DNA of 64,000 nucleotides, taken from assembly GCA_000004985.1 (NCBI GenBank), contig GG738905.1. One strand, 5' to 3'. Made by a program: the position numbers and the translations under genes. The notes under the pieces are model-generated. The model was given only the letters and a program-made list of their open reading frames with translations. It had not been told where the DNA came from and ran no database searches. Below, piece by piece: positions 1 through 64,000 of the stretch (positions are counted from its first letter, which is position 1; the number at the start of each line of letters is the position of its first letter). Source of the stretch: Naegleria gruberi (Eukaryota).

Positions 1-621
1 AACATTCAACCTGCTTGTTCATTGAATTATGTTTGGTACAGAGGTGGAAAACCATTTGGAATGAGACAACCATGGTGGAGTCATGTTATTATATGGACAA
101 TAGCGTTATTCCCTGCTGTAGATGTTATTTCTGCATTTCCATTGGTAAGTTATTGTGATAATTTTACACATTCGAAACTATTCCCAATTTAGAATGGAAT
201 TACTTTGGGAAATAATTTGTTTGCTGCCTTCTTCTCTGGAACCAAGTGGATCAACAATAGAAAGATCCAAATCTTGTTTAGATTAATTGTTGCCATTCCA
301 CCATTGATCGGTGCCTTATTTGTAAAGAATCTTGACGCTAGTAAGTAGTTTGATTGATTAAAATTTAAAGTTTAATGAAATACAGTTTTGAAATATGTTG
401 GATTATTGGGATTTTTAATAACATTTGTAATTCCTCCACTATTATACATTGTTGCAAAGAGAAAGATTTTTACTAAATATGGACAACAAGCATCTCCAAA
501 AACTCCATACACAATTCCAATCATTAGCTCCATTCCAATGGCAATTATTTGTATTGTATTTGGTTTAATAGCTATAGTTTATTGCATTACAGAAAATATC
601 ATTTCTGCAGTTTCTTCCTAA
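1..621 (+). CDS. Multi-pass membrane protein, C-terminal part of a transmembrane amino-acid transporter (Aa_trans)-like protein. The 5' end lies outside the window. Exon model: 1..144, 193..340, 386..621.
   Basis: Frame is open from base 1. Two short introns (GTAAGT..TTTAG at 145-192 and GTAAGT..TACAG at 341-385) keep the frame. Exon 3 matches the ORF 388-621 frame. The hydrophobic TM-rich sequence ends ...IPPLLYIVAKRK... and a TAA stop at 619-621. Confidence 0.45.
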
Positions 622-638
622 CTTTCTAATAAAAAAAA

Positions 639-1656
639 CTAGAGATTTCTATGGAATGGAGTATCATAATAACCAGTAATATCAGGTCCCAAAGGAACGA
701 TTCCAAATCCATTAATTCTTCTATGAGATCCAAAGTAGTGCTTTTTAGTTTGGTCAACATTAAAAGTTTGTGAAAGAATTCCACCATCCAATTGATAAAC
801 TTCCTTCATGTAATTATAAATATTTGGATAACCATGTCTAAGAGATTTCAAATTACATTTAAAGTGAGTATAATAAACAATGTCAAATCTCAATAAAGTT
901 GGTAATAATCTCAAATCAGCTTCTGTCACATGTTTGCTTCCCTTTACAATAAATCTTTGACTTGACAAGATATTTTCCAATTCATCCAAAGTTTTAAAAA
1001 GTGCATGGAAAGCTTCTTCATATGCTTGTTGTTTCTGAGCAAATCCACATTTATAAACTCCATCATTAATGTTAGGATAGACCCATTCATTGACTTTATC
1101 AATTTCACTTCTCAATTCTGATGGATATAAATCAAGTGATTGATTTCTTGTTGCAAGGGAATTAAATTGATCATTCATCATTCGAATAATTTCACTTGAT
1201 TCATTATTTACAATTAAATGTTGTTTCTTATCGTATAGAACTGGAACTGTAATTTTACCTTCGTAATTTGGATTAGATTGCAAGTAGATTTCTCTCAAGA
1301 ATTTGGCATCCAATCCAGAGATGGTGTCTTGATCACCTTCATGACCAAATCTCCAACCCTCTTTCGAATATTAAATAACTTTCGTGTATTTCAATTTACT
1401 TACCTTCTCCAAGAAAGTTATCAACAAAAACAACAGGAATAATCTTCTCTAATCCCTTCAATGTTCTAACAAGATCTGTTCTATGACACCAAGGACATGC
1501 GTAAGCTAAGATCAAAGCATATCTATCAGATTCTAATGGAAACTGTTCAGAACCAACAAATTCTCTAAATTTACTTGCAGTTCTAACGAATTTTCCATGA
1601 TCATTCTTAACCTCTGCATTGAAATCATAAATCTTGTGTGGTGAAGTGTTTGACAT
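639..1656 (-). CDS. Xi-class glutathione S-transferase / glutathionyl-hydroquinone reductase (ECM4-like). Two exons: join(1404..1656, 639..1360).
   Basis: The N-terminal exon contains the CPWCHR active-site motif typical of ECM4/GST-Xi. A 43-nt intron (GTAAGT...AAAG, 1361-1403) joins ...FVDNFLGE to GWRFGHEGD... in frame. The C-terminal exon shows a GST C-terminal domain. Confidence 0.8.
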
Positions 1657-1944
1657 TTTTTCTTGTTTTTTGAATATTCAGCTTTGAATCTTTTCTTTGA
1701 TTTTTAAATAGGAAATTGAGCTGTTTTGGTGCGCACGCTTTTTGCGTAAGAATCCCAAGTGAAATTTAAGCATGTACTATTTACATAGTTAGTGCTTTTA
1801 TGAAGGTTTTGAATCGTTCTAACAATGTTGCAAATTCTTACAGAAACAACAATACAAGGGAATTCAAGCTTAGCAACAATTTCACGAATTTTATTAGTTT
1901 GCTGTTGTTTGGGAAGCACGTGTAGGTTTTCTTTACTCACAAAA

Positions 1945-3756
1945 TCATGGATTTGCTATTCTGGTTTCTTCTTCCTCTTGAGTATTACTAGTGTTTGAGT
2001 TAGTTTCCTGCTCAGATTTCTCAGTTTTAACAATTATCTTGTTAGCTCTCTCGTGGGCAATCCTAGCTTCCTTAACCCAATCAATTCTAAAAATGATATA
2101 TATAAGAACAATGACAGCCATTAGAACCATACATGACGTCAATCCTAACCATAATCCCAAAAGTTCCAGCTTGGCAACAAATGCCAATAAACTACTAACT
2201 GGTAAACTGAATAAATAATAAGCAATGAGATTGAGGATCATTGTAAGAAATTGAGAGGAGGCTCCTCTCAATACACCAGTGCTAGTTCTCTGAATTCCAT
2301 CTACAATTGCAAATACGGAAATTATTGGAAGAATGGATGAAGCAACACTTCTCACTGATTCATCTGTTGTGTATAAAAGTGGAATCCATCTCGAACATAT
2401 TCCAATAATTGTTCCACTCACACTCATACATACTACAGATGAGAAAATACATAAATAAGCAGCATATTTGGCACCTGACGGATCGTTGGATCCTAATTTC
2501 TGGCCAACCATAACACAAGATGCATTACTCAGTGCCAATGGTAACATGAATGAAAGAGAAGCAATATTAAAAACAATGGAATGAGCCGCCACTTGAACAG
2601 CAGATATGAACGAGGCCACTATGGTTGTAAATTCAAAAGCCCACACTTCTGCACAAACACCAATCGTTCCTGGAATTGCCTGTTTGAAGAAAACCTTAAA
2701 TCCACCTTCCCATTTAAATACCTCATCCCATTTCATAGCTCCAATTAAAATCTCTCTAATATTCTCTCTATGATGAAAAAGAACATAAATATAACTGAAT
2801 ATTATGAATAATCTGGTTAATGTTGTGGCAATGGCTGCTCCTAAAAATCCAATTCCCTTAAATCCAATTCCAAATACAAATAACCAATTCAATCCAAAAT
2901 TCACAATTACGGCAGCAATTGGAATTAAAGTATTTGGTAATCTAATATTGACAGATGTCAAAAATCTTGCAGTTGATCTCGAAAATGCAAATGGAATTAA
3001 TCCAGGTAATAAATATCTAACAAATTGACCTGATAAATGTGAAGTTACTTCATCCATTCCCACTAAATTCAATATAGATTCCAAAAAGAACAAAACTACC
3101 ATAACAGGTAATAAAAATAATATTAAAGTAATGAAACTTCTCATCATCCAAACTCCAACCAATGGTTTGTTTTTTGCACCAAAAGCTTGTGCCACAAACG
3201 TATCCTGACCACTGATAATACCAACAGCAATAAAACTCAAACTAAAAAAGATTGCATTTCCCAATGCTGAACCAGCCATATATTGTGAATTTCCCAAATG
3301 TCCAATAAACATTAAATCTTCAATTCCAAGCATCTTATTTGATACATTCATCAATATTATTGGAAATGCAATATCAATCATGTGTTTAAATTGAGATTTC
3401 ATATTGAAAAATAAATCTTTTAATTTCTCCTTTAGGGAATTTTCATTCTTTCCATTATTGGGTATTAATTCCTCATCACCACCGTCATCATCCAGTATTG
3501 TTGGGAATTCTTTTTCTTCATCATGAATGCCAACTTCGGAAGACAATTCACCTAACATTCTTTCATCATTGTCTTGATTAATACTTGTTGATGAGTGCAA
3601 TGTTGCATTTAATATCGTCGTATCGGTCTTATTAATTGTTAAATGCAATAATGTATCGGGCGAGGAGTTTGAGGGCTGTTCATGGAGGTGTTGAGGCATT
3701 TTTTTGTTGAAAAAGATTCGCGCTAACATGTTACATAATAACCATTTCAATGCCAT
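1945..3756 (-). CDS. MATE (multidrug and toxic compound extrusion) family efflux transporter, 603 aa.
   Basis: Single long ORF with 12 predicted TM helices and MATE-like sequence blocks preceded by a hydrophilic N-terminal extension. The ATG at 3756 sits in AT-rich upstream context. Confidence 0.8.
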   Translation of the reverse strand: MALKWLLCNMLARIFFNKKMPQHLHEQPSNSSPDTLLHLTINKTDTTILNATLHSSTSINQDNDERMLGELSSEVGIHDEEKEFPTILDDDGGDEELIPNNGKNENSLKEKLKDLFFNMKSQFKHMIDIAFPIILMNVSNKMLGIEDLMFIGHLGNSQYMAGSALGNAIFFSLSFIAVGIISGQDTFVAQAFGAKNKPLVGVWMMRSFITLILFLLPVMVVLFFLESILNLVGMDEVTSHLSGQFVRYLLPGLIPFAFSRSTARFLTSVNIRLPNTLIPIAAVIVNFGLNWLFVFGIGFKGIGFLGAAIATTLTRLFIIFSYIYVLFHHRENIREILIGAMKWDEVFKWEGGFKVFFKQAIPGTIGVCAEVWAFEFTTIVASFISAVQVAAHSIVFNIASLSFMLPLALSNASCVMVGQKLGSNDPSGAKYAAYLCIFSSVVCMSVSGTIIGICSRWIPLLYTTDESVRSVASSILPIISVFAIVDGIQRTSTGVLRGASSQFLTMILNLIAYYLFSLPVSSLLAFVAKLELLGLWLGLTSCMVLMAVIVLIYIIFRIDWVKEARIAHERANKIIVKTEKSEQETNSNTSNTQEEEETRIANP

Positions 3757-4059
3757 TTTTGGATTGTTCTAAATACTCAAATGCTTTTAGAATATTATTT
3801 GATTACAATTGTTTTCAGACTCAAATGAACTTGAGAATTCTTAAGGTCAATCAATTTGTGTCCATATCATTTCCATGCTTCTTCCAATAACAAAATCACA
3901 TTTCCATTACAATATTATTTTGTAATTTTCGTGTTTTTTAAAAAGTTCACTAAACATCTCCCAAAATAGCTCTCCACAAATCAAAAAACAAATCAAAATT
4001 ATCCAAATTTAAATCCTTAAAAAAAATTTCTCAAAAAAAACAGCAAACACTAACTTACA

Positions 4060-4665
4060 ATGTCTCAAGTCTCAACAATAGATAACGGAGCAACCTCATC
4101 ATCATCATCGGCAGGAGGGAATTATGATGCCATTTTGGATGCGGGGATTGATAGTATCGATCTTTCAAATCACGTTCATTTGAATAGAGAATTGGAGAAG
4201 GCTTCTGATGATCAAAAAGAAATTGTTTATCCAACTTTGAATTCCGAAATTGCCACTATTGATTCATCAAACAAGGTTGCTGAAAAGAAGGAATTTGTAT
4301 CAAAGGCTCTGTTAGTTTCGATAGGAGTGGGAGGCATGGGTGGTTACATGTCTGGTAATGTTATTAGGATTGGTAGTAGAGTTGTTTTTGGTGCAATTGC
4401 TGCTGTTTTATTGCTCGGAACCACTTTTACTTCAGTTTCAAGAACCTCCCTTAGAAAGAAGACCTCCACGAACAAGATGGTCAATGATTTGGAACAGTAT
4501 GAAATGTTGGCAAAGATTGGAATTGATGCTGCTAATAAGCAATTGCAAAATATTAATTTCAGAGAAATAATAGTTCACAAATGGGATCAACTCAAAGAAT
4601 ATACAAAGGATAATTATGCACTCACAAGTTCATTCTTGTTGGGTTTTATTATTTCCATGTTTTAA
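4060..4665 (+). CDS. Hypothetical small membrane protein (201 aa) with an S-rich N-terminus and a glycine-zipper-like TM segment.
   Basis: ORF with an ATG start and AT-rich flanks. No recognisable family. Coding-like composition. Confidence 0.35.
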   Translation: MSQVSTIDNGATSSSSSAGGNYDAILDAGIDSIDLSNHVHLNRELEKASDDQKEIVYPTLNSEIATIDSSNKVAEKKEFVSKALLVSIGVGGMGGYMSGNVIRIGSRVVFGAIAAVLLLGTTFTSVSRTSLRKKTSTNKMVNDLEQYEMLAKIGIDAANKQLQNINFREIIVHKWDQLKEYTKDNYALTSSFLLGFIISMF

Positions 4666-4704
4666 ATATTATACTGTTACCTTAATAAATTGTTTATATC
4701 CTAA

Positions 4705-6306
4705 CTAGTTATCTGGATTTCTGGAATCGATAACATCGAATATTGAAAGTGCTTCATCTGCCTTTGGATGTCCTTGTTTTTTGGCAATAAGGAAGAATGA
4801 ATAGGCCAACTCTCCATTTTGATTATCCAAAAAGAATTTTCCTAATACGAAACTAGCTCTAGAATTTCCCAATTTAGATGATCTTTGTAAACATGAAAAA
4901 GCATATTCCATATCAGCTTGCTCCCATTCCTGTTCAAACATATGAAGACAACCAGCTCTAAACAAAATACCAGAATTATTTGGATCGATTGACAAATATT
5001 TAGAATAGGTTTGATCTGCCAAATCCAAGTTAGGTTCCAGTAATACTTGTCCACTCTCTGAAACCTTTCCATCCTCATAGAATCCAGCCAATAAACCAAG
5101 TGCCTTAAGATTTCCATTATCTGCTGCCTTTTTTAAATATTCTAAACCTTTCAAATCATCAACTGGTGTGGCAATTCCTAAAAAGTGGAATTCAGCAACT
5201 CTCATTAAAGCATCTGGATAATTTAAATCAGCTGCCTTATTATACCATTCCAATGCCTTTTCATCACTTTTTTCAAATGATTTTCCATATTCATAAAACT
5301 CTCCCAATCTAATCGACAAATATTATTGAAATATTTCACATTATGTTACAACATTTCAATCATTAAAACTATAATTAACATACCTATACATGCATCCTGG
5401 ATTGTTCTTTTCAGCTCCAAGCTCAAACCAAACTCTAGCTGTTGTATTACTTGAAGAGAGGAATTTGGTCTTTAATGGATTTGAAATAAAGTCAAATTCA
5501 AGATAATACTCCTTATAGAATAGCATACCAGCAAAGTAATAAGCTTCTGGATAACCTGATCTGGCACTTTCTAATATAAGTGAATGAATTTGCTTTGCTT
5601 CATATGGAAGAATGAAGGTATTTCTAAGTAATTGAGCTAGTGCCAATGATTTTTCTGGAGTTTTCTCTTTAGAGTAGACTAGTGCTTTTTTCAATAATAA
5701 ATGAGTGTAAACTTGATCGATTTGAATGCTTGCATCCCCTTGTTTCGAATAGAAAACTTTCAAGTTGTGACGATCAGGTGTTGTTTCCTCCTCACTGTCA
5801 TCATTTTCAAAGTTTTCATCCACAAATAAATATTCCAAAGAAGGTAATTTCATTTCCTTCATGCAATTTTCCAATGCTTTCTTCGTAATCTTATTTCTAC
5901 TAATATCCAATAACTTTAATTGATTCCATTTTGAATGATTCATCAATAAATCCAAACATTCATCATTCAATTCACACTCAACTAATCTCAATTCCTCCAA
6001 TTCTTCCCATTCACTATTAGAAACTAACTTTCTAACACTTGATTCGTCTAAATTTCCTCCCAAAATTTGTAAAATCTTCAATCCTTTAAAATTTGAATTT
6101 TCACATATTGCATCCACTTCTTCCGAACCCACTTTCGTATTTAATAGGAATATTCTCTTCAGAGGAGTTTCAATTTTTTGTAATTCTTCCGAGGCAGTGC
6201 TACTTTCACCCAATTCGAATAAAGTTTCTTGCTCCCAATCAATGGCTTCCGAATTGTCCAACTCCTTGTTTGTGTGTGGTAAATTCATAACGTGTTCTGT
6301 TTGCAT
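4705..6306 (-). CDS. Leucine-rich-repeat (RNI-like) plus Sel1/TPR-like repeat protein. Two exons: join(5384..6306, 4705..5308).
   Basis: A 75-nt intron (GTATGT...ATTAG, 5309-5383) links ...NPGCMYR to LGEFYEYGKSFEKSDEKALEWYNKAA... in frame. LRR consensus (LxxLxLxxN) is in the N-terminal half. Repeated Sel1 motifs (A..WY.KAA..G...A) are in the C-terminal half. Confidence 0.7.
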
Positions 6307-6474
6307 TTTTTTTTTCTAGTGTGTGAAATTCAGGTTTCTAATAGATTGTTTAATAGGAATGGGAAATGGATTCTTCAAATTCAATTTCAGAAATTAACAG
6401 CATTGAACTATTTGGAACTATTTCAAATTATGTAACAGTGTGAATATAAATGTTACATTCAAAACAACTGTTGA

Positions 6475-7425
6475 TTGTTTAGAACAAACTTCTACAATAA
6501 GAGTAGTGGAACATGTGAAGTGATAGAAGGGCCTGTTCTCATTACAAAAACACCAGGTCTATTCAGATCCGATATGAGACTATTCCAGGCAGTGAAGAAA
6601 GATTGCTTGACCCATTTAAAAGATGTAGTTGTGTTTTCCTCTTTAGGACCAGAATTTGTACCTTCTCTGATATCTGGAGCTGATTTAGATGGTGACCATT
6701 TTTACATTTTCTGGGATTCTGAGCTTGTGGAGAATATACAATGTGTTGATGAAAAGGAACCATCATCCATATTATCGAATACACCAGTCAATAATAACTC
6801 ATTGAATACTTACAATTGGAGCTGTCTCTATACAAACATTCCAACTTTTTCAGAAGATGTTATCGACAATGTTGGTTTAGAGGATGAATTTGATAATTAT
6901 GAAATAGCCATTAAGAAGTCGTATCAAAAATTGCTATTAGCTCTTGACACTTTCAAATATTGCTCCTTCTCTCACTTACTTGAATTGAGAAGAATTTTTG
7001 TTGATTACTTTGCAATTAATTGGGCAAACAATAATGAATATTACAATATCATGTATCAAATCGCAAATGCCATTACCTGCACCATAGACGCTCCAAAACA
7101 TGGACAGTGGAAAGAATGGAAAGACTTTCTGCCAATCATATCAAATATTCCAAAAAGCCCACATTATTTACTTACAGGGAATTGTACTATTTCACATTCG
7201 ATATTTGGTAAAAATGTAAAGATTGAATGCAATTATGATGGAAATGGTGGCGAAGCTTTTTACCTACTATTCGAAAATTGCCTTAAGAAATATGATTTAG
7301 AAACGTATGACCCTATTTGGACATCTCCAACTCTTGAAAATCCAATTGCAATAGATATTCATGATGACACCAAGGACTACAGAAATAATTTAATCAGTAT
7401 TGGATCAAGCATCAAATCAAATTGA
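6475..7425 (+). pseudogene. Cellular RNA-dependent RNA polymerase (RDR/QDE-1 family) C-terminal catalytic fragment. It is 5'-truncated and has no in-frame ATG before the catalytic block.
   Basis: The translation contains ...GPVLITKTPGLFRSDMRLFQAVKK...VVFSSLGPEFVPSLISGADLDGDHFYIFWDSELV... The DLDGD-x-Y-x-x-WD signature and the upstream v.v.R.P..h.gD block are diagnostic of eukaryotic RdRPs. A downstream ...IDAPKHGQW block matches the RdRP ...AVDfpKTG region. A TGA stop immediately precedes the ORF. The roughly 700-aa N-terminal region expected for this family is absent, and the upstream DNA is occupied by an opposite-strand gene. Confidence 0.5.
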
Positions 7426-7477
7426 AATAATAATAATCATAAACTAACTATTAAAGACATGTTAAATATTATTTAAT

Positions 7478-7720
7478 TTATTTATTAACACCTGGGAAGG
7501 AATCAACGTATTTAATCTTAAAATCAGGGAAGGAATCAACAATTTTAATCTTGTAATCAGGGAAGGAATCAACAATTTTCCATTTACCTGCAGAATCAGG
7601 GAAGGAATCAACAAGTTTAACTTTGAGATCAGGGAAGGAATCGACAATTTTAACTTTATAATCTGGGAAACTGTCAACGAATTTAATCTTTCCGTAAATC
7701 TTGGAAACGTCTGGAGCCAT
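7478..7720 (-). CDS. Small (80 aa) tandem-repeat protein made of six 11-aa units (VDSFPD-x-K-[IV]-K-[IL]).
   Basis: ATG at 7720. The ORF translates MAPDVSKIYGKIKFVDSFPDYKVKIVDSFPDLKVKLVDSFPD... The underlying DNA is a 33-bp tandem repeat. Confidence 0.4.
   Translation of the reverse strand: MAPDVSKIYGKIKFVDSFPDYKVKIVDSFPDLKVKLVDSFPDSAGKWKIVDSFPDYKIKIVDSFPDFKIKYVDSFPGVNK
7490..7690. repeat. 33-bp tandem repeat array (about 6 copies, unit roughly cagggaaggaatcaacaattttaatcttgtaat) that encodes the repeat protein above.
   Basis: Direct reading of the sequence. Units are near-identical at 33-nt periodicity. Confidence 0.7.
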
Positions 7721-7952
7721 TGTTTATTTGTTTTTTTTTGATCTAATTAAAACTACATCTTTTCTAATCAAAATGATTTTATTGGTTGTTGTGAAATTCA
7801 CACAACATCATGTTCTGACATGTTCCAATAAAAAAGGAAGAAAATGATGCTTCATCATTATATCCATCAATCGAGTCAGTGGTTACAATATTAGAAACTA
7901 CAGATATTTTACAGTTTCAAGTTGATAGGTTTTTATTTTAAACCAAGTTTAA

Positions 7953-9506
7953 TTACAATTCATCCTTACGAGTTGTTGGTGTAAGGATTTTGAGGTAAAT
8001 TTCAAGGATTTTCTTTTCTGATTGAATGTATCTGACAGCACATTTCTGAGACATGGTCACAGGAAGTCTTTTTCCTAGTATTGATTCATTTTCTTGTATC
8101 ATTTCAATAATATTATCCAATCTTTGTTTGATGAGTCCTCTAATTGTTTCAATGACAATCTTTTCATTTCTATCCGAAATTGGGTTGATTAGGATTTTAG
8201 CAATCATGTCTCTCTTCTGATCCAATGGTGCTAATGAATTGGCAATATCAGAGAGGGCCTTAATTTCCACTGAATCACAGCTCAATATTCTCATAATGGC
8301 AATAATATTCGGATCAAATATTTCACTGAGAGTATGTTCTACTAAATTAAAGCTATCATCATTATAGTAGAGAGTTTGTGTGAGATGATATTCATCAAGG
8401 GAGGTCATTGAGAGTAAACGCACTCTTTGATTGTTGAGCTTCTTATCGACAGTGGACATTCTCCTCATTACAGATTCTCTCATATCAATAACAGTGATAG
8501 TATTATTCAAAAACTCAATTTCTGGATCATCCAATGGACAAAAACCATAATCCATCATGAGAATATGATTCAGTGTTGGAGTTAATTTTCCATACTTTAC
8601 AAAAAGTTGATTTCCAGCTTTGACTCTCTTTGATGTTTTGAAAATGAGCTCATTGGTCTTCTTGTCAGTGTAAGAAATTACATTTGCACCAGTCTTTGAA
8701 AAGTTAATAATATCACCCAATGGAACAAAACATGAACGATCTGTCTTGATTCTGTAATCATAAATCGAGTGAATTCTAGACCAACTGAGAGAAACAAAAT
8801 GTTCAAATAATCCAAGAGTAATTGAAGAAGTGTTTCTAATTGGTTCTAATACTGTCAAATCATTCAATAATGGATTGACAATTTTTTGAAATGAATTGGC
8901 AATACTTTGTCTTCTTGTAAGAGCTGATGGAAGTAATGTAGACCCCTTCAATAATGTTAATTCTTCTCCACCAAAAAGGAATGCTACTTTTGGACCTTCA
9001 TCACGAAATGGTCTTGGTAGAGATCCAATATATGGAGTGAATTTGACAGCATCAGCATCAAACTTCATTTCAGGATTGCTTGATTGAGCCAAATTAAATA
9101 AATAAACAATCATCAAAACCATTGCATTAAAAATTGACAAATCCCCTTCCTGTAATCTCTTTAAAGTATCCAATGACTTGGCATTCTCATGTTTAAATAA
9201 TTTTTCAAATATAAATTTCGAATCCAGCAAGGTCTCTTGTTTTAATTTAAACAAAATTGTATTCTGTTTAATATCTTTAGTGGCAACAAGTGCCTTTCCA
9301 AAATCAACCACTTGTTTAATTTCAAATAAATTATCATTCACCTCCGAATGTTCCTCTTCTCTCATCCACTTTGTCAATAAATTAAATCTTTCATCATTCG
9401 ATGCCACAACAACACTCCAATGATAACAAAATACCATCATTGTCATCAATAAGAACATCATCACAAAATTCCTTGATGATGAATGATGAGCTTTCATGTT
9501 GGGCAT
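7953..9506 (-). CDS. SET-domain protein of the Rubisco-LSMT/SETD3/4/6-like class, with an N-terminal signal peptide and a C-terminal KDEL.
   Basis: Hydrophobic N-terminus (MMFLLMTMMVFCYHWSVVVA). SET N-region pattern ...W....G..........GKALVA..I..N..L...P. ...FVPLGDIINFS... and the ...LMMDYGFCPLDDP block are characteristic of LSMT-like SET domains. The protein ends ...TTRKDEL, a KDEL ER-retention signal. Confidence 0.6.
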   Translation of the reverse strand: MPNMKAHHSSSRNFVMMFLLMTMMVFCYHWSVVVASNDERFNLLTKWMREEEHSEVNDNLFEIKQVVDFGKALVATKDIKQNTILFKLKQETLLDSKFIFEKLFKHENAKSLDTLKRLQEGDLSIFNAMVLMIVYLFNLAQSSNPEMKFDADAVKFTPYIGSLPRPFRDEGPKVAFLFGGEELTLLKGSTLLPSALTRRQSIANSFQKIVNPLLNDLTVLEPIRNTSSITLGLFEHFVSLSWSRIHSIYDYRIKTDRSCFVPLGDIINFSKTGANVISYTDKKTNELIFKTSKRVKAGNQLFVKYGKLTPTLNHILMMDYGFCPLDDPEIEFLNNTITVIDMRESVMRRMSTVDKKLNNQRVRLLSMTSLDEYHLTQTLYYNDDSFNLVEHTLSEIFDPNIIAIMRILSCDSVEIKALSDIANSLAPLDQKRDMIAKILINPISDRNEKIVIETIRGLIKQRLDNIIEMIQENESILGKRLPVTMSQKCAVRYIQSEKKILEIYLKILTPTTRKDEL

Positions 9507-9864
9507 TTTTTTTAATTATAATTTTATTCTCCTATTTAACATGATTGTTGAGGATTCGCTTTGATTGTTAATAGGAGAATTGCTGAAATCAAAGCTCAAT
9601 ATTTTCTGTTTCAACTTGATCGAATTTAAAGAAAATTCCATTTGAATAATTAAAGGAATGTTTTCTCCAAGTTAAATCTCAGAGAAATGTTAATCAAGAT
9701 TGAAGCAAGGTTATGGGAATTGTCTGTTATTAGATAAGGTGCATAATAGAGCAAATTATCTGAAAAAGCAATAAAACTAAATCCCAAAAATCTCTTTTGA
9801 CTATTTTCCTTTTTGAGAAATTCGATTCATATTTTCAAACTTTGAAAATCATATTATTCAATGT

Positions 9865-10899
9865 TTATTCACAATCATCAACAGAAGTGATGCTAACATC
9901 ACATCTCCAAGTTGTTTTATACATTTTCCTTCTGATATGTTCTTCATATCTTGAAATGAAGAAATTATCTTTCAGTATAACTACTCTGCCTGATCTCCAC
10001 TCAGTAACAAGTAGGTCTCCATTTCGGTCATTCAAAGAGATACCCAGAGGATAATCAACACCAGTAACACTCTCGAGATATTCTCCCTCAGATGTGAATA
10101 TCTGTATTCTATCATTAAAGCTATCTGAAACATAAATATTTCCAGTTCTTTTCTCAACACAGACAGAACATGGCTCATTGAACTCGCCATTTTCCCTTCC
10201 TCGTTTACCAAAACTTTTGATAAACTTTCCCTCCTTAGATATTATTTGAACTCTATGATTGTATCTATCTGTAATAATTAAATTATCATCATTTCCGAAA
10301 CAAATATTTCTTGATTGAATAAATTCCAAATTCCCACTTCCATGTTTTCCAAATTCCCTCACATAATTACCGTTGGAATCTAAAACAAGAATTCTATTAT
10401 TTGCTTGATCACAAAGATAAATATTTCGCTCCTTTGAATTGAAATCAATAGCAATTCCAGAAGGTAAATTAAAACCACCAGTAGTTTTCCAAATTAATTT
10501 TCCAAAGACTGAATATTTGTACAATGTATTATCATTTGATCCAAATAATATTGTTGAATCCTCTGGATTGAACTCAATATAAAATGGAATATCTGCACCA
10601 CAATCAATTTTGTATTTCCATTCGTATGTATTTAACTCAAACACTTGAATAGCGTTATTTCCTGAATCACAAACAAATATCAGTTCTTGATTATTATCTA
10701 CGCACATATCGTATGGATTGGAAAACCTTCTATTTACTCCCAATATTTTCTTATAACAGTATCTTACATTGTTTGTGTTGATCATCACTTCCTTCCCGTC
10801 TTCTTCTTCGACAACCGTTTGCCAATCTAGTTCTTCTTCCTCTTGCAAATCATCATCATCGTAGAACATCTCATCTGTAAAATCATCATCATCTGACAT
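9865..10899 (-). CDS. NHL-repeat (six-bladed beta-propeller) protein with an acidic N-terminus, 344 aa.
   Basis: Repeated motifs: FNLPSGIAIDFNSKERNIYLCDQANNRILVLD, GNIYVSDSFNDRIQIF and NLIITDRYNHRVQII. All match the NHL consensus (G..vD..gnIyVaD..NhRIqvf). Confidence 0.75.
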   Translation of the reverse strand: MSDDDDFTDEMFYDDDDLQEEEELDWQTVVEEEDGKEVMINTNNVRYCYKKILGVNRRFSNPYDMCVDNNQELIFVCDSGNNAIQVFELNTYEWKYKIDCGADIPFYIEFNPEDSTILFGSNDNTLYKYSVFGKLIWKTTGGFNLPSGIAIDFNSKERNIYLCDQANNRILVLDSNGNYVREFGKHGSGNLEFIQSRNICFGNDDNLIITDRYNHRVQIISKEGKFIKSFGKRGRENGEFNEPCSVCVEKRTGNIYVSDSFNDRIQIFTSEGEYLESVTGVDYPLGISLNDRNGDLLVTEWRSGRVVILKDNFFISRYEEHIRRKMYKTTWRCDVSITSVDDCE

Positions 10900-11026
10900 T
10901 TTTTTTGATTGTTAACCAGTAGTCAAAGAGATAGAACTATTTTGGATTTGCTTTCGTTTACAATTTTTCCTCCATGTTCACCTTTTGCTTTATTGAACCA
11001 TTTTTAGATTAATAAATAGTTTTATT

Positions 11027-12702
11027 TTACAAGTTTTGCAAGCCCAACAATTCAGCAATTCTACGACCATAATCCTTATCAGCCTTATAGAAGATTTGTA
11101 ATTGTCTCAATTGAATTTCCTTCTTGGCATTCTTCAAGTGCAAAGCAATATTGTGAACAAGTCTAGAACGATCATATTCAGTCATAACTTCACGATACAA
11201 AGTACCAGCTTGGACGTAGTCATCATTTGGATGATTTGGCTTGGAACGAGTAATGGCACCTTGAACCTTAGTTGGGTGTTCAATCAATTGCTTAGCTTCA
11301 TATGGACCACCGAATGTGTTTGGTTCATAGTTTGGAGCAGAACCACCGTTACCATTGACAGTCATGGAACCATCTCTGAATTGACAGTTCAATTTAGCCT
11401 TAAGTGGAGCATTAATTGGAATTTGAGCATAGTTAGCGCCCAATCTATGTCTGTGAGTATCTGGATAAGAGAAAAGTCTACCTTGGAGCATCTTGTCAAG
11501 GGATGGTTCAATACCAGGAACCAAGTTAGATGGAGAGAATGCAGATTGTTCAGTTTCGGCAAAGTAATTGTTTGGATTACGATTCAAAACCATTCTACCA
11601 ACTGGAATGAGTGGATAATCCTTGTGTGCCCAAACCTTAGTAATATCAAAAACATCAACTTTGTACTTGGCAGCATCATCAACTGGCATAATTTGGAAAT
11701 AAACCTTCCAAGCTGGGCTGCTTCCTTGCTTAATTGAGTTGAACAAATCACGAGTAGCATGATCTGGATCTTCACCAGCCAAACGAGTGGCTTCTTCAAC
11801 AGTCAAATTCTTAATACCTTGTTCAGTCTTGAAGTGAATCTTAGCCCAGAAAGCTTCACCTTGTGAGTTAACCAATTTGAAAGTGTGACCAGAATAACCG
11901 TTCATGTGACGATAAGAAAATGGTGTACCTCTATCACTGAACAAAACAGTAAGTTGGTGAACTGATTCTGGAGTCAAACTCAAAAAGTCCCAGAATGCAT
12001 CAGGATCCTTCAAGTTTGATTGTGGATTTCTCTTTTGGGTATGGATAAAATCTGGGAATTTAATAGTGTCACGAATGAAGAAAACTGGAGTATTATTACC
12101 AACAAAATCATAATTTCCTTCTTCAGTATAGAATTTAACAGCAAAACCTCTTGGATCTCTATCAGAATCGGCACTACCCTTTTCACCACCAACAGTGGAA
12201 AAACGAGCAAAAACTGGAGTTCTCTTACCAACACGATTCAAGAATGCAGCCTTGGTGAATTTAGTGATATCATGAGTGACTTCAAAATAACCATGAGCAC
12301 CAGCACCCTTTGCGTGAACAACTCTTTCTGGGATTCTATTATAATGCAACAATTAAAATGTATAAAATTAATAAAACAATGTCTTATAATACTAACCTTT
12401 CACGATCAAAGTGGGCCAATTTGCTGATCAAATAAGTATCTTGCAAAAGGATTGGTCCATTATTGCCAGCTGTGAGGGAATTGTTGTTATCAGCAACTGG
12501 ATGGCCAAATTCATCAGTCAAAGTACTGTTGTTGTATAATAATATTATGAATGATGAAAAGCATTTTAATATTAATCAATCGACATATAATTTTAATGTG
12601 TCGTAAATTAAAGAAGATAGGAAAATTCGCACAAAATTGATGAGCACTAGGTTATTGCTCTGAAACCTACCTGGTGTAATCGTAGTTAAAGTTGGTAGAC
12701 AT
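11027..12702 (-). CDS. catA: Catalase (monofunctional heme catalase). Three exons: join(12671..12702, 12397..12525, 11027..12335).
   Basis: Strong catalase signature ...[29 protein letters not shown]...[14 protein letters not shown]... Intron 1 (GTAGGT...AACAG, 12526-12670) and intron 2 (GTTAGT...TAATAG, 12336-12396) restore [54 protein letters not shown] upstream of [10 protein letters not shown]. Confidence 0.9.
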
Positions 12703-13128
12703 TTTTTTTGTTGGAGTTTTTCTGACGAGCACAAAATCCCTATTCGCCAAACAAACGGAGAAAAATTATTGTAAATCATATGCCAATCATGGCCTGCATT
12801 CTCTCTTCAATGTTGACAGAGACCCTTTTCGTAGTTGAATAGATTGAAAACCACTCGTTCAACCCAGATAAGTGCCACTTTACAGAGAATCCTCTTAGAA
12901 GATAAAACTTCAAGCTTAGACAATATTTGGTTCTCGCACAAGAAATAGCTGGTTACAAACCATTCATTTGGTGTTCAATTGATCATTTCAAGTAATAGAA
13001 ATTAATTGAACTATTAACCTTTTAGTGGTTAAATTTGAATATAATACTTCTAAACATAGAATTCTCTAGTGTCCAATTTATTAGTTTGTACATTTAAATA
13101 AGTTATGTGATGAACAAATCAAACAAAT

Positions 13129-14121
13129 TTACAGATGGTTAGTGATTTGTTTTGGTGGTAAATCTTTGGCTAGAGATGATGCTGTTGTTTCCGACCTGTT
13201 GTTTCTTCCAGACTTTGAAGGAGAAGGATTAATAGAAGTAGACTTCCTCTTCTTTGATGTTTCACAATCAGGGCAAATATAGGTGCCAATAGAGTTTGCT
13301 TGATATTTCTTTAAACCTAAACATCTTCCATGAAACCATCTATTAAAAGGTAATGTTAATAAATATAAGATAGTAAAGAATACGTACTTATCACAACGGT
13401 CACAAGCGATCATCCAACCATAAGAAGCTGGTCTGTTACACTTGCAATAGAGTGTTTCATCCTCTTCACTGGAATCGTTTTCAGAATCATCAGAGTCTTC
13501 ACCACTATCAGAGTCACCTTTGTCTTCCTTTTTCTTATTGGCTCTATTGATAAATTGTCTTCTCTTTTTGTTTGATGAATTTGGTGAATCTGTAATAGAG
13601 GAGGTTGAAGAATTGGTATTACTACTACTACTACTTGTAGTTGGTTCCTTTCTATTTGACCCAGAATCTTCAGGTGATGAAGAATTACAAGTAGAAGAAG
13701 AAGTAGTGGTGGTTGTGGATTCGTTAGAGGGCGAGTTTGAAGCTGATACACTTTGAAGGTGTAATGATGCTAGGGCATCAATTGTTGTTGAAGTTGGTGA
13801 TAAAAGTGCGGTAAGAGGTTTTTCTGTTTTTACCTCTTCTTTGATAGGGGTAGAAGGTGGTAAAGTAGAGTTATCAATGGTGGTAGTTATCATCATAGAA
13901 TCGTTACTACTATCCAAAGTATTTTGATTATTATTATCACTTGGAGGAGGTGTAGTAGTTGTATTAATTATGGTTGGAGGTGTTGTTGGTTGTGGAGAAT
14001 GTTGAGTTGGAGAGGTTGTCATATTAAATTCTGGGTGAGTAGGAGAGGTCTTGGATTGGGAGTGGAATCTCTTTTTTAAAGGGACACTATTCATTTGTTC
14101 TGTATATGATTCGTATTTCAT
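13129..14121 (-). CDS. PHD-finger protein with a long S/T/P/N-rich low-complexity N-terminus. Two exons: join(13388..14121, 13129..13339).
   Basis: A 48-nt intron (GTACGT...TAATAG, 13340-13387) interrupts the PHD finger. Spliced, it reads YCKCNRPASYGWMIACDRCDKWFHGRCLGL...YICPDCE (C4HC3 pattern). An (ACT)n microsatellite and acidic Ser-rich tracts lie upstream. Confidence 0.7.
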   Translation of the reverse strand: MKYESYTEQMNSVPLKKRFHSQSKTSPTHPEFNMTTSPTQHSPQPTTPPTIINTTTTPPPSDNNNQNTLDSSNDSMMITTTIDNSTLPPSTPIKEEVKTEKPLTALLSPTSTTIDALASLHLQSVSASNSPSNESTTTTTSSSTCNSSSPEDSGSNRKEPTTSSSSSNTNSSTSSITDSPNSSNKKRRQFINRANKKKEDKGDSDSGEDSDDSENDSSEEDETLYCKCNRPASYGWMIACDRCDKYVFFTILYLLTLPFNRWFHGRCLGLKKYQANSIGTYICPDCETSKKRKSTSINPSPSKSGRNNRSETTASSLAKDLPPKQITNHL

Positions 14122-15249
14122 GGTGATGATGGTTGGGAGAACTTATATATATATTGGAAATATTGGATGGGAGTATTTAAACAATTAATATTGAAATACT
14201 GGTGAATTTTAAAAGTATGATGGTAGGTTGGGAGAAACTACAAATAAATCCTTTGGCACAAGTGTTACGGTTTTAAAAGTGTTCCGTTTGTGTCTCTAAT
14301 TCATAGGATTGGAATTGATCTTTCTTGTATATTACCAATAGGTTGATGATCCTATGGATTGGTTGGTAAATTTAAAAAAGTATTGCTAAAAGTTGGAGGG
14401 AAGTATGTTGTTTGAAGTATCTTCTTGCAACTTGGGGTGAAAGTGTTGAATGGATGTATTTTTTTTCTCTGGAGAGTTTTGATTGCAAGAGAGGGTGGAG
14501 TTGGGTTACAATGGCAAACACAAAAAACGCGCTCTTTTTTGCTAGCTATTTTTGATTTTAGGACAACAAAGAGGGACTGTAGTGATTAGTGCACAAAAAT
14601 GGCGAAGAGACAAAATTTGTGAGAATCGAATCATGACAATAACATATTGCTCTCAAGATAGAAGCACTTTTCACCAACATTGATTTGTTGGTCTTGTAAA
14701 TAAACAATTAACTATTATACGGTTTCAAATAATCATCTTTGTCAATTCAAATAGTCTTTTTAAACTCATTAGACGACAAATAATTAAAGGTTTCTTGATG
14801 GCCATTATTTACGGAGTTAGTGTCTTTGAACATTGTGGTTTTTCAGAAACTCTTAGAAACCTTGTTTCACTCCAGTTAATGGATTGATAGGAAATTATTC
14901 TTAGTACTATCTACTATTAGCTGATCCTTCCATCAATATATTATCTTGATTTCATCATTAAAGCCTGTTTTGCGAAGAAGAAACCCGCAATCGCAAGGCA
15001 TCAACGAGTTGATTTAACGCACTTCCATATTCCTTGTTACCGAATATCTAGGATGAGTATTTTTTTAAAACTGTTGGTCTTATTAATACTTTTGATGGTC
15101 CATCAAAAGCAAGAAACTCTTGTAGTAACTTTTTTAAATAATTGAGTATGGACACGACAAATTTTGCTCCAATATCATTCAAAATCACTCTATGGATTAT
15201 ACATTATTACTGATAGTTCAACTTGAAAACTAAACCTTCATCTTGTTTT

Positions 15250-16410
15250 TTATTTCTCTTCTTGTTTTTCGGCAATAGTTTCAGGAGGAGTTGTACTGTC
15301 TTGTGTTGTTGTGGAACTAGTAGTAGCATCAATTGGTGGAGTAGAGGTGGTTTCAGTCTTTGAGTTTTCGTCGTTGTTTTCTGATTGTTGATTTTCAGTT
15401 TTGGTTTCTTCGCCTCCAATTATTTCAGTTGATGTAACGACATCAGAATCAAGATCATCACTCATGAGGATTTTTTCTGATTCTTCAGTAATGGCTTTCA
15501 TTAAATCGACATCCTTCTCTTCATTAGAAAAAACAGTCTCTGGAATGCAATAAATAGTGTTACTTTCATATTCTTTCTTTGGTGCGAAACCTTCCAATTT
15601 ACACAAGTGATTAGAATAGAATTTCAAAGAATAGCTGCAAGTACTTGGTTCTTCAATGTCACCAACAAAGTGAGCACTTGCTTCACCATGAGCATTAGGA
15701 TTGGTTAACTGCCTTCTCTTTAAATCGGTGGCACAATACATTCTCAATTCTAGTGTTCTTGGTTGTTTTGTCAAATCGCATGGTGTTCCCTTTTCGAATG
15801 GAATTGAAATATAGCTCTCCTCTGGAGTTTGCTCATTAAAATTGATATCAAAATATTTGACATTCTTATTGGTAGGTGATTGTTCCTTACTATATCCTAA
15901 AAAGTATTCATTTGTGACAGTATGTTGCTCTTGATGGAATTGTCTTACAAATTTGTTAAAACAAAATTCGTATAACCACCAACCAGCAATTCTGAAATAA
16001 CAATTACTGATAAATTTTGGGAAAATATTTTCAACAATTTCCTTCTTAATTCTTTCAGTCTTTTCTTCAAGGGTTTCTTTTTTCACAGTTTCCTCAGATT
16101 GTGAATTATTCTTTTTAACTGGAATGTGACATCTGTGAAGTTCCTTTTCAAAATTCATATATACAATATCCATATTTTCAACATCCGATAAAACATTAAT
16201 ATTTTCTGTAATTTTAATCTTGTATTTTGGATTAATATCCGACAATAAATTATTAGAATTACTAGAAGATCCAATTTCTCCATTCGCAGATCCAAAACCT
16301 ATTAATAATAATATACACATCATTGCTAATAAACCTATTGTACAATATTTAATCTCCCGATGATTGCACCATGATGATAAAGTGTGGTGAGACAATGTTG
16401 ATGATCTCAT
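15250..16410 (-). CDS. OS-9/Yos9-like ER lectin with a mannose-6-phosphate-receptor-homology (MRH) domain, 386 aa.
   Basis: Signal-anchor-like N-terminus (LLAMMCILLLIGFGSANG). MRH hallmark ...CYFRIAGWWLYEFCFNKFVRQFHQE... plus downstream conserved Cys (GTPCDL...RMYC...EPSTCSYSL...HLC). C-terminal acidic and T-rich tail. Confidence 0.65.
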   Translation of the reverse strand: MRSSTLSHHTLSSWCNHREIKYCTIGLLAMMCILLLIGFGSANGEIGSSSNSNNLLSDINPKYKIKITENINVLSDVENMDIVYMNFEKELHRCHIPVKKNNSQSEETVKKETLEEKTERIKKEIVENIFPKFISNCYFRIAGWWLYEFCFNKFVRQFHQEQHTVTNEYFLGYSKEQSPTNKNVKYFDINFNEQTPEESYISIPFEKGTPCDLTKQPRTLELRMYCATDLKRRQLTNPNAHGEASAHFVGDIEEPSTCSYSLKFYSNHLCKLEGFAPKKEYESNTIYCIPETVFSNEEKDVDLMKAITEESEKILMSDDLDSDVVTSTEIIGGEETKTENQQSENNDENSKTETTSTPPIDATTSSTTTQDSTTPPETIAEKQEEK

Positions 16411-16921
16411 TTTTTTATATTTTGATAATTATTGAATTTTTTTAATAATAAATAAAAGATCAAAAGGCAAACACGTGTTTGAATGAAGATGTGGTAATCT
16501 TAAATTCAAAGAAAAAGGAGCTTGTGAGTTCATACTTTCTTACTATCTATTGTTTTAATTATGAAATGCAAGAAATTCCAATCAAAACTTAGAAAAAAGG
16601 TTCTCAATGTATTACATCAGTATATACATTATGACTTAATCTTTCTGGGTAAGTGATGATTTAGTACTATTATATTAATTTAAGTTTGTGTTTTTTCTTA
16701 AAAAGGTGGAAATAATGCTCCATTGACAGTTGATGTTGGTGTTTCAGGAATTGTTAAGGTAATTGATAATTTTAAGGATGAGCAAAATGGCTCATATGTT
16801 CAGTTTGATGGCACTCCATTAAATTGGTAATTTAATGCAATCATTAATTTTAACTTGAATTCTTCAATTTCAAGATTTTTCAAAAATCTGCAAGAATTTC
16901 TAAAAATAAAAAATAAAAAAA

Positions 16922-18922
16922 ATGAGTTTTCTCTTTGGCAGCAAGAAAAAGGAGAATTTATTTGATAAATTAAACCAAAACAACAATACAGTTAATAATG
17001 TCTATGGGGAGACAACGGGTCTTCTCTCGGCACAATATAGCTCGAGTACGAGTGGAGGAAGTCCTCCGAGTAATAATCAAGAGAAGGCTAATACAATATT
17101 TTCAGAGTTGAGTTCGTTCAAGCCTCCAGAGGGTGAACATAATTTAAATCCAATACGGAGTGATTTTGCAATAATGAAAAAACAATCTTTTAAAAAGGAG
17201 GAGGATTATTTTACTAAACAAAACGAGGAAAAGAAACCAGTACAAATATCATTGCAAGAAAAGGTTCACGGATTATTTATTGATTTATCGTATGCTTTGG
17301 GAATTTATGGAGTACCATCACATAGATTGGAAATGCATTTGAAAACATTATTTGATTGTTTTCCATTGGAGAAATGTGAATTTAGATATACACCATCAAG
17401 TTTGTGGTTTTGCTTTACCCCAAATTTTAATTTAAATAGGAATGATGAATATGAGGAGGGAGATGGAATAGTTACTCATAACAGTAATGCATACCTCTCT
17501 AAATCAAAGTTTTATGTTGTAAAATTGGATGAATATGATTTGGAAGATATGGATTTGGTTAAATTATGTGAGTTGGATCAATTGGCTTCGGAAATTCCAG
17601 AGTTAATGGCCGTTACAGAAAATAATCCTGAATCACTTTCAAATTTAATTGATGATTTAAGAGGAAGAATTAGAACAATTATTTCGAGATATTCTTTTGT
17701 GAGATCTGCTATCAGATTATTTATTGCCAATCTTATTTCAGCAAGTATGTGGGTAATGTACTATGATGGATCATGGATGGAAATGTTGTGCGGTTTAATC
17801 GTGGGCATTGCAACAGGAATTCTTGTTGTAATTGCTGAAAAATATCCATCTTTTAATAGAGTCAATCCATTTATTTCTGCCATTGTTGCAGGTACAGTTG
17901 CTTCTCTTACTAAGGTTATTTTCTCCAAAATGTTGACTGAGGAGGACAGGGGCAAATATCCATTTTCTGTCTTTCTGGTGACACTTTGTGCACTATTCGG
18001 TTTGCTTCCTCATGTCAGTTTTACAAATGGAATATCCGAGTTGGCTACAAAGAATTTAGTTTCTGGGTCTATGAGAGTTTTCTACGCGTTTGTTCTCATT
18101 CTACAGGTATGTTTTAATTCATTTGCACAATTCTAATAATGCTGAATTTTTCAGATGGGATTTGGAATAGTTGTTGCTGATAAGATTAGTTATTTATTCA
18201 ATATTTCAATGTTGGAGGAAAATTATTTCAAGAATGGACAGGATGATAGAGAGGAATTACCACTTTGGCTTGGATGTCTTTGTTTACCTACAATCATTCT
18301 GGGTAATTATTTGGATTACAAATTGCCCATTGTTTTCAAGGATCCAAATTCTGAGCAACATTTTTATTCTGACAATGATGTTTTTTACAATTTCACAACT
18401 TTTTATCATTACATGATTAGAAAGATCAAGACCATTCACTTGCCAACATTTGGATTTGTTGTTCTAGTTTCATATGCTGTCTATGTTACAACCACAGTAA
18501 CAGATGACTTTGTTGGGGAGGAAATGTCTTGTCTTCTAGGAGCTTTTATTGGTAGGTTATTAATTTCATTTTGAAACTCAAAATTAATAATAATTAATAA
18601 TAAGGAGGAACCATTGCTAATATTTATGCGTATGTAACAAATAGACCAGAGTTGGTCATCTCAATCAAGTAAGTATTTATTCATAAGAAACAACTCATTC
18701 TCTTAAACCCTTAGTTGTTTGGATTTACTGGTACCAAGTACTTATGGTGTCACAGGCATTGCTAAATTTTACGATAGAGATCAAAGTGATGAGCTGCAGT
18801 CTGGAATCAAGTTTATTGCTGACTTGTTGGTGATCCATCTTTCTTTATCTATTGGTTTGCTTCTTTCAGATTTAGTATCTCCAAAACAGAAAACAAAGAG
18901 TGGGAGTTTTACAATAGTATAA
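16922..18922 (+). CDS. ThrE/DUF1212-DUF3815-like multi-pass membrane protein. Four exons: join(16922..18106, 18155..18551, 18605..18668, 18715..18922).
   Basis: Introns of 48, 53 and 46 nt (GTATGT..TTCAG, GTAGGT..AATAAG, GTAAGT..CTTAG) link four ORF segments in consistent phase. The DUF1212-like block is ...IDLSYALGIYGVPSHRLEMHLKTLFDCF... The C-terminal half has multiple TM helices. Confidence 0.6.
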
Positions 18923-18942
18923 TTTAATTAAATAGTTTTTGT

Positions 18943-20655
18943 TTACAATGGAATGTTGGATAATTTCTTGGTTGGATTTTCCTTCTTCTTTGTTCTTAAA
19001 ATTTCCAAATCTTCGATAATTCTTTGTCTAGTTTCGTGTGGCTTGATAACATCATCCAAGAATCCACGTTCAGCAGCAAGAAGTGGAGTAGCAAACTTAT
19101 TACGATAAGTTTCTTCACGATCCTTTTGAGTTTCTCCTTCAATACCCTTAATAATTTTAACGGCACCTTCTGGACCCATGACAGCAATTGTGGCAGTAGA
19201 CCAAGCATAGTTATAGTCACCTCTCAAGTGCTTTGAAGACATGACGTCATAAGCACCACCGTAGGCCTTTCTAGTGATAACAGTAATCTTTGGAACAGTA
19301 GCTTCAGCATAAGCGAACAAAAGCTTAGCACCGTGACGAATAATACCACCGTATTCTTGAGCAGTACCTGGCAAGAAACCTGGAACGTCAACAAAGGTCA
19401 AAATTGGAATATTGAAAGCATTGGCAAATCTAACAAAACGAGCAGCCTTAATAGAAGAGTTGATATCCAAAACACCAGCCAATTCGCAAGGTTGGTTAGC
19501 AATAATAGCAACAGTTTCACCATTCATACGAGCGAAACCAGTAATAATATTCTTAGCATAATCTGGCATAATTTCAAAGAAAGCATGATCGTCAACAATT
19601 GGCTTAATAATTGAAGAGAGCATGTTATATGGAGCATTAGTATCAGATGGAACAGCAAAGTCCAAACTCATATCCTTTCTATCAACTGGATCATTTGTAG
19701 CAAGAAGTCTACTTTCAGCATTTTCTCTGTTGCTTGATGGCAAATAGCTGATGAATTCTCTAGTGTATTTGATTAATTCAATATCATTGTCAAAGGCACG
19801 ATGAGCAACACCACTGACTTGAGTATGAGTTTGAGCACCACCCAATTGTTCGGAAGTAACAGTTTCACGAGTGACAGAGTGAACGACATCAGGACCAGTA
19901 ACAAACATATAACTTGTGTTACGAACCATGAAAATGAAATCAGTCATTGCAGGACTGTAAACAGCACCACCAGCACATGGTCCACAGATCAAGGAAATTT
20001 GTGGAACAACACCACTAGCATTAACGTTACGTTGGAAAACTTCAGCATAACCAGCTAAACTGGCAACACCTTCTTGAATTCTAGCACCACCAGAGTCATT
20101 GATACCAATAACTGGAGCACCAACTTCCATAGCCTTGTCCATAATCTTACAAATCTTTTGAGCATGAGTTTCAGAGAGAGATCCACCAAAAACAGTGAAA
20201 TCTTGACTGAAAACAAAAACTAATCTTCCATTAATTGTACCATGACCAGTAACAACACCATCACCTGCTGGTCTATCCTTTTCCATTCCAAAGTCAGTGG
20301 CTCTGTGTCTAACAAAAGCATCATATTCTCTGAATGATCCTTCATCAACGAGAAGATCAATACGTTCTCTGGCTGTAAGCTTTCCCTTTTGATGTTGTTT
20401 TTCCATTCTTTCAACACCTCCACCAAGTTTTGCTTCCTTTTTAACGTTATCAACTCTTTCTTGAAGTGTTCGCAGAATTTCTGGAGGAGCTTGTTTACTT
20501 GGAATGTCCATCACACCAGAAATATCAATTTCTGTTGGTCCTTTACTACCGGAAACTCTATTCAATTGTTGGGAGAACATTCTACTTCCCATCATGCAGG
20601 AAGTACTCTTCAACAATGAAGTATTGAATAATTTTGATGATTTACGAAGCAACAT
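18943..20655 (-). CDS. pccB: Propionyl-CoA carboxylase beta chain (carboxyltransferase subunit), mitochondrial precursor, 570 aa.
   Basis: Near-collinear similarity to PCCB across the whole length (...[18 protein letters not shown]...[14 protein letters not shown]...[12 protein letters not shown]...[26 protein letters not shown]...). The N-terminal extension is rich in S, K and R. Confidence 0.9.
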
Positions 20656-21065
20656 TTTTTTTTTAAATTTTTAAATTAAAATCGAAGAATTTTCAAATCG
20701 ATATTGTCAAGCCCAAATTCTGCTCTCTGATAAAGTATTAGGCTTTGTGGCGCTCTTTCAAAGATGCCACACCAAAATGCAGAGAATTTTACTTGGTCAT
20801 TTTCTGATGGACTCCTTGCGACGCACATTGATTTTGCGTGTTTTGAGACGTGCGTTAAATTGTAAACAAGAGTTCAGGTTTACAGTGAGTTGTTAATAAT
20901 AACAAGCAGATGGCCTCTTGACAAAAATCGAACAAGTTTTTCCTTAATTAAATCTTGAGGTCTGCTTTAAGAATGGCGCCAATTGTTTTTATTGTTATTT
21001 ATCGTTATTAGTTTCAAAATGTCTAACAAAAAGTGGAACAACAACAATAAATTAAATTTAAAAAA

Positions 21066-22570
21066 ATGAAAGATAATGATAACGATTATCATACTATCAA
21101 ATATGTTCACAGTGAGAGGTATTTGAATGCCTGTTCAAAACTACCAGCATATAATAGACATTCGGAACAACCTTATGGTAGTGCTGCTAATTTAATACAG
21201 GAGGAAATTGATGAATTACCTTCAAGATCGGAACTTGTTCATTCTCTGATAGGTTAGTGTGATGATTGAAATATAATTTGTTGAATATGTGAGAAGAGGC
21301 TTTTGGAATTTTGGAAAAAGTGGAAAGCATTGAACCAGAAAAGGCTCTGATGAAGGATTTACAAATTTATCACTCAAAAGAATACGTTCATGCATTGTAT
21401 AAAATCGATAAAAGTTTGAAAGCAAGATCGTCATTGGGTGATAAAGAGGAAGATATGAGTGATGAAGAAGTATCGAGTGATGAATCTTCAAATAGTGATA
21501 ATGATGATGCAACTGATATTGAGGAATTAAAAAAACAATTTGGATTGGTGGATGATGCTCATGATTTTAAGGGAATGGTATGGATAAATGAAATTGGATT
21601 TTATTGAAATATTACAAATAGTTTAATTATGCTCTTTATATTGGTGGGTCCTGCAATGCCATAGCAAAAGAGGTAAATCACTTTTTGAAGAGTAGCTCTA
21701 GTGAGGAACGATTGACCATTTTGAATTTTGAAGGTGGAAGACATCATGCAAGAAAATCAAGGGCAGCTGGATTTTGTTATGTTAATGACGTAGTAATGCT
21801 ATCATTACTGATTAAAAGAAGGAAGATTCTATGTATTGATATAGATATACATCATGGTGATGGAACTGAAGAGGCTTTCTTTAGCAGTGAGAGAGTATTT
21901 ACAGTATCATTCCATCAATTTGGACCTGGACTCTATCCAGGAACTGGTACCACTGATAATAATGGAACAGGTCGAGGAAAATATCACAATCTCAATGTGC
22001 CACTAAAAGAGGGATTGTCAGATAAGAATTTTGAGAGAATTTTCACTTCAGTAATTGCAAAATCATTCGAAAAGTTTGAACCAGAAGTTGTTATTCTAGT
22101 GATGGGAGCTGATAATCTGAATGGAGATCCTCTTGGTACATGGAATTTGAGTTTGGAAAGTTTCGAATATGTAACCAATTTTGTAAAGAATGAGTTAAAG
22201 TCAAAGGTAACGATTATTGTTGGTGGAGGTAAGTTTCGAATATTTTCTCAATTTGATTTACCAAAACAATTTAGGTGGTTACAATTACATACATACTGGT
22301 AAGTGTTTTCTTTGTGAATATCTTTATTGAAATCTTAAAGCTATTGCCTATGCTACAGTTTCGAACATGATGGTAAATAATTGTAAATTACCAGAACTTA
22401 TCCCAGAACATTCATTCTTTGAATTGTACAAGAGTGTTGGATTTTCATCAAATGTTAACCATGGAGTAAAGAGGGATGAAAACACTGAACAATATCTCAA
22501 AGAAATCGAACAACAGTCAATCAAGCAAATTGATAACATCCCTCCAAAATCAAATGCCGCCCAAATTTAA
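21066..22570 (+). CDS. Class I histone deacetylase (HDAC8-like) with an acidic Ser/Asp-rich insertion. Five exons: join(21066..21252, 21297..21577, 21622..22228, 22275..22298, 22341..22570).
   Basis: HDAC core motifs: ...GGRHHARKSRAAGFCYVNDVVM..., ...IDIDIHHGDGTEEAF... and ...GADNLNGDPLG... Four short introns (about 42-44 nt) restore collinearity with the HDAC8 C-terminus (...IIVGGGGYNYIHTAIAYATV...PEHSFFELY...). Confidence 0.85.
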
Positions 22571-22592
22571 TATTATATTTTTTTAATTAAAA

Positions 22593-23063
22593 ATGTCTCT
22601 ATTCGAACAAATGACAAGTGCCGAGCCATTATTCTGGTACTTGAGTAGTGACAGTAAATCAACTCAACATACAGATAATCCTCATCCTATAGAAGAAGAA
22701 CTTGTTTTAGAATATTTAGAACATTTCCAATTACAATTATTTTCAGCAGTATCAACAGAAGGAGCAAAAGAAAGGGATGTTCTTGCTCGGGAATATGAAT
22801 TATCATTGGAAAGACAACAACAAAACATGAATTCAATGTACCGATCTAATAGTCCATCAACAAGTTTAATGGCTGATGAATATACTGAAGAAGAGGATGA
22901 AGAACAAATTGAATATCAAGATGAAGAAGCTGCCCTTCAGGAGGAAATGGATGAAGTTGGCAGATCAATTGTTTTTGATTTAAATGATGGATATATTGAA
23001 GATATGGATGAGGTGATTGAACCATCATATGGTGGGCAGGATTTAAATGAGAGTTTCATGTAA
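22593..23063 (+). CDS. Hypothetical acidic protein, 156 aa.
   Basis: ATG-initiated ORF with a coding-like but E/D-rich composition. No recognisable family. Confidence 0.35.
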   Translation: MSLFEQMTSAEPLFWYLSSDSKSTQHTDNPHPIEEELVLEYLEHFQLQLFSAVSTEGAKERDVLAREYELSLERQQQNMNSMYRSNSPSTSLMADEYTEEEDEEQIEYQDEEAALQEEMDEVGRSIVFDLNDGYIEDMDEVIEPSYGGQDLNESFM

Positions 23064-23225
23064 ATCACCATTCTTGAATTTAAAAGAAGAATTAATTGTA
23101 AATATTTTGAAATACTTGATAATGTAAGATATTCAGTTACTATAATATGTTGAGTCAATTATTATTGAGCAAAACACAATATCCCAGTCAACCAAACTAT
23201 TATTGCCATTTAAATCTAAATAAAT

Positions 23226-26200
23226 ATGGCAAGCTTCAACTTTCATCTGAAAAAAATGTCAGAAATTTCACTCGTCCATGATGAGATTAAATTGCTGATA
23301 AATTCATCCACATGCCAACTCACCGACGATAAACAACTTCTCTTCAACAATATTTCTATTAAAATCAGTGCATCTATCAACAGTGAAGATGAACAATTGT
23401 TGAATATTTCTCTCACCAATAATGAACAATTTTCCCTTTCAACAATTCTCTCCATTTTCAATCATAATCAATTCAATAATGAAAAGTTGAAAATTGATAA
23501 GGTTTCTAAAGAGTTTTTTAATGCCAAGTTTTTGATCAAGTCCATTTCTATACCAAAGAAAAGTTCAACTTACAAGCCATTCACGATCAGTATTGATTTT
23601 GTGATCGAGGATTTGTCATTCCTGTCAAAAAATCTTCCTGAGCTGTACAAGAATGAAAATTTGAAAAATCTTGAAGCAGAATTGAAAATTAATAGTGCCG
23701 ATAGTATTTCATGTTCTTTTAGAAATCCAATTAGAAACGAAAAAAACAGATTAGTTTTAATAGATCCAGTCCTAGCTCTTAATACGAAAGTTACATCTAG
23801 TGAAATTTCATCCAAATTTGATTTGAATGCTAAATGCAAACTTAATTCTGGTATTCCTACTTTGGAATCAGTAGAGTTGAGCAATGTTGAAATGGATACT
23901 GATGGAAACGTTTCTGGAATAATTGTAAAATGGGAAAATGCTCTTGGAATACCCAAGATGGTGATTGAAAATGCTTTGGTTTCTTTTAATTATTCTTCAT
24001 TGAGTTTAGAGCTCTTGATTGAATGCACTGTTCGTGCTGGAACGCATGATTTCAAATTTAGAGGAATTCTCAATGATGATATTCAGGCATTGGTTGCCAC
24101 ACGTTTGGATCCAATATCAATCAAATCAATTTCTCGTATTTTTGGTAAATTGTTCAATTCGGGGGAGGAAGAGGAGTCAACAGATGAAAATAGTGAACTT
24201 TTGTTAAAAGATTTAACATTTTCCATCTCAACAACCGAATGTGCTTTTAATGGCTTTTCTATCAAGAAGGGAATTGTCATTTCTTGTAATATTTCCATCT
24301 TCAAACTCATAAAAGAGTTGAAATGTTCTATTCAATTCAACCCAACCACACTTTCATTTCTTGGTTTAGTTCAGTTAAATCAAGATGAAGAATCAATTAA
24401 TGCTCTGATGCAAAAGCTGAATTTACCATCAACTGATTTATTCAAGCTGAAGAAAGAATCACTTACACTCTTCTTCCAATATAGCATTTTGACACCAACT
24501 ACTATTGCAATGGGAATGGATTGTAAAATTCAGTTCGCTGAAACTGGTATTGTATTAGTGAGCAAGATTTATTTTACTACCAAGTTGGACAATTTTATAC
24601 CTCAATTTATGATTGTTTGTGGGCTGGATAATAGTTTGAATTGTGAAGTTCAGGAAACTCTTCCAACCATATTAGCAGATCCCAAGAAGGAATCTTCAAT
24701 GGTAGTAGCAGCCACTAATAACTCATCAGAGAAGAAAGGAATTTCAATTCTTTTCAAAGACAAACCAGAAATTCAGACCCTAATTCAAAAAGTCGAGAAA
24801 TACATTAGATTCAAGAGTGGTTATATTATTTTAAGTACTTTGGATTATTATTATGCATACGAAACCTCAAGAAATAAGGACTTACTTTCTATGAATTCTA
24901 TTGGTGATCTCAATTTTGATATCAAATCCAATACTTTAAATCTCATATTGGTATTAGAATCGAATAACAACAAGTGGTATGAAATGAATGATCAACTCAA
25001 ATATTCATTCCAATTTCTTTATTTACTGATATCATCAAGATTGGTAAGAAAAGATGATATGATAAATACTGATGACTATCATTATGTAACATCCCAAGAA
25101 TTTAGTATTAATTTTGATACAATTTTAAGAATGGTTATTGGAAATGGCAGAAATATGTTACAACCTGCTCAAGTTGGTTTGGGTGTTGAGTTCAGAAACT
25201 TGAAATTTCCACTTGGAAGTCGTCTAGCATTCGTACCAATGTCATTTGCTCTATCTTTCTCTCAAAACACAGAAGTTGTGTTACAGGTTGGTGTTGAACT
25301 GATTCCTGTAAATGTATTCGAAAGAGTTTTGAATATTCTAAACGAATCAATAGAAAAAGTATTGGATATCGCACAAGATAAGAAAATTACTGTCAAGATA
25401 GATGAAAAGCCATCGCCATTACTATTTTCCCTTGAAGGAATCATCAGCACGACTGATGTCCAATTGACTGGAAGAATGCAAGGAGATTGGAAACATCCTT
25501 TTGGGTTGAAATGGCTCACTGCTATCAGTGATTGTGAACTTGGAGTAGACATCAATTATGCAACGATTGCAACAACAGGCCTGCCTTCTGGAGCTTCTAT
25601 TCGGTGTAATGCAACTTTGGTAAATGACAAAAAGTGCGGAATGTACCTCTCGATTAATGAGAATATTGTGGACGATTTCATTATATTATACTTGGAAAAC
25701 TTAGGATTCAAAGATATTGTGCAATTGACCGAACTAATGATTAATGTCAAGTTTAGTTCAATTAAGGAAGAATACGAATACATTAGAATTGTGAAGGCAG
25801 GCATTGGACTTTCTGCAAAGACCATGATGATTAGAGACGGCTACACTACTCTAAATATTGCTTCAGGTGATATGGTTGTCAAACAGAGAAAGATTCCAAT
25901 GGGTATTACTCTCTTTTCTGATATTTTGATCGAATTACCAAATATCTTGAATGGTCAAAAAATTGAAGGAATAATTGCCTCAGTTATTTCTCCGAAATAT
26001 GGAATTCAATTGTTTGGCAAGGTTTCTTCATTCAATTTGTGGGATGGAAACATTGTTGTTAGTGGATTTAATATTGACAAGAAGTTACAACAAAAATTGA
26101 TTGTTGTTGAAAATAAGAGTTTGAAGAAGGAAGAATCTGAAAAGGATAAAGTTGATTTCAAACTAATCCAGGATTTATTTCCATCATCTACTTCTGAGAG

Positions 26201-27383
26201 TGGTGAGAAGAATAGCAAACTAATTTCAATTGAAAATTGCCCTGAAATTTACCTCAAATTTATTCCAAATAATTTTGAATTACCAGAATTTAAGGTTTCT
26301 GGTATGATTGAGTTTTTGGACATGTTCAAATTTGGAGCTGAAGTTATGTTTAAACCTAGTTCAGGAGAGTGTTCTTTTGGTGCCGAAATTGAACTTGCAG
26401 AAGGAATTAGTGTACAATTCAAATTTTCACAAACTGCTACAGGTCCAAAAATTAAAGGAAAAGTTAAAGGACTTGAGAAATTGGCATTCCTCATCAAACA
26501 TGCCATTGAAAGTTTCAAAGCAGCAGGAAAGAAGAAGGAAGAGCCAATTCCAACTTCTTCCAATGAACAAATTGAAAAAGAAATTGAAAAAGAAGAGTCA
26601 ACCCTGAGAAAATGTTTGGCATTCATCAAGGATAAGCTTCATGCTGAAGTTGAGTTGAAAAAAGCCCAAAAGGAATTGAACACTGCCAAGAGAAACTATT
26701 CGAATAGTATCAAGAAGGAATTATCTAAAATGGGAAATGAGATTTTGAATATCACCAACAATATAGCAGAAACTGGAAAGGATGTTTACGAAAGATTAGG
26801 AAATATTATTGAGAAGAATGTTTTAAATAAGTGCATTGATGAATTCAATAAGAAACAAGAAAATTACGAAGAGTGCATTCATGACATTCAAAAAGCAATT
26901 GAAAACTTTAAGAATATTCTATTGAATGATTATTGTAAAAAGAATAATCAACTCATGAAGAGCATGAATACTATTGAAGAAATCAGAAAGAGTGTTTCAA
27001 AGAAATTATCTACACTATCTCATCAAACTCGTGAATCTCTATGCTCAGGAGCTGTCTACCTCATTTCCTTATTGGAAGTTAGATTTGAAATTACAAATGT
27101 TGACTTTTTAATTATCGATCATGTATTGGCTCTCAAGATTGACTATCACATGGGAAGAGATTCCACAGAAAAATCAATCATTCTCAAGAATGTCAACCTA
27201 AGAAAGTTGAAATCAATAGTTACTGACATTGCCTATCACATTATCGACACCTCCTCTCCAAACACCTCTTCAATTGACAAACAAGAACCACAAACAATTA
27301 CAGCTGATAACAAACAAGAACAAGAAAACACTCCAACAAGCCAACCAAATAGAAGAAAATTTGGTTGTTCCTGTTTCAGATAA
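23226..27383 (+). CDS. Large hypothetical protein (1385 aa). The N-terminal roughly 1100 aa is beta-rich and the C-terminal roughly 250 aa is predicted coiled coil.
   Basis: Uninterrupted 4.2-kb ORF with an ATG start and typical codon bias. No motif recognised. Ends ...RRKFGCSCFR. Confidence 0.5.
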   Translation: MASFNFHLKKMSEISLVHDEIKLLINSSTCQLTDDKQLLFNNISIKISASINSEDEQLLNISLTNNEQFSLSTILSIFNHNQFNNEKLKIDKVSKEFFNAKFLIKSISIPKKSSTYKPFTISIDFVIEDLSFLSKNLPELYKNENLKNLEAELKINSADSISCSFRNPIRNEKNRLVLIDPVLALNTKVTSSEISSKFDLNAKCKLNSGIPTLESVELSNVEMDTDGNVSGIIVKWENALGIPKMVIENALVSFNYSSLSLELLIECTVRAGTHDFKFRGILNDDIQALVATRLDPISIKSISRIFGKLFNSGEEEESTDENSELLLKDLTFSISTTECAFNGFSIKKGIVISCNISIFKLIKELKCSIQFNPTTLSFLGLVQLNQDEESINALMQKLNLPSTDLFKLKKESLTLFFQYSILTPTTIAMGMDCKIQFAETGIVLVSKIYFTTKLDNFIPQFMIVCGLDNSLNCEVQETLPTILADPKKESSMVVAATNNSSEKKGISILFKDKPEIQTLIQKVEKYIRFKSGYIILSTLDYYYAYETSRNKDLLSMNSIGDLNFDIKSNTLNLILVLESNNNKWYEMNDQLKYSFQFLYLLISSRLVRKDDMINTDDYHYVTSQEFSINFDTILRMVIGNGRNMLQPAQVGLGVEFRNLKFPLGSRLAFVPMSFALSFSQNTEVVLQVGVELIPVNVFERVLNILNESIEKVLDIAQDKKITVKIDEKPSPLLFSLEGIISTTDVQLTGRMQGDWKHPFGLKWLTAISDCELGVDINYATIATTGLPSGASIRCNATLVNDKKCGMYLSINENIVDDFIILYLENLGFKDIVQLTELMINVKFSSIKEEYEYIRIVKAGIGLSAKTMMIRDGYTTLNIASGDMVVKQRKIPMGITLFSDILIELPNILNGQKIEGIIASVISPKYGIQLFGKVSSFNLWDGNIVVSGFNIDKKLQQKLIVVENKSLKKEESEKDKVDFKLIQDLFPSSTSESGEKNSKLISIENCPEIYLKFIPNNFELPEFKVSGMIEFLDMFKFGAEVMFKPSSGECSFGAEIELAEGISVQFKFSQTATGPKIKGKVKGLEKLAFLIKHAIESFKAAGKKKEEPIPTSSNEQIEKEIEKEESTLRKCLAFIKDKLHAEVELKKAQKELNTAKRNYSNSIKKELSKMGNEILNITNNIAETGKDVYERLGNIIEKNVLNKCIDEFNKKQENYEECIHDIQKAIENFKNILLNDYCKKNNQLMKSMNTIEEIRKSVSKKLSTLSHQTRESLCSGAVYLISLLEVRFEITNVDFLIIDHVLALKIDYHMGRDSTEKSIILKNVNLRKLKSIVTDIAYHIIDTSSPNTSSIDKQEPQTITADNKQEQENTPTSQPNRRKFGCSCFR

Positions 27384-27472
27384 ATTTTAATTTCCTCTGA
27401 TATCCAATTATTTTTCTTCTCAAGATTTTTCCAAGTTTTTTACAAAAATTTAACAATAAATTCAAAAAAAAT

Positions 27473-27799
27473 ATGAGAACGTTCTATGGACCTAACCGTT
27501 ATTTATCTGGAGCAACCAGGAAGGAAAACACAGCTGCAAAAAGCACTACACCAATCAACTCTGAAACTTTGATCACAGAAAGAAAGCTATTCATGATTGA
27601 ATGTAGAATTGAAATTTTAAATTTACAATCGTCGACGGAAAGCAAGAAGGAAACTTTAGAATATTATGAGAATAAATTGGAGGAGGCTAGGAAATTTCTA
27701 ACCTCGGAAACCAATGAAGAAGAATTTACTCAACAAGTTATTGGAGAAAATTCCATTCCCAATTTGGAATCATTGAAAATTAAATTACTTGATTGTTAA
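27473..27799 (+). CDS. Hypothetical small protein (108 aa).
   Basis: ATG ORF between two genes on the same strand. Weak support only. Confidence 0.25.
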   Translation: MRTFYGPNRYLSGATRKENTAAKSTTPINSETLITERKLFMIECRIEILNLQSSTESKKETLEYYENKLEEARKFLTSETNEEEFTQQVIGENSIPNLESLKIKLLDC

Positions 27800-27903
27800 C
27801 TCTAGTAATCACCGTGTACCAAGTTCCGAGGAAAATGATGAACCTTGATCTATTTATTTCTCAAACTTTTCTTTCATGATCGAAATAAGAAAGATCAAAA
27901 AAA

Positions 27904-29004
27904 ATGCCAATTACCTTTGAAGTATCATCTGTTAAAGCAACCCCAGTTAGAGATTATCACCAACCGTTTGTTGTAGAAGAGGTTCTTCCGAATCAATCTA
28001 ACACTGACAATTATTATGTTGGACAAAGGCAAGAGAAAGTAACCTATCAAAAAATTAGATCAAGTTTAGATGCTTCTCCTGTAAAGCCTATTGCATTGGG
28101 AAAGAATTCATTTGTGATGAGTGCTGCTATTGCCTATTCTAGTCATCATAATTGGGTAATTAAACCAGATGATGTATGGCTTGCTATTTGTACTCAATTT
28201 TCCAATTATGTAAATGGAAGATCAGAAGAATTGAGAGACAAATTCGTGGATTTTGAAGGAAAGAAACAATTAATTGTGTATGGAGGAGGTACTTTGATGA
28301 CTGCAGATTATGCTTCTCTTTCATTAGATATGACAACACAAATTGCAAAGAATATTAAGGATCCAAGTGTAAGAGAATGGATAATGCCAGATTTTACAAC
28401 AACTACCGAAACAGATCGAATGATTGGTGCAGTTGTATTAATGGCTGCTATGAAAAATTATTTTGATTACATGTTTAGTTTGTGTTGCAATTTACCAAAT
28501 GTAACATTATTGGGCGAAGTTGAGGATTGGGTTTCAATTAGAGAAAGAGCAAATAGATTATTGGAATTTGATACAAAGGAAAACTGTATGAAAAAATGGT
28601 CCAAACTATTATTCCCAGTTTTGGACAAATTTGTGGAATCTATTAAAGGAAATCCTGATAAGGAATGGTGGAATAGAGTTGCCCATCATTGTGGTGGTGG
28701 ATCAGGTCCTTCCTATTTGTCTGGTTGGATAACTTCATTTTGCGTATTCTCAGATAAAGGTCATTGGGTGGGAGATCAAAAATCTGTGAATATTTGGGGG
28801 GAAACAACCACAATGGAATGGCCTATTATTGATCAAGATGTTATTCCAAGAGGGTATGTCAGTGTTCCAATTGTTGTCGATGATAACGGAACAATTTATG
28901 ACACTGAAATGTTTGCTGGACATATGTCTACAGAGCTATTAGAAGATGGAAAGACTCTTAAACCAAGAGCTGATTGGGCACTCTTTGTTGCAAAGAAAAT
29001 TTAA
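27904..29004 (+). CDS. Hypothetical conserved protein, 366 aa, with a Cys/His/Trp-rich globular domain.
   Basis: ATG ORF with an AT-rich promoter-like upstream region. No family assignable from sequence alone. Confidence 0.45.
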
Positions 29005-29013
29005 ACAGCTTCA

Positions 29014-30027
29014 GTGTTTGAACTCCACCCATGCCTTTTTACCTTTTCATCTTTTTTTTATAGAACAAAAAAGCTTAGGATTATGCCATTAGAACAGAGG
29101 AGGTTCTTCCTGGTATCTCAATTACAAACAATTTATTATATTTTATCGGTTTTAATTTATGGACGAAAGTCTGTTATAATAAAAGTTGAACCATTTCATC
29201 ATTTAAAAAAAGTAAAAATGAATTCACCAGCTAACGCTAACACCTTACTCTTAAAAACCTCAGAGATGAGTAATTGGTCAAAATCGGATCTGTGTTCGTT
29301 TTTTTGTGCCTCAAGAAAATGCAACGGTCCAGAATTAAGACATTGCAGTGCTTGGGTATTATTTCAAATAGGCTTTTCAGGCTACGAGTTACATGCAGCA
29401 ATAGAAAGTGAGGATAATTCCGTGATAGAAAAATTGGTAACTACCTACGGACTCTCACAATATTTTCATTTAGAATTTATTAGAATAATTAGTTGGGCAC
29501 GAAAATTAGACAAACATGGTTCCTATGAAATAGAACGAGTAGATTTTTCCCAACGTATTGGTGCTACTTTTATTCATGACAAAAGGTCTATCTTTCAAAT
29601 CTTTAAGGAATCTTTGGAGCTCTGGACTGAAAAGATTAAAGATGAATCAAGTAAGCAAAAAGCACTTTTGAAAGACTACTTTAAAAATGTTTTTCTACCA
29701 GATAGATTTGAAGCATTTAGACGAAATGATTATGCTGGATGGACAGGTCATTTTGATCCATTTAGGCATCCTGAAAATAAGGGTGATCATCTAAGAGAAG
29801 CTCTTTCAAGAAATTGTAAAGTGGGGAAGGGAGATCAGCTGTTCACCATTCTTCATTTAATTGATATTTCGACCAGTGGAAAAACCTTTTCGATTTTTCA
29901 TCTTGCTCATTCTTCCACTGAAGATGTTGACCGATTTTTTGTTGTTTATCTTTATCCAAATACTAAATTATTTGATGCTTTAGATTATTGGAAACAATTC
30001 AAACTTTATAAAAATAATAGAAAATGA
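29014..30027 (+). CDS. Hypothetical protein, up to 337 aa. The likely start is an internal Met near 29083 or 29218.
   Basis: Open frame with TGA at 30025-30027. It is separate from the next ORF, which is in a different frame with no intron signals between them. Confidence 0.35.
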   Translation: MFELHPCLFTFSSFFYRTKKLRIMPLEQRRFFLVSQLQTIYYILSVLIYGRKSVIIKVEPFHHLKKVKMNSPANANTLLLKTSEMSNWSKSDLCSFFCASRKCNGPELRHCSAWVLFQIGFSGYELHAAIESEDNSVIEKLVTTYGLSQYFHLEFIRIISWARKLDKHGSYEIERVDFSQRIGATFIHDKRSIFQIFKESLELWTEKIKDESSKQKALLKDYFKNVFLPDRFEAFRRNDYAGWTGHFDPFRHPENKGDHLREALSRNCKVGKGDQLFTILHLIDISTSGKTFSIFHLAHSSTEDVDRFFVVYLYPNTKLFDALDYWKQFKLYKNNRK

Positions 30028-30115
30028 GAATATAGAATACAGTAAATGGCTTGAGAGACAAAAGTTTAAGGTAGTTTTCGCCTTTGACGAGGCAAATAAT
30101 TTAACATCACATGGA

Positions 30116-31540
30116 GTGGGTACTGTTCATATGAGCAATTCAGAAAAAGGAAATCTTTTCCACGCTGTCTACAAAGTAATCTCCAGGTTCAATAATCCTG
30201 TGTTCCTTGGGACGACATTTCAGATTTCAGCAATCCTCACTTCGGAAGAAGGAAGGTTTACCAACCAAATTGTTGGTAAAATGTATCCGTGGTGTCGCCA
30301 CGACGTAAAGATTGTGCTCAAAGAGAAATTCAATTTTAATTCAAGTCAACCTTTTCCACATTTGTATTCTCTGTGTTATTTACTTTCAGGCTCCCCTGAG
30401 CATTTAACATCATTCCACAGACTTCTTTTAAATGATTTAAAATCTGAAAAAACAACTATAAGCCAATCCATCAGAAATTGCTTATCAACAATTATTAGTA
30501 ACAAGGAAGATAGCTCAAGGAAACGATTGGATAGAATATTTTCTAATGAAGAAACAAGGGAGGAAATCAAAGAAACTATTTTCAATCTGCTTTTTGGAGA
30601 AAAATACATTGTGCCTCAAGATTCACTTTTAAACAACATTGTTGGAAAGGCATTCATCGAGACAGCCTTTGCACATGTGGTTCAGGTTGGTAAAAAGGAG
30701 CTTCACTTTGATATTGTTGACCCAATTTCCTTTTCAGTATATTATCAAACGATGTTTAAGAATTATAGAGGTCAATTGTGGAATCATCTCAGAAAGAATA
30801 TCAAGAAACAACAGAAGGGAATTGTATTTGAATATTTTATGCATTTATTAATACTTGAAGAAAGCGAAAAGTATGGAAGTATCAGAGATTGTAAATTATT
30901 TGCTGGCTTGCCAAAAAAGGAGTTTGAGAATTACAGTTTGAAAGTTAACAGTTTCGTACGCGCTCCTGTTTTCTCTGAACAAAGTATTGAAAGAAATGAA
31001 AGATTATCTGGGTTGTGGGTTACTCAGACTGACGGATTTTTATTAGACAATTTAGTGAAACCAGACGACAATATCGGTCCTGATTTAGTATTTTATTTAG
31101 ACAGCCAAGAAAAAGAGAAATTATTGGTTTCTACAAGTTTCAGTCTTGTTTCAGATCCTAAAGATGACAATCAAACAAATAATGCAATAAGATTATTTGA
31201 AACAACAGATCCACAAAGGATTGTAAATAAGAATGGAGAAACAACAATTGAGAATCTGGAATATTCACCTCATAAGATTGGAAACAGTTCTTTAAATGCC
31301 TACAAGAAATGTATAAGATGGTTGGTTTGTCCATTCATGAAACCAGTTGGAGTGAAATGGCTGCAGAGTAATGGCCATGAAGAATTGGCTAATCCCTTCC
31401 AATCTAACCTTCATCATCTCCTTTGGACAACAAGAAATGAACTTGACAACTGTATTGAAGGTTGGTTTGATAAGGGATATCACTCTGATATGGTTTATAT
31501 TTGGGACTATTTCAAATCCAACCATGCAACAAACGAGTAA
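30116..31540 (+). CDS. Hypothetical protein, about 470 aa. The first ATG is at 30131.
   Basis: Long ORF with coding composition. No recognisable motif. Confidence 0.4.
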   Translation: MGTVHMSNSEKGNLFHAVYKVISRFNNPVFLGTTFQISAILTSEEGRFTNQIVGKMYPWCRHDVKIVLKEKFNFNSSQPFPHLYSLCYLLSGSPEHLTSFHRLLLNDLKSEKTTISQSIRNCLSTIISNKEDSSRKRLDRIFSNEETREEIKETIFNLLFGEKYIVPQDSLLNNIVGKAFIETAFAHVVQVGKKELHFDIVDPISFSVYYQTMFKNYRGQLWNHLRKNIKKQQKGIVFEYFMHLLILEESEKYGSIRDCKLFAGLPKKEFENYSLKVNSFVRAPVFSEQSIERNERLSGLWVTQTDGFLLDNLVKPDDNIGPDLVFYLDSQEKEKLLVSTSFSLVSDPKDDNQTNNAIRLFETTDPQRIVNKNGETTIENLEYSPHKIGNSSLNAYKKCIRWLVCPFMKPVGVKWLQSNGHEELANPFQSNLHHLLWTTRNELDNCIEGWFDKGYHSDMVYIWDYFKSNHATNE

Positions 31541-31603
31541 TAAATAGTATCAATATTAAGATGTCATTATTATATTAAGATAATATTTTCTACATGAATG
31601 AGA

Positions 31604-31675
31604 TCCCGTGTAGTCCAATGGCTAGGATACCTGGCTTTCACCCAGGAGGTCCGGGTTCAATTCCCGGCATGGGAG
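31604..31675 (+). tRNA. tRNA-Glu (anticodon UUC), 72 nt.
   Basis: Cloverleaf: TCCCGTG acceptor pairs with CATGGGA. D-arm GTCCAATGGCTAGGAT. Anticodon stem CCTGG/CCAGG with loop CTTTCAC. T-arm CCGGGTTCAATTCCCGG. No encoded CCA. T-run follows. Confidence 0.9.
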
Positions 31676-31804
31676 GATAATTTTTCATTTTGCTTTTTGG
31701 CCAATCAAAATCTCATAAAACACTCTGGCCCAAATTACTTCACGCAACGCCATTGGCTTTTTATGGAAATATACTCGGGTTACTGATAAATTTTAGGTTC
31801 GCTT

Positions 31805-32335
31805 GTGGCACATGAGATTAGTATCTTACTAGAAAAAATGTTAAAACAAGTGAAACGTATTTACAAAGCCACAAACCCTCAGCACCAACAAGTTAAAAGA
31901 TTTTTCACCACTTCTCTGGTCAATCATGAGCTCAACAACAACAAAATAACGATTTCCATTCCAAATCTTTCAGATTCGTCTCCTCTTCAACAAGAAGAAT
32001 TTCGTCTTGCCAAACTTCACATTTCTGAAATGGATGTCATTAAAAAAGAACAGCTCAATGCTTCATTCAAATCAAGCAGCAAACAGGCCACAGTAGTAGA
32101 TTGGAAGAGTCAACACAATGGAATTGTTGTTCGTCTATTGCACAAGGAAGGACAAGTTGTAAAGAGTGGTCAACCTTTTTACGAATTGGAATTGAGTGAA
32201 AATCAAGAAAATGAAGAAGATCCATTTTCAAAATTAACCAGACTTTGGAATAAGCTTCCTCCAGCTGCTAAATATGTGATAATATTTGCAATTATCTGTG
32301 AGTCACTAGTGTACATTCGTCTATTATTCTTTTAA
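31805..32335 (+). CDS. Hypothetical small protein (176 aa) with a C-terminal TM segment.
   Basis: ATG ORF directly downstream of tRNA-Glu. There is weak resemblance to a lipoyl/biotinyl-like fold segment (…KEGQVVKSGQPFYELE) with no modifiable Lys. Low support. Confidence 0.3.
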   Translation: MAHEISILLEKMLKQVKRIYKATNPQHQQVKRFFTTSLVNHELNNNKITISIPNLSDSSPLQQEEFRLAKLHISEMDVIKKEQLNASFKSSSKQATVVDWKSQHNGIVVRLLHKEGQVVKSGQPFYELELSENQENEEDPFSKLTRLWNKLPPAAKYVIIFAIICESLVYIRLLFF

Positions 32336-32435
32336 AGCTCCGTGCACCATTAATTAATCTTTTCTGACGGTTCAACCGTAGCAAAATAGCATTCAAAATA
32401 AAGCCTTTCTTCCCTATCTCTTGTGTAAAATGTAG

Positions 32436-33662
32436 ATGATTGGTTACCACACGTATCATTACAATGCCAATGTGACGTTGAACTTTACAAAAAAAATGCA
32501 ACAACAAGAAATCTTTCAAATTTTACCCAATGAATTGATCGGAGAAATTATCTGTGGCCACATTCATCATGTTGAACTAATTTTTTCGCTAAGAAATGTC
32601 TGTCGCTACTGGAGAGGTATTTGTCATGAATTAATATGGGATCACTATCAAGAAACAATTTTAAATCTCAACAAGAGTTGTAAACAAGTTGAGGATTTGG
32701 ATGATTTTCTAGATTCTAAAGAGGGAAGAAAATTCACCAAATATTTACTCCGAAAACAAGTTTATGAACTTGCTTGCAAATTATCAATTATTGGGTCAGG
32801 AGATGGGGAAGGTAACAAGCAAATTATTGCCATGAAAGAAAAATGGGTTGATGAAGAATTGAGAATTTTAAAGGGTTACTTTGAAAGATATTCTGATTTA
32901 CAAGAATCTCCAAATATTGCAATTGTGAAACCTCAACAACAACCATCATCGAAGGGCTTTTTTGGAGGGGCCTTGTCGTTTATTGGATCCTTCTTTTCAA
33001 GTAATACTCAATCAAACTCCCAATCAAATTCTCAATCAAATGCTCAATCAAATTCCCAATCAATTACCAGTAATGTTGTCAATAGTGCAACTCCAACTCA
33101 GAATTTACCTCCACCAACCCATGATTATCTCACTAAAGTACTATTGGATGGAGATTCTGGAAGTGGAAAGACTTCACTGCTCAACTGTTCCATGAATGGT
33201 TTGGTTGTGGAACAAAATGGCGCGTACTATCCTTCTATTGGCGTTGACTTTGCAATCAAAATGTTTCACTTTGGAGACACAACAAGAGTTAAACTTCAAC
33301 TGTGGGATCAATGTGGTCCAGAACGTTACAGATCTATCTCCATGTCGTTTTATAGAGGCGCTGCTACTGTTTTACTATTGCTTGATCCTAACTCTTACAA
33401 AGAATATGCCATAAAATCACTAGAGGAGAGGTTGAAATCTATCAAGAAGCATGCACCAAAGGCAGAAATAATTTTCATCACAACAAAGAAAGACAAGAAT
33501 CATGAGAGATGTATGTCAAATGAACAAGCAGATCAGTTTGCATTTGACAATTTTGGTGGAATGCATTTAGATATAACCAACACCCAATTAGAAGAACCAA
33601 AGAGAATTATTTGTTATAGCGCCTTACTCAAATATTTACTTTCCTCTAATATTTCTCCTTAA
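32436..33662 (+). CDS. F-box domain protein fused to a divergent Rab/Ras-like small GTPase domain, 408 aa.
   Basis: N-terminal F-box (ILPNELIGEIICGHIHHVELIFSLRNVCRYWRGICHELIW). C-terminal G-domain motifs: G1 LLDGDSGSGKTSLL, switch I YYPSIGVDF, G3 LWDQCGPERYRS, G4 TTKKD, G5 YSALL. An internal (QSNS)n repeat lies between them. Confidence 0.65.
   Translation: MIGYHTYHYNANVTLNFTKKMQQQEIFQILPNELIGEIICGHIHHVELIFSLRNVCRYWRGICHELIWDHYQETILNLNKSCKQVEDLDDFLDSKEGRKFTKYLLRKQVYELACKLSIIGSGDGEGNKQIIAMKEKWVDEELRILKGYFERYSDLQESPNIAIVKPQQQPSSKGFFGGALSFIGSFFSSNTQSNSQSNSQSNAQSNSQSITSNVVNSATPTQNLPPPTHDYLTKVLLDGDSGSGKTSLLNCSMNGLVVEQNGAYYPSIGVDFAIKMFHFGDTTRVKLQLWDQCGPERYRSISMSFYRGAATVLLLLDPNSYKEYAIKSLEERLKSIKKHAPKAEIIFITTKKDKNHERCMSNEQADQFAFDNFGGMHLDITNTQLEEPKRIICYSALLKYLLSSNISP
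33001..33060. repeat. 12-bp microsatellite (caatcaaattcc-like, x5) encoding a (QSNS)n tract inside the F-box/GTPase gene.
   Basis: Direct reading of the sequence. Confidence 0.7.
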
Positions 33663-33934
33663 TTTGAGAGTTAATCTAAGATCTCTCAAATCCAAATTCT
33701 AATTTATTGGACTTTTTGATTTAATTGTAAAATATTTACAAGTGGAATACCAGTATCGTATCAAATGTTGAAGCTTAAAGTCGTTCAAGAACATTGTAAT
33801 CACTGTAAAACGCACCAACTGAACCATAAGGTTCATAAGTGACCTGATTTGGTCAAAAGGTTCATTGTGCGGAAATTCAAGACAAATATCACACCACAAA
33901 AAAAACCTTAATCAACAACATCTCCCCAAAAACC

Positions 33935-35259
33935 ATGGTCGAATCCGTTGCTCAACAATTAAGCACCCTCTCCATTTCAACAGGTCCTTTCCAATCCGAT
34001 GGCGAACACTACAAGTTACTTAAAAACTATGAACAAATTGATGCCCACGCAAAATCTATTCCATCCAGTGAAACATCTACCCTTACACAATTGGTAACCT
34101 ACCTCACTAAACCATTCTCTAGCATTGAGGAAAAGGCAAGATCCATCTTTGTCTGGATTTGTGAAAATGTTGTCTATGATGCTGAGAGTTTCCTCTCCAA
34201 TCAGCATGCTGTCTATGTTCCAAGTGAACACGACAAGTTCTTTAGTGAAGATGAAAAGAAGATGTACTGCCCAACTTCTCGTCTTACCTTCATTCAAAAG
34301 AAGGGTGTTTGCAGTGGTTACGCAAGACTCTTCAAGAATATGTGTATTCAATCAGGCATTCAAAAGGTATCATGTGTTGTTGGTTTTGCAAAGCTTGTTG
34401 GTTTCAATCCTTTGAATCCAGTAGATATTAAGGAATCAAACCATGAATGGAATGCTGTTGAACTTGAAGACGGATCTCTCAGATTGATTGATGCTTGTTG
34501 GGGAGCTGGTGTTTTGGGCGGATCATCATTCCAAAAGATTTTCACATCAAGATACTTCTTCATGAGCCCAAATGAAATGATTGCTTCCCACTATCCAGAA
34601 GATCCAAAATTGCAATTAATTTCACCACCTGTTAGTCCTGATGATTTCGTTAATAGAGTTCGTATCAGTACTCATGGATTTGCGGATGGAATTAGCACTA
34701 TCACTCATAATGAAGCTTGCATTGTATTGACAGAATCAAATATTGCTGACATTGTCATTCAATGCGATGAGAATGGATTCCAAGTGTTGCTGATTTGTCA
34801 ACTGGTGAAGAACTTAAAGCTGCCTCTGCTCGTGTTGATGGTCACAATATTATTATCAGTGTTTGTGTTCCACAACCTGGTGTTATTTACCAACTTTCCA
34901 TTTTTGCAGGTGTTAGAAAGTGTGAAGAAATGTTGACTTATTTCGTTAGAGTTGAAGGTGGAGCTAATATTGAGGAAGTTTCCTATCCATCTGAATACGG
35001 CTCTTGGAAGACCTATGCTGGTGAATTAATTTCACCAAAAACTGGTAAAATGAAAGTTGGCACAACCTATTCATTCAAGATTCAATTCCCAGCTGATAAA
35101 ATGGTTGCCATGGTAATGATACCACCAAGTGATCAACTTGTTTCTAAGGGAAATGGTTTGTTTGAAGGTGAATACACCCCAACAGCCCCAGGAAAAGTCA
35201 ATCTTGTTGGTGGTTCTGGATCTAGACTTGAAGGACTATTGGCTTTCGATGTTGTATAA
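33935..35259 (+). CDS. Transglutaminase-like (kyphoscoliosis-peptidase-like) cysteine-protease-fold protein. The reading frame shifts near 34790.
   Basis: Cys-His core ...KKGVCSGYARLFKNMCIQSGI...NHEWNAVELEDGSLRLIDACWGAG... The ORF continues in another frame (34795..35259) with a domain-like sequence, and no intron signals separate the two. This implies a +1/-1 frameshift, an unconventional short intron, or a sequencing error. Confidence 0.55.
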
Positions 35260-35546
35260 TGTAATTGTAATAAAACCAACTTTTACATTAACAATCATAT
35301 CACTAACTTTTCAAAGATCGTAAATCATGCAAGAACCAGTTCTTTGAGATTGAGAATATTGTATTGACAGAATCAAGTACGAAATTATGATAATAGTATT
35401 GGAAAGATGAGTTGATATTTGAATAGTAAATTGAAGTTTAGTTAGGGAAATCAGTTTTCTATCCAAGTTTGGAACCTTACATCCAACTTTTTTGAGCTTG
35501 TTCCAAATGAAAAACTATTCGAAATGGTTTAAATTAGCACCATGGA

Positions 35547-36545
35547 TTGAACTATTCCATCCAACAAAAACAAAAAATGAAAGCAAATCTAATCTTTTCA
35601 ATTGCACTTCTACTTTTACTTGCAGTCCTCTCAGTTCAAGCAAATGACAGCTATCAAGCCAAACCTCCAGTCGTCGTTGTTGACAAGTATCACAAGCCAA
35701 AGCATTGTAAGAGAAAATGCTTAAAGCATAAGTGGATTAAGAAGTGTTTAAAACACAAACTCGTTGGTCAAAAGAAAGTCTGTGATCAATATGCCATTGT
35801 CGGAGCTGGTAAATGTCTTAAACATAAGAAATATTCCAAATGTGACAAGTATAGCAAGCCAACAAAGAAGTGTGTCTTGCATGCATACAAGATTGTTGGT
35901 TGTGCCAAGAAGAAGTACTGGAAAGTTTGTGATTCTTATGGAACAAAGAAGATTTGCATCAAGAAGGGTTACAAGAAATACTGTGCCAAACATAAGATTA
36001 TTAACAAGTGTTTCAAGAAGGGTGTTAAGAAGGTCTGTAAGAAATTCAAGAAGGTTCCAATCAAGAAATGTGAAAAGAAGAAGGTTTGCGACAAGTACAC
36101 TGTTGATTCCTACAATAAGAAGGTTTCCAAATGTAGATATGTTAAAAAATGTAAGATTGTTTCATGGGCAAAGAAATGTGCCAAGTATAAGAAGGTTAAA
36201 TATTGTAAGGAAAGAAAATCAGTTAAGAAATGTTGTCTCATTAAGAAGAAATACTGTGCCAAACATAAGACTATCAAGTTCTGTAAGCACAAGAAGATTC
36301 TTTCTAAATGTGTCAAATATCAAAAGAAGAAATATTGTGCCAAGACAATTGTCATTCCTCCAAGATGTATCAAGAAGAAGTATTATAAGAAGTGTTTGAA
36401 ACGTTCAAAGGGAAAGAAGATTTGTAAGAAATTTAAATTAGTTGGTGGAAAGAAGAAGTGTTGCAAGTCAATCAAAAAGAAGATTTGTATCAAGAGAAAG
36501 ACATGTAAGAAGTCATCAAAGCCAATCATCAAACCATCTTTGTAA
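35547..36545 (+). CDS. Secreted, extremely Lys- and Cys-rich repetitive protein (about 320 aa after the signal peptide). The likely start is the ATG near 35577.
   Basis: Signal peptide MKANLIFSIALLLLLAVLSVQA. The mature region is roughly 35% Lys with Cys every 8-10 residues, in recurring units such as KKYCAKHK(I/T)I.KC(F/L)KK. Confidence 0.6.
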   Translation: MNYSIQQKQKMKANLIFSIALLLLLAVLSVQANDSYQAKPPVVVVDKYHKPKHCKRKCLKHKWIKKCLKHKLVGQKKVCDQYAIVGAGKCLKHKKYSKCDKYSKPTKKCVLHAYKIVGCAKKKYWKVCDSYGTKKICIKKGYKKYCAKHKIINKCFKKGVKKVCKKFKKVPIKKCEKKKVCDKYTVDSYNKKVSKCRYVKKCKIVSWAKKCAKYKKVKYCKERKSVKKCCLIKKKYCAKHKTIKFCKHKKILSKCVKYQKKKYCAKTIVIPPRCIKKKYYKKCLKRSKGKKICKKFKLVGGKKKCCKSIKKKICIKRKTCKKSSKPIIKPSL

Positions 36546-36750
36546 ATGATTATTTTCAAATGTTTCTAATACCTTAATAAAGCCAGAACCATTCTGCAAA
36601 CTCTTATTGCAAACAAATTTCAAGAAATGTTGGAAATCCTATAGAAGTGAGTTCATTTGGAACAAGCTTCAATTAAACAATTTAAAATCAATTGTATAAG
36701 ATTAAGGTACTATTTTCATTATTAAGGTACTATTTTTACTATGAATGAGA

Positions 36751-36822
36751 TCCCGTGTAGTCCAATGGCTAGGATACCTGGCTTTCACCCAGGAGGTCCG
36801 GGTTCAATTCCCGGCATGGGAG
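36751..36822 (+). tRNA. tRNA-Glu (anticodon UUC), second identical copy.
   Basis: Identical 72-nt sequence to 31604-31675. The identity extends over 13 bp of 5' flank (atgaatgagat). T-run (tctttttacc) downstream. Confidence 0.9.
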
Positions 36823-37784
36823 GGTCCTTTTGCATATCTTTTTACCAGGCAAGGAATGTAAAACAGTTAAATTTTGAAGTAAACTTCTTGATACAAGTAA
36901 TATTTTCAATGTACCAACCTTCTCATCTTTACTCTCAATGAGCCTAACACCAAGTCTTTCACTTGCCCAATTGAATGCAAGCCTCACACAAAGAAAACTT
37001 GCTTCTCCTCCATGAATGGCCTATCAAAAGTACATACTTATCCTTCAAAGCATGGAAAATTAATTATGGAGACGGGAGCTTGGACCTTCACGTGATACGT
37101 GATGGTGGTTGCTGCCACTAAAACAATTCAAAGGGAGCCTACTTTGATTTTTCACAGTATTTTAACACTTCTTTGATTGAATTGTAACAGTATGTAAATA
37201 AATTAAATTAATCCTAAAAACATAAAATTTTTATGATTTCTTATGAAATGTTAAATGTTAATAGTAAGAACCAGAGTGTGACCAGAAAATATAATATCTT
37301 AGTGGTTGTTATTGTCACATTTCAATTATTATTTTGGACGGGAAGCCTGCCAGGAATATGGCAACAATCCCGCTACAGTCTTTGACTGTATGAACAGTGA
37401 AGGCAACTAATCTATTGATTGTTGGTTCAGTAAGTTATTGTTTAGAAAAGCTTGCTACGTGACCATCTATTTATCACCTTTAAATTTGATCTAATTAGAA
37501 AGAAACTTGTGGTTGATCAATAAACGATAAAATTTCGAATTTGAGTCTTCAAATATTGAAATAGTGTTCAAGATTAAAAGACTCAGCACCACAGGTTCCC
37601 AAGTTGTCTCCAACCTCAGTACTGATGTGGCTCGACGATGCTTAACTTCTCAAATCGGACGGGATGAGGTGCACTAAATTTATTAATAGAAACATGTCAT
37701 TCCAAAATTGTAAAATGATTAGCAAATCTAGGTTTCGATATTTTGAGGAAGGGGAAGTCTATTGAAACTTTATAATCTTGCTTA

Positions 37785-38264
37785 TTACTTGTTGTAAATA
37801 TTTTGTAAACACTTAATTCCATACTCAAATATTCCTTCAATAGCTTGTTGCCATTTCTTTCCTTCACCATGAGGACATGTAAATTCTGCCTTCCATTCCA
37901 ATAATGTGTTATCGAGCTTATCTGTTCCATTTGTAGTGATTGACTTTACTGAAATAGTTGCAAAGTAATCATTATTATATCCCTCCCATGGGATACCATC
38001 AACTAGAGAGTAGGTGTATGAAGAATTACGTAAATCCATGGCAATTAATCTTTCACGTTGAACAATACCATTTTTCATGGTGAGCTTTCGAATACCTCCA
38101 ACAGTATTATCCGATTGATTATTGTCCATTTCACTGCTGGCAACAGTATCATACCAAGTTGGTAAACCATTGAAAGAACCAATCAGTGACCAAACGGTTG
38201 ATGCACTAACATTTGGAATAACTCCACTCACATACACGTTAACAGTTTCGAATGCTCTTGACAT
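37785..38264 (-). CDS. SRPBCC (Bet v1/START/polyketide-cyclase-like) superfamily small protein, 159 aa.
   Basis: Size and secondary-structure pattern fit a ligand-binding SRPBCC fold, with a conserved W/G-rich N-terminal strand region. The assignment is tentative. Confidence 0.4.
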   Translation of the reverse strand: MSRAFETVNVYVSGVIPNVSASTVWSLIGSFNGLPTWYDTVASSEMDNNQSDNTVGGIRKLTMKNGIVQRERLIAMDLRNSSYTYSLVDGIPWEGYNNDYFATISVKSITTNGTDKLDNTLLEWKAEFTCPHGEGKKWQQAIEGIFEYGIKCLQNIYNK

Positions 38265-38483
38265 TTTTTCTTATTCTAATCTGTTGAATGAATTTCCCCT
38301 TTTTTTAACGAATCGTGTAAGAATTTTTTGTGCGTACTCGCAAATTAAAAAAGCACTATTTTTAATAAGCATAATTTTTTAGCTTATCCACACACACGTA
38401 CTAATCATAAGTATGAAAAAGTTATTTATATTATTTAGGAAAGTGAACCGTCAAACAAAACAAACAAAAAAAAACAAAGCACA

Positions 38484-39449
38484 ATGTCAAGCGAAATCAC
38501 AACATCAAATAACAAGAGCAGTATTCTTATTACTGGAGCAACAGGAACAATTGGAAAGCATTTATTGAAGTCACTTTCTGAACAGAAATCATTTGGTCAA
38601 TCAGTGAAGGTTTTGGTGAGGAATATTGAAAAGGCAAAACAAGAACTTGCAAATTATGTAAATAATCTTGATGTAGAATATATTCAAGGTGACTTGAATC
38701 AATTCGAATTAATTCCATCGAGTATTTTTGAAAAGATTGAAAGGGTTTTCGTTTTAACAGTGAGCGAACCAAATCAACCAAAAGTGGAAGAACAATTAAT
38801 TAACAAGATTCTTGAATATTCAAAGGATGATTTGAAACAAGTGATAAGATTATCTGGATTGGGAGCTTCAACAACCATTGAATCGAATAGTTTATTCAGA
38901 TATCATGGCGATTCTGAAGTTGTAATTGGTAATTTACTTTCAAATAAGGCACCAAGCGTTTCCTACGTAATTTTAAGACCTAATCTATTCATGCAAAACT
39001 TCCTTAGAGATGACATTCATTCAATCAAAAACTCATCTCAATTCTTCAAACCAAGAAACGATCATGGAATTCCATATCACATTAGTCATGTTGATGTTAG
39101 AGATATTGCCGATATGGCAGCTCAAATTCTCATTGAAAATCCAAATATTCATGGAGGACAAGTTTACAATATAACTGGACCTCAATCTTTGAATTATGAT
39201 CAAGTAGCTGAGATTATTTCCAAAGTTATTGGCAGACAAATTACTTGGACTAAAATTGATGAAATTGAGTTGGCTAATCAATTAAGCCAATTACCAAAGT
39301 TTTTAGTTATTGGGCTGGTGAGATTATTCCAATTTTACAAATTGAATGGAACCTCTGCTAATGTACATGCAGATTTTGAGATTGTCACTGGAAAGAAACC
39401 AAGATCTTTGGAACAATTCATTCAAGAAAATAAACACCATTTTGAATAA
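38484..39449 (+). CDS. NmrA-like / atypical short-chain dehydrogenase NAD(P)-binding protein, 321 aa.
   Basis: N-terminal Rossmann motif ILITGATGTIGKHLLKSL. The length and motif spacing are typical of the NmrA/PCBER family. Confidence 0.75.
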   Translation: MSSEITTSNNKSSILITGATGTIGKHLLKSLSEQKSFGQSVKVLVRNIEKAKQELANYVNNLDVEYIQGDLNQFELIPSSIFEKIERVFVLTVSEPNQPKVEEQLINKILEYSKDDLKQVIRLSGLGASTTIESNSLFRYHGDSEVVIGNLLSNKAPSVSYVILRPNLFMQNFLRDDIHSIKNSSQFFKPRNDHGIPYHISHVDVRDIADMAAQILIENPNIHGGQVYNITGPQSLNYDQVAEIISKVIGRQITWTKIDEIELANQLSQLPKFLVIGLVRLFQFYKLNGTSANVHADFEIVTGKKPRSLEQFIQENKHHFE

Positions 39450-39510
39450 TGTTCAATCCACAATTAACAAACAACCTCCAAAAAATTGCTCTTATCCATG
39501 AACTAAAATT

Positions 39511-39583
39511 TGCCGACACCAGGGATCGAACCAGGGACCTTAAGATCTTCAGTCTTACGCTCTCCCAACTGAGCTATGTCGGC
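39511..39583 (-). tRNA. tRNA-Phe (anticodon GAA), 73 nt.
   Basis: The reverse complement reads GCCGACATAGCTCAGTTGGGAGAGCGTAAGACTGAAGATCTTAAGGTCCCTGGTTCGATCCCTGGTGTCGGCA. This is a canonical tRNA-Phe cloverleaf with a T-run downstream. Confidence 0.9.
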
Positions 39584-39833
39584 TTCTTGTTCTTGATGAA
39601 TGGCGTTAAGTTTTGTGGGAAATAACAATTCGATTTGAGGTAAATTTTTGGTTAAAAATATCCTGATATTTACCGCCAAAAAAAAATCCACTTTTACGAA
39701 GCAAAAAAAATGCCAGAAATTCGTTGATAATCCACTTGTTGGTGGAAAGCATATTCTTCTTTAAATAACTCACAGCGTTATTGATGGAATTTTCCAACAA
39801 CAAAAAACAACAATAATAACAATAATAACAGAA

Positions 39834-41402
39834 ATGTCAAGCAGTAGACCAACAAGAGAAAGAAGATTACCAATTCATTTGGAAGATTATATCGTTGGTG
39901 AATTAGATTTACGAAAGAATTATGAAAAGGAAGAAAAGAAGAAACAAAAATTATTATTAAAGAAGAAGGCTGAAATTTCAAAGAAGGAACAAGCTGAAAA
40001 GAGAAAGAAAGAAGCCATAGAAGCAACAAAGAAAAAGAAGGAAGCTGTTAAAAAATCTATTAGAAAAAAGCCATCTTCATCATATTATACTTCATCTTCA
40101 ACAACAATTTCTAAAAGATCTTCATCTGCAATTACACCATATACAGATTATACTAATCCAAAATTTAAAGTTTTTACATCAACATCTGAAGCTAGAAACA
40201 AATTAATTGAAAAAACACCTGGTAATAAGATTTTAAAAGGGTCAGATGATGCTTCTAAATGGTCAATGTCAAAATTAGATACATCTATCAGATACAAATC
40301 ACTTAATATTTCAGATATTTTAAGTGGATGTTATTATGTACCTGGTAATAATCACAAATTAGATACAACTGGTAGTGATAGAGTACCTGCAGTTCAAATT
40401 TGTTTTTCATTTGATACAACTGGTTCAATGTCTTCATATTTAAATAATTTGAAATTTAAATTACAAACAATATGTCAACAATTAATGAATGATGTTAGAG
40501 GTTTAGAAATTGCAATTATTGCACATGGTGATTATGAAGATTCTAAAGATAATGGTTCATATTGTTTATACAAATTAGATTTTACAACAGATATTGAACA
40601 AATTATTTCATTTGTTCAATCAATTAATTCAACAAGTGGTTATGATGGTGATGAATGTTATGAAGCTGTTTTATTAGAAGCTCAATCTTTATCTTGGGTT
40701 AATGTTGAAAATACATTTACAAATAGATCACTTGTTGTAATTGGTGATGCTGATCCTCACAAATCAACTGAATGGTTTAATATTGATTGGAAACAAGAAA
40801 CAAGTAATTTATTTGATAATCATCATGTTAAAATTCATAGTGTTAGATGTGGTTCATCTTCATGGTCAACAAAAGATTTTTACAAAACAATTTCAGAAGA
40901 AACAGGTGGATCTGAATATTTATTAGATACATTTGAAAAAACAATTGAAATGTTTTGTGGATTAATTTATAGAGAAGCTGCTGATAATATTATGATGAAT
41001 GATACAACAATGCAAGCACATATTGATGGAGCAGTTTCAGGTGAAGTTACAATTGTTAAACCAACAATGTCTTCAAGTGATAAGATGATTGATGATGGTG
41101 AAAAGAGTGATGATATTACATCATTAGGTTCATATATTGTTACAGATGATGATATTTTAAAGATTCACACTGCAATTCATAGTACTTGTACAGAAGTTAA
41201 AATTAATGGTATTGAATTTGCAATTCAAATGAATGAAAGTTCATGTAGATTTGTAAGAGTTGATGGAGTTGTCTATATTGAACAAAATAAGGAAAAGAAG
41301 ACTAAGTATGCCAAGATGGCTTTAGAAGGAAAGAAATTAACTTGGATTTGTCATGCTGGTAATTGGGGTCTTATCATTGATGATAAAATTGAAAAGAGAT
41401 AG
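39834..41402 (+). CDS. von Willebrand factor A (vWA) domain protein with a K/E-rich N-terminus, 522 aa.
   Basis: MIDAS-like motif ...ICFSFDTTGSMSSYL... and downstream ...GDADPH... The N-terminus is a charged KKEEK repeat region. An S-rich linker follows. Confidence 0.55.
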   Translation: MSSSRPTRERRLPIHLEDYIVGELDLRKNYEKEEKKKQKLLLKKKAEISKKEQAEKRKKEAIEATKKKKEAVKKSIRKKPSSSYYTSSSTTISKRSSSAITPYTDYTNPKFKVFTSTSEARNKLIEKTPGNKILKGSDDASKWSMSKLDTSIRYKSLNISDILSGCYYVPGNNHKLDTTGSDRVPAVQICFSFDTTGSMSSYLNNLKFKLQTICQQLMNDVRGLEIAIIAHGDYEDSKDNGSYCLYKLDFTTDIEQIISFVQSINSTSGYDGDECYEAVLLEAQSLSWVNVENTFTNRSLVVIGDADPHKSTEWFNIDWKQETSNLFDNHHVKIHSVRCGSSSWSTKDFYKTISEETGGSEYLLDTFEKTIEMFCGLIYREAADNIMMNDTTMQAHIDGAVSGEVTIVKPTMSSSDKMIDDGEKSDDITSLGSYIVTDDDILKIHTAIHSTCTEVKINGIEFAIQMNESSCRFVRVDGVVYIEQNKEKKTKYAKMALEGKKLTWICHAGNWGLIIDDKIEKR

Positions 41403-41626
41403 GAAACCAATCCTTAAAAACCATAGTCGAGTGTAAATAAAACTAATCAAAAATTTATTGAAATTGTTCCAGATAAATTTATTAGAATTCTAGAAATAAT
41501 AAGTATTGTATCAACTGATTGTCAATGGAAAGAGGTATGAATAAACAATAAATCCCAACATATTGCTTATTGAACAGAAAGAGATAAGGAACAATAGATC
41601 TTTGAAAGTTGCGAATTTGATAGAAT

Positions 41627-44600
41627 TTATAAATCTAAATTTTGATTTGTTGGCCCTATCATTACAGATGGCTTGTTGCAAGCTTTTTCCATGATTTCTT
41701 TAAACCATAGTTCTTCCCTTACATTTTCAAAATCCTTGTCTTCTCTCAATTTCTGTTCTGACACGATATCAATGCAAGCCATTAATTCATTCTTGCATTC
41801 TTCCTTCTTATTAAAAATAGCGTTTAAGCAGGCAAGATTGTAATGTGAGAGAGAAGTGTTTTTGAGACACTTGAATCCAACTTTTGCTCTTTCGTATAAA
41901 TATTCAAGATTAGAATTGACTTGCTCAGGTGTACCAATTGTAGATGTTACTGCTCTCTCTCCATTCTTGATTTCATTCAAAATAACCTCTGCCTTCATGA
42001 GGAAAGCTATGGCACATCTACAAATACATCCATCATTATTAGGCTCCAATATCATTGCTTGTTCATATTGAGCTATCGATTGTTCAAGTAATTGATATCT
42101 ATCCATACCCAGCTCTTCTTTCGACTCTTGAAGCAGCATATTACCATAATTGTTTCTAGCAATAACAAAATCTTTGATCTCAATGCATCTTCTAAATAAA
42201 TCACATGCAATATCTACAAGTCTTTTTCTTTCAATGTTGGTTTCCATCTCTTGTTCTCTAGTTAGTTTTAAGGAATGTTTTCTGACTTTTAAAAGATCAA
42301 TTTTTAACTTCTCATTAAAGCCCTTGTTATTAAGTGCATGGAAGTATTCAGGTTTGATATTGAGGCACTTGTCATAAAGCTTGGAGCTTTCATCAAGATA
42401 ACCATCAATCACTTTTCTTTCTCTTTCAAATTCATCATATGTTAATTCTTTCAAATCAGTAGATGTGTAAAAACCCGAAAGCAGTGAACAATATGGGAAA
42501 AAGTTTGAAAGAGGAAGAGGAGTCGATGAGAAACCAATACCATTGCAAGGAGTTTTTGGAGACTTGCTACCTGAGTCAACTTCCAAGTGAATATGTGCAC
42601 CTTTTTTGAGGATTGAAGTAGATATTTTCAGCCTTTTCTTGAGGTGACGAATCTTTTTTTCTGCCCAATCACAATAACTAATTCCATAGTCGTTATAAGT
42701 ACCAATGTGAGATTTGATCTTGAGAGCTTCTTCAAACTTTTCATGAGCCATTCTGAATAATCTATCACTCAAGTCCATGTCTGCAACCTTAATGGCAATG
42801 TCACTACAAGTACCAGCCCATAGTGTCAATACCTCATCATTCTTTGGTGCATTTTTCATGCAAACATCAAACTTTTCCATACATTGATTCAACATGAAGG
42901 CCAAATAAAGTTGTGCCTCATTTGTTTTCAAGTTGTGAACAAGCTTCTCCAATCTGATCAGAGATACACACCAATTTCTTGCAGCCGTCCAATTCTTGTC
43001 ATTATACATGAGACATGTTTCATAATTGTCCATACAGAGCATCCATAACATTCTCTTCTTGTAGACATTGTTGGCCTTGTCAGCTGCATTGAAGAGATTG
43101 TTTGCTTTTCTGAGGAATTGTGTCGACTTGTTCTTGATCTTTTCTTCCTCTTCCTTCTTTTTCCTTTCATCCTCTTCTTTTTGAAGCTTTTCTATTTCTT
43201 CTTTTGTTGGAGGTTTGATTTCTGTTTGCTCATTATTGGTGGCTTGGCTCTCTTTCTGAGATAGGTTACTTTGATCCTGCTTTTGATTATCGTTCTGTGT
43301 TGGTGGAGGCACAGCTGCTGTAGATGAGGAAGAAGGTGTTGCTGCATTAGTTGTTGTCTGATCAGTTGGTGGTGGAGCAGTAGGTGCTGTGTTAGTTGTG
43401 GGTGTTGCTGAATTGGATGGTTGTTCTGGTGGAGTTGGAGGTGGTAAGAAAGTCTTCTCATAGATGATTCTCTTCTTGTGAACATATTTCCATGTTACTT
43501 GTTCGCCATAGACTGCATCTTCATCATCTTTTTGGTCTGACTTTGAGCTGGAGGTCATTGAAATATTACGAAGCATATTCTTGTAATAAGAAAGGTCGTA
43601 CGCCTGTTTTTCATATCTACTCTTGTAAAGGTTAAACCACAAAAAGTCGTAATTACTCAATTCATTAAACTTCCTTGATGTGAGAGAAACATCAGCCAGG
43701 GCCTTTTCGTCAAGATATTCGAATATCTTTAGTAAAAGTTCTGTAAGAATGTAAGCATTTTCATTGTGTAACGAAGAGGCAACTTGTCTAATGCTACTAA
43801 TCCATTGTAGTGTTTCACTCTCATTGGTTGCTTCAAAAACAAGTCTATCCTCAGCTATTGCGTTGGCAGTAATTGATTCATATTTCATATCTGTACAGGT
43901 CATTTCTTCATCAACGTTTGGTGAATACGAAGGTGATGCATTCTCTGATCTACTTGTACCATCTGTTGGTGGAGATTTACAACTACTTTCCCAATGCATC
44001 TTTACACATTGAGTATCATTGTCGTTATTGATTGTTTTTTCATTCGATTTTTCTATGTACACACTAAAGGTGGTAGATGAAAGAGGATCTACCAAAACTT
44101 TACCAAGACAAACTCTATCATCCAAATAGATGGTACCAATCAGATGAGCAGAATACTTATCACAAATTGGTATCACATTGTTGGTAATAGCCTGGTTGGT
44201 ATTTGAAATATCACTCAAAGACTGCAGTAATTGTTGTTGTTGTTCTACTTGATTCTGATAGAAAGAGTTGTCAAAGAGTTTAGGAGTGAAAAGTTGTATC
44301 TTTTTAGAGCTCAGTATACAAATAACTGGCTCTTTCATTTGCAATCTGTCAATATGAGATTCTGGACAAACTTGGTAGTGGTGGAACATTAGATAGCCTT
44401 GCTTTCTAATGGTTTTGTTTGGTGTCTTCATCTTTTTCTTTCTCATTTCTAGAGGCTTGGTTTGATTGAGGTCTTGAGGAGATTCTACACTTGTATCCAT
44501 CGAGTCAGCATGGAGGGAGGTTTGTATTATTGTACAGTTATTATTGTTCTGATTATTTAGGGAGGATTGGAGAGAAAAGGTTTCAAGTGCTGATAAACGT

Positions 44601-44719
44601 CTCTTCAAGGGATGATTCAACACTAAAGATTTGATAACGTCTTGTTGTGAAGGAGATTGTCGAGTGATTGTCTGCTGATTATTATTGAGCAGGGACGATG
44701 AGCTTGGAGGAGGTGTCAT
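41627..44719 (-). CDS. Large F-box protein with Q/N/P/T-rich low-complexity regions and an alpha-helical repeat C-terminus, 1030 aa.
   Basis: F-box at ...LLLKIFEYLDEKALADVSLTSRKFNELSNYDFLWFNLY... Long ORF with an ATG start at 44719. Poly-Q/N and P/T tracts are typical of dictyostelid proteins. Confidence 0.6.
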   Translation of the reverse strand: MTPPPSSSSLLNNNQQTITRQSPSQQDVIKSLVLNHPLKRRLSALETFSLQSSLNNQNNNNCTIIQTSLHADSMDTSVESPQDLNQTKPLEMRKKKMKTPNKTIRKQGYLMFHHYQVCPESHIDRLQMKEPVICILSSKKIQLFTPKLFDNSFYQNQVEQQQQLLQSLSDISNTNQAITNNVIPICDKYSAHLIGTIYLDDRVCLGKVLVDPLSSTTFSVYIEKSNEKTINNDNDTQCVKMHWESSCKSPPTDGTSRSENASPSYSPNVDEEMTCTDMKYESITANAIAEDRLVFEATNESETLQWISSIRQVASSLHNENAYILTELLLKIFEYLDEKALADVSLTSRKFNELSNYDFLWFNLYKSRYEKQAYDLSYYKNMLRNISMTSSSKSDQKDDEDAVYGEQVTWKYVHKKRIIYEKTFLPPPTPPEQPSNSATPTTNTAPTAPPPTDQTTTNAATPSSSSTAAVPPPTQNDNQKQDQSNLSQKESQATNNEQTEIKPPTKEEIEKLQKEEDERKKKEEEEKIKNKSTQFLRKANNLFNAADKANNVYKKRMLWMLCMDNYETCLMYNDKNWTAARNWCVSLIRLEKLVHNLKTNEAQLYLAFMLNQCMEKFDVCMKNAPKNDEVLTLWAGTCSDIAIKVADMDLSDRLFRMAHEKFEEALKIKSHIGTYNDYGISYCDWAEKKIRHLKKRLKISTSILKKGAHIHLEVDSGSKSPKTPCNGIGFSSTPLPLSNFFPYCSLLSGFYTSTDLKELTYDEFERERKVIDGYLDESSKLYDKCLNIKPEYFHALNNKGFNEKLKIDLLKVRKHSLKLTREQEMETNIERKRLVDIACDLFRRCIEIKDFVIARNNYGNMLLQESKEELGMDRYQLLEQSIAQYEQAMILEPNNDGCICRCAIAFLMKAEVILNEIKNGERAVTSTIGTPEQVNSNLEYLYERAKVGFKCLKNTSLSHYNLACLNAIFNKKEECKNELMACIDIVSEQKLREDKDFENVREELWFKEIMEKACNKPSVMIGPTNQNLDL

Positions 44720-45900
44720 TGGAAATTAGGGATTAAGATGGTGTGTAGTACTACAATAGTAGGGTAACCACCACTATTAATAAATTAATACTATTGTTGT
44801 GTTGCTTAATGAAAATTAAGTGGTGATTATTGCAGTGAGTTTCTGCAATGTGTGATGATGATAATCAAGAATCTTATTCTTCTGTTGTTGCTGTGTTGTT
44901 GTTCAGATAATTCTTTTTGAGAATTTATCGCGTCTTTTGAGGTAAATTGGTTTGTTACGTTAGTTAACTCTCAAAAAGCGAAAATAGGGGAATCAAATAT
45001 GGAACCGTATTTAGATCGATAACAATAACCAGTCCAAAACACAATGCAAGAGGTGTGACTTGTTGATTTCAGTTAGATGTATTCTTGGTTGACAAGATGA
45101 AAATAAATTCCGGTTTGTTGGAACAAGTTAATATAATGCACTGTGAGAAGAGATGAGAAGAGGATGGTAGGAAGGTGGTGGTTAGATAATGGTGTTATTC
45201 AATTAAAGACAAGATGATGATAGTGTTGACAAAGTCAATGAATAAACCACCACAGCAGTGCAATAGCGTTGTTGTTTGGTAATTTTTTGTGATGAAAATA
45301 CCTAAAGCGTTGGAAAAGGTATTGACAAACAAAAAGTATCGAATGATTTCGGTGATGTGTCGGCTGGGCTTGGTTCACAAGTTGAACACTCTTTTTATGT
45401 TGTCTTGTTTGTGGGATAACGAAAAACAAGAGGGATCCTTGCAGAGAACGTTGTTATTGTGCTACTTTTTTACTTCTGGATGTCAGTCGAGTCGCAAGTA
45501 TTTCCACTGGCTGAAAAGTGGAGATAATGGGTTTCAAATCGATGATTTTCATAACCCATGAAAGTAGTGAACGTAAGAATAAGAGTGAACTGGTGGCAGC
45601 TATGGCTAGAGATGGTCACAATCGCAAACAAAAACACCACAAATAGAGAGTTCACAAACAAGACTGGATGTGTGACTCGTGTTTGGTTGACTTCTCTTTT
45701 TGTACTGTGGTTGTAATATTGATAATATTTTGTTTATTGTGGTGAGTAAATTGAGAATGTCATTAAATCATCCCAATAATAAAGGTGAACTAGAGTGATT
45801 GTATATTTCCTACAGTATTAATATCCAAAATTTGATCCAACAAGTACTAAGGATGTTGTAATTATTATTGTTTGTTTAAAAATCAGTACTATCGGAAGGA

Positions 45901-46315
45901 GTTAAGCAGTCTTCTTGACAGCAGCCTTTTCAGGGTTTTTTGGTGTGGTATGTGAAACGTATGGCTTTAACTATTTTTTAAATGTTCCAAAACAATAGAA
46001 GAATTTCCAATATTATTGTTGTTATTATTATTTTAAATAATTCAATTTCAATCCACAAAATATTTAAATATAATCAAAGTAATGTGGATGATGGTAAACA
46101 TGATTAAATATTTCCAATAACAAATTAATTTTAAATGAACGTACTTTAAAGTCGGAAAGGTCTGGGCTAGCAAAGATTGGTACCTTTTCCTTTTCGAACA
46201 TAAAGTAACCATTTCTTTGAGAGTAATGACCCATTAATTTCTTTGGTTGTCTGGCAATGTTTGGTTGTTTTCCTCTTCGGAGAACTTGAAGAATAGATGA
46301 TGATGAAAGTCTCAT
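45901..46315 (-). CDS. Small (79 aa) basic protein encoded by two exons: join(46145..46315, 45901..45969). Function unknown.
   Basis: Exon 1 MRLSSSSILQVLRRGKQPNIARQPKKLMGHYSQRNGYFMFEKEKVPIFASPDLSDFK. A 175-nt AT-rich intron (GTACGT...AAAATAG). Exon 2 LKPYVSHTTPKNPEKAAVKKTA then TAA. Confidence 0.35.
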
Positions 46316-46853
46316 TTTTTATTTAAAAGCAATTTTATTTTTAATTGTTTGTAGTTATTCAATCTGTTTGTTTTCATAAGAAGTACTTCGTTCTACTATC
46401 ATCTCTTCTTACCATCATCATTCTACGAGGAGGAACAATATGCAATTGGTGAAGTAAATATTTAAATCCGAAAAGTTTTTGAAGAAAATTGAAAGGTAAT
46501 CTTCACACAAAGTTAAATATTCACAATGTTATTACTCTATCCACCAAGCATGTTCTTATTACTAGCCAATTTTATGTACATGATCAGAGTACGGACAGAG
46601 TATAGGGCAGTCGTCAAATTGTTTTGCTGCGAGTATCATGCTGGGAAATGAGGTTGTTGTTGAAATGTTCTTCTAAAAAATTTTTCATTGTAAAATACAA
46701 AAATACACGGTCAATATTAAAAATTGTTTGAAAAAAATTGCCAAAAAGTAAGTGCCTTACCTGCTTCTACGTTCTCTGACACGGGCTTATGAATTGTTGT
46801 TCTAATAATTTTCTTGAATAATAATTAATTTACTAACATCATCTACAGATAAC

Positions 46854-47540
46854 ATGGTCATCCAAGCTAACATTAACAAGAAGAAACACTTTGTTCACCA
46901 AGGTCTCTTGTACGCTGAATTGAACGAATTCTTGAAGAGAGAATTGGCCGAAGATGGTTACTCTGGTGTTGAAGTCAGAGCTACTGTTGCCAGAACTGAA
47001 ATCATCATCCGTGCTACTCGTCCACAAACTGTCGTTGGTGATAACGGAAGAAGAATGAAGGAATTGACTTCAGTCATCCAAAAGAGATTCGGTTTCGAAG
47101 AAGGTAAGATCGAATTGTACGCTGAAAACGTCAAGAATAAGGGTTTGTCTGCCATTGCTCAAGCTGAATCCCTCAAGCAAAAGTTGATGGAAGGTGTTGC
47201 TGTTAGAAAGGCTTGTTATGGTGTCTTGAGATTCGTTATGGATTCTGGTGCTAAGGGTGGTGCTGTTATTGTCTCTGGTAAGCTCAGAGCTCAAAGAGCT
47301 AAGTCCATGAAGTTCGCTGAAGGATACATGATTAGAACTGGTCAACCAGTCAAGGATTACGTTGATATTGCTGTTCGTCACGTATACATGAAGCAAGGTG
47401 TTTTGGGTATCAAGGTTAAGGTTATGCTTCCATGGGTTGTCGGTACTCAAGCCGGTTCCAACCAAAAGCCACAACCAGACGTTGTCTCTGTCCACGAACC
47501 AAAGGAAGATCTCTCCGTCCCAACTGTTGCCCATGATTAA
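46854..47540 (+). CDS. rps3: 40S ribosomal protein S3 (uS3), 228 aa.
   Basis: Collinear with eukaryotic RPS3 (...[24 protein letters not shown]...[17 protein letters not shown]...[13 protein letters not shown]...). The gene is preceded by a 5'-UTR intron-like element (GTAAGT at 46748 ... TACTAAC ... CAG ending 46849). Confidence 0.9.
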
Positions 47541-47677
47541 ATTTTCTCTCATAAAAATATAAAAAAAATAATTATTCAAATATTTATTTTGTTGTTATCA
47601 AATTTCTAGTATAATTTTACATATTAAATTCACATAAAGGAGAACTTGGTTTTAATTTTCTCCTTTCATAATAAAAA

Positions 47678-49197
47678 ATGTCAATTCAACCATCTGTTGA
47701 TTCATCAGAGTGGCACTATAAATGTGAAGGACTCGGAAATGTAATTTTGGGATATTGTGGAAATAATCCAAGAGTAGGTTTTGAAGATTTCATATATTAA
47801 ATGATTGTGGATAGTTTGTAGGAAGAGTTTTGAGAGTGAGAAAATGTCCTCGTTCCGAACTAACATCCAACAAATCAACCATGGATGAAATGTATTCAAA
47901 ATCGGAGGGAATAATTTCCAGAGAAGATTATTTAACAATTTATGTTAGAGATGTTATTGGATCACTCTTTTCTACTTGCTATCCGAATAATAGTGGATTA
48001 GTTGATGCTGGTGTATGTTTTTGGATTTTTACGTTGTGATCATAATTCATTTAGGAAACCATTTCTTTGAGTAGAGAATTTCTAAGAGAAATGAAAAGTA
48101 AAATTGATCTTGTCAGACCTACTCAAATGTTGGAATACAAATTAGATTTTGATATCAATGCTGATTGTGGAATGTTAATGCGTGATTTTACTTATAACAG
48201 AAAACATACTCAAAAAACCAATAGTGATGATGCCACATTTTGTGTAGAGTTTAAACCAAAGTGGGGAATGATTTGTAGATCAGAATTTATCAAGGATGAA
48301 AACAAGCCATTGAAATATGAAACTTGTAGATTTTGTTGTCAACAATTAACAAAACTCAAACAAGGGCTCATCACTAGTTTTACTAAATTTTGCCCAACAA
48401 ATTTATTTTCCAGTGAAGAGGCACGAGTTAGAAAAGCCATTGAGGACTTGATTCAAAATCCACAAAATAATATGAAAATTTACATTAATGGAGAGTTGAA
48501 TTGGTTTGATGACAATAATATTCCAAACAGAGATTTTAAGGAGGAGCTGATTTCCACTCTGACTAAATATCATATTGACAATTTGGATACATTTATTAAG
48601 AGATTAATTTTCTGCATTTTAGATTCGAATATTATGGAATGTGTTCAGAGAATGCAAATGTTAGATCGATTTGATATTGAATTTGTTGCAAAGTATGTTT
48701 ACCCACCACTCAAGGATAAGTACAAGAGTGATGAAGTAATTCAAGCCAAATTATTCGATTGGAAGACTATTCCTGAATGGATTGAGCCTCTCAAAGCTGA
48801 ATTATCTTCAATGGACAACAAGTGCAAGGAATTCATTTGTACTTTGAGTGGATTCTCAAAGGATGTATCACTCACTTTGGAAAATGAGTTGCAAGCTCAT
48901 CATCCATATACTAATATCAAACCTCATTTGAAATCTTTGGATGAATTTGTAAAGGAGTGTACTATTGAGAATGAGGAGTTTTTGTGGCACATTTTGAGAA
49001 TGTACCTCATAGCTCATGGTATTAAGGATTGTTCAGTCATGATTACCTTTAATGTGACTCGAGGAGAGAATCAATTAGATCATGATTATGATATTGGAGT
49101 TGTGGATTTGGATCCAAAGCTTGTTTCTAAAGTCACAAGTTATTTAGTTCAAGATCAAGACATTGTTACTCGATTCATGGAAAGTAATACAGTCTAA
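47678..49197 (+). CDS. ipk1: Inositol-pentakisphosphate 2-kinase (IPK1/IPPK). Three exons: join(47678..47773, 47815..48012, 48055..49197).
   Basis: N-terminal EWHYKCEGLGNVILGYCGNNPR | FVGRVLRVRK matches the IPK1 G-loop region across a 41-nt intron. EFKPKWG and CRFCCQQ motifs are present (IPK1 has E.KPKCGF and CRFCMHQ). A second 42-nt intron (GTATGT..TTTAG) joins ...LVDAG to ETISLSREFLRE. Confidence 0.8.
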
Positions 49198-49681
49198 CAT
49201 TTAATAACGTTGCAATATACCAAACTTCAACCCCTTACACTTTCTTTAACAGTCAACACTTACTTGAATAATGGATACACTAAAATTGAATTAGTTACAA
49301 ATCAACCAATTTTTGCTGATTTTGTTTGAAAATGGTTGATAGTACCTGCACCTTTGAAGACAATTGAAGATTTATTGAAAATAAATACACTTGCGTCATT
49401 AGAACAGAAATTTGATGGATTCTTAAAATAAACTCGCGCTTTGCATGTAATTACATTGTAAGAATTAAATTCAAATTAAAAAAATCAATTACAATTCTCC
49501 TCCTTTGCTGTTGGTGTATTATTAAACATTGAATATTTTCGTAGCATAGAGAAGTATATTCAAAAAACCTGTTTATTATTATATTAAAGAGAAGTATTCC
49601 GAACACAAATCGGTTGGTTGAAATTAAGGCTAAAAAGAAGTAAGGCTTTGTATAAAGAGAAAAACGAAACTCTAAATCAAA

Positions 49682-50421
49682 ATGGAAGATACAATCATGA
49701 TGGATTTGAAAATAACTCTAGTAGATAGGGAATCCTACTTGTATGATATCAGTTTGTCTCCACCATCATCCTCTCAAGATTATTGTTGTTCCTCTCCGAG
49801 TAATGAATTAATGATGCTTGAAGATGAATATTATCAACATCCAGATACAATTGCTCATCATGATGCTGATTTTTCATGTCTTCCTGATGAGTTACTCATG
49901 GAAATATTTTCCTATCTTTCTCCAATTCCAAATTATATTCGATTGAGGAGGTTGAACAAGGATTGGAAAGTGTATTTTGAGAAGATTCTGACTAGACAAG
50001 TTTCCTTTCATTTGGCCTACTCACAATGGATAGATATTGCAAGTGTGTCTATGCATAACTTGTCGGAAACTATGAAATTATTGCCGAATGTTGAACAAGT
50101 TGTCGTTTATAATATTAATAATATCGAGGATTGCAGTCTTTTTAGATTATTCAAGAAGAATTTCAAAAAACTAAAGAGAATCAAGTTTACCAATTGCATT
50201 TTCAGAAATTGTGTTTGGTTAGTGATTCCATCATTGCGTAAGTTTGAAATGAGTAATTAATAATTGAAATAACTTGAAAAAAAGAGGTTTGTGAATTTGA
50301 AAATTCAATAGGAGAAAGAACCATTATCGGAAAGAGTTATCAAGAGGATTGTGGAACTATATTTTCGAGTCAATATATAAATCCACTCATGTCTATTGAG
50401 GCAACGAGTGAGATATTCTAA
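49682..50421 (+). CDS. F-box protein. There is possibly a second short exon: join(49682..50237, 50312..50421).
   Basis: F-box ...CLPDELLMEIFSYLSPIPNYIRLRRLNKDWKVYFEKIL... A candidate 74-nt intron (GTAAGT...CAATAG) would extend the C-terminus by 36 aa. The splice is unverified. Confidence 0.5.
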
Positions 50422-50432
50422 TAATTGTAAAT

Positions 50433-51104
50433 TTATTTGGCTTGAGGATGAGTTTTAGCAAAAGCATCCATTTGAATCAAATTAGAATACACCTTATTGG
50501 TAATTGGGAATTCAGTATCAACCTTAATGGAAGTTCTAGTCTTGGCAACAAAAACTTGAGGAACGAGACAAATATCAGCCAAGCTCAATTTACCATATTG
50601 TGGAACACAGAATTTGTATTCATCATCATTCAATTGAGTTGGATAATTTTCAGCTAAAATCTTTTCAATAACAGTCAACCCATTTCTAATCCAAAATTCC
50701 ATCCATTCAGTTCTCTTTTCTTCTGGCAACATTCTAATAGCTTTACCATTGTGCATTGGTTGAATTCCTGAATTAATAATTTCGGCAATTTGTCTAACTT
50801 TGAAAGCAAGCAAATGATCTTTTGGAATTAAATCACCACCTTCTTGTGGAAATTCAACATCCAAATATTCAATGATCGGAATGGATTGTGTTAATGTTTG
50901 TCCATTAATTTCAAGACATGGAACTTGTCCCATTGGATTTACTTTTCTATATTCTTCCTTTTCATTGTCTTTTTCGAGGAGAGAAACTTCATGAATTGTT
51001 GTCTTTTCCCACAATTGTTTATGATGAAGAGCTGCACGTACTCTCCATGATGAAGAAGATGGTTTGAAGGAGTGGAGTGTAATTAATTCTTGTTGTTGAG
51101 ACAT
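50433..51104 (-). CDS. Zeta-class glutathione S-transferase / maleylacetoacetate isomerase, 223 aa.
   Basis: Zeta-class motif SSSWRVRAAL (consensus SSCxWRVRIAL). GST N- and C-domains are collinear with GSTZ1/MAAI. Confidence 0.8.
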   Translation of the reverse strand: MSQQQELITLHSFKPSSSSWRVRAALHHKQLWEKTTIHEVSLLEKDNEKEEYRKVNPMGQVPCLEINGQTLTQSIPIIEYLDVEFPQEGGDLIPKDHLLAFKVRQIAEIINSGIQPMHNGKAIRMLPEEKRTEWMEFWIRNGLTVIEKILAENYPTQLNDDEYKFCVPQYGKLSLADICLVPQVFVAKTRTSIKVDTEFPITNKVYSNLIQMDAFAKTHPQAK

Positions 51105-51404
51105 TTTTAGAGGAGTTTTTTTGGAGTTTGATTGTTTATCACCGATCCAACAAATTACGCCACACTCCTTGGTATTAGATTGAGCTCATAATATTATTTG
51201 ATTGAATAAATTGATCAATAATAAATTGATTGTGGTTTGGTCGAATCGAAACTGAAGATTACCACCAACAAAGTGTGAATTTCCTTAATGATGTGAAAGA
51301 GATCAAGAGATCACACCAAATAAATTTACAAAAAGTGCACCATTGAAATGTTTAAAGTGTTTTGTTATTTATTGAATAGATCAATCAAAATAATAGAACA
51401 ACAT

Positions 51405-52306
51405 TTAGTGCAACCAAGCATGTCTTTCAATGACATCCAAAGCATCTTGGGAGATTTCAGAAGCTGATCTAGCTCTATTACAAGAAGTTGGAACATTGAA
51501 AACAGATTGATCTTGGAGAGTACTGTAAGCTTGGAAATTGAAGAATTCTTGGAAAGCAGTTCCAATACGACCACCCTTAGTGATAACATTGACAGGAACA
51601 CCAAAGTTTGGATTTGGAGCAATAACCAATCTAATATTGAATCCTCTGAGGGCTTCATTCCAGACTGAACACTTCAAACTACCACCAATAGTAACAGTTC
51701 CATTCAAAACAGCATTTTGAGCCAAACAGAAAGGTTGCAATTGACCATTAATTGGGAAACTCTTGCAAGTACCAGTGAGCTTATCATATTCATAACCAGT
51801 TTGCAAATCATGTCTAAAGTAGAGGGAAATACTCTTACGAGCAGGTTGGAAAGTTTCAATATCAGTTCTCTGTTGTTAAATATTTTAAATAGTTGTTGTA
51901 AAGAATATTATAGTATTATACATAATATGTTATCATAACATTATGAACAAGGTGCGGATACAAGTGCGATCGCAATATTTCATTGTTAAAGATAACATGT
52001 AATTTTTTGTAATCAAAATTTAAATAATTTAAATTAATACTATAATAATAAATTGTTACATACTTGCTTGTTGGTAGCAGCATCATACCAAATTCTTTCA
52101 ATGTCATCGAAAGCCTTTGAAGCATCGATAACGACAGCGCTAGTGATGAAAGCCTTGCTAATACAATGCTGTGAATAGTTTACATTCGAATAGTTTAGAA
52201 TAAATGTTAAATATGATGATCAATACAAAATAACACATACTTGTTGTTGAGCATAGGCAAAAGTGGCGATCAAAGCCAAAACAACGAGGGTTGAGATGAT
52301 TTTCAT
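51405..52306 (-). CDS. Secreted protein of unknown function (211 aa precursor). Three exons: join(52241..52306, 52064..52168, 51405..51869).
   Basis: Exon 1 encodes the signal peptide MKIISTLVVLALIATFAYAQQQ. Introns of 72 and 194 nt (GTATGT...CACAG and GTATGT...AACAG) are AT-rich and keep phase 0. The downstream exons are Cys-containing and G/N-rich. Confidence 0.6.
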
Positions 52307-52961
52307 TTTTTTTGACGGTAAATTGATTAGTGGCAGCTCGCTTCACTTTCCAACATCAAAGGCTGTTGTGAAATTGTTAACGAGAGAGCATCTTCTTGAT
52401 GGTGACTTTTTGAGGTTGGGTCTGTTTGTGGTGAAAAAAACAGAGCGGAGTGGTTTACAAAATGATAACTGGCATGTGATTGGTGTGGAGAGGTTTAAAA
52501 GTCCTTTGGCGGAACAGAGATTTTGAAGCATCCGATTCTGTTATCAACTCTTTCTGTTACAAATTATCGAAATGATGATCATATTGTTATTACAATATTT
52601 TATGTGTTTTACAATTGTATTTAATTATTTAAATGTTTAATTGACTTTAACAAACAGGTCGTAAATAAAGCTATTATGAAAGAGAAATTAGAGCAATAAA
52701 TGCTATCATTCGCGCCTAATAGCTTTTGTTAATGAATAGCAAGTGAATTGTTAATGGAATACACCAATGAAATTCAAAGTGGATTAAACTATTCAATGAT
52801 TGCTTGTATTGAAGAGTTGGTTTACAATTATTTGGCTTGTAATCTTTAAACAAGGGTTACGACAAACACACCAAAAAAATTGAAGGCTGTTTAAATGAGA
52901 TATGGTAACGATTTGGAACAAAGTTCAGTAAAAAAGTCAATTAATACTCAACTATTGACTC

Positions 52962-53062
52962 AAAAAATTAAAAATGAAAAATCTAGAAAAAAATGGGTAT
53001 TAATCTGAGGTTATTTAAAAAATAGATACACATCTTCAGTGTCTAAATTTTGAGAATCAACT
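52962..53062. repeat. Copy 1 of a roughly 100-bp dispersed repeat (...aaaatgaaaaat.tcag.aaaaaaat.ggtat.aatctgaggttatttaaaaa...acacatctt.agtgtctaaattttgaga...). It lies 80-180 bp from tRNA-Gly copy 1.
   Basis: About 85% identity to 59884-59982 in the same orientation. Non-coding. Confidence 0.55.
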
Positions 53063-53121
53063 ACCATCTAATGGTTACTACATACTATTCAAAAATTGAG
53101 AATGGACATTGAAAGTTGGAT

Positions 53122-53256
53122 GAAAGAAAAAGAAGCGACTGCGTCGACCGGGAATTGAACCCGGGTCACGGCGATGGCAACGCCGTATTCTACCACTAAA
53201 CCATCGACGCTTCACATTTATTTAGAATGTAACCTTAATTCGACACTAAGGGGATC
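53122..53256. repeat. Roughly 135-bp segment (tRNA-Gly plus about 50 bp of 5' flank and 18 bp of 3' flank) duplicated in inverted orientation at 59570-59702.
   Basis: The reverse complement of 59570-59702 matches 53122-53256 with two or three mismatches or indels. Confidence 0.8.
53140..53210 (-). tRNA. tRNA-Gly (anticodon GCC), 71 nt.
   Basis: The reverse complement reads GCGTCGATGGTTTAGTGGTAGAATACGGCGTTGCCATCGCCGTGACCCGGGTTCAATTCCCGGTCGACGCA. This is a canonical cloverleaf with a T5 terminator in the 3' flank. Confidence 0.9.
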
Positions 53257-53344
53257 GCTTTTATGTATTTATTTATTGAAAATTAAAATCTAAAAGCATA
53301 TGTGAAAAAACTCAAAACCTTATTAATTTCAATATTAAAGTTTT

Positions 53345-53947
53345 TCAATTCAAAACAACGGATGGGATTACAACGGCCATTACTACAATTAAACCTACCA
53401 ATGCTAAGAGAATCAAGAAGGGTAACCAAGTTTTCAATATGCCACTCACTCCATTAACATATTTTCCATAGAAAAACATTAAAAATCCAATTTCAACAAT
53501 GCCAATATTTCTATTCTTGAATTTCATTTGATTTAAACAATGAACCGTATAATGATGACAATTCTGACAAAAGAAATTATACATTTTCGATCTAAAACAT
53601 TTGGCTCCACTCTTAATATTCGAATCATAATTTTCCAATTGTTCTTGACTCAATTGATTCTTAATATTTAAATATCGGGTTGGTTTTCCAAATGCAAAAT
53701 CATCAACACTAATATAATAAGGTCCAGCAAAATCATGGATAATACCTTTTGAATTGGCAATACCCATATGTCCAACAAATGGTAAAAACCATGTTATCAA
53801 TGGAATTGGTGTCCAAACAATACAATAGGGATATCTATCTCTACTCGGATCAAATAATTCTTCCGATGATGATAAAATACCATCATAACTATTTGAGTGT
53901 GTTGATCCGATAATTTCCTCTGTATCTTCTGTATCTTCGTTATTCAT
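53345..53947 (-). CDS. TMEM222/DUF778-like membrane protein, 200 aa.
   Basis: ...YPYCIVWTPIPLITWFLPFVGHMGIANSKGIIHDFAGPYYISVDDFAFGKPTRY... resembles the DUF778 core. A C-terminal TM helix is present. The assignment comes from remembered family motifs. Confidence 0.5.
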   Translation of the reverse strand: MNNEDTEDTEEIIGSTHSNSYDGILSSSEELFDPSRDRYPYCIVWTPIPLITWFLPFVGHMGIANSKGIIHDFAGPYYISVDDFAFGKPTRYLNIKNQLSQEQLENYDSNIKSGAKCFRSKMYNFFCQNCHHYTVHCLNQMKFKNRNIGIVEIGFLMFFYGKYVNGVSGILKTWLPFLILLALVGLIVVMAVVIPSVVLN

Positions 53948-54271
53948 TTTTTTTAATATTTTAATTTTGAAATTTAGTTAATTTTATTAAACAAGCAAGT
54001 ACATTAGGATAGTTTCCAATACGTATGAAGTAATATTCAAAATTTGTACCTTATTGAGTTGTCATATTTGACTATTTTATCCCAAATACTATAATTGTTT
54101 CACTTTACAGGATTTTGCTGGCTTCAAATTGCTAACTAAGTAAAGTTTGGTAGATTAAAATTAACTGTTTCATTTCTGAAATACAACACTGTTAATGGAT
54201 TAATTATTTGTTTTGTTTCCAAAATGCGTTTAGCTCCTTTCTGAAATGTCTTCAACATAAATACTTAATAT

Positions 54272-55372
54272 TTACAAAAATCTAGAAACATTCTTTCCAA
54301 AATCTTCATATTCATGCCTGTCTAACCAAACTTCTCGGAAGGTGGACATGGAAGAAAATATAGATCCTCCAATCCATGAGGAGTATTTTCTGGTAGGTTT
54401 CTCACTCACTTTACATTCGACACTTGAGGGAATCAAGTTTGAAAATTCCCTGTTGAATCTTTCAATAAATCCTGGAAACATTGTATTTCCTCCACAGACA
54501 ACAATGTTCTTAAATAAATCCTTTCTCATATCAATATCAGAACTTCTAATAGAACTATTAACTAATTCGTGAACTCCAACAAAATCAAGATCCATCAATT
54601 GAGGTTGGAACATTAATTCAGTTGCCTTGATTCTAAGTGTTGATACATTCATTATTGTTCCATCAGGTAACTCATATTCTTCAGTCTTTGGTTCTGTCAA
54701 CTCCTTTTCATAATTTTGAGCAACATAGCAGACTTTTCTCTTGGCATCTCCTGCAATTTCTCTTTCTGCAGCAGTGTAGCTTTGATATCCTGACTCCAAT
54801 AAGAGTGAATACAACGATCTAGTTAAATCCCCTCCTCCGAATGGTATTGTTTGCAAAGCGTTTCTAATTGGTTTTCCTTCATAAATAGGAAGAGCATAGG
54901 TCAGCTCTTTACCTGAATCCAAAACTGTTCCACTCACAATTCCAGAACTTTGCATAGCCATCACACCTTGAACTGAAAAATATAGAGCAGGAACTCCAAA
55001 TGATTCAAACAAAATTTCCATAATTTTCTCTCTACCTTCCACAGTATTGACAGGAGAATCAGCTATTAGTAAGGGATGATCCATTGGATCTACTCTCAAT
55101 TCATTCTTAAAACAATGAGCAAATATCTTTTGCAAATGATCGAAATTCGTGATGGATCCTCTTTGGAAAGGATGGCTAATATTCAATATTCCCCTCTTAC
55201 TCAAAGCATCGGATCCAACATATTCCCCTAACTGGAGAACATTCATCTTCTTGAATTGCCCCAAACATGTTGGAAGATCAACCCTTGGAGCATCATCTCC
55301 TGAAAACCCACATTTTGTATGACCAGAACCAATATCAAAAACTAAGCCCTGAGGAAGTTCATCTTGTTCCAT
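54272..55372 (-). CDS. Divergent actin / actin-related protein, 366 aa.
   Basis: Collinear with actin at about 40% identity (...FDIGSGHTKCGFSGDDAPR...SKRGIL...HPLLIADSPVN...REKIMEILFESFGVPALYF...DSGKELTYALPIYEG...KYSSWIGGSIFSSMSTF...). Confidence 0.75.
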   Translation of the reverse strand: MEQDELPQGLVFDIGSGHTKCGFSGDDAPRVDLPTCLGQFKKMNVLQLGEYVGSDALSKRGILNISHPFQRGSITNFDHLQKIFAHCFKNELRVDPMDHPLLIADSPVNTVEGREKIMEILFESFGVPALYFSVQGVMAMQSSGIVSGTVLDSGKELTYALPIYEGKPIRNALQTIPFGGGDLTRSLYSLLLESGYQSYTAAEREIAGDAKRKVCYVAQNYEKELTEPKTEEYELPDGTIMNVSTLRIKATELMFQPQLMDLDFVGVHELVNSSIRSSDIDMRKDLFKNIVVCGGNTMFPGFIERFNREFSNLIPSSVECKVSEKPTRKYSSWIGGSIFSSMSTFREVWLDRHEYEDFGKNVSRFL

Positions 55373-55767
55373 TTTTTTTTAAATGTACCAGCACCAATGG
55401 TGCTAACAATAAACTATTTAGATTTTTTTTTAAATGTTAGATCAATACTTAATAGTTCAAAGCAGTTATTTAAGCATTAAAGTATTGAGCGTTGAGATAA
55501 AACTCAAAAAATAAACAATAGTAATAGTACAGATTCAGATATCAAAGTAAATTGTTGAATACTATTAAATTGATCACTATTGATTATTTAAATATTTTCT
55601 TCATACTAGAATTTGAATTACTAATGAATAAATCATTTACTGAATGTCCAATCCTTCCACACAAATAGAATATCTCAGATAATATTGTTTTCCTGAGTTT
55701 GATTAGAGTTAACTGCTTTTGCATTAGATTTTGCTGTCAATGACTGATGGCATCTATTTCACGAATA

Positions 55768-57097
55768 CTACACATCAATAATTATCACAAGATCCGATAA
55801 AGCCTTAGTGGACAGCAAAGAGCCAAGATTCCGTTTCATATGTAGTTCACCCTTTCTGGTTTCGTCAAATATCTCATAATAAATAACATATTGCCAACCT
55901 CCAACTGAGATAGTATTGAACTCTTCCCTATCAAATGTAGTAATATTAAACTTGAACAATGATGGATTAAGTTTGAGTTCTGATGGAGGAAAATCTGAAA
56001 CAACCTCACCAGCCATGAATACATCACCATTTGCTTTAGAAAAGTGTTAAATAAATGGAAAATTATATTAAACCTACTATTAATTACAACAGTTCCTCTG
56101 GAAGAACATGCTATCTCTTTAGGAATTCCAAAATCAAATTCAATTAATCTGAAATCTGAAAGAGAATCAATACCAGCATCAGCAATACCAAATGTAGATT
56201 GCTTCAAAGTATTGTAACCACATCCGAATATTTGATTATTCTCTAAAAGAACAATTGTATGGAAAAATCCACATTTAACATCCTTGATATTTGCAGGAAA
56301 TTCAAATGGAATCTTTTCGAAAAAACTTGATGAAAAATCATTATTAACTGAGGTGAACACATTAAAAGTGTTATCTCCTCTGGCATAGAGATGCTTATCT
56401 GAAGCCAAAACTACTCCACTTCCACAACATGCTGCAAGTTTAATAATTGTTGGGCTTTCTTTAGTATTCAATGAAAATTGCTGATTATTAACAAATACTC
56501 TTCTATCATTGGTTAATACTACATGATGTGAAGATAATGGTCCACAGAAAAACTTATTAATTCCTCCAAAACTCGAATAGTCCTCAATTTTAAATTTCGG
56601 GTCAGTTTCAATATAATCTATTATTCCAATTCTTGTCTTCTCCAATAAAAAGATGTGGCCACCACCCATTCTATATTGAATTTTCTTAGGATTTCCCATT
56701 AAATCATTAATATAATAACCAGTGACATGTTTAACTTCTTGTGGTGTAGTATCTGTTTCCATCAGAAGTGAATCAAAAACATTTGATTTCTTCTTAATTT
56801 TAATAGCCATAGAATTATCTGCAATACTACGCGGTTTACTTGTAAATTCTACCAATCTATTGGTATCACTACAAACAAAAAAGACAAATCTATCCCCCGA
56901 CAATATCTTACTAAATTTAAAGTCATCAAATTCATATTTTGTCCATCTAGTTGTACTTTCCAATCCCAAATCTATTCCATGAATAATAATTATCATCATC
57001 ACAATTTAAATCATGTAATTCTAGTCTCCGTTCCGATAAAATAATAATACTTACTTGCTGAAGCAAAATAATTGGCCAGCCAAAATGATTTAGACAT
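55768..57097 (-). CDS. RCC1-like repeat (beta-propeller) protein. Three exons: join(57055..57097, 56078..56971, 55768..56033).
   Basis: Exon 1 MSKSFWLANYFASA. Intron 1 (GTAAGT...AATAG) and intron 2 (GTAGGT...CTAAAG) join in consistent phase. RCC1-type blades are present (...VKCGFFHTIVLLENNQIFGCGYN..., ...LAACCGSGVVLASDKHLYARGDN...). Confidence 0.6.
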
Positions 57098-57465
57098 TTT
57101 TTCTTGTTGGTCAATTCTGGAATGGATTCAACACTCTTATTAAACTACTTGAGGTGTTGTGCTTATTTTCAAGCCAATAATTTTTGTTTATTATTGGATA
57201 ATGTTAGAGAATCATATTCCAAGTGAAAATTCTTTGAAGCTGTGCTCAACCAACATGTTCTTGCATTGAAACTCCTTCATTTATATGATAGAGAATATGG
57301 ATTAATCCATTGTGTTTTAACGTTTAGATATCCATTAATTCATCTCAATGAAGAAATTAATAAAGACCCTTACCAAGAAATTGGATGAACACGCAAAGAA
57401 ATCAATTACTTCCACAGTAATAAATCAATCCCGCACTTTACAGAATATTGAACTTTCTATATTGA

Positions 57466-59031
57466 TTACTCATAGCACTTATCGAAGTATTCAACAAATG
57501 ATGAATGTGAAATGGATGCCACAAATCTTCCTATGCTTAAATCATAGTACTCCTTAATGGAGTCATAATCTGCATCACCACTAACTCTAGATATATTTGC
57601 ATGCATTACAAGGTGGTGAATTAGCGATTCATTTTCAATAAAATGTTTCTTGACAAGATTGTGAACTTTTCCTTCTGACCAATTAGTAATTGGTTCGTAT
57701 TGAATGTCCATTGATTGAGGAATAATCTCTACATATGGAATCTCTCTTAATAAATCACATTCTAAAAATCTTTCCAATATTGAAAATCCTTGCAACGAGA
57801 TTCTCAATAGTTTGGGAAATCTTTTTCTTGTTAGCCCAGCAATAATATTCTTTTCAATTTTTTCATAATTCTCAATATTTTCGCAATATTCAGGGCAGTC
57901 GTATCGAATAGTCAGATCACGAACATTTGGAAATACTCCCTCTTCCTCTAGAAAATTTGAATAGAGTAATGCACCTTCATCAAAGTAGGTAATTGTACTA
58001 AAACGAAAACATAGATATTGAATATGATCTGGTATAGAAAATCCCTGATAGGTCCACTCATTTAAATTAATTGATAAAGCAATGTAATTCGAAGCCATTT
58101 GCTTAAAAATAGAAAAATCTTGTAAATTATTCAAATCAACCATTAATCCAAGGGCCTTTGTATCAGAAAAATTTTGAGTGAATAGTCCTTTAGAAATTAA
58201 GCAACAATTTTCAAAAGTATCATAACTGTTATAATATCCACTATGTTTTTCGCTATCAAAGTGTGAAATCATATCCAAAGATAACATGAGAGCCTTGTGT
58301 AAAAACAAATCATATGCTAAAATTTGATTATGCTCTTCTATCTTTTCAAATTTTTCATTTGAAAACATTAACTGTTGAATTCTTCTCTCAAATTGTTGAT
58401 TAACTTCATGAGTATCAAATTCATTCTCAATTTCTGTTATATCAACATTAGCACCGCCCCAACTATCAATACATTCTGAAGTATCAATTATATCAGCATA
58501 CTCTCTATTGCAATTCATTTCTGTGGTCTCAATTAATTTCTGCATTTTCACATAACCAATTGATTCCCCAACTGAAATATCCCCTTTTGCCAATGACAAT
58601 CCCTCCGATGATGCAAATCTCTGCCAATAAACAACCATCTCCAAAACATTTGAAACTCTCCTCCAAAATTCATTCATCTCCACAACAAATAATGCTTTAA
58701 ATTTCTTAGATACAGCACAACAAAACTTTTGTATCGTCCTCACAGTACTCAAATCCAATCGTTCAATCATCCGAGGTTGAACCACTTTTTTAAATTTCAT
58801 AATTTGATCATGATTATTTAATTCAATTTGATGAAGTGGTCCGAGCCAATACTCGAAAATACAACACTGCCAAATTTCCGTTGGAATTTCCAACAACTGA
58901 TGATCTTCTTTCATTTTTAATTTTTGTTGAAATTCGAAATTGTGGTTGATTGATGTAAAAATAGATTTGTAATTTTGAATTAAGGCTAAATTGGGAATCA
59001 ATTTTGTAAGATTGTCCAGCATTAGTGCCAA
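57466..59031 (-). CDS. Hypothetical protein (521 aa), possibly with a degenerate F-box and LRR-like C-terminus.
   Basis: Single long ATG ORF with coding composition. The N-terminal ...LEIPTEIWQCCIFEYWLGPLHQIE... segment is weakly F-box-like. Confidence 0.45.
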   Translation of the reverse strand: MALMLDNLTKLIPNLALIQNYKSIFTSINHNFEFQQKLKMKEDHQLLEIPTEIWQCCIFEYWLGPLHQIELNNHDQIMKFKKVVQPRMIERLDLSTVRTIQKFCCAVSKKFKALFVVEMNEFWRRVSNVLEMVVYWQRFASSEGLSLAKGDISVGESIGYVKMQKLIETTEMNCNREYADIIDTSECIDSWGGANVDITEIENEFDTHEVNQQFERRIQQLMFSNEKFEKIEEHNQILAYDLFLHKALMLSLDMISHFDSEKHSGYYNSYDTFENCCLISKGLFTQNFSDTKALGLMVDLNNLQDFSIFKQMASNYIALSINLNEWTYQGFSIPDHIQYLCFRFSTITYFDEGALLYSNFLEEEGVFPNVRDLTIRYDCPEYCENIENYEKIEKNIIAGLTRKRFPKLLRISLQGFSILERFLECDLLREIPYVEIIPQSMDIQYEPITNWSEGKVHNLVKKHFIENESLIHHLVMHANISRVSGDADYDSIKEYYDLSIGRFVASISHSSFVEYFDKCYE

Positions 59032-59613
59032 ATTTGTATTCTTTTAAGATGATTGAGTTAGAGGCATTATTAATTGTAGGCCAATCATCGAGGCAAGTTT
59101 CTTCAATATAGTTGTCAAATGAACACTATGAAGTATTACACTTGAGGTTAAGGCGCATTTCCTTCAACAAAAAAAACAACTCAAAATAAACACTTTAACA
59201 TGAAGTTCTCAATTTTGGCTCTTTTCCTGTACTATTTGTCTGCTCACTCTATTACATTAGAAAAAGACAGTTCTTAACTGATGCTTTGTGCCACATTACG
59301 GCAATTGCTAATACTTAGACCTACTCTGAATATATATTTATTGTGAATTGATTGCATTACAGTTCTATTGTAAAGATCAATGGCACTGTAATCAACAGTC
59401 AAATTTATCATCATTTATGGGTATGGCTGCAATGTGGATTACAATATCAACTAATAAGCAGTTTATATTCTCCATTATGGATATTATATTATATAATATT
59501 TGGATTGGATGATTGAAGGCGCAAAATAGTTTACCTTATCCGAAAAATTAAAGTAACTGGTAACTTCGTATCCCTTAGTGTCGAATTAAGGTTACATTCT
59601 AAATGAATGTGAA

Positions 59614-59684
59614 GCGTCGATGGTTTAGTGGTAGAATACGGCGTTGCCATCGCCGTGACCCGGGTTCAATTCCCGGTCGACGCA
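59614..59684 (+). tRNA. tRNA-Gly (anticodon GCC), second copy. It is in inverted orientation relative to the copy at 53140-53210.
   Basis: Identical 71-nt sequence. T5 terminator (gtcgcttctttttc) downstream. Confidence 0.9.
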
Positions 59685-59883
59685 GTCGCTTCTTTTTCTT
59701 TCATGGTCCATTCTCAATTTTTGAATATCATGTAGGAACCGTTTGAGGGTAGCTTGTGCCTTAGATGACTGATTGTATGGAGTAAAAAAATTCTTCTCAT
59801 TTTTTTTTGAAATCACAAATATTAGCATATTATGATTCCTTTTTGGACTAATAATTCCATTTACTTTTAATTAAAACCATTTA

Positions 59884-59982
59884 CTCAATAAAATGAAAAA
59901 TTCAGTAAAAAAATAGGTATCAATCTGAGGTTATTTAAAAATCAACCACACATCTTAAGTGTCTAAATTTTGAGATAATTGA
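59884..59982. repeat. Copy 2 of the roughly 100-bp dispersed repeat. It lies 200-300 bp downstream of tRNA-Gly copy 2.
   Basis: About 85% identity to 52962-53062 in direct orientation. Confidence 0.55.
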
Positions 59983-60433
59983 TCTAAATTGTTTTATCCT
60001 TCCTTTTGTTATGATAGAGAGATGGTCTTACTCGCCTCGCATATTAAGCATGGATTACGAATGTTTGATCCAAAATTCAGATAATCCAATAATTGCATTG
60101 GAATATTTGAAAAATCACGCCGACAAATAATATGACTTGGATAAGGACTTGTTTAATTTGAATTTCGTTATCAAAGCAGTGGATCTTAATTCAGAAGTTT
60201 TTGACGTAGTATAATTTCTATCAAAACGATCCTAGTGTCATGCTGAAAGCAGCTTTTGGAGGTGGTCCTAATGTAAAAGGTTTATGTAAGATTAAGGATT
60301 TCACTCTTATCAAGAAGGTAATGAAAGCGAATCCACTCGCTCTTAAAAATTGTAAAGAAATTCAGATAAATGGGCCCACTAGCTCATAAAAGGTAGAATT
60401 ATATCAACACAAGAATTTTAACATAAATGTGCT

Positions 60434-60504
60434 CGTCTCGTGGTGTAATGGTAGCATAGTGGACTTTGAATCCATTGACGGAGGTTCGATTCCTCCCGAG
60501 ACGG
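60434..60504 (+). tRNA. tRNA-Gln (anticodon UUG), 71 nt.
   Basis: CGTCTCG acceptor pairs with CGAGACG. D-arm GTGTAATGGTAGCAT. Anticodon stem GTGGA/TCCAT with loop CTTTGAA. T-arm GGAGGTTCGATTCCTCC. Discriminator G. T-run about 30 bp downstream. Confidence 0.85.
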
Positions 60505-60630
60505 TAAACGTGGCGAGCCATGAAATTTTTAACTCATTTTTTTAACATTACAATGTTAACTTGGTAAATTCTGGAAACTTGAAAAAAAAATGTATTTCAG
60601 TGTAGCTGATCCCAATAGGATCATGAGGTA

Positions 60631-61644
60631 TTATCTTGAATTAAGAGAACATGAGTAATATTTTCTGTGTGCTTTACCAACAAGCAGTGATAATAGACTT
60701 TGAATTTCATGCCAATTATCAATGATTTTAGGATTATAGGATTTAACTAAAATAATATTTAAAGCCTTAATAAAGCCTCTATGATTTAAATTGAGAATTG
60801 AATTGTGTCTATCCCAAAAAGTGTCATGGGGACGAAGCTTACAGGATGCTCCTGTAAGATTCGTGAATTTAGTTAAGAAATATCTTCTAAAACATTCGGT
60901 TTCTTCACAGTAGTATATGAAACGTTCCAAATCCACTTCACATTCACAGTTATCACAATAAACTTGACGAAATTGTCTAATATGTGAGTCGGTCATGTTT
61001 CTCCAAATTGACAATTTGGTTTCAGTGTCAAATCTTTGATCCATATATTTCAAATTGATATGAGTGAGGGACTGACTTTGGTTAAAAGGTAAGTCAGATT
61101 TATCCTCAAAAATATCTAAATATTCTTTTCTCTGGATATCTTTGATGTATTTTCTATAGTCAAAGATGATTGTTTTCTTATTAGTATTAATTAAAATCTT
61201 TTGGTTTTGGGATAATAGTTTGGTAATATCAATCATATTTTGTCCTTGTGCACCTTCTTTTGCTAATTTATCAACTATAATATTCTCTGGATCTTCATGC
61301 CCTTTCACTTTAACTAGATGGATATTTAAATGTTTATCCTTAATGGTACCAAAGAATTCTTCTTGAAATCCTTGAAAGTCTCCTCTGTAACTCTTTTTTA
61401 AAACTTCTATAGCAACTTGACTATCAGTAGGAACATTAGCATTGGAATGATTTGGCAGCATTTTGATTGCTGTCAAAAAAGCCATGATTTCAGCCACGTT
61501 ATTGGAATATTCTTCATGAATCTTGAAGGAATATTTGAAACTTCTATTTTCTGAATTAAATATATTAATTCCAAATCCCACTTGGTTTTCAATCTTTGAT
61601 CCATCTGTGTGAATATTAAATGAATGACCCCCATTTGATCCAAA
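60631..61644 (-). mobile_element. 5'-truncated retroelement fragment. It contains an RNase H domain plus a Cys-rich C-terminal region (ORF2/pol C-terminus), and its 3' end faces tRNA-Gln about 125 bp away (TRE3-like geometry).
   Basis: All five RNase H catalytic residues are present in context: ...IHTDGSK..., ...NNVAEIMAFLTAI..., ...VPTDSQVAIE..., ...VKVKGHEDPEN..., ...IVDKLAKEGAQ. This is followed by about 190 aa containing CDNCECEVD...YYCEETEC. There is no in-frame ATG, TAA/TGA stops sit directly upstream, and there is no RT domain. The sense strand points toward the 3' side of the adjacent tRNA gene. Confidence 0.55.
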
Positions 61645-61682
61645 TTAAAATCATTAAATTGTTAAAAAAAACTTGAAAAAAA

Positions 61683-63659
61683 ATGTCATCATTTGAACAA
61701 CCCACCAAAAAGATAAAACTTTCCAGTGATCATCAAGTTCTGGTTCACCTCTCAGATCGTGCCTTCTCATCGGAAGAGACAACATTCCAACATCTCAAGA
61801 AACAATTAGGAGGTGAAAAGATAGAATCCTCTCTAATTGATTTAAAGATAATTCACCAATTGGAATGTATTAGAATTGATTGTAGTAGTATCCGTGCTAC
61901 TTGTGTTGCTACATGTCAAAAGAAGAAGGAATTATTTGTTGCATGTACTGATTGTAAAATTCGAGTCTATGATGTAGAGAGTAGAGAATTGAAGAGGACG
62001 ATCTCTACATTTGATTATATTCCAACTCGAATGGTCGTAGGGGATGAAGGTGAATTTATTGTTTTTGTTACTAATAGTAGAAAACAATGGGCCATTATTA
62101 GATTGGGTTTGTTGGGTGAGGAAAAGATTGATTGGGAAGTATGTAAAGATAACTCGTCCAAGTGTGAATTGATTTATAGAAAGGCAACTAGTGAAATATT
62201 TGTTGCCAATTGGAAAGCCCATAAGATTTTGGTGTTGGATGCAATCAGTGGCTCTTTAAAGTATGAAATTGCAAATGAAAATACTAAATCAGTTCAAAGT
62301 TTATACTATGATGAAAAGACTGAAAGTCTTTACGCATTTACTTCCCTTTCTTTGTATACCTATCAAGAATATAATGGAAATTATATGGGAAAATGTCATT
62401 TATTGAGATTATATGGAGAGAATTATGTGAATTGTGAGGTTCTTATTGAATTTGATGAGGAAGAATATAAGTTGAATAATAAGGGATTTTCCGGTATTAT
62501 TATGGATCTCTCAGCTCCTTATTATTTGCTTTCACAACAATCTTTAGTTTATTTGTTTGATAGAAACTCAAAGAAGTTAGTCTCCAAGATCAACACTGTC
62601 CATGAAAACTCCCGAGATGTTCTTCGTTATTCGTACAATCCTTCGAATAATGAGCTTTACAGAATTGGAGGAGATGAATCATTGGTTGAAATTTTACAAT
62701 TATGCAAAGTTGAAACCAACCATATTGATATACCGTTGAGTAGTAATAATTGCCAATTAATTGAAAAGTTGGGTGGTGTCTTGCCGAAACAAATTGTGAA
62801 ATACAGATACAATAATGAATACATACTGTCAGATGCACTTGCATATTTCATGAACATACAATTCCCTAAAAATGTAATGTTCAGATTTAATGTTAGTACC
62901 CCAAGTGAAACAGAGAACACAGAGGGAGATGAAAACCATGAAATGGAAGATGATGAAGAGGAATCCTCAAAAAGTCAAGTAAAAGATGAGGATGATGAAG
63001 AGGAAGAAGAGGAAGATTATTTGGTACCTTTTCCATTTAAATATTCAAACACAAAAGATAGGTCAAATGAGATTCCTCCTGAGGCTAGTAATTGGTTGAA
63101 AGAAAATCCTGATGGAATAATTATTGGAGGAGACTTTAATACAGATAGATTGGGAGAGGCTATCCAATTCGCATATGCTGTAAAAATAACAGAAACTGAC
63201 AATGATGACTTTCCAATATATATTCTCTTTGAGGATGGACCAGAACGGTACAAACTCTCTAAATTTCTTTCAAATTTGAAAGCTGTTTCTTCCTTTGATT
63301 TGACATCGTATTTCCTACCAAAGAAGGCCAAATATGAAATTGATTTTTCAAAAATTTATAATGAGCTAATCAACACAAAAGTCATTAATCCAGAAACAAA
63401 ACAAATAGATCCTGTCATTCTACTTGATGCTTACAGAAACCTTACTTCTGTTAATGATGACAAACATCATCAAATTTTCACAATTTGCTCCATAATCTTC
63501 AACGACGAAACCATTACTTTTGATAATGTCAAATTTAGAAAAAATGATTTGCTTGCTTTAATGCTATTTTACGATATTGATGCTATGGAAGAAAGCGATA
63601 ATCATCAACTGCTTAGGGCTAATTTTGAAGATCAAGAGTACGAAGATGTGTTTTGCTAG
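61683..63659 (+). CDS. Hypothetical protein (658 aa) with an internal acidic (D/E-rich) tract.
   Basis: Long ATG-initiated ORF with typical composition. No recognisable motif. Confidence 0.5.
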   Translation: MSSFEQPTKKIKLSSDHQVLVHLSDRAFSSEETTFQHLKKQLGGEKIESSLIDLKIIHQLECIRIDCSSIRATCVATCQKKKELFVACTDCKIRVYDVESRELKRTISTFDYIPTRMVVGDEGEFIVFVTNSRKQWAIIRLGLLGEEKIDWEVCKDNSSKCELIYRKATSEIFVANWKAHKILVLDAISGSLKYEIANENTKSVQSLYYDEKTESLYAFTSLSLYTYQEYNGNYMGKCHLLRLYGENYVNCEVLIEFDEEEYKLNNKGFSGIIMDLSAPYYLLSQQSLVYLFDRNSKKLVSKINTVHENSRDVLRYSYNPSNNELYRIGGDESLVEILQLCKVETNHIDIPLSSNNCQLIEKLGGVLPKQIVKYRYNNEYILSDALAYFMNIQFPKNVMFRFNVSTPSETENTEGDENHEMEDDEEESSKSQVKDEDDEEEEEEDYLVPFPFKYSNTKDRSNEIPPEASNWLKENPDGIIIGGDFNTDRLGEAIQFAYAVKITETDNDDFPIYILFEDGPERYKLSKFLSNLKAVSSFDLTSYFLPKKAKYEIDFSKIYNELINTKVINPETKQIDPVILLDAYRNLTSVNDDKHHQIFTICSIIFNDETITFDNVKFRKNDLLALMLFYDIDAMEESDNHQLLRANFEDQEYEDVFC

Positions 63660-64000
63660 ATGTAAAATTCAATTCCCACGAATACAATTTTATTATTGAA
63701 ATACATCAACATTTTGTATTTGAGTTTGAAATAAAACTGCATCATCCTAGCCGTAAATTAACGAAAGTAGAAGTGCCGTTGTATGATTTTCATTTTGAAA
63801 TTAGAATATTAAATCCAAAGTCAATAAATTCAAACCCAGTTCAGAAGTTCATCCTTCTTTTTTCTAAAAGAATCTCAAAATAGCCGTCTATTCCAAACAG
63901 TTTCTGCAAATTTGGTTTTTCCTTCTGAAAAAAGATATTTGTTATCTGAAACAACATATTAAAATATTGAGCGGTCATTTTCAAAACTGATATGATAATT

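Follow-up and report, generated by a model that had tools for sequence, protein, structure and literature searches.

The 64,000-nucleotide stretch of Naegleria gruberi DNA analysed here (hereafter the window) contains an open reading frame (ORF) that matches part of a cellular RNA-dependent RNA polymerase (RdRP). The ORF and the features in and around it are listed in Table 1.

The locus and its gene models

At the local base composition, a run of 316 stop-free codons has a chance of occurrence of about 1.6e-11. The first-pass annotation of this DNA correctly described the ORF as opening directly after a TGA and the DNA upstream of it as the 5′ end of an opposite-strand gene, the ATG of which lies 168 bp away. 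Its further statement, that no ATG lies upstream of the catalytic region, does not hold: the first in-frame ATG (6574-6576) is ORF residue 34 and stands 108 nt 5′ of the DLDGD codons. The dictyostelid frame of reference in which the ORF had been discussed is likewise misplaced, as the ORF product is 100% identical to N. gruberi EFC38661.1 (XP_002671405.1; UniProt D2VWQ3; P0001 in our protein set). The public model is recorded as a ‘predicted protein’ and carries in UniProt the name ‘RNA-dependent RNA polymerase’. The ORF and its family assignment are already public; in the literature searched, no paper names the gene identifiers.

Both flanks of the ORF are occupied by opposite-strand genes, at spacings of 168 bp and 52 bp, and the neighbouring genes are exact matches to N. 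gruberi models. The divergent neighbour, NAEGRDRAFT_73463, contains a 75-nt intron (5309-5383); its spliced translation matches EFC38736.1 exactly and scores against Pfam Sel1 with E=7.6e-19, and no other Sel1 gene occurs in the 64 kb. The window is about 33% G+C and has no N runs or assembly gaps, and the locus is internal to a scaffold of 290,827 bp. Up to position 5992, the upstream flank is colinear with contigs from ERR1078381 (PRJEB11402), at 98.1% for a metagenome contig and 99.6% for a Logan contig; the strain is 98% identical to the window over 2777-5992, and the contigs stop short of the ORF, at 5992 and 5838. Searches around the ORF found no flanking repeats or transposon signature, and positions 5000-9000 gave no Rfam match.

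Table 1. Coordinates of the ORF, its parts and its surroundings, in the numbering of the window
Feature	Position	Strand	Description
Divergent neighbour NAEGRDRAFT_73463	4705-6306	-	508 aa; ATG at 6306; LRR-like N-terminus and Sel1 repeats
Spacer from ORF to divergent neighbour	6307-6474		168 bp, without RdRP remnant
In-frame TGA	6472-6474	+	Directly 5′ of the ORF, 5 to 11 codons before the first detectable homology
Stop-to-stop ORF, whole feature	6475-7425	+	316 codons plus TGA stop
In-frame codons before the first ATG	6475-6573	+	33 codons; conserved RdRP strand CEVIEGPVLITKTPGLFRSD; 5′ UTR under the public model
RdRP-homologous core	6508-7212	+	ORF residues 12-246, matching profile states 595-795 of 1077; score 213.7
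Public gene model NAEGRDRAFT_73464	6574-7425	+	283 aa; begins at the first in-frame ATG
Motif SGADLDGDHFYIFWD	6673-6717	+	DLDGD codons 6682-6696; within DPBB2
Variable low-confidence insertion	6772-6891	+	Residues 100-139, between barrel and helical segment; pLDDT 38-53
Downstream conserved RdRP motifs	7090-7167	+	APKHG 7090-7104; PHY 7159-7167
Tail	7213-7422	+	70 codons, residues 247-316; mostly disordered by prediction, pLDDT 36-52

Retained and missing parts of the polymerase

The ORF scores 84.9 bits (E=6.7e-24) with the profile of the Pfam RdRP family, PF05183, for which the gathering cut-off is 23.8; the match covers only positions 375-465 of the 582-position profile. An exhaustive phmmer search over 1.84 billion representatives returned 1477 RdRP-family matches at E<=1e-3, and the only solved structures matched by the ORF are Neurospora QDE-1 and plant RDR2. 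Judged by these sequence comparisons, the assignment to the cellular RdRPs, which are two-barrel polymerases, is far above chance. The first-pass annotation had pointed to a diagnostic RDR catalytic motif and had named the absence of an RDR-family profile match as a finding that would speak against its reading; both the motif, SGADLDGDHFYIFWD, and the profile match are present.

Within this motif, DLDGD (residues 70-74) holds the catalytic aspartate triad D70/D72/D74. In an alignment of 30 sequences, D70, D72, G73 and D74 are invariant, P207, K208 and P229 are nearly so, and all family-invariant residues of the covered region are present in the ORF. The DLDGD of the ORF aligns with the catalytic loop of QDE-1 and RDR2, and its triad is equivalent to D1007 of QDE-1 and two partner aspartates.

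A profile of 1077 match states, derived from an alignment of 30 full-length relatives, was run against all stop-to-stop ORFs in the six frames of the 64 kb. The core defined in this way corresponds to residues 608-847 of the nearest relative, P0002, a 1107-aa protein encoded as a single ORF on a metagenome contig of an uncultured eukaryote (ERZ27315067 k141_365260), which has 45% identity over the core and a tblastn E-value of 1e-43. In the other ORFs of the window the full-length profile gives only noise (E>0.4), tblastn of 80 full-length RdRPs against the 64 kb found no second RdRP piece, and a profile covering the first 420 residues of the closest subfamily has no match there. Weak C-terminal ‘hits’ in the window proved to be a WD40 protein, a PRKCSH protein, an ORF without a Pfam match and an NmrA protein.

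Measured against its relatives, the ORF is short of about 600 residues at the N-terminus and about 260 at the C-terminus, leaving profile states 1-594 and 796-1077 unmatched. The block that it shares with them is preceded in the relatives by 322-732 residues and followed by 164-826; in P0002 these lengths are 604 and 259. The six-frame profile and tblastn searches thus bear out the earlier description of a truncated cellular RdRP piece whose N-terminus is not encoded upstream. The label ‘C-terminal fragment’ has to be dropped, since about 260 residues are also missing from that end. By homology, the ORF is an internal RdRP fragment, roughly the middle third, that includes the metal-binding loop.

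The solved structure of QDE-1 allows this fragment to be placed among the domains of the enzyme. In QDE-1, the slab spans residues 390-646 and the catalytic domain residues 647-807 and 914-1161 (Salgado et al. 2006, PMC1750930); the two barrels lie at 680-782 (DPBB1) and 916-1018 (DPBB2, containing D1007), and the enzyme requires slab, DPBB1, DPBB2, neck and head, its dimers forming mainly via the head (PMC1750930). With the offset taken from the match of the triad to D1007, ORF residue 16 corresponds to about residue 953 of QDE-1, which places the start of the fragment inside DPBB2 and its end near that of the second catalytic-domain segment. The fragment keeps the distal part of DPBB2, which carries the Mg-binding DLDGD loop, and the next helical segment up to the PHY and S-x-S-x-x-G motifs, approximately the second catalytic-domain segment of QDE-1. 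The TDGCG motif and the DPBB1 motif PSAFQIR-x-x-G-x-KGML are absent from the ORF and from every frame of the 64 kb. Also absent, from the ORF as well as from the candidate exon and the same-frame read-through considered below, is the LYGV-x-D motif of the first DPBB2 strands, in which Y399, G400 and D403 are invariant (alignment A2). The ORF therefore does not hold a complete DPBB2, and the slab and the neck and head domains are missing as well; the 64 kb encodes none of these parts.

Structure prediction is consistent with this placement. The AlphaFold model has a mean pLDDT of 70, is confident at residues 11-99 and 140-250, and is poor at residues 100-139 and 251-316. Its best structural matches are RDR2 and QDE-1, of whose chains it covers about 15%, with a target-normalised TM-score of 0.13-0.17. 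Over the catalytic loop region of these two enzymes, the fragment gives alignments of 32-40 bits (E-values from 3e-9 to 7e-7), and the model superposes on that region; compared with the whole of QDE-1, the fragment is limited to part of DPBB2 and the catalytic-domain helices that follow it. The insertion at residues 100-139 has 15% identity to P0002, and its codon usage is still gene-like. The ORF alone does not supply a two-barrel active site and so should not polymerise RNA; we infer that the isolated fragment is without RNA-templated polymerase activity.

Borders of the homology and the tail

At the upstream border, the RdRP-like sequence begins before the only in-frame start codon. The conserved strand VIEGPVLITKTPGLFRSD lies 5′ of the ATG at 6574, and 13 of the 28 residues of the block before this ATG are identical to P0002; we found no supported route by which the CEVIEGPVLITKTPGLFRSD block would be translated. 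A candidate first exon with an ATG start (6366-6439), joined through a 43-nt GT..AG intron (6440-6482), would give a 338-aa product. It brings no gain in homology (214.4 bits, against 213.5-217.2 for shuffled-exon controls), raises the Pfam score by only 1.5 bits and does not match the N-terminal subfamily profile. Its donor, GTGAAT, is weak, the likely introns of the window having GTA[A/T]GT, and 73% of shuffled upstream sequences permit some exon model of this kind. Spliced upstream exons encoding the RdRP N-terminus had been named in the first-pass annotation as the other finding that would overturn its reading, and this candidate, adding no homology, does not do so. Same-frame read-through of the upstream TGA and TAA, an idea that came from a few tblastn alignments, was also rejected, as 54 of 200 shuffles score at least as high.

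At the downstream border, clear homology stops at SIFG (7207-7209). The tail that follows has no homologue in RdRP C-termini, in Pfam or in the rest of the window, and it is coding-like in the frame of the ORF. The tail has a per-codon score of 0.321, where genes average 0.331 (sd 0.151) and random stop-free sequence averages 0.003 (sd 0.094); none of 2000 random samples reaches the value of the tail, and 4.5% of naturally open stretches in non-coding frames do. RdRP-derived sequence may extend past 7209, as a candidate extension of the core. A GT and an AG mark the limits of a 48-nt in-frame stretch (7208-7255), and the sequence that comes next, FYLLFENCLKKY, loosely resembles the L-Y-x-x-L helix of the relatives.

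Relatives, constraint and origin of the fragment

The closest relatives of the fragment lie outside N. gruberi. After the ORF’s own entry, the best phmmer match is a foreign 1107-aa protein with 40% identity, and three further full-length RdRPs have 41-42% identity over the core: P0003 from Pedospumella encystans (EukProt P015634, 978 aa), P0004 (LNAP01007388, 874 aa) and P0007 (from JGI). The ORF and RdRPs of the P0002 type have in common the motifs VI-x-TKTP, SGADLDGDHF, YCS-x-x-HLL-x-LRR-x-F-x-D, APKHG-x-W and PHY, and in both P0002 and P0003 the Pfam match ends near profile position 466-479, like that of the fragment. The difference lies in what surrounds the shared block, as P0002 has about 600 residues before it and about 260 after it, with DPBB1 and LYGV-x-D, and the fragment has neither. 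No synteny was found between the ORF locus and the P0002 contig.

Three full-length RdRPs are annotated in N. gruberi (XP_002679167.1, 1235 aa; XP_002670772.1, 1384 aa; XP_002676936.1, 1745 aa). In the phmmer search they rank below the best foreign match. They share with the fragment the organism, the Pfam family and the DLDGD loop; Sel1 repeats are present at the C-terminus of all three, and a TLDc domain in one. Their core identity is 51-53% among themselves and only 31-36% to the fragment, which on this comparison makes them a different subfamily and not its parent. The suggestion that the ORF is a duplicated gene fragment is not supported, given the 41-45% core identity of the foreign full-length RdRPs. 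Among the annotated N. gruberi proteins of the searched collection, which comprises proteins only and not whole-genome DNA, there is no closer full-length parent. No close viral or metagenomic relative or orthologue was found, an alignment-based scan returning distant RdRPs only, and none of the searched collections holds an orthologue of the truncated ORF. Word-index protein searches returned neither a parent nor an N-terminal-only N. gruberi protein; the same searches missed the query’s own relatives, so that their negative outcome counts for little.

We also looked for signs of decay. The frame is intact and the alignment with P0002 contains no frameshift, so the ORF is not a pseudogene in the sense of a disrupted frame, and codon usage is gene-like in both its body and its tail. 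Of the columns that are invariant in four relatives, the fragment keeps 39/46, and P0002 keeps 39/50 in the reciprocal test. A Tajima-type relative-rate comparison with three outgroups gave 18 vs 25, 17 vs 29 and 18 vs 18 unique substitutions for the fragment vs P0002, and with none of the three is there a significant acceleration on the fragment lineage. Relaxed constraint is not seen, and the loss of essential coding parts is evident. The earlier term ‘pseudogene’ consequently holds for the lost coding parts, and does not for the frame, the kept residues or the rate; pseudogene status would plausibly fit only a very young one.

We put the probability at about 0.55 that the ORF stands alone as the remnant of a recently truncated cellular RdRP gene in N. 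gruberi. The source would have been a lineage-specific RdRP and not one of the three Sel1-fused N. gruberi RdRPs; its subfamily would be the one represented in other organisms by full-length proteins of ~980-1110 aa. The truncation would be evolutionarily recent, with both flanks of the former full-length gene lost, and the 283-aa public model would be a dying gene piece annotated on the strength of its ORF. Such a recent truncation would account for the open frame, for the kept residues including the catalytic triad, for the lack of acceleration and for the conserved block 5′ of the only ATG. Several observations stand against it. An intact 316-codon frame and gene-like codon usage, even in the tail, are what is expected of a living gene; by a rough estimate, a neutral relic would be open by luck only if it were no more than about 2% sequence divergence old (<= ~2%), which is a narrow window. 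Moreover, the loss of both flanks between neighbours that stand as close as 168 bp and 52 bp calls for at least two rearrangements. If the ORF is a relic, N. gruberi once had a fourth RdRP, of a subfamily distinct from the three that it retained, and surveys of RNAi machinery should leave NAEGRDRAFT_73464 out of their tally of functional RdRPs.

The same intact frame (P ~1.6e-11) and gene-like codon usage in body and tail would be expected if the ORF were a living truncated gene, whose protein of about 280-340 aa is kept by selection in a non-autonomous role; we regard this reading as tentative and less likely than a relic. Full-length RdRPs or the LRR-Sel1 neighbour might be the partners of such a protein, which could possibly serve them as a regulator, decoy or scaffold; with the neighbour, the ORF may also share a bidirectional promoter. 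In its favour, Sel1 repeats occur in 3/3 full-length N. gruberi RdRPs and the window’s only Sel1 gene lies 168 bp away in divergent orientation; the lack of acceleration and a retention of invariant residues equal to that of a full-length enzyme also fit. However, a conserved strand block lies 5′ of the only in-frame ATG, and the sole candidate upstream exon, with its weak GTGAAT donor, adds no homology and is matched by similar models in 73% of shuffles. The barrel is incomplete, the tail is predicted to be disordered and an orthologue is absent from all searched collections, and a non-catalytic role leaves the perfect catalytic triad unexplained. That the catalytic and all family-invariant positions are kept is best understood if the active site remains in use, as it would in a split RdRP whose N- and C-terminal parts are encoded elsewhere. 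The ORF would then supply the aspartate half-barrel of a two-barrel enzyme, and the rest would be joined to it by trans-splicing or distant exons, with borders at 6481-6482 and 7208-7209, or would be made as separate subunits, much as multisubunit RNA polymerases have their two barrels on different chains; the LRR-Sel1 neighbour might participate, mirroring the RdRP-Sel1 fusions. The AG at 6481-6482, just before the homology, and the GT at 7208-7209, at its end, are compatible with exon borders, but both candidate splice signals are weak and GT and AG dinucleotides are common by chance. With no other RdRP piece on either strand of the 64 kb and both flanks taken by opposite-strand genes, we consider such an arrangement very unlikely. 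To our knowledge, no case of trans-splicing of coding exons is known from Naegleria, which also counts against it. Least credible, and very unlikely, is an assembly or annotation artefact in which a scaffold mis-join broke a full-length gene. The abruptness of both homology borders is all that speaks for it and nothing does so directly; against it, the locus lies without N runs within a 290,827-bp scaffold, independent contigs run colinear with the upstream flank (98.1% and 99.6%, as far as 5992), and the neighbour’s gene model is exact.

A recently truncated remnant remains our preferred reading. Should the ORF instead be expressed and selected, it would offer a case from nature in which the catalytic half-barrel of a two-barrel polymerase stands alone, and would bear on how the two barrels came to share a single chain in RdRPs and to be divided between two in multisubunit RNA polymerases. 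Unlike the multisubunit enzymes, the fragment gives no sign of a second-barrel partner chain or of membership at the sequence level. Its predicted barrel nevertheless bears a weak structural resemblance to the DPBB of the largest subunit (Rpb1/beta-prime; Foldseek E ~1.5-4), and in multisubunit RNA polymerases, as in the fragment, the aspartate-bearing barrel is on a chain without the other barrel.

The 3′ border of RdRP homology and introns in the window

Clear RdRP homology of the fragment stops at the residues SIFG, and precisely at this border, after SIFG, GT and AG flank an in-frame segment of 48 nt. Directly 3′ of this segment lies FYLLFENCLKKY, which is similar to the L-Y-x-x-L helix of the fragment's relatives. 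The segment may represent either a short intron, whose GTAAAA donor would be weak, or an insertion of 16 residues. At 48 and 75 nt, the likely introns in the window are short; both start with GTATGT, and the longer of them is confirmed by the exact match between the spliced product and a public protein.

Features around the RdRP fragment and likely introns of the window
Feature	Position	Strand	Remarks
NAEGRDRAFT_73463, LRR-Sel1 gene	4705-6306	-	divergent to the RdRP fragment, 168 bp apart
Intron, 75 nt	5309-5383	-	GTATGT start
In-frame 48-nt segment	7208-7255	+	flanked by GT and AG
33-nt repeat family	7461-7717		overlaps the 80-codon ORF
80-codon ORF, 11-residue repeats	7478-7720	-	convergent with the RdRP ORF
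SET + Rubisco-LSMT-substrate-binding gene	7953-9506	-	single-ORF translation, 517 aa
Likely intron, 48 nt	18107-18154	+	GTATGT start

Sel1 repeats and the architecture of related RdRPs

In all three full-length N. gruberi RdRPs (P0013, P0015 and P0017) the RdRP domain is followed on its C-terminal side by Sel1 repeats; one of the three additionally contains a TLDc domain. Within the 64 kb window, Sel1 repeats are encoded by a single gene, NAEGRDRAFT_73463, the divergent neighbour of the RdRP fragment, and its Sel1 region aligns with P0017 at 27% identity (E=1e-10). The presence of Sel1 repeats both on the RdRPs and in the gene that adjoins the fragment could reflect a functional RdRP-Sel1 link, or this adjacency could be a coincidence.

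Several relatives, among them P0005, P0009 and P0018, align twice to the RdRP fragment and therefore have two catalytic RdRP regions per predicted protein; they come from Panagrolaimus (1309 aa), Panaeolus cyanescens (2098 aa) and Anneissia japonica (1730 aa). Either the region was duplicated in tandem or separate gene models were fused. RdRP-helicase fusions are found among other relatives.

Downstream genes and a related Naegleria strain

A small ORF of 80 codons, convergent with the RdRP ORF, ends 52 bp downstream of it; nearly all of its product consists of six 11-residue repeats (K-x-K-x-VDSFPD-x). A Pfam search of this ORF gave no match, and it may be unannotated, because its exact product is absent from a collection of 15 billion proteins. 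The exact single-ORF translation of the SET gene was likewise not found in the protein collection; the publicly annotated version of the gene is probably different, perhaps using another start codon or including an intron.

A Naegleria strain closely matching the window at the DNA level is present in a metagenome sample (PRJEB11402, run ERR1078381): one assembled contig (L029; ENA ERZ929261 k127_35744) matches 2777-5992 at 98.1% DNA identity with 47 gap positions, and another (L028; Logan ERR1078381) matches 4591-5838 at 99.6%. Both contigs end before the RdRP ORF, and the sample is ready material for a strain comparison of that ORF.

Follow-up and report, generated by a model that had tools for sequence, protein, structure and literature searches.

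The window analyzed here, a 64,000-nucleotide stretch of Naegleria gruberi contig GG738905.1, carries on its plus strand a complete, intron-free coding sequence for a Lys/Cys-rich secreted protein at positions 35577-36545, as defined by the list of open reading frames, the translation, and the dN/dS ratio against an orthologous contig, termed L002. The coding sequence comprises 322 codons followed by a TAA stop at 36543-36545. The first-pass annotation had drawn the frame from 35547 to 36545; the frame is open over this whole interval, but position 35547 begins a TTG codon, which is a start in the bacterial code only, and the first ATG, at 35577, is the eukaryotic start. An AATAAA hexamer at 36576-36581 of the same strand, located by pattern search and starting 31 nt past the stop, is a candidate polyadenylation signal. 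The neighboring genes encode a DUF4419 protein, a Ras/Roc GTPase, a transglutaminase-like core protein, polyketide-cyclase-like and NmrA-like proteins, and a VWA protein; neither this neighborhood nor those of two further loci (L001 and L003) provide any functional hint. A functional tie to the upstream transglutaminase-like gene was considered and rejected, since its product lacks a signal peptide and belongs to a different compartment, and nothing supports such a tie. A tblastn search of the protein against the window revealed no paralog elsewhere in it.

All segments of the encoded chain are given below by their coordinates on the plus strand. The predicted signal peptide (residues 1-22, 35577-35642) reads MKANLIFSIALLLLLAVLSVQA, followed by ND, and is canonical in its organization, with a positive n-region, an 18-residue hydrophobic core (mean Kyte-Doolittle hydropathy of 2.6 over residues 3-20), and VQA ahead of the predicted cleavage site. 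The same N-terminal start is found in all full-length relatives, which bears out the clean signal peptide claimed previously. The mature chain opens with a Cys-free segment (residues 23-43, NDSYQAKPPVVVVDKYHKPKH, 35643-35705) that holds the D-[ST]-Y motif of the family and the sole N-x-S sequon (NDS, residue 23); the unique N-terminal peptide of the protein is NDSYQAKPPVVVVDK. Cys-repeat block A (residues 44-171, 35706-36089), which is delimited by spacing and predicted beta-hairpins, contains 15 Cys with the spacing series 4, 9, 12, 11, 9, 10, 10, 9, 9, 9, 9, 9, 11, and 6. It is joined to block B (residues 186-310, 36132-36506), which contains 17 Cys mostly 9-10 residues apart, by a linker (residues 172-185, DKYTVDSYNKKVSK, 36090-36131) whose V176, D177, S178, and Y179 are invariant in the alignment of relatives termed A2. 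The chain ends with a hydrophilic tail (residues 311-322, KKSSKPIIKPSL, 36507-36542), in which inspection of sequence and hydropathy revealed no GPI-type segment, membrane segment, or KDEL/HDEL signal, and no other hydrophobic segment occurs in the protein (maximum Kyte-Doolittle value of 0.25). By these sequence features, the product is a soluble protein of the secretory pathway with neither a membrane anchor nor an ER-retention signal. In the only listing of family members that the literature searches yielded, the Phobius scores in Supplementary Data 1 of PMC11589745, five paralogs are scored SP=Y and TM=0.

The mature chain of 300 amino acids contains 107 Lys (35.7%), 32 Cys (10.7%), and 9 Asp+Glu (3.0%), with 6.7% Tyr and only 3% each of Pro and Gly; its pI is 10.1 and its net charge is about +104 at pH 7. 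These values agree with the earlier description of an approximately 300-residue mature protein with about 35% Lys, few acidic residues, and a very high predicted pI, whereas the Cys content of about 12% given there was somewhat too high. The quasi-periodic units noticed in the first pass proved to reflect a Cys period of nine residues that is far beyond chance: 15 of the 31 Cys-Cys spacings are exactly 9 and the remainder are mostly 10-12, and the lag-9 autocorrelation of Cys amounts to 15 where 3.6 would be expected (z = 6.8), a value that none of 5000 shuffles attained. The unit follows the consensus [A/L/I]-K-[K/H/Y]-K-x-x-K-x-C, of which the originally proposed KKYCAKHK.I.KC.KK occurs as one exact copy (residues 133-148) and one near copy (residues 223-239). 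Blocks A and B are weakly similar to each other (z = 5.2, falling to 3.1 when the Cys are kept in place). No DNA-level tandem repeat was detected by Tandem Repeats Finder, and the repeat is therefore old and maintained at the protein level. There are just two CC pairs, and CxC and CxxC motifs are absent.

Comparison with L002 distinguishes the three reading frames clearly. The dN/dS ratio is 0.14 in the Lys/Cys frame (0.115 for the repeat region alone), whereas the two remaining frames give 2.06 and 1.22, and the nucleotide differences fall mostly at third codon positions (111, versus 49 and 36 at the others). L002 shows an apparent in-frame TGA. Conservation extends to more distant homologs, which occur in the same Cys register across three Naegleria species: 81-91% of the aligned Cys positions retain their Cys in relatives that are just 26-49% identical overall and 17-36% identical at positions other than Cys and Lys. 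Together with its signal peptide and an expression-type codon bias, these data show that the interval 35577-36545 is a genuine, hitherto unannotated gene of N. gruberi NEG-M, and that the first-pass characterization of its product as an extremely basic, Lys/Cys-rich secreted repeat protein was correct. The alternative that there is no gene, but a chance open frame in an A/G-rich low-complexity stretch or an Arg/Ser-rich product of the overlapping frame, draws on the lack of any model for this locus in public protein sets and on the fact that the +2 frame is likewise open for 215 codons (35764-36399, plus strand). However, this openness is to be expected in a sequence rich in Lys codons: after codon shuffling of the ORF, the Arg/Ser frame stays open for 123 +/- 38 codons, and the observed length is reached in 2.6% of cases. 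The open Arg/Ser frame is thus largely a by-product of composition and represents no gene, and dual coding was rejected in view of its omega of 2.06 and of the stops that reading in this frame meets both in the window (4) and in L002 (6). The same contrast in dN/dS and the same stops speak against the frame artefact that had been named beforehand as a possible refutation, and we regard the absence of a gene, to which we assign next to no probability, as already refuted by the comparative data. An identical or full-length protein is absent from a collection of 15 billion sequences, and an exact-sequence look-up found no contigs matching the window protein or its homologs P0001-P0003.

The codon usage of the gene leans toward that of the genes for ribosomal protein S3 (RPS3) and catalase located in the same window. 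Its GC3 is 0.43 compared with a window median of 0.27, its codon score is -0.09 compared with -0.41 to -0.83 for ten ordinary genes, and none of its 25 Val codons is GTA or GTG, which account for 41% of Val codons in seven ordinary neighboring ORFs; RPS3 and catalase share this bias. The resemblance to RPS3 and catalase suggests that the gene is probably highly expressed, although codon bias indicates abundance and not the life stage. The searchable literature, queried with nine gene and protein identifiers and with keywords, yielded nothing on the expression, localization, or biochemistry of any family member, and no member appears in the supplements of studies on the N. fowleri cyst transcriptome, multi-omics, and secretion products or on the Naegleria pangenome. 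The distant paralog 57793 bears an EST-extended JGI model name; if this name reflects EST coverage, expression may not be limited to cysts for at least some of the family.

The dictyostelid framing adopted in the first pass does not hold, as one of the neighboring ORFs matches N. gruberi NAEGRDRAFT_73482 at 100% identity and all named homologs of the protein come from Naegleria. When 1.84 billion representative sequences were searched exhaustively with HMMER, 16 hits emerged, two of them spurious repeat proteins; all hits that bear an organism name are from Naegleria, and the others are soil or metagenome fragments. A second profile search, built on 13 members, added three further members. The homologs comprise NAEGRDRAFT_67458, 76199 (C-terminal part), 66117, 71888, 74241, and 57793 (C-terminal half) in N. 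gruberi, FDP41_004030 and FDP41_002578 in N. fowleri, and C9374_009239 in N. lovaniensis, with HMMER E-values ranging from 1e-144 to 1e-18. A profile of the window protein with P0001 and P0003 finds 66117, FDP41_004030, and C9374_009239 at E-values of 1e-8 to 1e-20, and the 13-member profile finds 74241 (via P0140), 57793, and FDP41_002578 (via P0141) at 1e-47 to 1e-93. When metagenome DNA was scanned for motifs of the family, there were 600 pattern matches, but not one of them was confirmed. According to these searches, the protein belongs to a small family confined to Naegleria, which includes at least seven gene models or loci in N. gruberi in addition to the N. fowleri and N. lovaniensis members, all of them labelled hypothetical.

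The window protein and its homologs have in common the signal peptide, a D-[ST]-Y motif at the N-terminus of the mature chain, the Cys spacing series, the strand motif described below, and a basic pI. Alignment A2 shows no variation in the D-S-Y that immediately follows the signal peptide, and most members of alignment A3 have it too; five full-length relatives keep 26-29 of 30-32 aligned Cys, and the spacing series recurs in the relatives from N. gruberi, N. fowleri, and N. lovaniensis. Over its last 136 residues (187-322), the protein shares 96% identity with the C-terminus of NAEGRDRAFT_76199; the N. gruberi reference annotation contains this near-identical second copy solely as the end of that chimeric gene model. 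In contrast to the window protein and 67458, which contain 33-35% K+R, the other members contain 17-26%; they are only moderately basic (pI 9.2-9.9), and charge is therefore not the conserved feature of the family. Such extreme Lys enrichment is a derived trait of an N. gruberi subfamily formed by the window gene, its 96% identical copy, and 67458, of which no N. fowleri or N. lovaniensis ortholog is present among the homologs recovered. The paralogs of 370-740 residues carry additional Cys-rich domains, and the longer ones have Cys-free D-x-Y-x-P spacers, an extra N-terminal Cys-rich region, and tandem Y-K-P tails, which are all lacking in the window protein and 67458. Such tails (IDSYKP in three to four copies or VDTYKPPKK in four) are found at the position of the window protein tail in 74241, 71888, and N. 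fowleri FDP41_004030. The Tyr content within the family is 6-12%.

Each Cys lies in the middle of an amphipathic strand motif with hydrophobic residues at -1 and +1, an aromatic residue at +3, and basic or polar residues at -2, +2, and +4; in seven members, aromatic residues occupy +3 at a frequency of 0.43-0.62, compared with 0.08-0.21 in the background. In both AF2 runs, the chain beyond the signal peptide was predicted to consist of strands and hairpins, the sole exception being a short helix of low confidence in the first, and the turn of a long hairpin was placed at the linker residues 172-185. The pLDDT is 70-89 for residues 150-200, with a mean of 42-52 and a pTM of 0.2 for the models. 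From the strand motif and these models, we infer an all-beta, disulfide-braced extracellular polycation. The first pass saw no match to a known dictyostelid family, and in fact no described family matches: the window protein has no Pfam match at E <= 10 and 16 other members have none at E <= 1, neither the family profile nor P0142 yielded a sequence match in the PDB, and the fold search was empty as well.

Several known systems share single traits with this protein. Metallothioneins are cytosolic proteins with no signal peptide and about 30% Cys in CxC, CxxC, and CC clusters; assignment to them was rejected given the signal peptide, the 10.7% Cys at spacings of 9-12, and the lack of CxC and CxxC. 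The term Cys-knot-like, used in the first pass, finds no support either: cystine-knot proteins have a compact domain with at least six Cys at knot-type spacing, such as C-x-G-x-C or C-x-C, whereas the Cys here are single and evenly spaced at 9-12 residues, not clustered, with just two CC pairs and no Pfam, PDB, or fold match. Saposin-B type proteins consist of six-Cys alpha-helical domains within a multipeptide precursor, and a naegleriapore/saposin-like identity was rejected because there is no saposin Pfam match and the predicted structure is beta, not helical. The Tenebrio antifreeze protein (12-residue coil) and the RTX beta-roll resemble the window protein in that short, regular repeats of 9-12 residues each contribute a single structural residue, and by analogy with RTX rolls a pair of 9-residue units could make up an 18-residue coil. 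However, the GGxGxDxUx and TCTxSxxCxxAx motifs are absent, the unit consensus having no Gly/Asp motif of the calcium-binding RTX nonapeptide, AF2 predicted hairpins and not a solenoid (at low confidence), and no fold match was found. Midkine/pleiotrophin-type heparin-binding proteins and large cationic antimicrobial proteins are likewise small to medium-sized, secreted, Lys-rich, disulfide-stabilized beta proteins that bind polyanions, but they show no sequence or fold match, and the window protein differs by its far higher charge and periodic single-Cys architecture. Proteins with antistasin-like domains have been reported in Naegleria (PMC12482156); the corresponding domain (PF02822 / IPR004094) was rejected here, as it gave no Pfam hit in the window protein or the 16 other members.

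Other parallels come from resistant walls and coats. The apicomplexan oocyst wall proteins (COWP/OWP), the Giardia cyst wall proteins (CWPs), and the Entamoeba Jacob lectins are repeat proteins, rich in disulfides, that are secreted into such walls; in COWPs a Cys recurs roughly every 10-12 residues, and Giardia CWP2 has a strongly basic tail. The window protein and its relatives nevertheless lack sequence or profile likeness to these proteins and contain no LRR, chitin-binding, or COWP-type domains, and a wall location is here a proposal. Bacillus subtilis CotG and related coat proteins are very basic, with short tandem repeats rich in Lys, Tyr, and Ser, and are cross-linked in a resistant coat; unlike the window protein, they are bacterial, made in the cytoplasm, essentially Cys-free, and intrinsically disordered, and they are not homologous to it. 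The mussel foot proteins Mfp-1, -5, and -6 and the plant extensins are secreted structural or adhesive proteins rich in Lys and Tyr (and Cys), and their Tyr-Lys-Pro repeats recall the paralog tails built of IDSYKP or VDTYKPPKK, whereas the window protein has no tandem Y-K-P, is poor in Pro and Gly, and has a conserved 32-Cys beta scaffold; the likeness is an analogy only.

We propose that the chain would fold as an all-beta array of short strands and hairpins with one aliphatic/aromatic face, the opposite face carrying Lys side chains and inter-strand disulfides. The 32 Cys could form up to 16 bridges, and the outcome would be a rigid polycationic rod or sheet that resists proteases and denaturants. 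About 100 positive charges and the aromatic face would hold the protein to anionic or polysaccharide wall material, where the disulfides would lock it in place, possibly with Tyr cross-links at the conserved D-S-Y. The role that we consider most likely, if tentatively, is that of an extracellular structural component of the cyst wall, a pore plug, or a surface coat. Taken as a whole (the gene, the disulfide-braced beta polycation, and the structural role), this is the best explanation at hand, with a probability of roughly 40%. Among the functions suggested in the first pass, the family features favor a matrix or coat component somewhat over an antimicrobial or toxin-like protein and over polyanion binding, because strong purifying selection spans the whole 300-residue scaffold, the paralogs are long with extra Cys-rich domains and tandem Tyr-Lys-Pro tails, charge is not the conserved feature, and Tyr makes up 6-12% of the family members.

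A bacterivorous amoeba could, however, plausibly use such a polycation as a bactericide. The protein would then be an antimicrobial or bacteriolytic effector, phagosomal or secreted by feeding amoebae, and would kill bacteria or make them permeable by binding their anionic envelopes, either whole or as cationic, disulfide-stabilized fragments released by proteolysis. Its high net charge, amphipathic strands, and signal peptide suit this role, as does a codon bias resembling that of abundant housekeeping proteins, and the EST-extended model name of 57793 may point the same way. Naegleria eats bacteria and releases pore-forming naegleriapores from multipeptide precursors, and the hyper-cationic subfamily is lineage-specific, as is often the case for immune-type effectors. 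Yet dN/dS ratios of 0.11-0.14 over the scaffold do not reflect the rapid or positive evolution that antimicrobial effectors typically undergo, and since each 9-residue unit has only one Cys, no unit can form a disulfide peptide by itself. Acidic pro-regions and regular processing sites are absent, the other members retain the scaffold while being far less cationic, and there is no likeness to any Pfam antimicrobial family; on balance, we consider an effector function unlikely.

By analogy with mussel foot proteins and the cement proteins of sandcastle worms, the protein might instead be an adhesive secreted by trophozoites, attaching them to negatively charged mineral, glass, or biofilm via Lys/Tyr/Cys chemistry. 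The combined content of these residues (36%, 6.7%, and 10.7%), the secretion signal with no anchor, and the Tyr-Lys-Pro(-Pro) tails of 74241, 71888, and FDP41_004030 are in line with this, but the tandem repeats are missing from the window protein itself, its low Pro and Gly content is unlike that of known adhesive proteins, and a conserved 32-Cys scaffold is atypical of these mostly disordered molecules. DOPA or hydroxyproline chemistry is not known from Naegleria, and DOPA or another Tyr modification in this genus is unsupported; overall, we consider an adhesive rather improbable. Even less can be said for a soluble binder of DNA, RNA, polyphosphate, or sulfated glycans serving in storage, condensation, or scavenging, including a nuclear or organellar protein with no signal peptide. 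Its charge density is like that of histone H1 or protamine-like proteins, and Pfam recognized no enzymatic or lectin domains; nevertheless, the signal peptide kept in all full-length relatives and the 81-91% conservation of the 32 Cys argue for an oxidizing, extracytoplasmic setting, and we consider such a binder highly improbable.

Returning to the structural reading, its boldest form holds that the protein has an undescribed architecture, in which single-Cys strands of about nine residues with an aromatic face and a polylysine face would build a disulfide-laddered beta rod or sheet, and that it serves as the main protein cement in the cyst wall or pore plug of Naegleria. We regard this as a speculative and rather unlikely extension. 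Standard tryptic proteomics would miss such a protein, because only seven computed tryptic peptides reach seven residues and these cover 67 of the 300 mature residues. If the cement proposal is true, the family would provide a genus-specific wall component, represented in N. fowleri by FDP41_004030 and FDP41_002578, that could serve as a cyst marker or target. The finding would be of modest interest if this is merely another lineage-specific Cys-rich secreted protein; however, the N. gruberi reference lacks a probably abundant secreted protein at this locus, and the fold is possibly new, as no sequence or structural relative is detectable. The genus-restricted family reaches the pathogen N. 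fowleri, and cysts are the resistant, disinfectant-tolerant stage. A conserved, disulfide-locked polycation scaffold offers a concrete candidate for the material of the Naegleria cyst wall and surface coat, or may represent a bactericidal or adhesive protein of these amoebae.

The open reading frame proposed at positions 35547-36545 (+) is present, but its start needed correction: position 35547 is a TTG, which is relevant solely under the bacterial code, and the first ATG lies at 35577. From there the gene runs through 322 uninterrupted codons to a TAA stop (36543-36545), and an AATAAA hexamer begins 31 nt 3' of the stop. The encoded N-terminus, MKANLIFSIALLLLLAVLSVQA, contains a signal-peptide hydrophobic core with a Kyte-Doolittle mean of 2.6, and the likely cleavage site is immediately preceded by VQA. 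No other 19-residue window of the protein exceeds 0.25 on the same scale, and the C-terminus carries neither a hydrophobic nor a KDEL-type signal; the product is predicted to be a soluble protein of the secretory pathway. The mature chain of 300 residues includes 107 Lys (35.7%), 32 Cys, 20 Tyr, and 9 Asp plus Glu, with a pI of ~10.1 and a net charge of ~+104. The extremely basic, Lys/Cys-rich composition noted in the first-pass annotation is thus borne out, with the Cys share corrected to 10.7%. In silico digestion with trypsin produces 109 pieces, seven of which are at least 7 aa long; therefore, standard proteomics would tend to overlook the protein.

The same annotation allowed that this frame might have arisen artefactually from A/G-rich sequence, and pointed to the Arg/Ser-rich frame at 35764-36399, which is also open. 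We compared the gene with its ortholog from a related Naegleria on L002, a 1343-bp Logan contig from run SRR32051688. The two sequences share 80.6% nucleotide and 77% amino-acid identity, and every indel is a multiple of three. By the Nei-Gojobori method, dN/dS comes to 0.14 for the whole alignment and 0.115 for the Cys repeats, with 49, 36, and 111 differences at codon positions 1, 2, and 3, respectively, whereas this alignment read in frames +2 and +3 gives omega values of 2.06 and 1.22 and contains stops in both sequences. When the ORF codons are shuffled, the +2 frame still has 123 +/- 38 open codons, and the actual 215 falls at the 97th percentile; the open Arg/Ser frame largely follows from the Lys codons, since these contain no T. 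A non-coding artefact is refuted by the comparative data and retains hardly any probability. The otherwise intact ortholog has a single in-frame TGA (L002:632-634, equivalent to window codon 35898-35900, Gly108; …YKIN*CSKKK…). As dN/dS is 0.14 on its 5' side and 0.107 on its 3' side, both halves are under purifying selection, and the TGA may reflect an error of sequencing or assembly, a nonsense allele of very recent origin, or recoding or read-through of the codon.

The codon usage of the gene is typical of well-expressed genes. Its GC3 is 0.43, whereas 43 window ORFs have a median of 0.27; GTA/GTG are used for none of the 25 Val codons, vs. 41% in seven ordinary neighbouring ORFs; ATA is absent from 23 Ile codons, and AAG accounts for 70% of Lys codons vs. 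47%. A matching pattern is found in the ribosomal protein S3 gene (46854-47537, +) and a catalase ORF (11030-11905, -; the C-terminal part, probably one exon of a longer gene), where GTA/GTG Val codons are nearly nil and AAG reaches 86-95% of Lys. By a codon log-ratio score trained on these two genes as a high-expression reference against ten ordinary genes, the gene scores -0.09 and ordinary genes -0.41 to -0.83.

The window is from N. gruberi and does not derive from a dictyostelid: its ORF at 38484-39446 matches N. gruberi NAEGRDRAFT_73482, a model on a 290,827-bp scaffold, with 100% identity from end to end. The 322-aa product is not present in a 15-billion-sequence collection, which also returned no full-length model more than 50% identical to it from any genome, and thus the gene appears to be without annotation in the N. 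gruberi reference. The last 136 residues of the product (36135-36542) share 96% identity with the C-terminal end of NAEGRDRAFT_76199, and the window does not encode the SAM/PB1 N-terminal part of 76199. That model, on a 39.8-kb scaffold, is therefore probably chimeric and contains a second, nearly identical copy of the gene. The NmrA-like neighbour 73482 is paired with a model of at least 90% identity (70679) on a different scaffold, as gene model 74241 is with 71888; for these regions, the NEG-M assembly seems to contain scaffolds that are duplicated or allelic.

The upstream gene (33935-35259, +) encodes a transglutaminase-like core (Pfam PF01841, E 2e-5; DUF553) and lacks an obvious signal peptide. 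Its coding sequence is spread over two ORFs that overlap in different frames (33935-34936 and 34795-35259), so a single gene interrupted by a short intron is probable. That a transglutaminase-like enzyme should neighbour a protein with 36% Lys is suggestive; however, their predicted compartments differ. Two tRNA-Glu(UUC) genes separated by 5 kb are located at 31604-31675 (+) and 36751-36822 (+), the latter 206 nt downstream of the stop; the window has six tRNA genes, including two for tRNA-Gly(GCC) on opposite strands.

A HMMER profile of the protein and two relatives, searched against 1.84 billion cluster representatives, gave 16 matches in all, two of them spurious repeat proteins, and further members came from another profile search and from cluster look-ups. 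All organism-named matches are from Naegleria and the others are environmental sequences, so the dictyostelid frame of reference adopted earlier does not apply. Group (a), hyper-Lys proteins of ~300 aa, comprises the window gene, the copy in 76199, 67458 (301 aa, 46-50% identical), and the soil or metagenome fragments P0001, P0004, P0005, and P0006; no such member was found in N. fowleri or N. lovaniensis. Group (b) (370-396 aa; 74241, 71888, and N. fowleri FDP41_004030) has C-terminal tandem VDTYKPPKK or IDSYKP repeats. In group (c) (430-475 aa; 66117 and N. lovaniensis C9374_009239), Cys blocks are parted by Cys-free D-x-Y-x-P spacers, and in group (d) (~705 aa; 57793 and N. fowleri FDP41_002578) a different Cys-rich region is N-terminal to the family domain. 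Phobius predictions report a signal peptide and no transmembrane segment for 67458, 66117, 71888, 74241, and 57793 (Acrasis kona genome, PMC11589745 Supplementary Data 1). All members are labelled predicted, hypothetical, or uncharacterised, and their accessions have no mention in the literature searched. The protein is genuine and unusual, with homologs already in databases as hypothetical proteins, and represents the hyper-cationic extreme of an orphan, Naegleria-restricted family of secreted Cys-ladder proteins.

Several relatives have peculiarities of their own. P0004 (soil catalogue SRR3989338, 125 aa) aligns with residues 1-72 and 167-218 of the window protein and lacks ~100 residues between two KKVCD[QK]Y units that resemble each other; either the assembly collapsed over the repeat or the deletion is natural. 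The products of two ENA contigs of ~1.2 kb (P0011 and P0018) depart from the family frame after CLGHG into unrelated sequence, which suggests an intron or frameshift in some environmental relatives at a point where the window gene has none. In 57793 (residues ~100-370) and FDP41_002578, the second, different Cys-rich repeat has units of ~40 aa that read roughly CP…C..G…C….C and match nothing in Pfam or the PDB. EST support for 57793 is suggested by its JGI model name (estExt_…).

Among five full-length relatives with 26-49% overall identity to the window protein, 26-29 of 30-32 aligned Cys are kept, compared with just 21-60 of ~100 Lys and 17-36% of other residues. All members are basic (pI 9.2-10.7); however, K+R varies from 17% to 41%, and Lys sites in the least basic member are occupied mainly by Glu, Gln, Thr, and Ser. 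Thus, the conserved element is the Cys scaffold, and the extreme charge is a derived trait of group (a). The spacing series (…4, 10, 12, 11, 9, 10, 9, 9, 9, 9…) and its C-terminal counterpart (…9, 9, 9, 10, 9, 10, 12, 9, 7) are common to all three Naegleria species. The periodicity analysis proposed earlier gave a clear 9-residue period in the mature chain: 15 of 31 Cys-to-Cys distances are exactly 9, the remainder mainly 10-12, and the lag-9 autocorrelation of 15 (3.6 expected, z = 6.8) was equalled in 0 of 5000 shuffles. As the gene has no tandem repeat at the DNA level, the period is old and belongs to the protein, rather than being the product of a recent expansion. Similarity between block A (residues 44-171) and block B (186-310) is weak (z = 5.2; 3.1 when Cys are fixed).

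In seven members, the residue following Cys is aliphatic at 0.25-0.53 (background 0.15-0.21), position +3 is aromatic at 0.43-0.62 (background 0.08-0.21), -1 is hydrophobic or aromatic, and -2, +2, and +4 are basic or polar, an amphipathic beta-strand signature with Cys on the polar/basic face. Two AF2 runs with 3 and 13 sequences were poor overall (mean pLDDT 42 and 52, pTM 0.2); outside the signal peptide they contain strands and hairpins only, apart from a short low-confidence helix (216-229) in the first run, and the highest scores fall on a long hairpin with the invariant VDSY linker at its centre (pLDDT 70-89).

In comparisons with known families, the protein lacked the tested features of metallothioneins, the antistasin-like domain lately reported in Naegleria (PMC12482156), saposin-like naegleriapores, oocyst- and cyst-wall protein families, extensin/mussel-type repeats, and RTX nonapeptides. 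The tested cystine-knot features were also absent, and the Cys-knot-like description is abandoned. The protein belongs solely to the unnamed Naegleria family. By analogy, it may work like COWPs and other periodic-Cys wall proteins, like CotG and other basic Lys/Tyr coat proteins, or like heparin-binding Lys-rich beta proteins.

The protein is strongly constrained, with a ladder of single conserved Cys set in amphipathic strands. In the oxidising secretory pathway, its 32 Cys may pair between adjacent strands, which would yield a rigid all-beta rod or sheet with one aliphatic/aromatic and one Lys-studded face, a form well fitted to attach to extended anionic or carbohydrate surfaces and to withstand proteases and denaturants. 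The likeliest single reading, with a probability of about 0.35, is an extracellular structural role in the cyst wall, a pore plug, or a surface coat. It is favoured by strong purifying selection along the whole scaffold, by a Tyr content of 6-12% in the family, by the fact that charge is not the conserved property, and by large, modular relatives, whose Tyr-Lys-Pro tandem tails and D-x-Y-x-P spacers resemble cross-linking or adhesive motifs of structural proteins. Against it count the EST-extended model name of the paralog 57793 and the fact that a secreted polycation also naturally suits a bacterivore as a bactericidal agent. An antimicrobial or bacteriolytic effector would match the charge, amphipathicity, and lifestyle, but is rather unlikely given an omega of 0.11-0.14, one Cys per unit, the absence of processing sites, and the retention of the scaffold in less cationic relatives. 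Somewhat more doubtful is a trophozoite adhesive, with which the Lys/Tyr/Cys composition and the paralog tails agree, since the protein itself has no tandem Y-K-P repeats and Pro and Gly are scarce. The canonical, conserved signal peptide and the conserved Cys make a soluble polyanion binder or a non-secreted protein very improbable.

Four of the five paralogs in the PMC11589745 supplement carry ab initio JGI names only. Together with the high-expression codon bias and the absent gene model, this would fit expression in a life stage not sampled during genome annotation and lends the structural reading weak circumstantial support. The protein would be of greater interest if it proves to be a cyst-wall cement or a new fold.

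Follow-up and report, generated by a model that had tools for sequence, protein, structure and literature searches.

Organization of the tRNA-Gly locus

The window analysed here is a 64-kb stretch of Naegleria gruberi nuclear DNA, in which ARAGORN and Rfam both found two tRNA-Gly(GCC) genes, one at 53140-53210 on the minus strand and one at 59614-59684 on the plus strand. The two genes point away from each other across four ordinary and unrelated minus-strand genes (53345-59031), namely an RTE1/TMEM222-like gene (53345-53947), an actin-like gene (54272-55372), an RCC1-like gene (55836-57002) and a Naegleria-specific ORF of 521 aa (57466-59031). Each tRNA gene lies in one arm of an inverted repeat (53120-53252, minus strand, and 59572-59704, plus strand), which is 133 nt long and 99% identical with a single mismatch (self-BLAST E=1e-63). 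Each arm is composed of 42 bp of upstream flank (41/42 identical between arms), the 71-nt tRNA-Gly (71/71) and 20 bp of downstream flank including a T5 run (20/20; 53120-53139 in the left arm), and the upstream flank carries an ATTAAGG motif at 53233-53239 in the left arm and at 59585-59591 in the right arm. At both loci a complete and identical tRNA-Gly(GCC) is accompanied by a T-run terminator and by the shared 42-bp upstream flank, from which we infer that both are probably functional Pol III genes.

The inverted homology runs on downstream past the 133-bp unit for about 52-62 bp at 86% identity, after an 11-nt indel. We refer to this diverged downstream flank as I2; the left copy (I2-L, 53058-53119, minus strand) has 44 matches and 7 mismatches against the right copy (I2-R, 59705-59756, plus strand) and contains the 11 extra nucleotides at 53109-53119. 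Beyond I2 lies a direct repeat of about 100 bp, D1, with a left copy at 52950-53055 (D1-L) and a right copy at 59875-59975 (D1-R). In the left copy the inverted block stops 2 bp short of D1-L, the edge of which is 84 bp from the 3' end of the left tRNA-Gly. In the right copy, a 118-bp spacer (59757-59874) that has no left counterpart separates I2-R from D1-R, which is 190 bp from the 3' end of the right tRNA-Gly and in the opposite orientation relative to its tRNA. Both the inverted and the direct repeats are far beyond chance (D1 pair, E=2e-20 to 5e-22). The initial annotation had described an inverted duplicate pair of tRNA-Gly(GCC) genes, a direct repeat of about 100 bp near each and four minus-strand genes between the arms, and self-BLAST, tRNA detection and ORF analysis bore out all of these; the shared 5' flank, which it had put at about 50 bp, measured 42 bp, and the 86% extension of the inverted homology had been overlooked.

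Sequence and structure of D1

Aligned to each other, the two D1 copies agree at 87 positions, with 13 mismatches and 7 gap columns (87% identity without gaps, 82% with gaps), and the best conserved inner blocks are 20 nt without a mismatch (AATCTGAGGTTATTTAAAAA) and 31 nt with one mismatch. No third copy was present in the 64-kb window by BLAST or by an nhmmer --max profile search, and none of the five other Pol III genes of the window (two tRNA-Glu, tRNA-Phe, tRNA-Gln and 5S) had a D1 copy beside it. The same two methods gave no further copy of D1 or I2 in ten Naegleria-type loci of about 100 kb in total. A coding role was excluded because indels separate the two copies. Of ten small ORFs near D1-L and D1-R that were looked up by exact match, none was present in the collection. 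For the broken ORFs at 60011-60389, Pfam gave nothing significant (best E values 0.083 and 0.21), and the window contains no relative.

D1 gave no sign of being a structured non-coding RNA, as it showed neither an Rfam family match nor a significant or shared fold: Rfam (E up to 10) had no match overlapping D1-L, the sole weak match touching D1-R was sno_ncR3 (59956-60029), which scored 20 bits where the gathering score is 88, and folding of both strands gave z-scores between -1.4 and +0.9, with different folds and no common structure in the two copies. Nor does D1 look like a tRNA-derived SINE, as ARAGORN and Rfam (E up to 10) recognized no tRNA-like head with A and B boxes in it. No A-run was present at either end of D1, on either strand, in either copy. 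Weak terminal inverted repeats (TTGACTCAAAA / TTTTGAGAATCAA) mark D1-L, which is flanked by a 7-bp TCAACTA repeat; the corresponding ends of D1-R (CTCAA / TTGAG) form degenerate inverted repeats, and nothing comparable to TCAACTA flanks that copy, so that there is no consistent target-site duplication. D1 is most likely passenger DNA without a function of its own.

A non-LTR retrotransposon fragment downstream of tRNA-Gln

In the same intergenic interval, about 600 bp to the right of D1-R, we found a 5'-truncated non-LTR retrotransposon fragment (60594-61668) located about 70-88 bp downstream of tRNA-Gln and flanked by a direct repeat of 15 nt exact, or 19 nt with one indel, that represents its target duplication. 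Its RNase H ORF (60631-61581) matches over the full query the C-terminal 400 aa of proteins of 793-1213 aa that carry RVT_1 and RNase_H domains, one of them (P0140) also Exo_endo_phos_2; the ORF is thus the C-terminal remnant of the ORF2 of an APE-RT-RNase H non-LTR retrotransposon. A word-indexed search had given only three RNase-H-only homologues of this ORF; an exhaustive HMMER search led us to reject the reading as a cellular gene. A second copy of the RNase H element, 98.4% identical, sits in different flanks, and 0/4 related element copies at other loci have a tRNA nearby. Of 38 large ORFs of the window examined with Pfam, none other than the RNase H fragment is a transposase, integrase or RT.

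The initial annotation had suggested that D1 might be a terminal fragment of a tRNA-associated retroelement. We found no support for this: tblastn with 30 retroelement proteins and an ORF1 gave a match at 60634-61728 only and no RT, APE or ORF1 similarity near D1, which also has no A-tail. D1 did not match 60594-61668 in self-BLAST, and D1 profiles did not match the element copies L006-L010. The D1 minus strand and the 3' end of the retroelement share 8 nt (ACACTGAA) with a T-run after them; we took this to be accidental, as related elements do not conserve the match and its surroundings do not align. Recurrent tRNA-targeted insertions, also suggested earlier, were equally unsupported, as there is no third D1 copy in the 64 kb and the distances and orientations of the two copies relative to the tRNA genes differ.

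Divergence of the repeats and probable homogenisation of the tRNA unit

I2 is 44/51 identical (86.3%) and D1 is 87/100 identical (87.0%), which is indistinguishable (Fisher p=1.0), and this equal divergence, together with the 2-bp adjacency of the two blocks in the left copy, fits a single event. On the other hand, with the tRNA itself set aside, the 133-bp core agrees at 61/62 positions and is significantly less diverged than I2 and D1 together (131/151; Fisher p=0.0096). Gene conversion between the two tRNA units would produce just such a sharp step in identity, which also fits the recombination-prone segment proposed in the initial annotation. In the upstream flank of the tRNA-Glu pair of the window, only the nearest 10 nt are identical and the next 55 nt are roughly 75% identical; therefore, selection on the flank alone does not explain the identity of the tRNA-Gly core. 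Local duplication with gene conversion is expected to produce neighbouring parts of equal age and a sharply bounded tract of high identity, and both are present. With only two copies, gene conversion is indistinguishable from a later repeat of the copying, confined to the 133-bp unit.

Origin of the arrangement

We consider it fairly probable that the locus records an old, small and internally rearranged local duplication of a tRNA-Gly patch of about 300 bp, the tRNA unit of which was later re-homogenised by gene conversion. The patch, consisting of the 42-bp upstream flank, the tRNA, its terminator, a downstream flank of about 55 bp and the D1 of about 100 bp, would have been copied a single time, in the distant past, to a position about 6.5 kb off. 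An internal switch of orientation during copying would have inverted the piece with the tRNA and its flanks and left D1 direct. These mixed orientations and the absence of the right locus's 118-bp spacer from the left suggest that the copy was not a simple inverted duplicate. Since this switch and the spacer demand a template switch or extra steps, the patchwork may be of the kind left by replication-based template switching or templated break repair. The right locus would be the donor and the compact left patch the derived copy, a direction suggested solely by that compactness. The outer parts, I2 and D1, would since have drifted to about 86-87% identity, and the 133-bp unit would have been re-homogenised through gene conversion between the inverted copies. 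None of the window's ORFs are protein-coding paralogues accompanying either tRNA pair, which suggests that the copying process moves only short tRNA-bearing patches. The N. gruberi genome has 924 tDNAs (PMC2888827), and two of the four tRNA species in the window are locally duplicated together with their flanks, which points to short-range tRNA duplication being recurrent in this organism.

Other explanations center on D1 itself. That D1 is a short mobile element or terminal fragment (a non-LTR 3' end, a MITE or SINE-like) which inserted independently downstream of tRNA genes seems unlikely, although each copy does lie downstream of a tRNA gene, a real retrotransposon did insert in the same intergenic region downstream of tRNA-Gln, and the dictyostelid elements TRE3 and Skipper-2 are known cases of targeting to a window about 100 bp downstream of tRNA genes (PMC5006619). 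The short terminal inverted repeats and the TCAACTA repeat of D1-L are a possible hint of mobile origin and weigh against duplication. However, D1 is absent from the five other Pol III genes and from the rest of the 64 kb, its copies are unequally distant from and oppositely oriented to their tRNAs, the A-tail is lacking and the putative target duplication is missing at D1-R, it resembles neither the non-LTR fragment of the window nor five related elements, its divergence is the same as that of the adjoining co-duplicated flank, and the only retroelement family identified is tRNA-associated at 0/4 of its other copies. We regard as a little less likely still the wider idea that D1 represents an undescribed family of short non-autonomous Naegleria elements, which land in the zone occupied by Pol III downstream of tRNA genes in either orientation, with the tRNA-Gly pair as a hotspot of repeated insertion and copying of the tRNA unit. 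If D1 were dispersed and tRNA-associated, this would bear on how mobile DNA in compact protist genomes reaches sites where insertion is safe, and such an element family would give the Heterolobosea a counterpart of the tRNA-targeting elements known from dictyostelids and yeasts. The two strongly conserved inner blocks could instead mark a functional cis element or small RNA gene under selection, for example a promoter or terminator module at both loci; this is very unlikely, because Rfam has no such family, the fold is neither significant nor shared, the gene-dense 64 kb holds no further copy, and with just 13 substitutions per 100 nt chance alone gives uneven conservation.

The geometry can also be read in other ways. 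The direct against inverted orientation, and the 118 bp of unrelated spacer between the repeat pairs on the right, would suit a separate duplication of D1 and a coincidental adjacency of the two repeat pairs; we give this little credence, as two independent duplications of 100-200 bp are very unlikely to land side by side at either end of the same 6.5-kb interval, 2 bp apart on the left and 118 bp apart on the right, and D1 and I2 are equally diverged. Direct repeats just outside inverted terminal repeats would likewise suit a composite, transposon-like cassette of 6.8 kb with D1 as a very long target-site duplication. This is highly improbable, as a target duplication of 100 bp would be far longer than any in the known range, the right inverted arm is kept from a terminal position by the 118 bp between it and D1-R, and the block holds housekeeping-type genes only, with no transposase, integrase or RT. 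Moreover, no empty site was recovered: the RTE1 orthologues of N. lovaniensis, Willaertia magna and one other relative (a Logan contig) lie in different contexts, with other neighbours and no tRNA beside RTE1. Finally, repeats are classic points of misassembly and the locus is known from one assembly, so that a misjoin or collapse at the repeated tRNA had to be considered; it is extremely improbable, as the identical stretch is just 133 bp and thus shorter than a Sanger read (the NEG-M genome was reportedly sequenced by Sanger shotgun), each arm has unique and different flanks, and D1 and I2, being 13% diverged, cannot collapse in assembly. An independent metagenome of a 99%-identical environmental strain (ENA ERZ929261) has short contigs with the RCC1-actin pair, which confirms the inner gene order, and with a separate copy of the RNase H element, neither of which spans a tRNA-Gly junction. 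A metagenome scan with the exact 71-nt tRNA-Gly gave one JGI contig; it belongs to another species, its flanks are unrelated and it lacks D1.

Comparison with known systems

The favoured duplication of a tRNA-Gly patch resembles local tRNA-gene duplication with concerted evolution in its identical tRNAs, in shared flanks that decay away from the gene and in copies a few kb apart with unrelated genes between them, and the tRNA-Glu(TTC) pair of the window shows the same pattern. It differs in the opposite orientation of D1 and in the one-sided 118-bp spacer, which depart from a simple inverted duplicate. As in FoSTeS/MMBIR-type events or templated break repair, donor segments of 185 bp and 100 bp that are 118 bp apart at one locus would abut 6.5 kb away, one inverted and the other direct. 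No junction microhomology is recoverable after about 13% divergence, and direction and mechanism here are inferred. D1 is like the dictyostelid tRNA-gene-targeted retroelements TRE3 and Skipper-2 in lying within roughly 100-200 bp downstream of a tRNA in a compact genome; it differs from them in having no RT, APE or zinc-finger ORF, no poly(A) end, no copies at the other tRNAs of the window and no fixed distance or orientation, where a constant distance and orientation relative to tRNA genes would be expected of a tRNA-targeted retroelement (PMC5006619). The APE-RT-RNase H fragment of Naegleria has a clear target duplication of 15-19 nt and coding remnants, and D1 has neither.

The finding is an ordinary one and, as read here, adds another case of local tRNA multiplication kept identical by gene conversion, in a species whose tRNA gene set is unusually large (924). 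In practice it is useful chiefly for annotation: two functional-looking tRNA-Gly genes are flagged, together with a 133-bp inverted repeat that could flip the four-gene block. In addition, a faulty GenBank gene model was exposed, which wrongly splices the retrotransposon remnant to an unrelated gene across an 'intron' that holds two tRNA genes and D1-R.

Structure of the tRNA-Gly(GCC) pair

Both ARAGORN and Rfam identified two tRNA-Gly(GCC) genes at 53140-53210 (-, left) and 59614-59684 (+, right), and the repeat finder and self-BLAST placed them in an inverted repeat of 133 nt with a single mismatch (53120-53252 / 59572-59704, E=1e-63). Within this core the upstream 42 bp matched at 41/42 positions, the tRNA at 71/71 and the downstream 20 bp, including a T5 run, at 20/20, and beyond position -42 upstream no similarity between the two loci was found. 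On the downstream side, inverted homology resumed past an 11-nt indel as a diverged flank, I2 (53058-53119 versus 59705-59756), with 86% identity over 51 aligned positions. Moreover, a direct repeat of about 100 bp, D1, was present at 52950-53055 (D1-L) and 59875-59975 (D1-R), and its two copies align with 87 matching and 13 mismatching positions plus 7 gap columns (E about 1e-20). Only 2 bp lie between D1 and the inverted block at the left locus and an unrelated 118-bp spacer (59757-59874) at the right; the distance from D1 to the tRNA 3' end is 84 bp and 190 bp, respectively, and the orientation of D1 relative to its own tRNA is opposite at the two loci. Four minus-strand ORFs are enclosed, of which three are RTE1/TMEM222-like, actin-like and RCC1-like and the fourth, of 521 aa, belongs to a Naegleria-specific family. 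The inverted pair, the direct repeat and the four enclosed genes reported in the initial annotation were confirmed with small corrections; the diverged continuation of the inverted repeat into I2 had been missed.

Divergence and origin of the pair

I2 and D1 were equally diverged (86.3% vs 87.0% identity, Fisher p=1.0), whereas the non-tRNA part of the core (61/62 identical) differed at significantly fewer positions than I2 and D1 taken together (131/151 identical, p=0.0096). The 13% divergence is old relative to the split between the window and an environmental Naegleria strain (contig L001), since the latter differs by only about 1%. A second pair, tRNA-Glu(TTC) (31539-31676 / 36686-36823, both +, in direct orientation and 5.1 kb apart), is identical in the tRNA and 10 nt upstream, roughly 75% identical in the next 55 nt upstream and without homology downstream, with four unrelated ORFs between the copies. 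Selection alone therefore does not yield a near-perfect 42-bp flank such as that of tRNA-Gly here. The simplest reading of these identities would be that the tRNA unit was duplicated once, long ago, along with I2 and D1, and that gene conversion then acted on the tRNA unit; a later re-copying of this unit in place of conversion would leave the same pattern. This step in identity fits the recombination-prone segment that had been suggested at the outset. We conclude that the feature is real but ordinary and is best read as a tRNA-Gly locus that was duplicated locally, rearranged and left with a conversion tract.

Had the right locus simply been duplicated in inverted orientation, the order would be inverted D1, spacer, I2 and tRNA; the order found at the left locus is direct D1, I2 and tRNA, with the spacer missing. 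We favor patchwork copying during replication or repair, in which the right locus served as donor, because one template switch would give exactly the left-locus order: the tRNA unit and I2 would have been copied from one strand, and after a single jump of 118-220 bp D1 would have been copied from the other. An equivalent alternative in several steps is a simple inverted duplication with a subsequent small inversion and an indel. No protein-coding paralogues were present within the window, which argues that both tRNA pairs were made by a process copying only tRNA-bearing patches of 140-300 bp over a few kb. In yeast, tRNA genes are known sites of replication-fork stalling and of rearrangement breakpoints, and by analogy the same may apply to the Naegleria pair. 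Synteny with the window was absent at the RTE1 orthologue loci of N. lovaniensis, Willaertia and a further relative, and no independent contig extended as far as the tRNA-Gly junctions.

Nature of the direct repeat D1

D1 had been suggested as a possible terminal fragment of a tRNA-associated retroelement, a reading that is unsupported: neither strand carries an A-run at the D1 end, similarity to RT, APE or ORF1 was absent anywhere near either copy, and neither BLAST (word sizes 11 and 7) nor a profile search without filters detected a third copy in the window. Dictyostelid TREs have two ORFs, an APE-RT-zinc finger organization and a poly(A) end, and sit at fixed distances from tRNA genes, about 50 bp on the upstream or about 100 bp on the downstream side (PMC5006619); in contrast, D1 showed none of the defining TRE features that were examined. 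D1 was found beside none of the five other Pol III genes in the window (0/5), nor in any of ten loci drawn from other Naegleria-type genomes and from the 99%-identical environmental strain, and the metagenome scan returned a single foreign contig. A dispersed D1 family beyond the two copies is improbable. Short inverted ends and a TCAACTA repeat on the flanks are present at D1-L and absent at D1-R. Rfam gave no match overlapping D1-L (E up to 10) and only sno_ncR3 at D1-R (20 bits vs a gathering score of 88), reaching the last 20 nt of the copy. Folding z-scores ranged from -1.4 to +0.9 with different structures in the two copies, and a coding sequence was excluded by one-base and five-base indels between them.

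Non-LTR retrotransposon fragment downstream of tRNA-Gln

The window contains a single mobile-element remnant, a fragment of a non-LTR retrotransposon at 60594-61668 (-) that is truncated at its 5' end and frameshifted and comprises the C-terminal RNase H and CCHC part of ORF2; its RNase H ORF (60631-61581, -) lies 650 bp to the right of D1-R. The interpretation of this ORF as a stand-alone gene, with three homologues of which none had an RT, was overturned by an exhaustive HMMER search, in which the related protein P0127 (412 aa) matched over its whole length the C-terminal 400 aa of longer proteins (793-1213 aa) with RVT_1 and RNase_H domains and, in P0140, an additional APE-type endonuclease domain. 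The family carries a C-x2-C-x7-H-x4-C knuckle past the RNase H domain, with H replaced by R in the window copy. The fragment is flanked by the target duplication AAACTTGAAAAAAAA(A)TGT at 60575-60593 and 61669-61686 (15 nt exact, 19 nt with one indel), and a metagenome copy that shares 98.4% identity with it has other flanks on both sides. Located 69-88 bp downstream from tRNA-Gln (60433-60505), the fragment directly abuts the ATG of a WD-repeat gene (61683-63659). Judged from these sequence features, it is a bona fide retrotransposed fragment from the ORF2 of an APE-RT-RNase H element. The fragment and D1 have no sequence in common. Among the four related copies with readable flanks (L006; L008 and L010 from N. 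fowleri; L009 from a metagenome contig), none had a tRNA gene over distances of 265 bp to 10 kb, so that tRNA targeting of the TRE type is not seen in this family.

In five family copies, A followed by T7-T9 on the sense strand stands directly past a short 3' UTR in place of a poly(A) tail (window 60582-60593; L006 1339-1347; L007 5271-5279; L008 12982-12990; L009 3344-3350); they come from N. gruberi, the 99%-identical strain, N. fowleri, a Logan assembly contig and a metagenome contig. The T-run of the window copy belongs to its target duplication, which suggests that the family inserts at oligo(T)/oligo(A) tracts. Contigs L001 and L006 (ENA ERZ929261, run ERR1078381) are from an environmental Naegleria strain with 98.4-99.2% DNA identity to the window, and this strain has its RNase H element copy in a different genomic context.

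Pol III genes and the candidate upstream motif ATTAAGG

The window (G+C 30-37%) is densely packed with genes, and four of its ORFs are identical to N. gruberi GenBank proteins (EFC38745, EFC38747, EFC38748 and EFC38677). ARAGORN and Rfam found scattered Pol III genes: two tRNA-Glu, two tRNA-Gly, tRNA-Phe, tRNA-Gln and a solitary 5S rRNA. An 8-kb cluster (31604-39583) holds both tRNA-Glu genes, the 5S rRNA (37578-37699, -) and tRNA-Phe (39511-39583, -), and from its position within this tRNA cluster the 5S gene is dispersed and not part of an rDNA unit.

The heptamer ATTAAGG (context ATTAAGGT[T]AC.ATT) occurs 13-50 bp upstream of tRNA-Gly and tRNA-Glu, at 53233-53239 (-), 59585-59591 (+), 36701-36707 (+) and 36721-36727 (+), with the variant ATTAAGA at tRNA-Glu1. 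The window has 25 sites vs 12.6 expected, of which four fall in the 300 nt that make up the tRNA upstream regions. A foreign heterolobosean-type contig (L005) likewise has the motif at both of its tRNAs (about 22-28 and 194-200), and it was absent at a Willaertia tRNA-Thr. We regard ATTAAGG as a candidate upstream element of Pol III promoters in Naegleria tRNA genes.

A probably mis-fused gene model and neighboring sequences

The GenBank N. gruberi model P0130 (720 aa, 57469-61485, -) joins two unrelated parts, the retroelement remnant (61485-60844) and the 521-aa ORF (about 58986-57469), across an 'intron' of roughly 1.85 kb that holds tRNA-Gln, D1-R and the right tRNA-Gly. The fusion is very likely an annotation artefact, because the RNase H part is missing from paralogues of the 521-aa ORF. 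In practice this mis-fused model, the non-LTR fragment with its target duplication and the candidate ATTAAGG motif may, as by-products, be more useful than the finding itself.

The interval between D1-R and tRNA-Gln contains three broken ORFs (39, 25-27 and 49-59 aa; 60011-60389, +), which are separated by a stop and a frameshift and had no significant Pfam match and no relative within the window; they look like a decayed coding remnant. The 540-bp spacer from the 521-aa ORF to the right tRNA-Gly contains a weak C/D-box snoRNA-like match to snoMe28S-Cm2645 (59355-59420, -; 28.9 bits vs a gathering score of 48, E=0.012), with the C box ATGATGA and CTGT at the D-box position. Elsewhere, immediately downstream of an RdRP-domain ORF (6475-7425), a short tandem or overlapping direct repeat lies at 7485-7669, with copy offsets of 33, 72 and 105 bp and 81-90% identity.

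Follow-up and report, generated by a model that had tools for sequence, protein, structure and literature searches.

A 5'-truncated LINE copy beside tRNA-Gln(UUG) in Naegleria gruberi, and the apparent preference of its lineage for A-tract/ATG sites

Introduction

The locus described here raises the question of what an RNase H reading frame is doing tail to tail with a tRNA-Gln(UUG) gene of Naegleria gruberi, and whether the tRNA gene accounts for its position. In very compact genomes, retrotransposons are expected at 'safe havens' such as tRNA genes or rDNA. An earlier reading made from the letters alone (the sequence-only reading) described the segment as the remnant of a non-LTR element that had been placed by the tRNA gene in the manner of the dictyostelid element TRE3. 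The window, i.e. the whole 64-kb stretch of DNA that was analysed, contains six tRNA genes as predicted by ARAGORN, and five of its ORFs encode proteins identical to ones from a single 290,827-bp scaffold of Naegleria gruberi NEG-M. A giant-virus origin, suggested at first by the low GC, the tRNA genes and the densely packed ORFs with few introns, is ruled out by these matches. The minus-strand segment 60594-61668 is very probably a dead-on-arrival, 5'-truncated copy of an APE-type LINE from a lineage that prefers A(6-9)TG sites, with tRNA-Gln as an incidental neighbour. The features of the locus are listed in Table 1.

Table 1. Features of the element copy, its target-site duplication (TSD) and the adjoining genes (window coordinates)
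Feature	Position	Strand	Basis or remark
tRNA-Gln(UUG), neighbour, outside the element	60433..60505	+	ARAGORN; Rfam RF00005, 68.8 bits
TSD, left copy, AAACTTGAAAAAAAAATGT, 19 bp, abuts the element 3' end	60575..60593	+	Edge of homology to L001
Whole element copy, 1,075 bp	60594-61668	-	5'-truncated, frameshifted
Element 3' UTR, 37 nt, ends ...CACTGAAAT	60594..60630	-	Comparison with sister copy L001
In-frame ORF2 remnant, RNase H and lineage-specific C-terminal region	60631..61644	-	337 codons plus stop
CX2CX7HX4C zinc-knuckle-like motif, ORF2 C-terminus	60907..60957	-	Family alignment
RNase H domain, all five catalytic positions (D-E-D-H-D)	61249..61620	-	Pfam PF00075; E. coli RNase HI alignment
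1-nt deletion (GGAGGG to GGGGG), shifts the ORF2 frame	61631 (approx.)	-	Nucleotide alignment with L001
Out-of-frame 5' ORF2 remnant plus ~13 nt of junction sequence at the truncation point	61645..61668	-	BLASTN, global alignment with L001
TSD, right copy, AAACTTGAAAAAAAATGT, 18 bp, includes the NAEGRDRAFT_59434 ATG	61669..61686	+	15-mer core, L004 comparison
Target gene NAEGRDRAFT_59434 (658 aa)	61683..63659	+	Exact protein match to EFC38677.1

Anatomy of the fragment

The in-frame remnant encodes a complete RNase H followed by a Cys-rich tail, as the sequence-only reading had recognised. Pfam RNase_H (PF00075) matches with E=2e-14 over profile positions 4-140 of 141, and in a family-profile alignment TDGS, VAEI, TDSQ, KGHED and VDKL correspond to D10, E48, D70, H124 and D134 of E. 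coli RNase HI. The search for similarity to retroelement RNase H/ORF2 proteins that this reading had proposed was positive. Its further description of a frame with no start codon, no reverse transcriptase (RT) and stops upstream is also borne out: the translation has no ATG at its head, three stops lie just upstream, and the fragment itself carries no RT. What is retained are the last ~340 codons of ORF2 and the 3' UTR. The encoded protein is 98% identical to P0001 and aligns with residues 847-1178 of P0186, a 1203-aa ORF2 of N. fowleri. The region after the CCHC motif gave no Pfam match.

The window copy has decayed, carrying one frameshift and a His to Arg replacement in the CCHC motif. It differs from its sister copy (L001) by 13 substitutions and the 1-nt deletion in a global alignment. 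The deletion splits the LDQM(E)GHSF junction over two frames, so that position 61644 is an apparent ORF edge and not the edge of the element; homology to the sister copy continues beyond it in another frame, reaching about 61655-61668. In the zinc-knuckle-like motif the window copy reads VDLERFIYYC and its relatives VDLEHFIYYC, the His being kept in 4/4 relatives, and C305, C308 and C321 are invariant in the family alignment. The 3' UTR differs from that of the sister copy at one position up to ...CACTGAAAT(A), beyond which the flanks diverge. A poly(A) tail was sought at the element 3' end and none was found, ...CACTGAAAT directly abutting the TSD.

Duplication, sister copy and empty site

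The element is bracketed by a TSD of 18/19 bp, AAACTTGAAAAAAAA(A)TGT. The exact 15-mer core of this duplication occurs twice in 64 kb, with no occurrence expected (100 shuffles), and neither LTRs nor TIRs flank the insertion. Positions 273-1347 of the sister copy correspond to window 61655-60582 at 98.4% identity (BLASTN). An unoccupied site is present in L004, a metagenome contig of a closely related strain, in which positions 1-136 match window 60458-60588 and positions 130-1281 match window 61677-62829. The TSD equivalent exists there as a single copy, AAACGAAAAAAATGT, and the NAEGRDRAFT_59434 orthologue (99.1% nucleotide identity) is joined directly to the region downstream of tRNA-Gln. 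Segment 60594-61668 is an insertion, shown by its TSD and by the unoccupied site in the related strain. Since the site is empty in a strain with a 99%-identical flanking gene, the segment is dispensable and was recently inserted, and the insertion polymorphism indicates that the family was recently active. The earlier description as a 5'-truncated non-LTR fragment is upheld by the duplication, by the empty-site allele and by homology to the C-terminal third of ORF2.

The opposite polarity, a plus-strand retrocopy ending in the A8 at 61663-61670, was considered and rejected, because the sister copy has the same 3' end on the minus strand, ...CACTGAAAT, and because the limits of the TSD follow from the empty site. 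The T-run likewise does not belong to the element's 3' tail, since both the 5' copy of the TSD and the empty site contain it.

A cellular origin of the frame, as a host RNase H or a domesticated retroelement gene that takes its start from an upstream exon or an internal Met, is extremely unlikely. The frame is open over most of its length with intact RNase H catalytic residues, and the JGI model NAEGRDRAFT_59433 (P0016, 720 aa) begins with 214 residues that are this ORF. However, the site is empty in L004, a TSD stands on both sides, and the copy has a frameshift against its 98%-identical sister as well as the H to R change in the zinc motif. The gene model requires a 1.8-kb 'intron' that spans two tRNA genes and leads to the unrelated ORF 57469-59019. 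The annotation NAEGRDRAFT_59433 is a chimera of a transposon fragment and a downstream ORF. An upstream intron or exon that would supply the start was rejected as well: only ~40 nt separate the ORF head from the ATG of the divergent NAEGRDRAFT_59434, which leaves no room for an exon; no plausible GT...AG intron exists, and the ORF edge is the product of the 1-nt deletion. The contrary case named in the sequence-only reading, a single-copy gene with a spliced upstream exon, was not found.

Classification of the element

Judged by its sequence, the window fragment is a copy of a heterolobosean APE-RT-RNase H-Cys LINE in Naegleria gruberi. Its homology is to the C-terminal third of complete ORF2 proteins of the APE-RT-RNase H type. 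Full-length elements have an ORF1 and an ORF2, the latter composed of an APE endonuclease, RT, RNase H and a CCHC tail. The family profile matches 2,029 proteins; it matches over its whole length at the C-termini of P0020, P0017, P0018 and P0025. P0020 (1213 aa) contains Exo_endo_phos_2 at 108-225, RVT_1 at 471-718 and RNase_H at 892-1016, and intact N. fowleri ORF2s with APE, RT and RNase H are present in L005 and L020. Among the relatives recovered, no RT-containing full-length copy belongs to the exact N. gruberi family (98% relatives), and the link to RT runs via paralogous families of 33-46% identity. Truncated or partial copies are the window copy, L001 and L003.

N. gruberi, N. lovaniensis and N. 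fowleri each carry multiple copies of the lineage, which form clusters of 14 and 30 members in N. fowleri; its nearest outgroups are in Willaertia and Acrasis. End-to-end relatives were seen only in Naegleria or in environmental contigs, and one Acrasis protein covers most of the length. The closest named match outside the Heterolobosea is a plant L1-like protein at E=9e-14, a value too weak for placement in a clade. No dictyostelid proteins were seen among the looked-up sources of the matches, and a scan of metagenomes for further copies yielded nothing closer than RNase H genes at 27-33% identity. N. fowleri has copies of 5.6 kb (99.8% identity) and truncated copies of 1.4 kb with a common 3' end. 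Each family has a defined 3' end, those of N. fowleri being ...TTAGA and ...TTTTTTCAA. Nothing relevant on Naegleria LINEs or their target sites was found in the literature searched.

APE LINEs with RNase H and a C-terminal CCHC motif are known from the I, Ingi, Tad1, LOA and R1-type architecture, and plant L1 elements also have RNase H. The Naegleria elements resemble the former in the presence of ORF1 and ORF2, in the domain order APE - RT - RNase H - CX2CX7HX4C, in frequent 5' truncation and in TSDs of 9-19 bp, which are consistent with target-primed reverse transcription. They differ from them in having no poly(A) or A-rich tail, each family possessing its own defined 3' end; a 3' tail of poly(A) or simple repeats is common among APE-type LINEs but not universal.

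Relation to the tRNA gene

The 3' terminus of the element (60594) lies 88 bp downstream of the 3' end of tRNA-Gln (60505), tail to tail. The spacing of about 100-130 bp given in the sequence-only reading is correct for the stop codon, which is 125 bp away, and does not hold for the element terminus, the difference being the 37-nt 3' UTR. TREs are unique to dictyostelids, and TRE3 is 'always' found ~100 bp downstream of tRNA genes (PMC5006619). The window copy shares this geometry, with its 3' end facing the tRNA gene, and is likewise a non-LTR element in a compact protist genome; the six tRNA genes of the window would also suit an element that is guided by the Pol III transcription complex to sites ~100 bp downstream of tRNA genes.

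Such a TRE3-type origin is nevertheless very unlikely. The host is Naegleria gruberi and no dictyostelid, so that the dictyostelid-type assignment falls. TRE ORF2 consists of APE, RT and a zinc finger with no RNase H, and TREs end in poly(A) (PMC5006619); the Naegleria element has an RNase H and lacks the poly(A). The earlier reading had also asked whether related copies sit about 100 bp from tRNA genes. There is no tRNA in the 290-bp 3' flank of the 98%-identical copy L001, nor does one lie within 5 kb of the 3' end in those N. fowleri copies that have kept it (L005, L016, L017, L018, L019, L020). The sole tRNA gene near any N. fowleri copy lies 3 kb from the 5' end of the element (L021). None of the other five tRNA genes of the window is accompanied by a LINE fragment. 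The Naegleria element is therefore not always found by tRNA genes, and position-specific tRNA targeting of the TRE3 type is abandoned as an explanation. In the empty-site allele the tRNA gene already stands ~85 bp upstream of the targeted ATG. This spacing is older than the insertion, and the proximity was inherited from the target and not chosen by the element. The distance of 88 bp to tRNA-Gln would thus be incidental.

Target-site pattern

The insertion site is the start-codon A-tract of NAEGRDRAFT_59434. Target motifs were compared in nine independent insertions from three families, of which just two or three are of the N. gruberi type. CAT followed by T(5-9), i.e. an A-tract plus ATG on the opposite strand, adjoins 8/9 of them (5' flanks of the window copy, L003, L005, L016/17, L018, L019, L020 and L021). 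In at least six of these eight, a divergent ORF that is annotated or long has its start codon at the CAT. The frames that begin at the ATG of L018 and L019 are just 28 and 5 codons long, respectively, which indicates that gene starts as such are not required. The exception is L001, where an A8 tract is followed by TTTT and not by TG. The element is antisense to the ATG in every motif case. TSD lengths range from 9 to 19 bp across the lineage (9-16 bp in N. fowleri), and all TSDs begin with the T-run, so that the nick register is fixed relative to the motif.

All six N. fowleri events (6/6), from two families at ~67% nucleotide identity, are at A(6-9)TG. In the N. fowleri flanks 12-14% of A>=6/7 runs precede TG, and against this background 6/6 gives p ~4e-6. 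In N. gruberi 40% of A>=7 runs precede TG, and therefore the two possible targets, 'A-tract' and 'A-tract + ATG', cannot be told apart from the window copy by itself. Ten of the 24 long window ORFs have A>=6 directly before the ATG. Taken with the 8/9 flanks and the at least six start codons, the N. fowleri excess suggests that insertion in this lineage is directed to the A-tract/ATG context of start codons, with the element antisense to the gene. We infer that A(6-9)TG is the motif preferred by the lineage and that it is the usual start-codon context in Naegleria. Selection, in addition to the preference of the enzyme, may have determined which copies are retained.

An ordinary LINE with a loose preference for A/T-rich sites, as in L1, would leave a similar picture if the A-tract plus ATG were a by-product of base composition, genome compactness and survival of copies. 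The A8 target of L001 without TG, the sites of L018 and L019 away from evident gene starts, the small sample, and the 40-52% of long A-runs that precede TG in N. gruberi anyway all fit this account. It is unlikely, however, given that 6/6 N. fowleri events are at A(6-9)TG against a 12-14% background, that the TSD always starts from the T-run with a fixed nick register, and that the orientation is always antisense to the ATG. Moreover, insertions that part a gene from its upstream region should be disfavoured by selection.

Proposed mechanism and comparison with other LINEs

Integration of the A(6-9)TG-preferring element would have proceeded by target-primed reverse transcription. The element endonuclease would nick the plus strand just 3' of the A-tract, at AAAAAAAATG(T)^ in the start codon of NAEGRDRAFT_59434. 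The freed 3'-OH would prime cDNA synthesis from the RNA 3' end (...CACUGAAAU), and synthesis would have aborted at ~1.07 kb. A second nick ~18 bp upstream would then account for the duplication.

The human L1 endonuclease prefers 5'-TTTT/AA-3'. The Naegleria elements are similar in an APE-type nick at the edge of an A/T homopolymer and in a TSD that begins at the tract. The polarity is reversed: in L1 the poly(A) tail pairs with T's at the end of the primer strand, whereas in the Naegleria elements, which have no poly(A), the A-tract (plus 0-3 nt) forms the end of that strand. Sequence-specific LINEs are known in rDNA (R1/R2), in telomeric repeats (TRAS/SART) and in spliced-leader genes (CRE/SLACS), along with microsatellite-targeting elements. 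They share with the Naegleria lineage reproducible insertion at a short motif, a fixed orientation and a fixed nick register. In contrast to their multicopy RNA genes or repeats, the Naegleria motif is the start context of many single-copy protein-coding genes. To our knowledge, no described LINE has an A-tract plus ATG target, and no publication on targeting of this start context was found in the literature searched.

Significance

By itself, the fragment is an ordinary dead LINE copy. It exposes NAEGRDRAFT_59433 as a chimeric reference model in which the RNase H of a transposon is fused, over two intervening tRNA genes, to an ORF unrelated to it, and the locus documents an insertion polymorphism with an empty-site allele. 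It is quite possible, and put forward here tentatively, that the LINEs of N. gruberi and N. fowleri form an undescribed site-specific class of heterolobosean elements that nick A(6-9)TG starts and come to lie head to head, 15-20 bp upstream of the host ATG; those of Willaertia and Acrasis perhaps belong to it as well. In such a class the TSD would keep the immediate start context of the host gene. In full-length elements the A-tract plus ATG at the ORF1 start is preceded by only about 15-30 nt, and for this reason their transcription may rely on the duplicated A-tract, which would serve as a core promoter or initiator in both directions. If the site-specific class is real, questions arise about the expression of the genes that are hit, the positions of Naegleria core promoters and the way in which the APE endonuclease reads A(n)TG. 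Landing in start-codon A-tracts, antisense to the gene, would then be a different solution from the safe havens expected in compact genomes.

Identity of the fragment

The fragment is an ordinary dead LINE copy. Its minus-strand frame 61644-60631 has 337 open codons; translation agrees with the sequence-only reading that the head lacks a start codon and that stops (three) lie closely upstream. Pfam RNase_H (PF00075) matches the ~130 N-terminal residues at E=2e-14 (profile positions 4-140 of 141), and alignment of the family profile with E. coli RNase HI places the five motifs previously taken for a complete active site on D10, E48, D70, H124 and D134, all catalytic positions. The Cys-rich region described behind the RNase H is likewise present, as a CX2CX7HX4C motif. 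Searching with this ORF recovered the 412-aa protein P0001 on the metagenome contig L001 (98% identical) and P0002, an N. gruberi protein annotated 'RNase H' (46%). A profile (A1) was built from these sequences and scanned against 1.8 billion representative proteins, giving 2,029 matches at E≤0.001; in the best of these the full profile (RNase H and tail) lies at the C-terminus of long proteins. P0020 carries APE endonuclease, reverse transcriptase (RT) and RNase H domains, as do the intact N. fowleri ORF2s of L005 and L020, and P0017, P0018 and P0025 carry RVT_1 and RNase_H. This C-terminal match to APE-RT-RNase H proteins bears out the retroelement assignment. Its counterpart in the N. fowleri ORF2 P0186 (1203 aa) spans residues 847-1178, at 43% identity. 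The lineage is multi-copy, with one cluster of 14 and another of 30 N. fowleri members (at least 90% identity), and occurs in N. gruberi (e.g., NAEGRDRAFT_60001, 1179 aa) and N. lovaniensis; its next relatives come from two further Heterolobosea, Willaertia magna and Acrasis kona. The 64-kb window holds only one fragment of it.

Genomic context

N. gruberi NEG-M proteins encoded on a single scaffold of 290,827 bp (NAEGRDRAFT_73465, _73466, _59430, _73484 and _59434) match five long window ORFs letter for letter, which makes the host Naegleria gruberi and not a dictyostelid; the GC content of ~0.32-0.33 also agrees with this species. The annotated gene model NAEGRDRAFT_59433 (EFC38750.1, 720 aa) overlaps the element and consists of two unrelated parts, at 57469-59019 and 60844-61485 (minus). 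The LINE RNase H fragment supplies residues 1-214 and an unrelated 521-aa ORF at 57466-59031 supplies residues 204-720; a predicted ~1.8-kb intron across tRNA-Gln and tRNA-Gly links the two. The chimera is very likely an annotation artefact. Elsewhere, NAEGRDRAFT_59430 (522-aa ORF, 39834-41402, plus; weak VWA_4 match, E=6e-5) lies 250 bp from a tRNA-Phe gene (39511-39583, minus). It has two more paralogues of at least 90% identity, located on a further two scaffolds of this species; the gene was duplicated recently or may be mobile. Two tRNA-Gly(GCC) genes lie within ~190-bp inverted duplicates (53061-53252 and 59572-59752, 90% identity) and two tRNA-Glu(UUC) genes within ~160-bp direct duplicates (31539-31698 and 36686-36843, 86% identity). 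Since the duplicates include flanks, these tRNA genes were copied along with them.

Insertion, empty site and decay

L001 matches window positions 61655-60582 with 98.4% nucleotide identity. Both copies share the terminus ...CACTGAAAT(A), and their flanks differ beyond it. The core 15-mer of the target-site duplication (TSD) occurs at two sites in the window, both of them TSD copies, where 0 were expected (100 dinucleotide-preserving shuffles). Contig L004, which shares its metagenome sample with L001, is an unoccupied site: its positions 1-136 correspond to 60458-60588 (3' half of tRNA-Gln and downstream region, 90% identity) and 130-1281 to 61677-62829 (NAEGRDRAFT_59434, 99.1%), the junction reads ...GGTAAATTCTGGAAACGAAAAAAATGTCATCATTTG..., the target is present once, and the 1,075 bp that separate the two repeats in the window are missing. 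ORF2 C-terminal homology, TSD and empty site together confirm a 5'-truncated non-LTR element. The window thus shows that a 5'-truncated LINE inserted here and duplicated a target that takes in the A-tract, the ATG and one further base. NAEGRDRAFT_59434 retains 14 bp of native upstream sequence, the part of the duplicated target 5' of its ATG; the remainder was pushed away by 1.09 kb.

The insert is decayed. Its alignment to L001 shows 13 substitutions and, near 61631, the deletion of 1 nt; LDQMEGHSF of P0001 is split over two frames (LDQMG / GHSF), and the ORF end at 61644 is only apparent because this deletion shifts the frame. L001 homology runs on to ~61655, followed by ~13 nt outside homology before the TSD. 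Read to the TSD, the 3' end of the window copy has no poly(A) tail. The 3' UTR (60601-60617, minus) contains TGATCC-TATTG-GGATCA, a potential 6-bp hairpin 7 nt before the element 3' end, with one stem mismatch in L001 (TGATAC); the RT could recognise the 3' end by this structure.

Coordinates of the insertion, junctions and related copies (5' flank and TSD in element orientation)
Feature	Location	Strand	Detail
tRNA-Gln(UUG)	60433-60505	+	ARAGORN; Rfam tRNA 68.8 bits
Left TSD copy	60575-60593		AAACTTGAAAAAAAAATGT; edge of L001 homology
Right TSD copy	61669-61686		AAACTTGAAAAAAAATGT; edge of L001 homology
CX2CX7HX4C	60907-60957	-	Downstream of RNase H; His to Arg in window copy
P0020 (1213 aa) Exo_endo_phos_2 (APE)	108-225
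P0020 RVT_1	471-718
P0020 RNase_H	892-1016
Window junction			GATGA-CATTTTTTTTCAAGTTT; TSD 18/19 bp; ATG of NAEGRDRAFT_59434
L018 junction			cggCA-TTTTTTTATGTCGGCT; TSD 16 bp
L016/L017 junction			gctCA-TTTTTTTGTTAATGG; TSD 15 bp
L020 junction			gacCA-TTTTTTTTGTTGTTC; TSD 15 bp
L005 junction			Shorter repeat, 6-7 additional nt at 5' junction; TSD ~9-10 bp
L019 junction			Shorter repeat, 6-7 additional nt at 5' junction; TSD ~9-10 bp
L021 junction			5' junction alone (CATTTTTTCG)
L003 junction			5' junction alone (tgtCATTTTTTC)
L003 gene at motif ATG	3-398
L005 gene at motif ATG	2298-3005
L016 DUF4116 gene at motif ATG	4277-4903
L020 gene at motif ATG	2702-3371
L021 Trm112p gene at motif ATG	2840-3360
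L018 5' end to ORF1	876-892
L005 5' end to ORF1	3018-3046
L020 5' end to ORF1	3384-3402

Association with tRNA genes

In the empty-site allele the tRNA-Gln gene already lies ~85 bp upstream of the NAEGRDRAFT_59434 ATG. From the tRNA 3' end it is 88 bp to the element terminus and 125 bp to the stop codon, so that the spacing of 100-130 bp first described holds for the stop codon and fails for the terminus. The distance arises because the insertion hit the A-tract at the ATG, with the tRNA pre-placed; the proximity is incidental. No tRNA was found in the 290-bp 3' flank of L001 or on the short contigs L002 and L003, which carry related copies. Seven N. fowleri loci, each taken as the annotated gene plus 5 kb on either side, hold three 5.62-kb copies (99.75-99.84% identical), two second-family copies and truncated copies of 1.3-1.4 kb; a single tRNA occurs among them, 3 kb away from the 5' end of an element. 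The expectation that other copies sit ~100 bp downstream of tRNAs was thus not borne out at these loci, and none of the remaining five window tRNA genes has a LINE fragment close by. In dictyostelid TREs the ORF2 order is APE - RT - zinc finger and the elements terminate in poly(A) (PMC5006619). The proposed TRE3-type element lacks every testable TRE feature, and TRE identity was rejected: RNase H is present, poly(A) is absent and there is no tRNA link, against the definition of PMC5006619. The sequence-only reading was right on the nature of the fragment and wrong on family, host and targeting.

Shared target motif

At all readable 5' junctions, in element orientation, the flank is CAT plus 5-9 T's and the TSD starts at the T-run; the opposite strand reads A(6-9)TG. 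An annotated gene or a long ORF starts at this ATG in six of eight cases and points away from the element. The ATGs at L018 and L019 open just 28 and 5 codons, and therefore the common denominator is the motif, not a gene start. L016 (VFQX01000044.1) and L017 (VFQX01000049.1) of N. fowleri hold the same truncated insertion with identical flanks and TSD, beside DUF4116 gene arrays; L017 has two tandem copies of it, the first followed by an N-gap. This repeat reflects either segmental duplication or assembly redundancy, and both loci were tallied as a single event. Directly 3' of the LINE copy in L005, a long open unannotated coding-like region (8625-10300) resembles another repeat and may explain why that copy has a short or unclear TSD.

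Of the 105 A≥6 runs in the N. fowleri flanks, 13 (12%) are followed by TG, as are 5 (14%) of the 35 A≥7 runs, and all six independent N. fowleri events fit the motif (p ~4e-6 against the 12-14% background). The motif is far commoner in the N. gruberi window, where TG follows 40% of A≥7 runs (20/50) and 52% of A≥8 runs, and A≥6 stands immediately 5' of the ATG in 10 of 24 long ATG-start ORFs. Such A(6-9) start contexts are common in N. gruberi, for instance at 5356-6306, 18943-20655 and 54272-55372 (all minus), and may act as core promoter, initiator or translation-start signal. The only exception is L001, whose 3' flank AAAATTTTTTTT has TTTT and not TG after its A8 tract; eight of nine independent insertions therefore fit.

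Target-primed reverse transcription is the standard model and the basis of the following steps. The APE endonuclease would nick the A-tract strand 0-4 nt 3' of the run (window AAAAAAAATG(T)^C; N. fowleri A7^TG or A7T^G), and the 3'-OH would prime cDNA synthesis from the RNA 3' end. Synthesis of the window copy would have halted after ~1.07 kb, and a second-strand nick 9-19 bp upstream would generate the TSD. The element always lies antisense to the ATG, since the motif would fix the primer strand. Full-length N. fowleri elements have ~15-30 nt from the 5' end to their own ORF1 ATG, which leaves hardly any space for a conventional internal 5'-UTR promoter; this ATG itself follows an A6-A8 tract (CGACGCAAAAAAAATG and GAAGCCCTTAAAAAATG).

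Comparison with known elements

The APE-type LINE architecture with RNase H and a C-terminal CCHC is shared with I-, Ingi-, Tad1-, LOA- and R1-type elements and plant L1, and the best named non-heterolobosean match is a plant L1-like protein (E=9e-14). L1 nicks at TTTT/AA and has a poly(A) tail; in contrast, the Naegleria element shows reversed polarity and no such tail. Site-specific LINEs are well known from rDNA, telomeric repeats, spliced-leader genes, tRNA genes and microsatellites. To our knowledge, no LINE prefers the start-codon A-tract of ordinary protein genes, and the literature that could be searched yielded nothing on Naegleria LINE targets. What stands out is not the fragment but a putative preference for A(n)TG across the lineage, to which eight of nine independent events conform.
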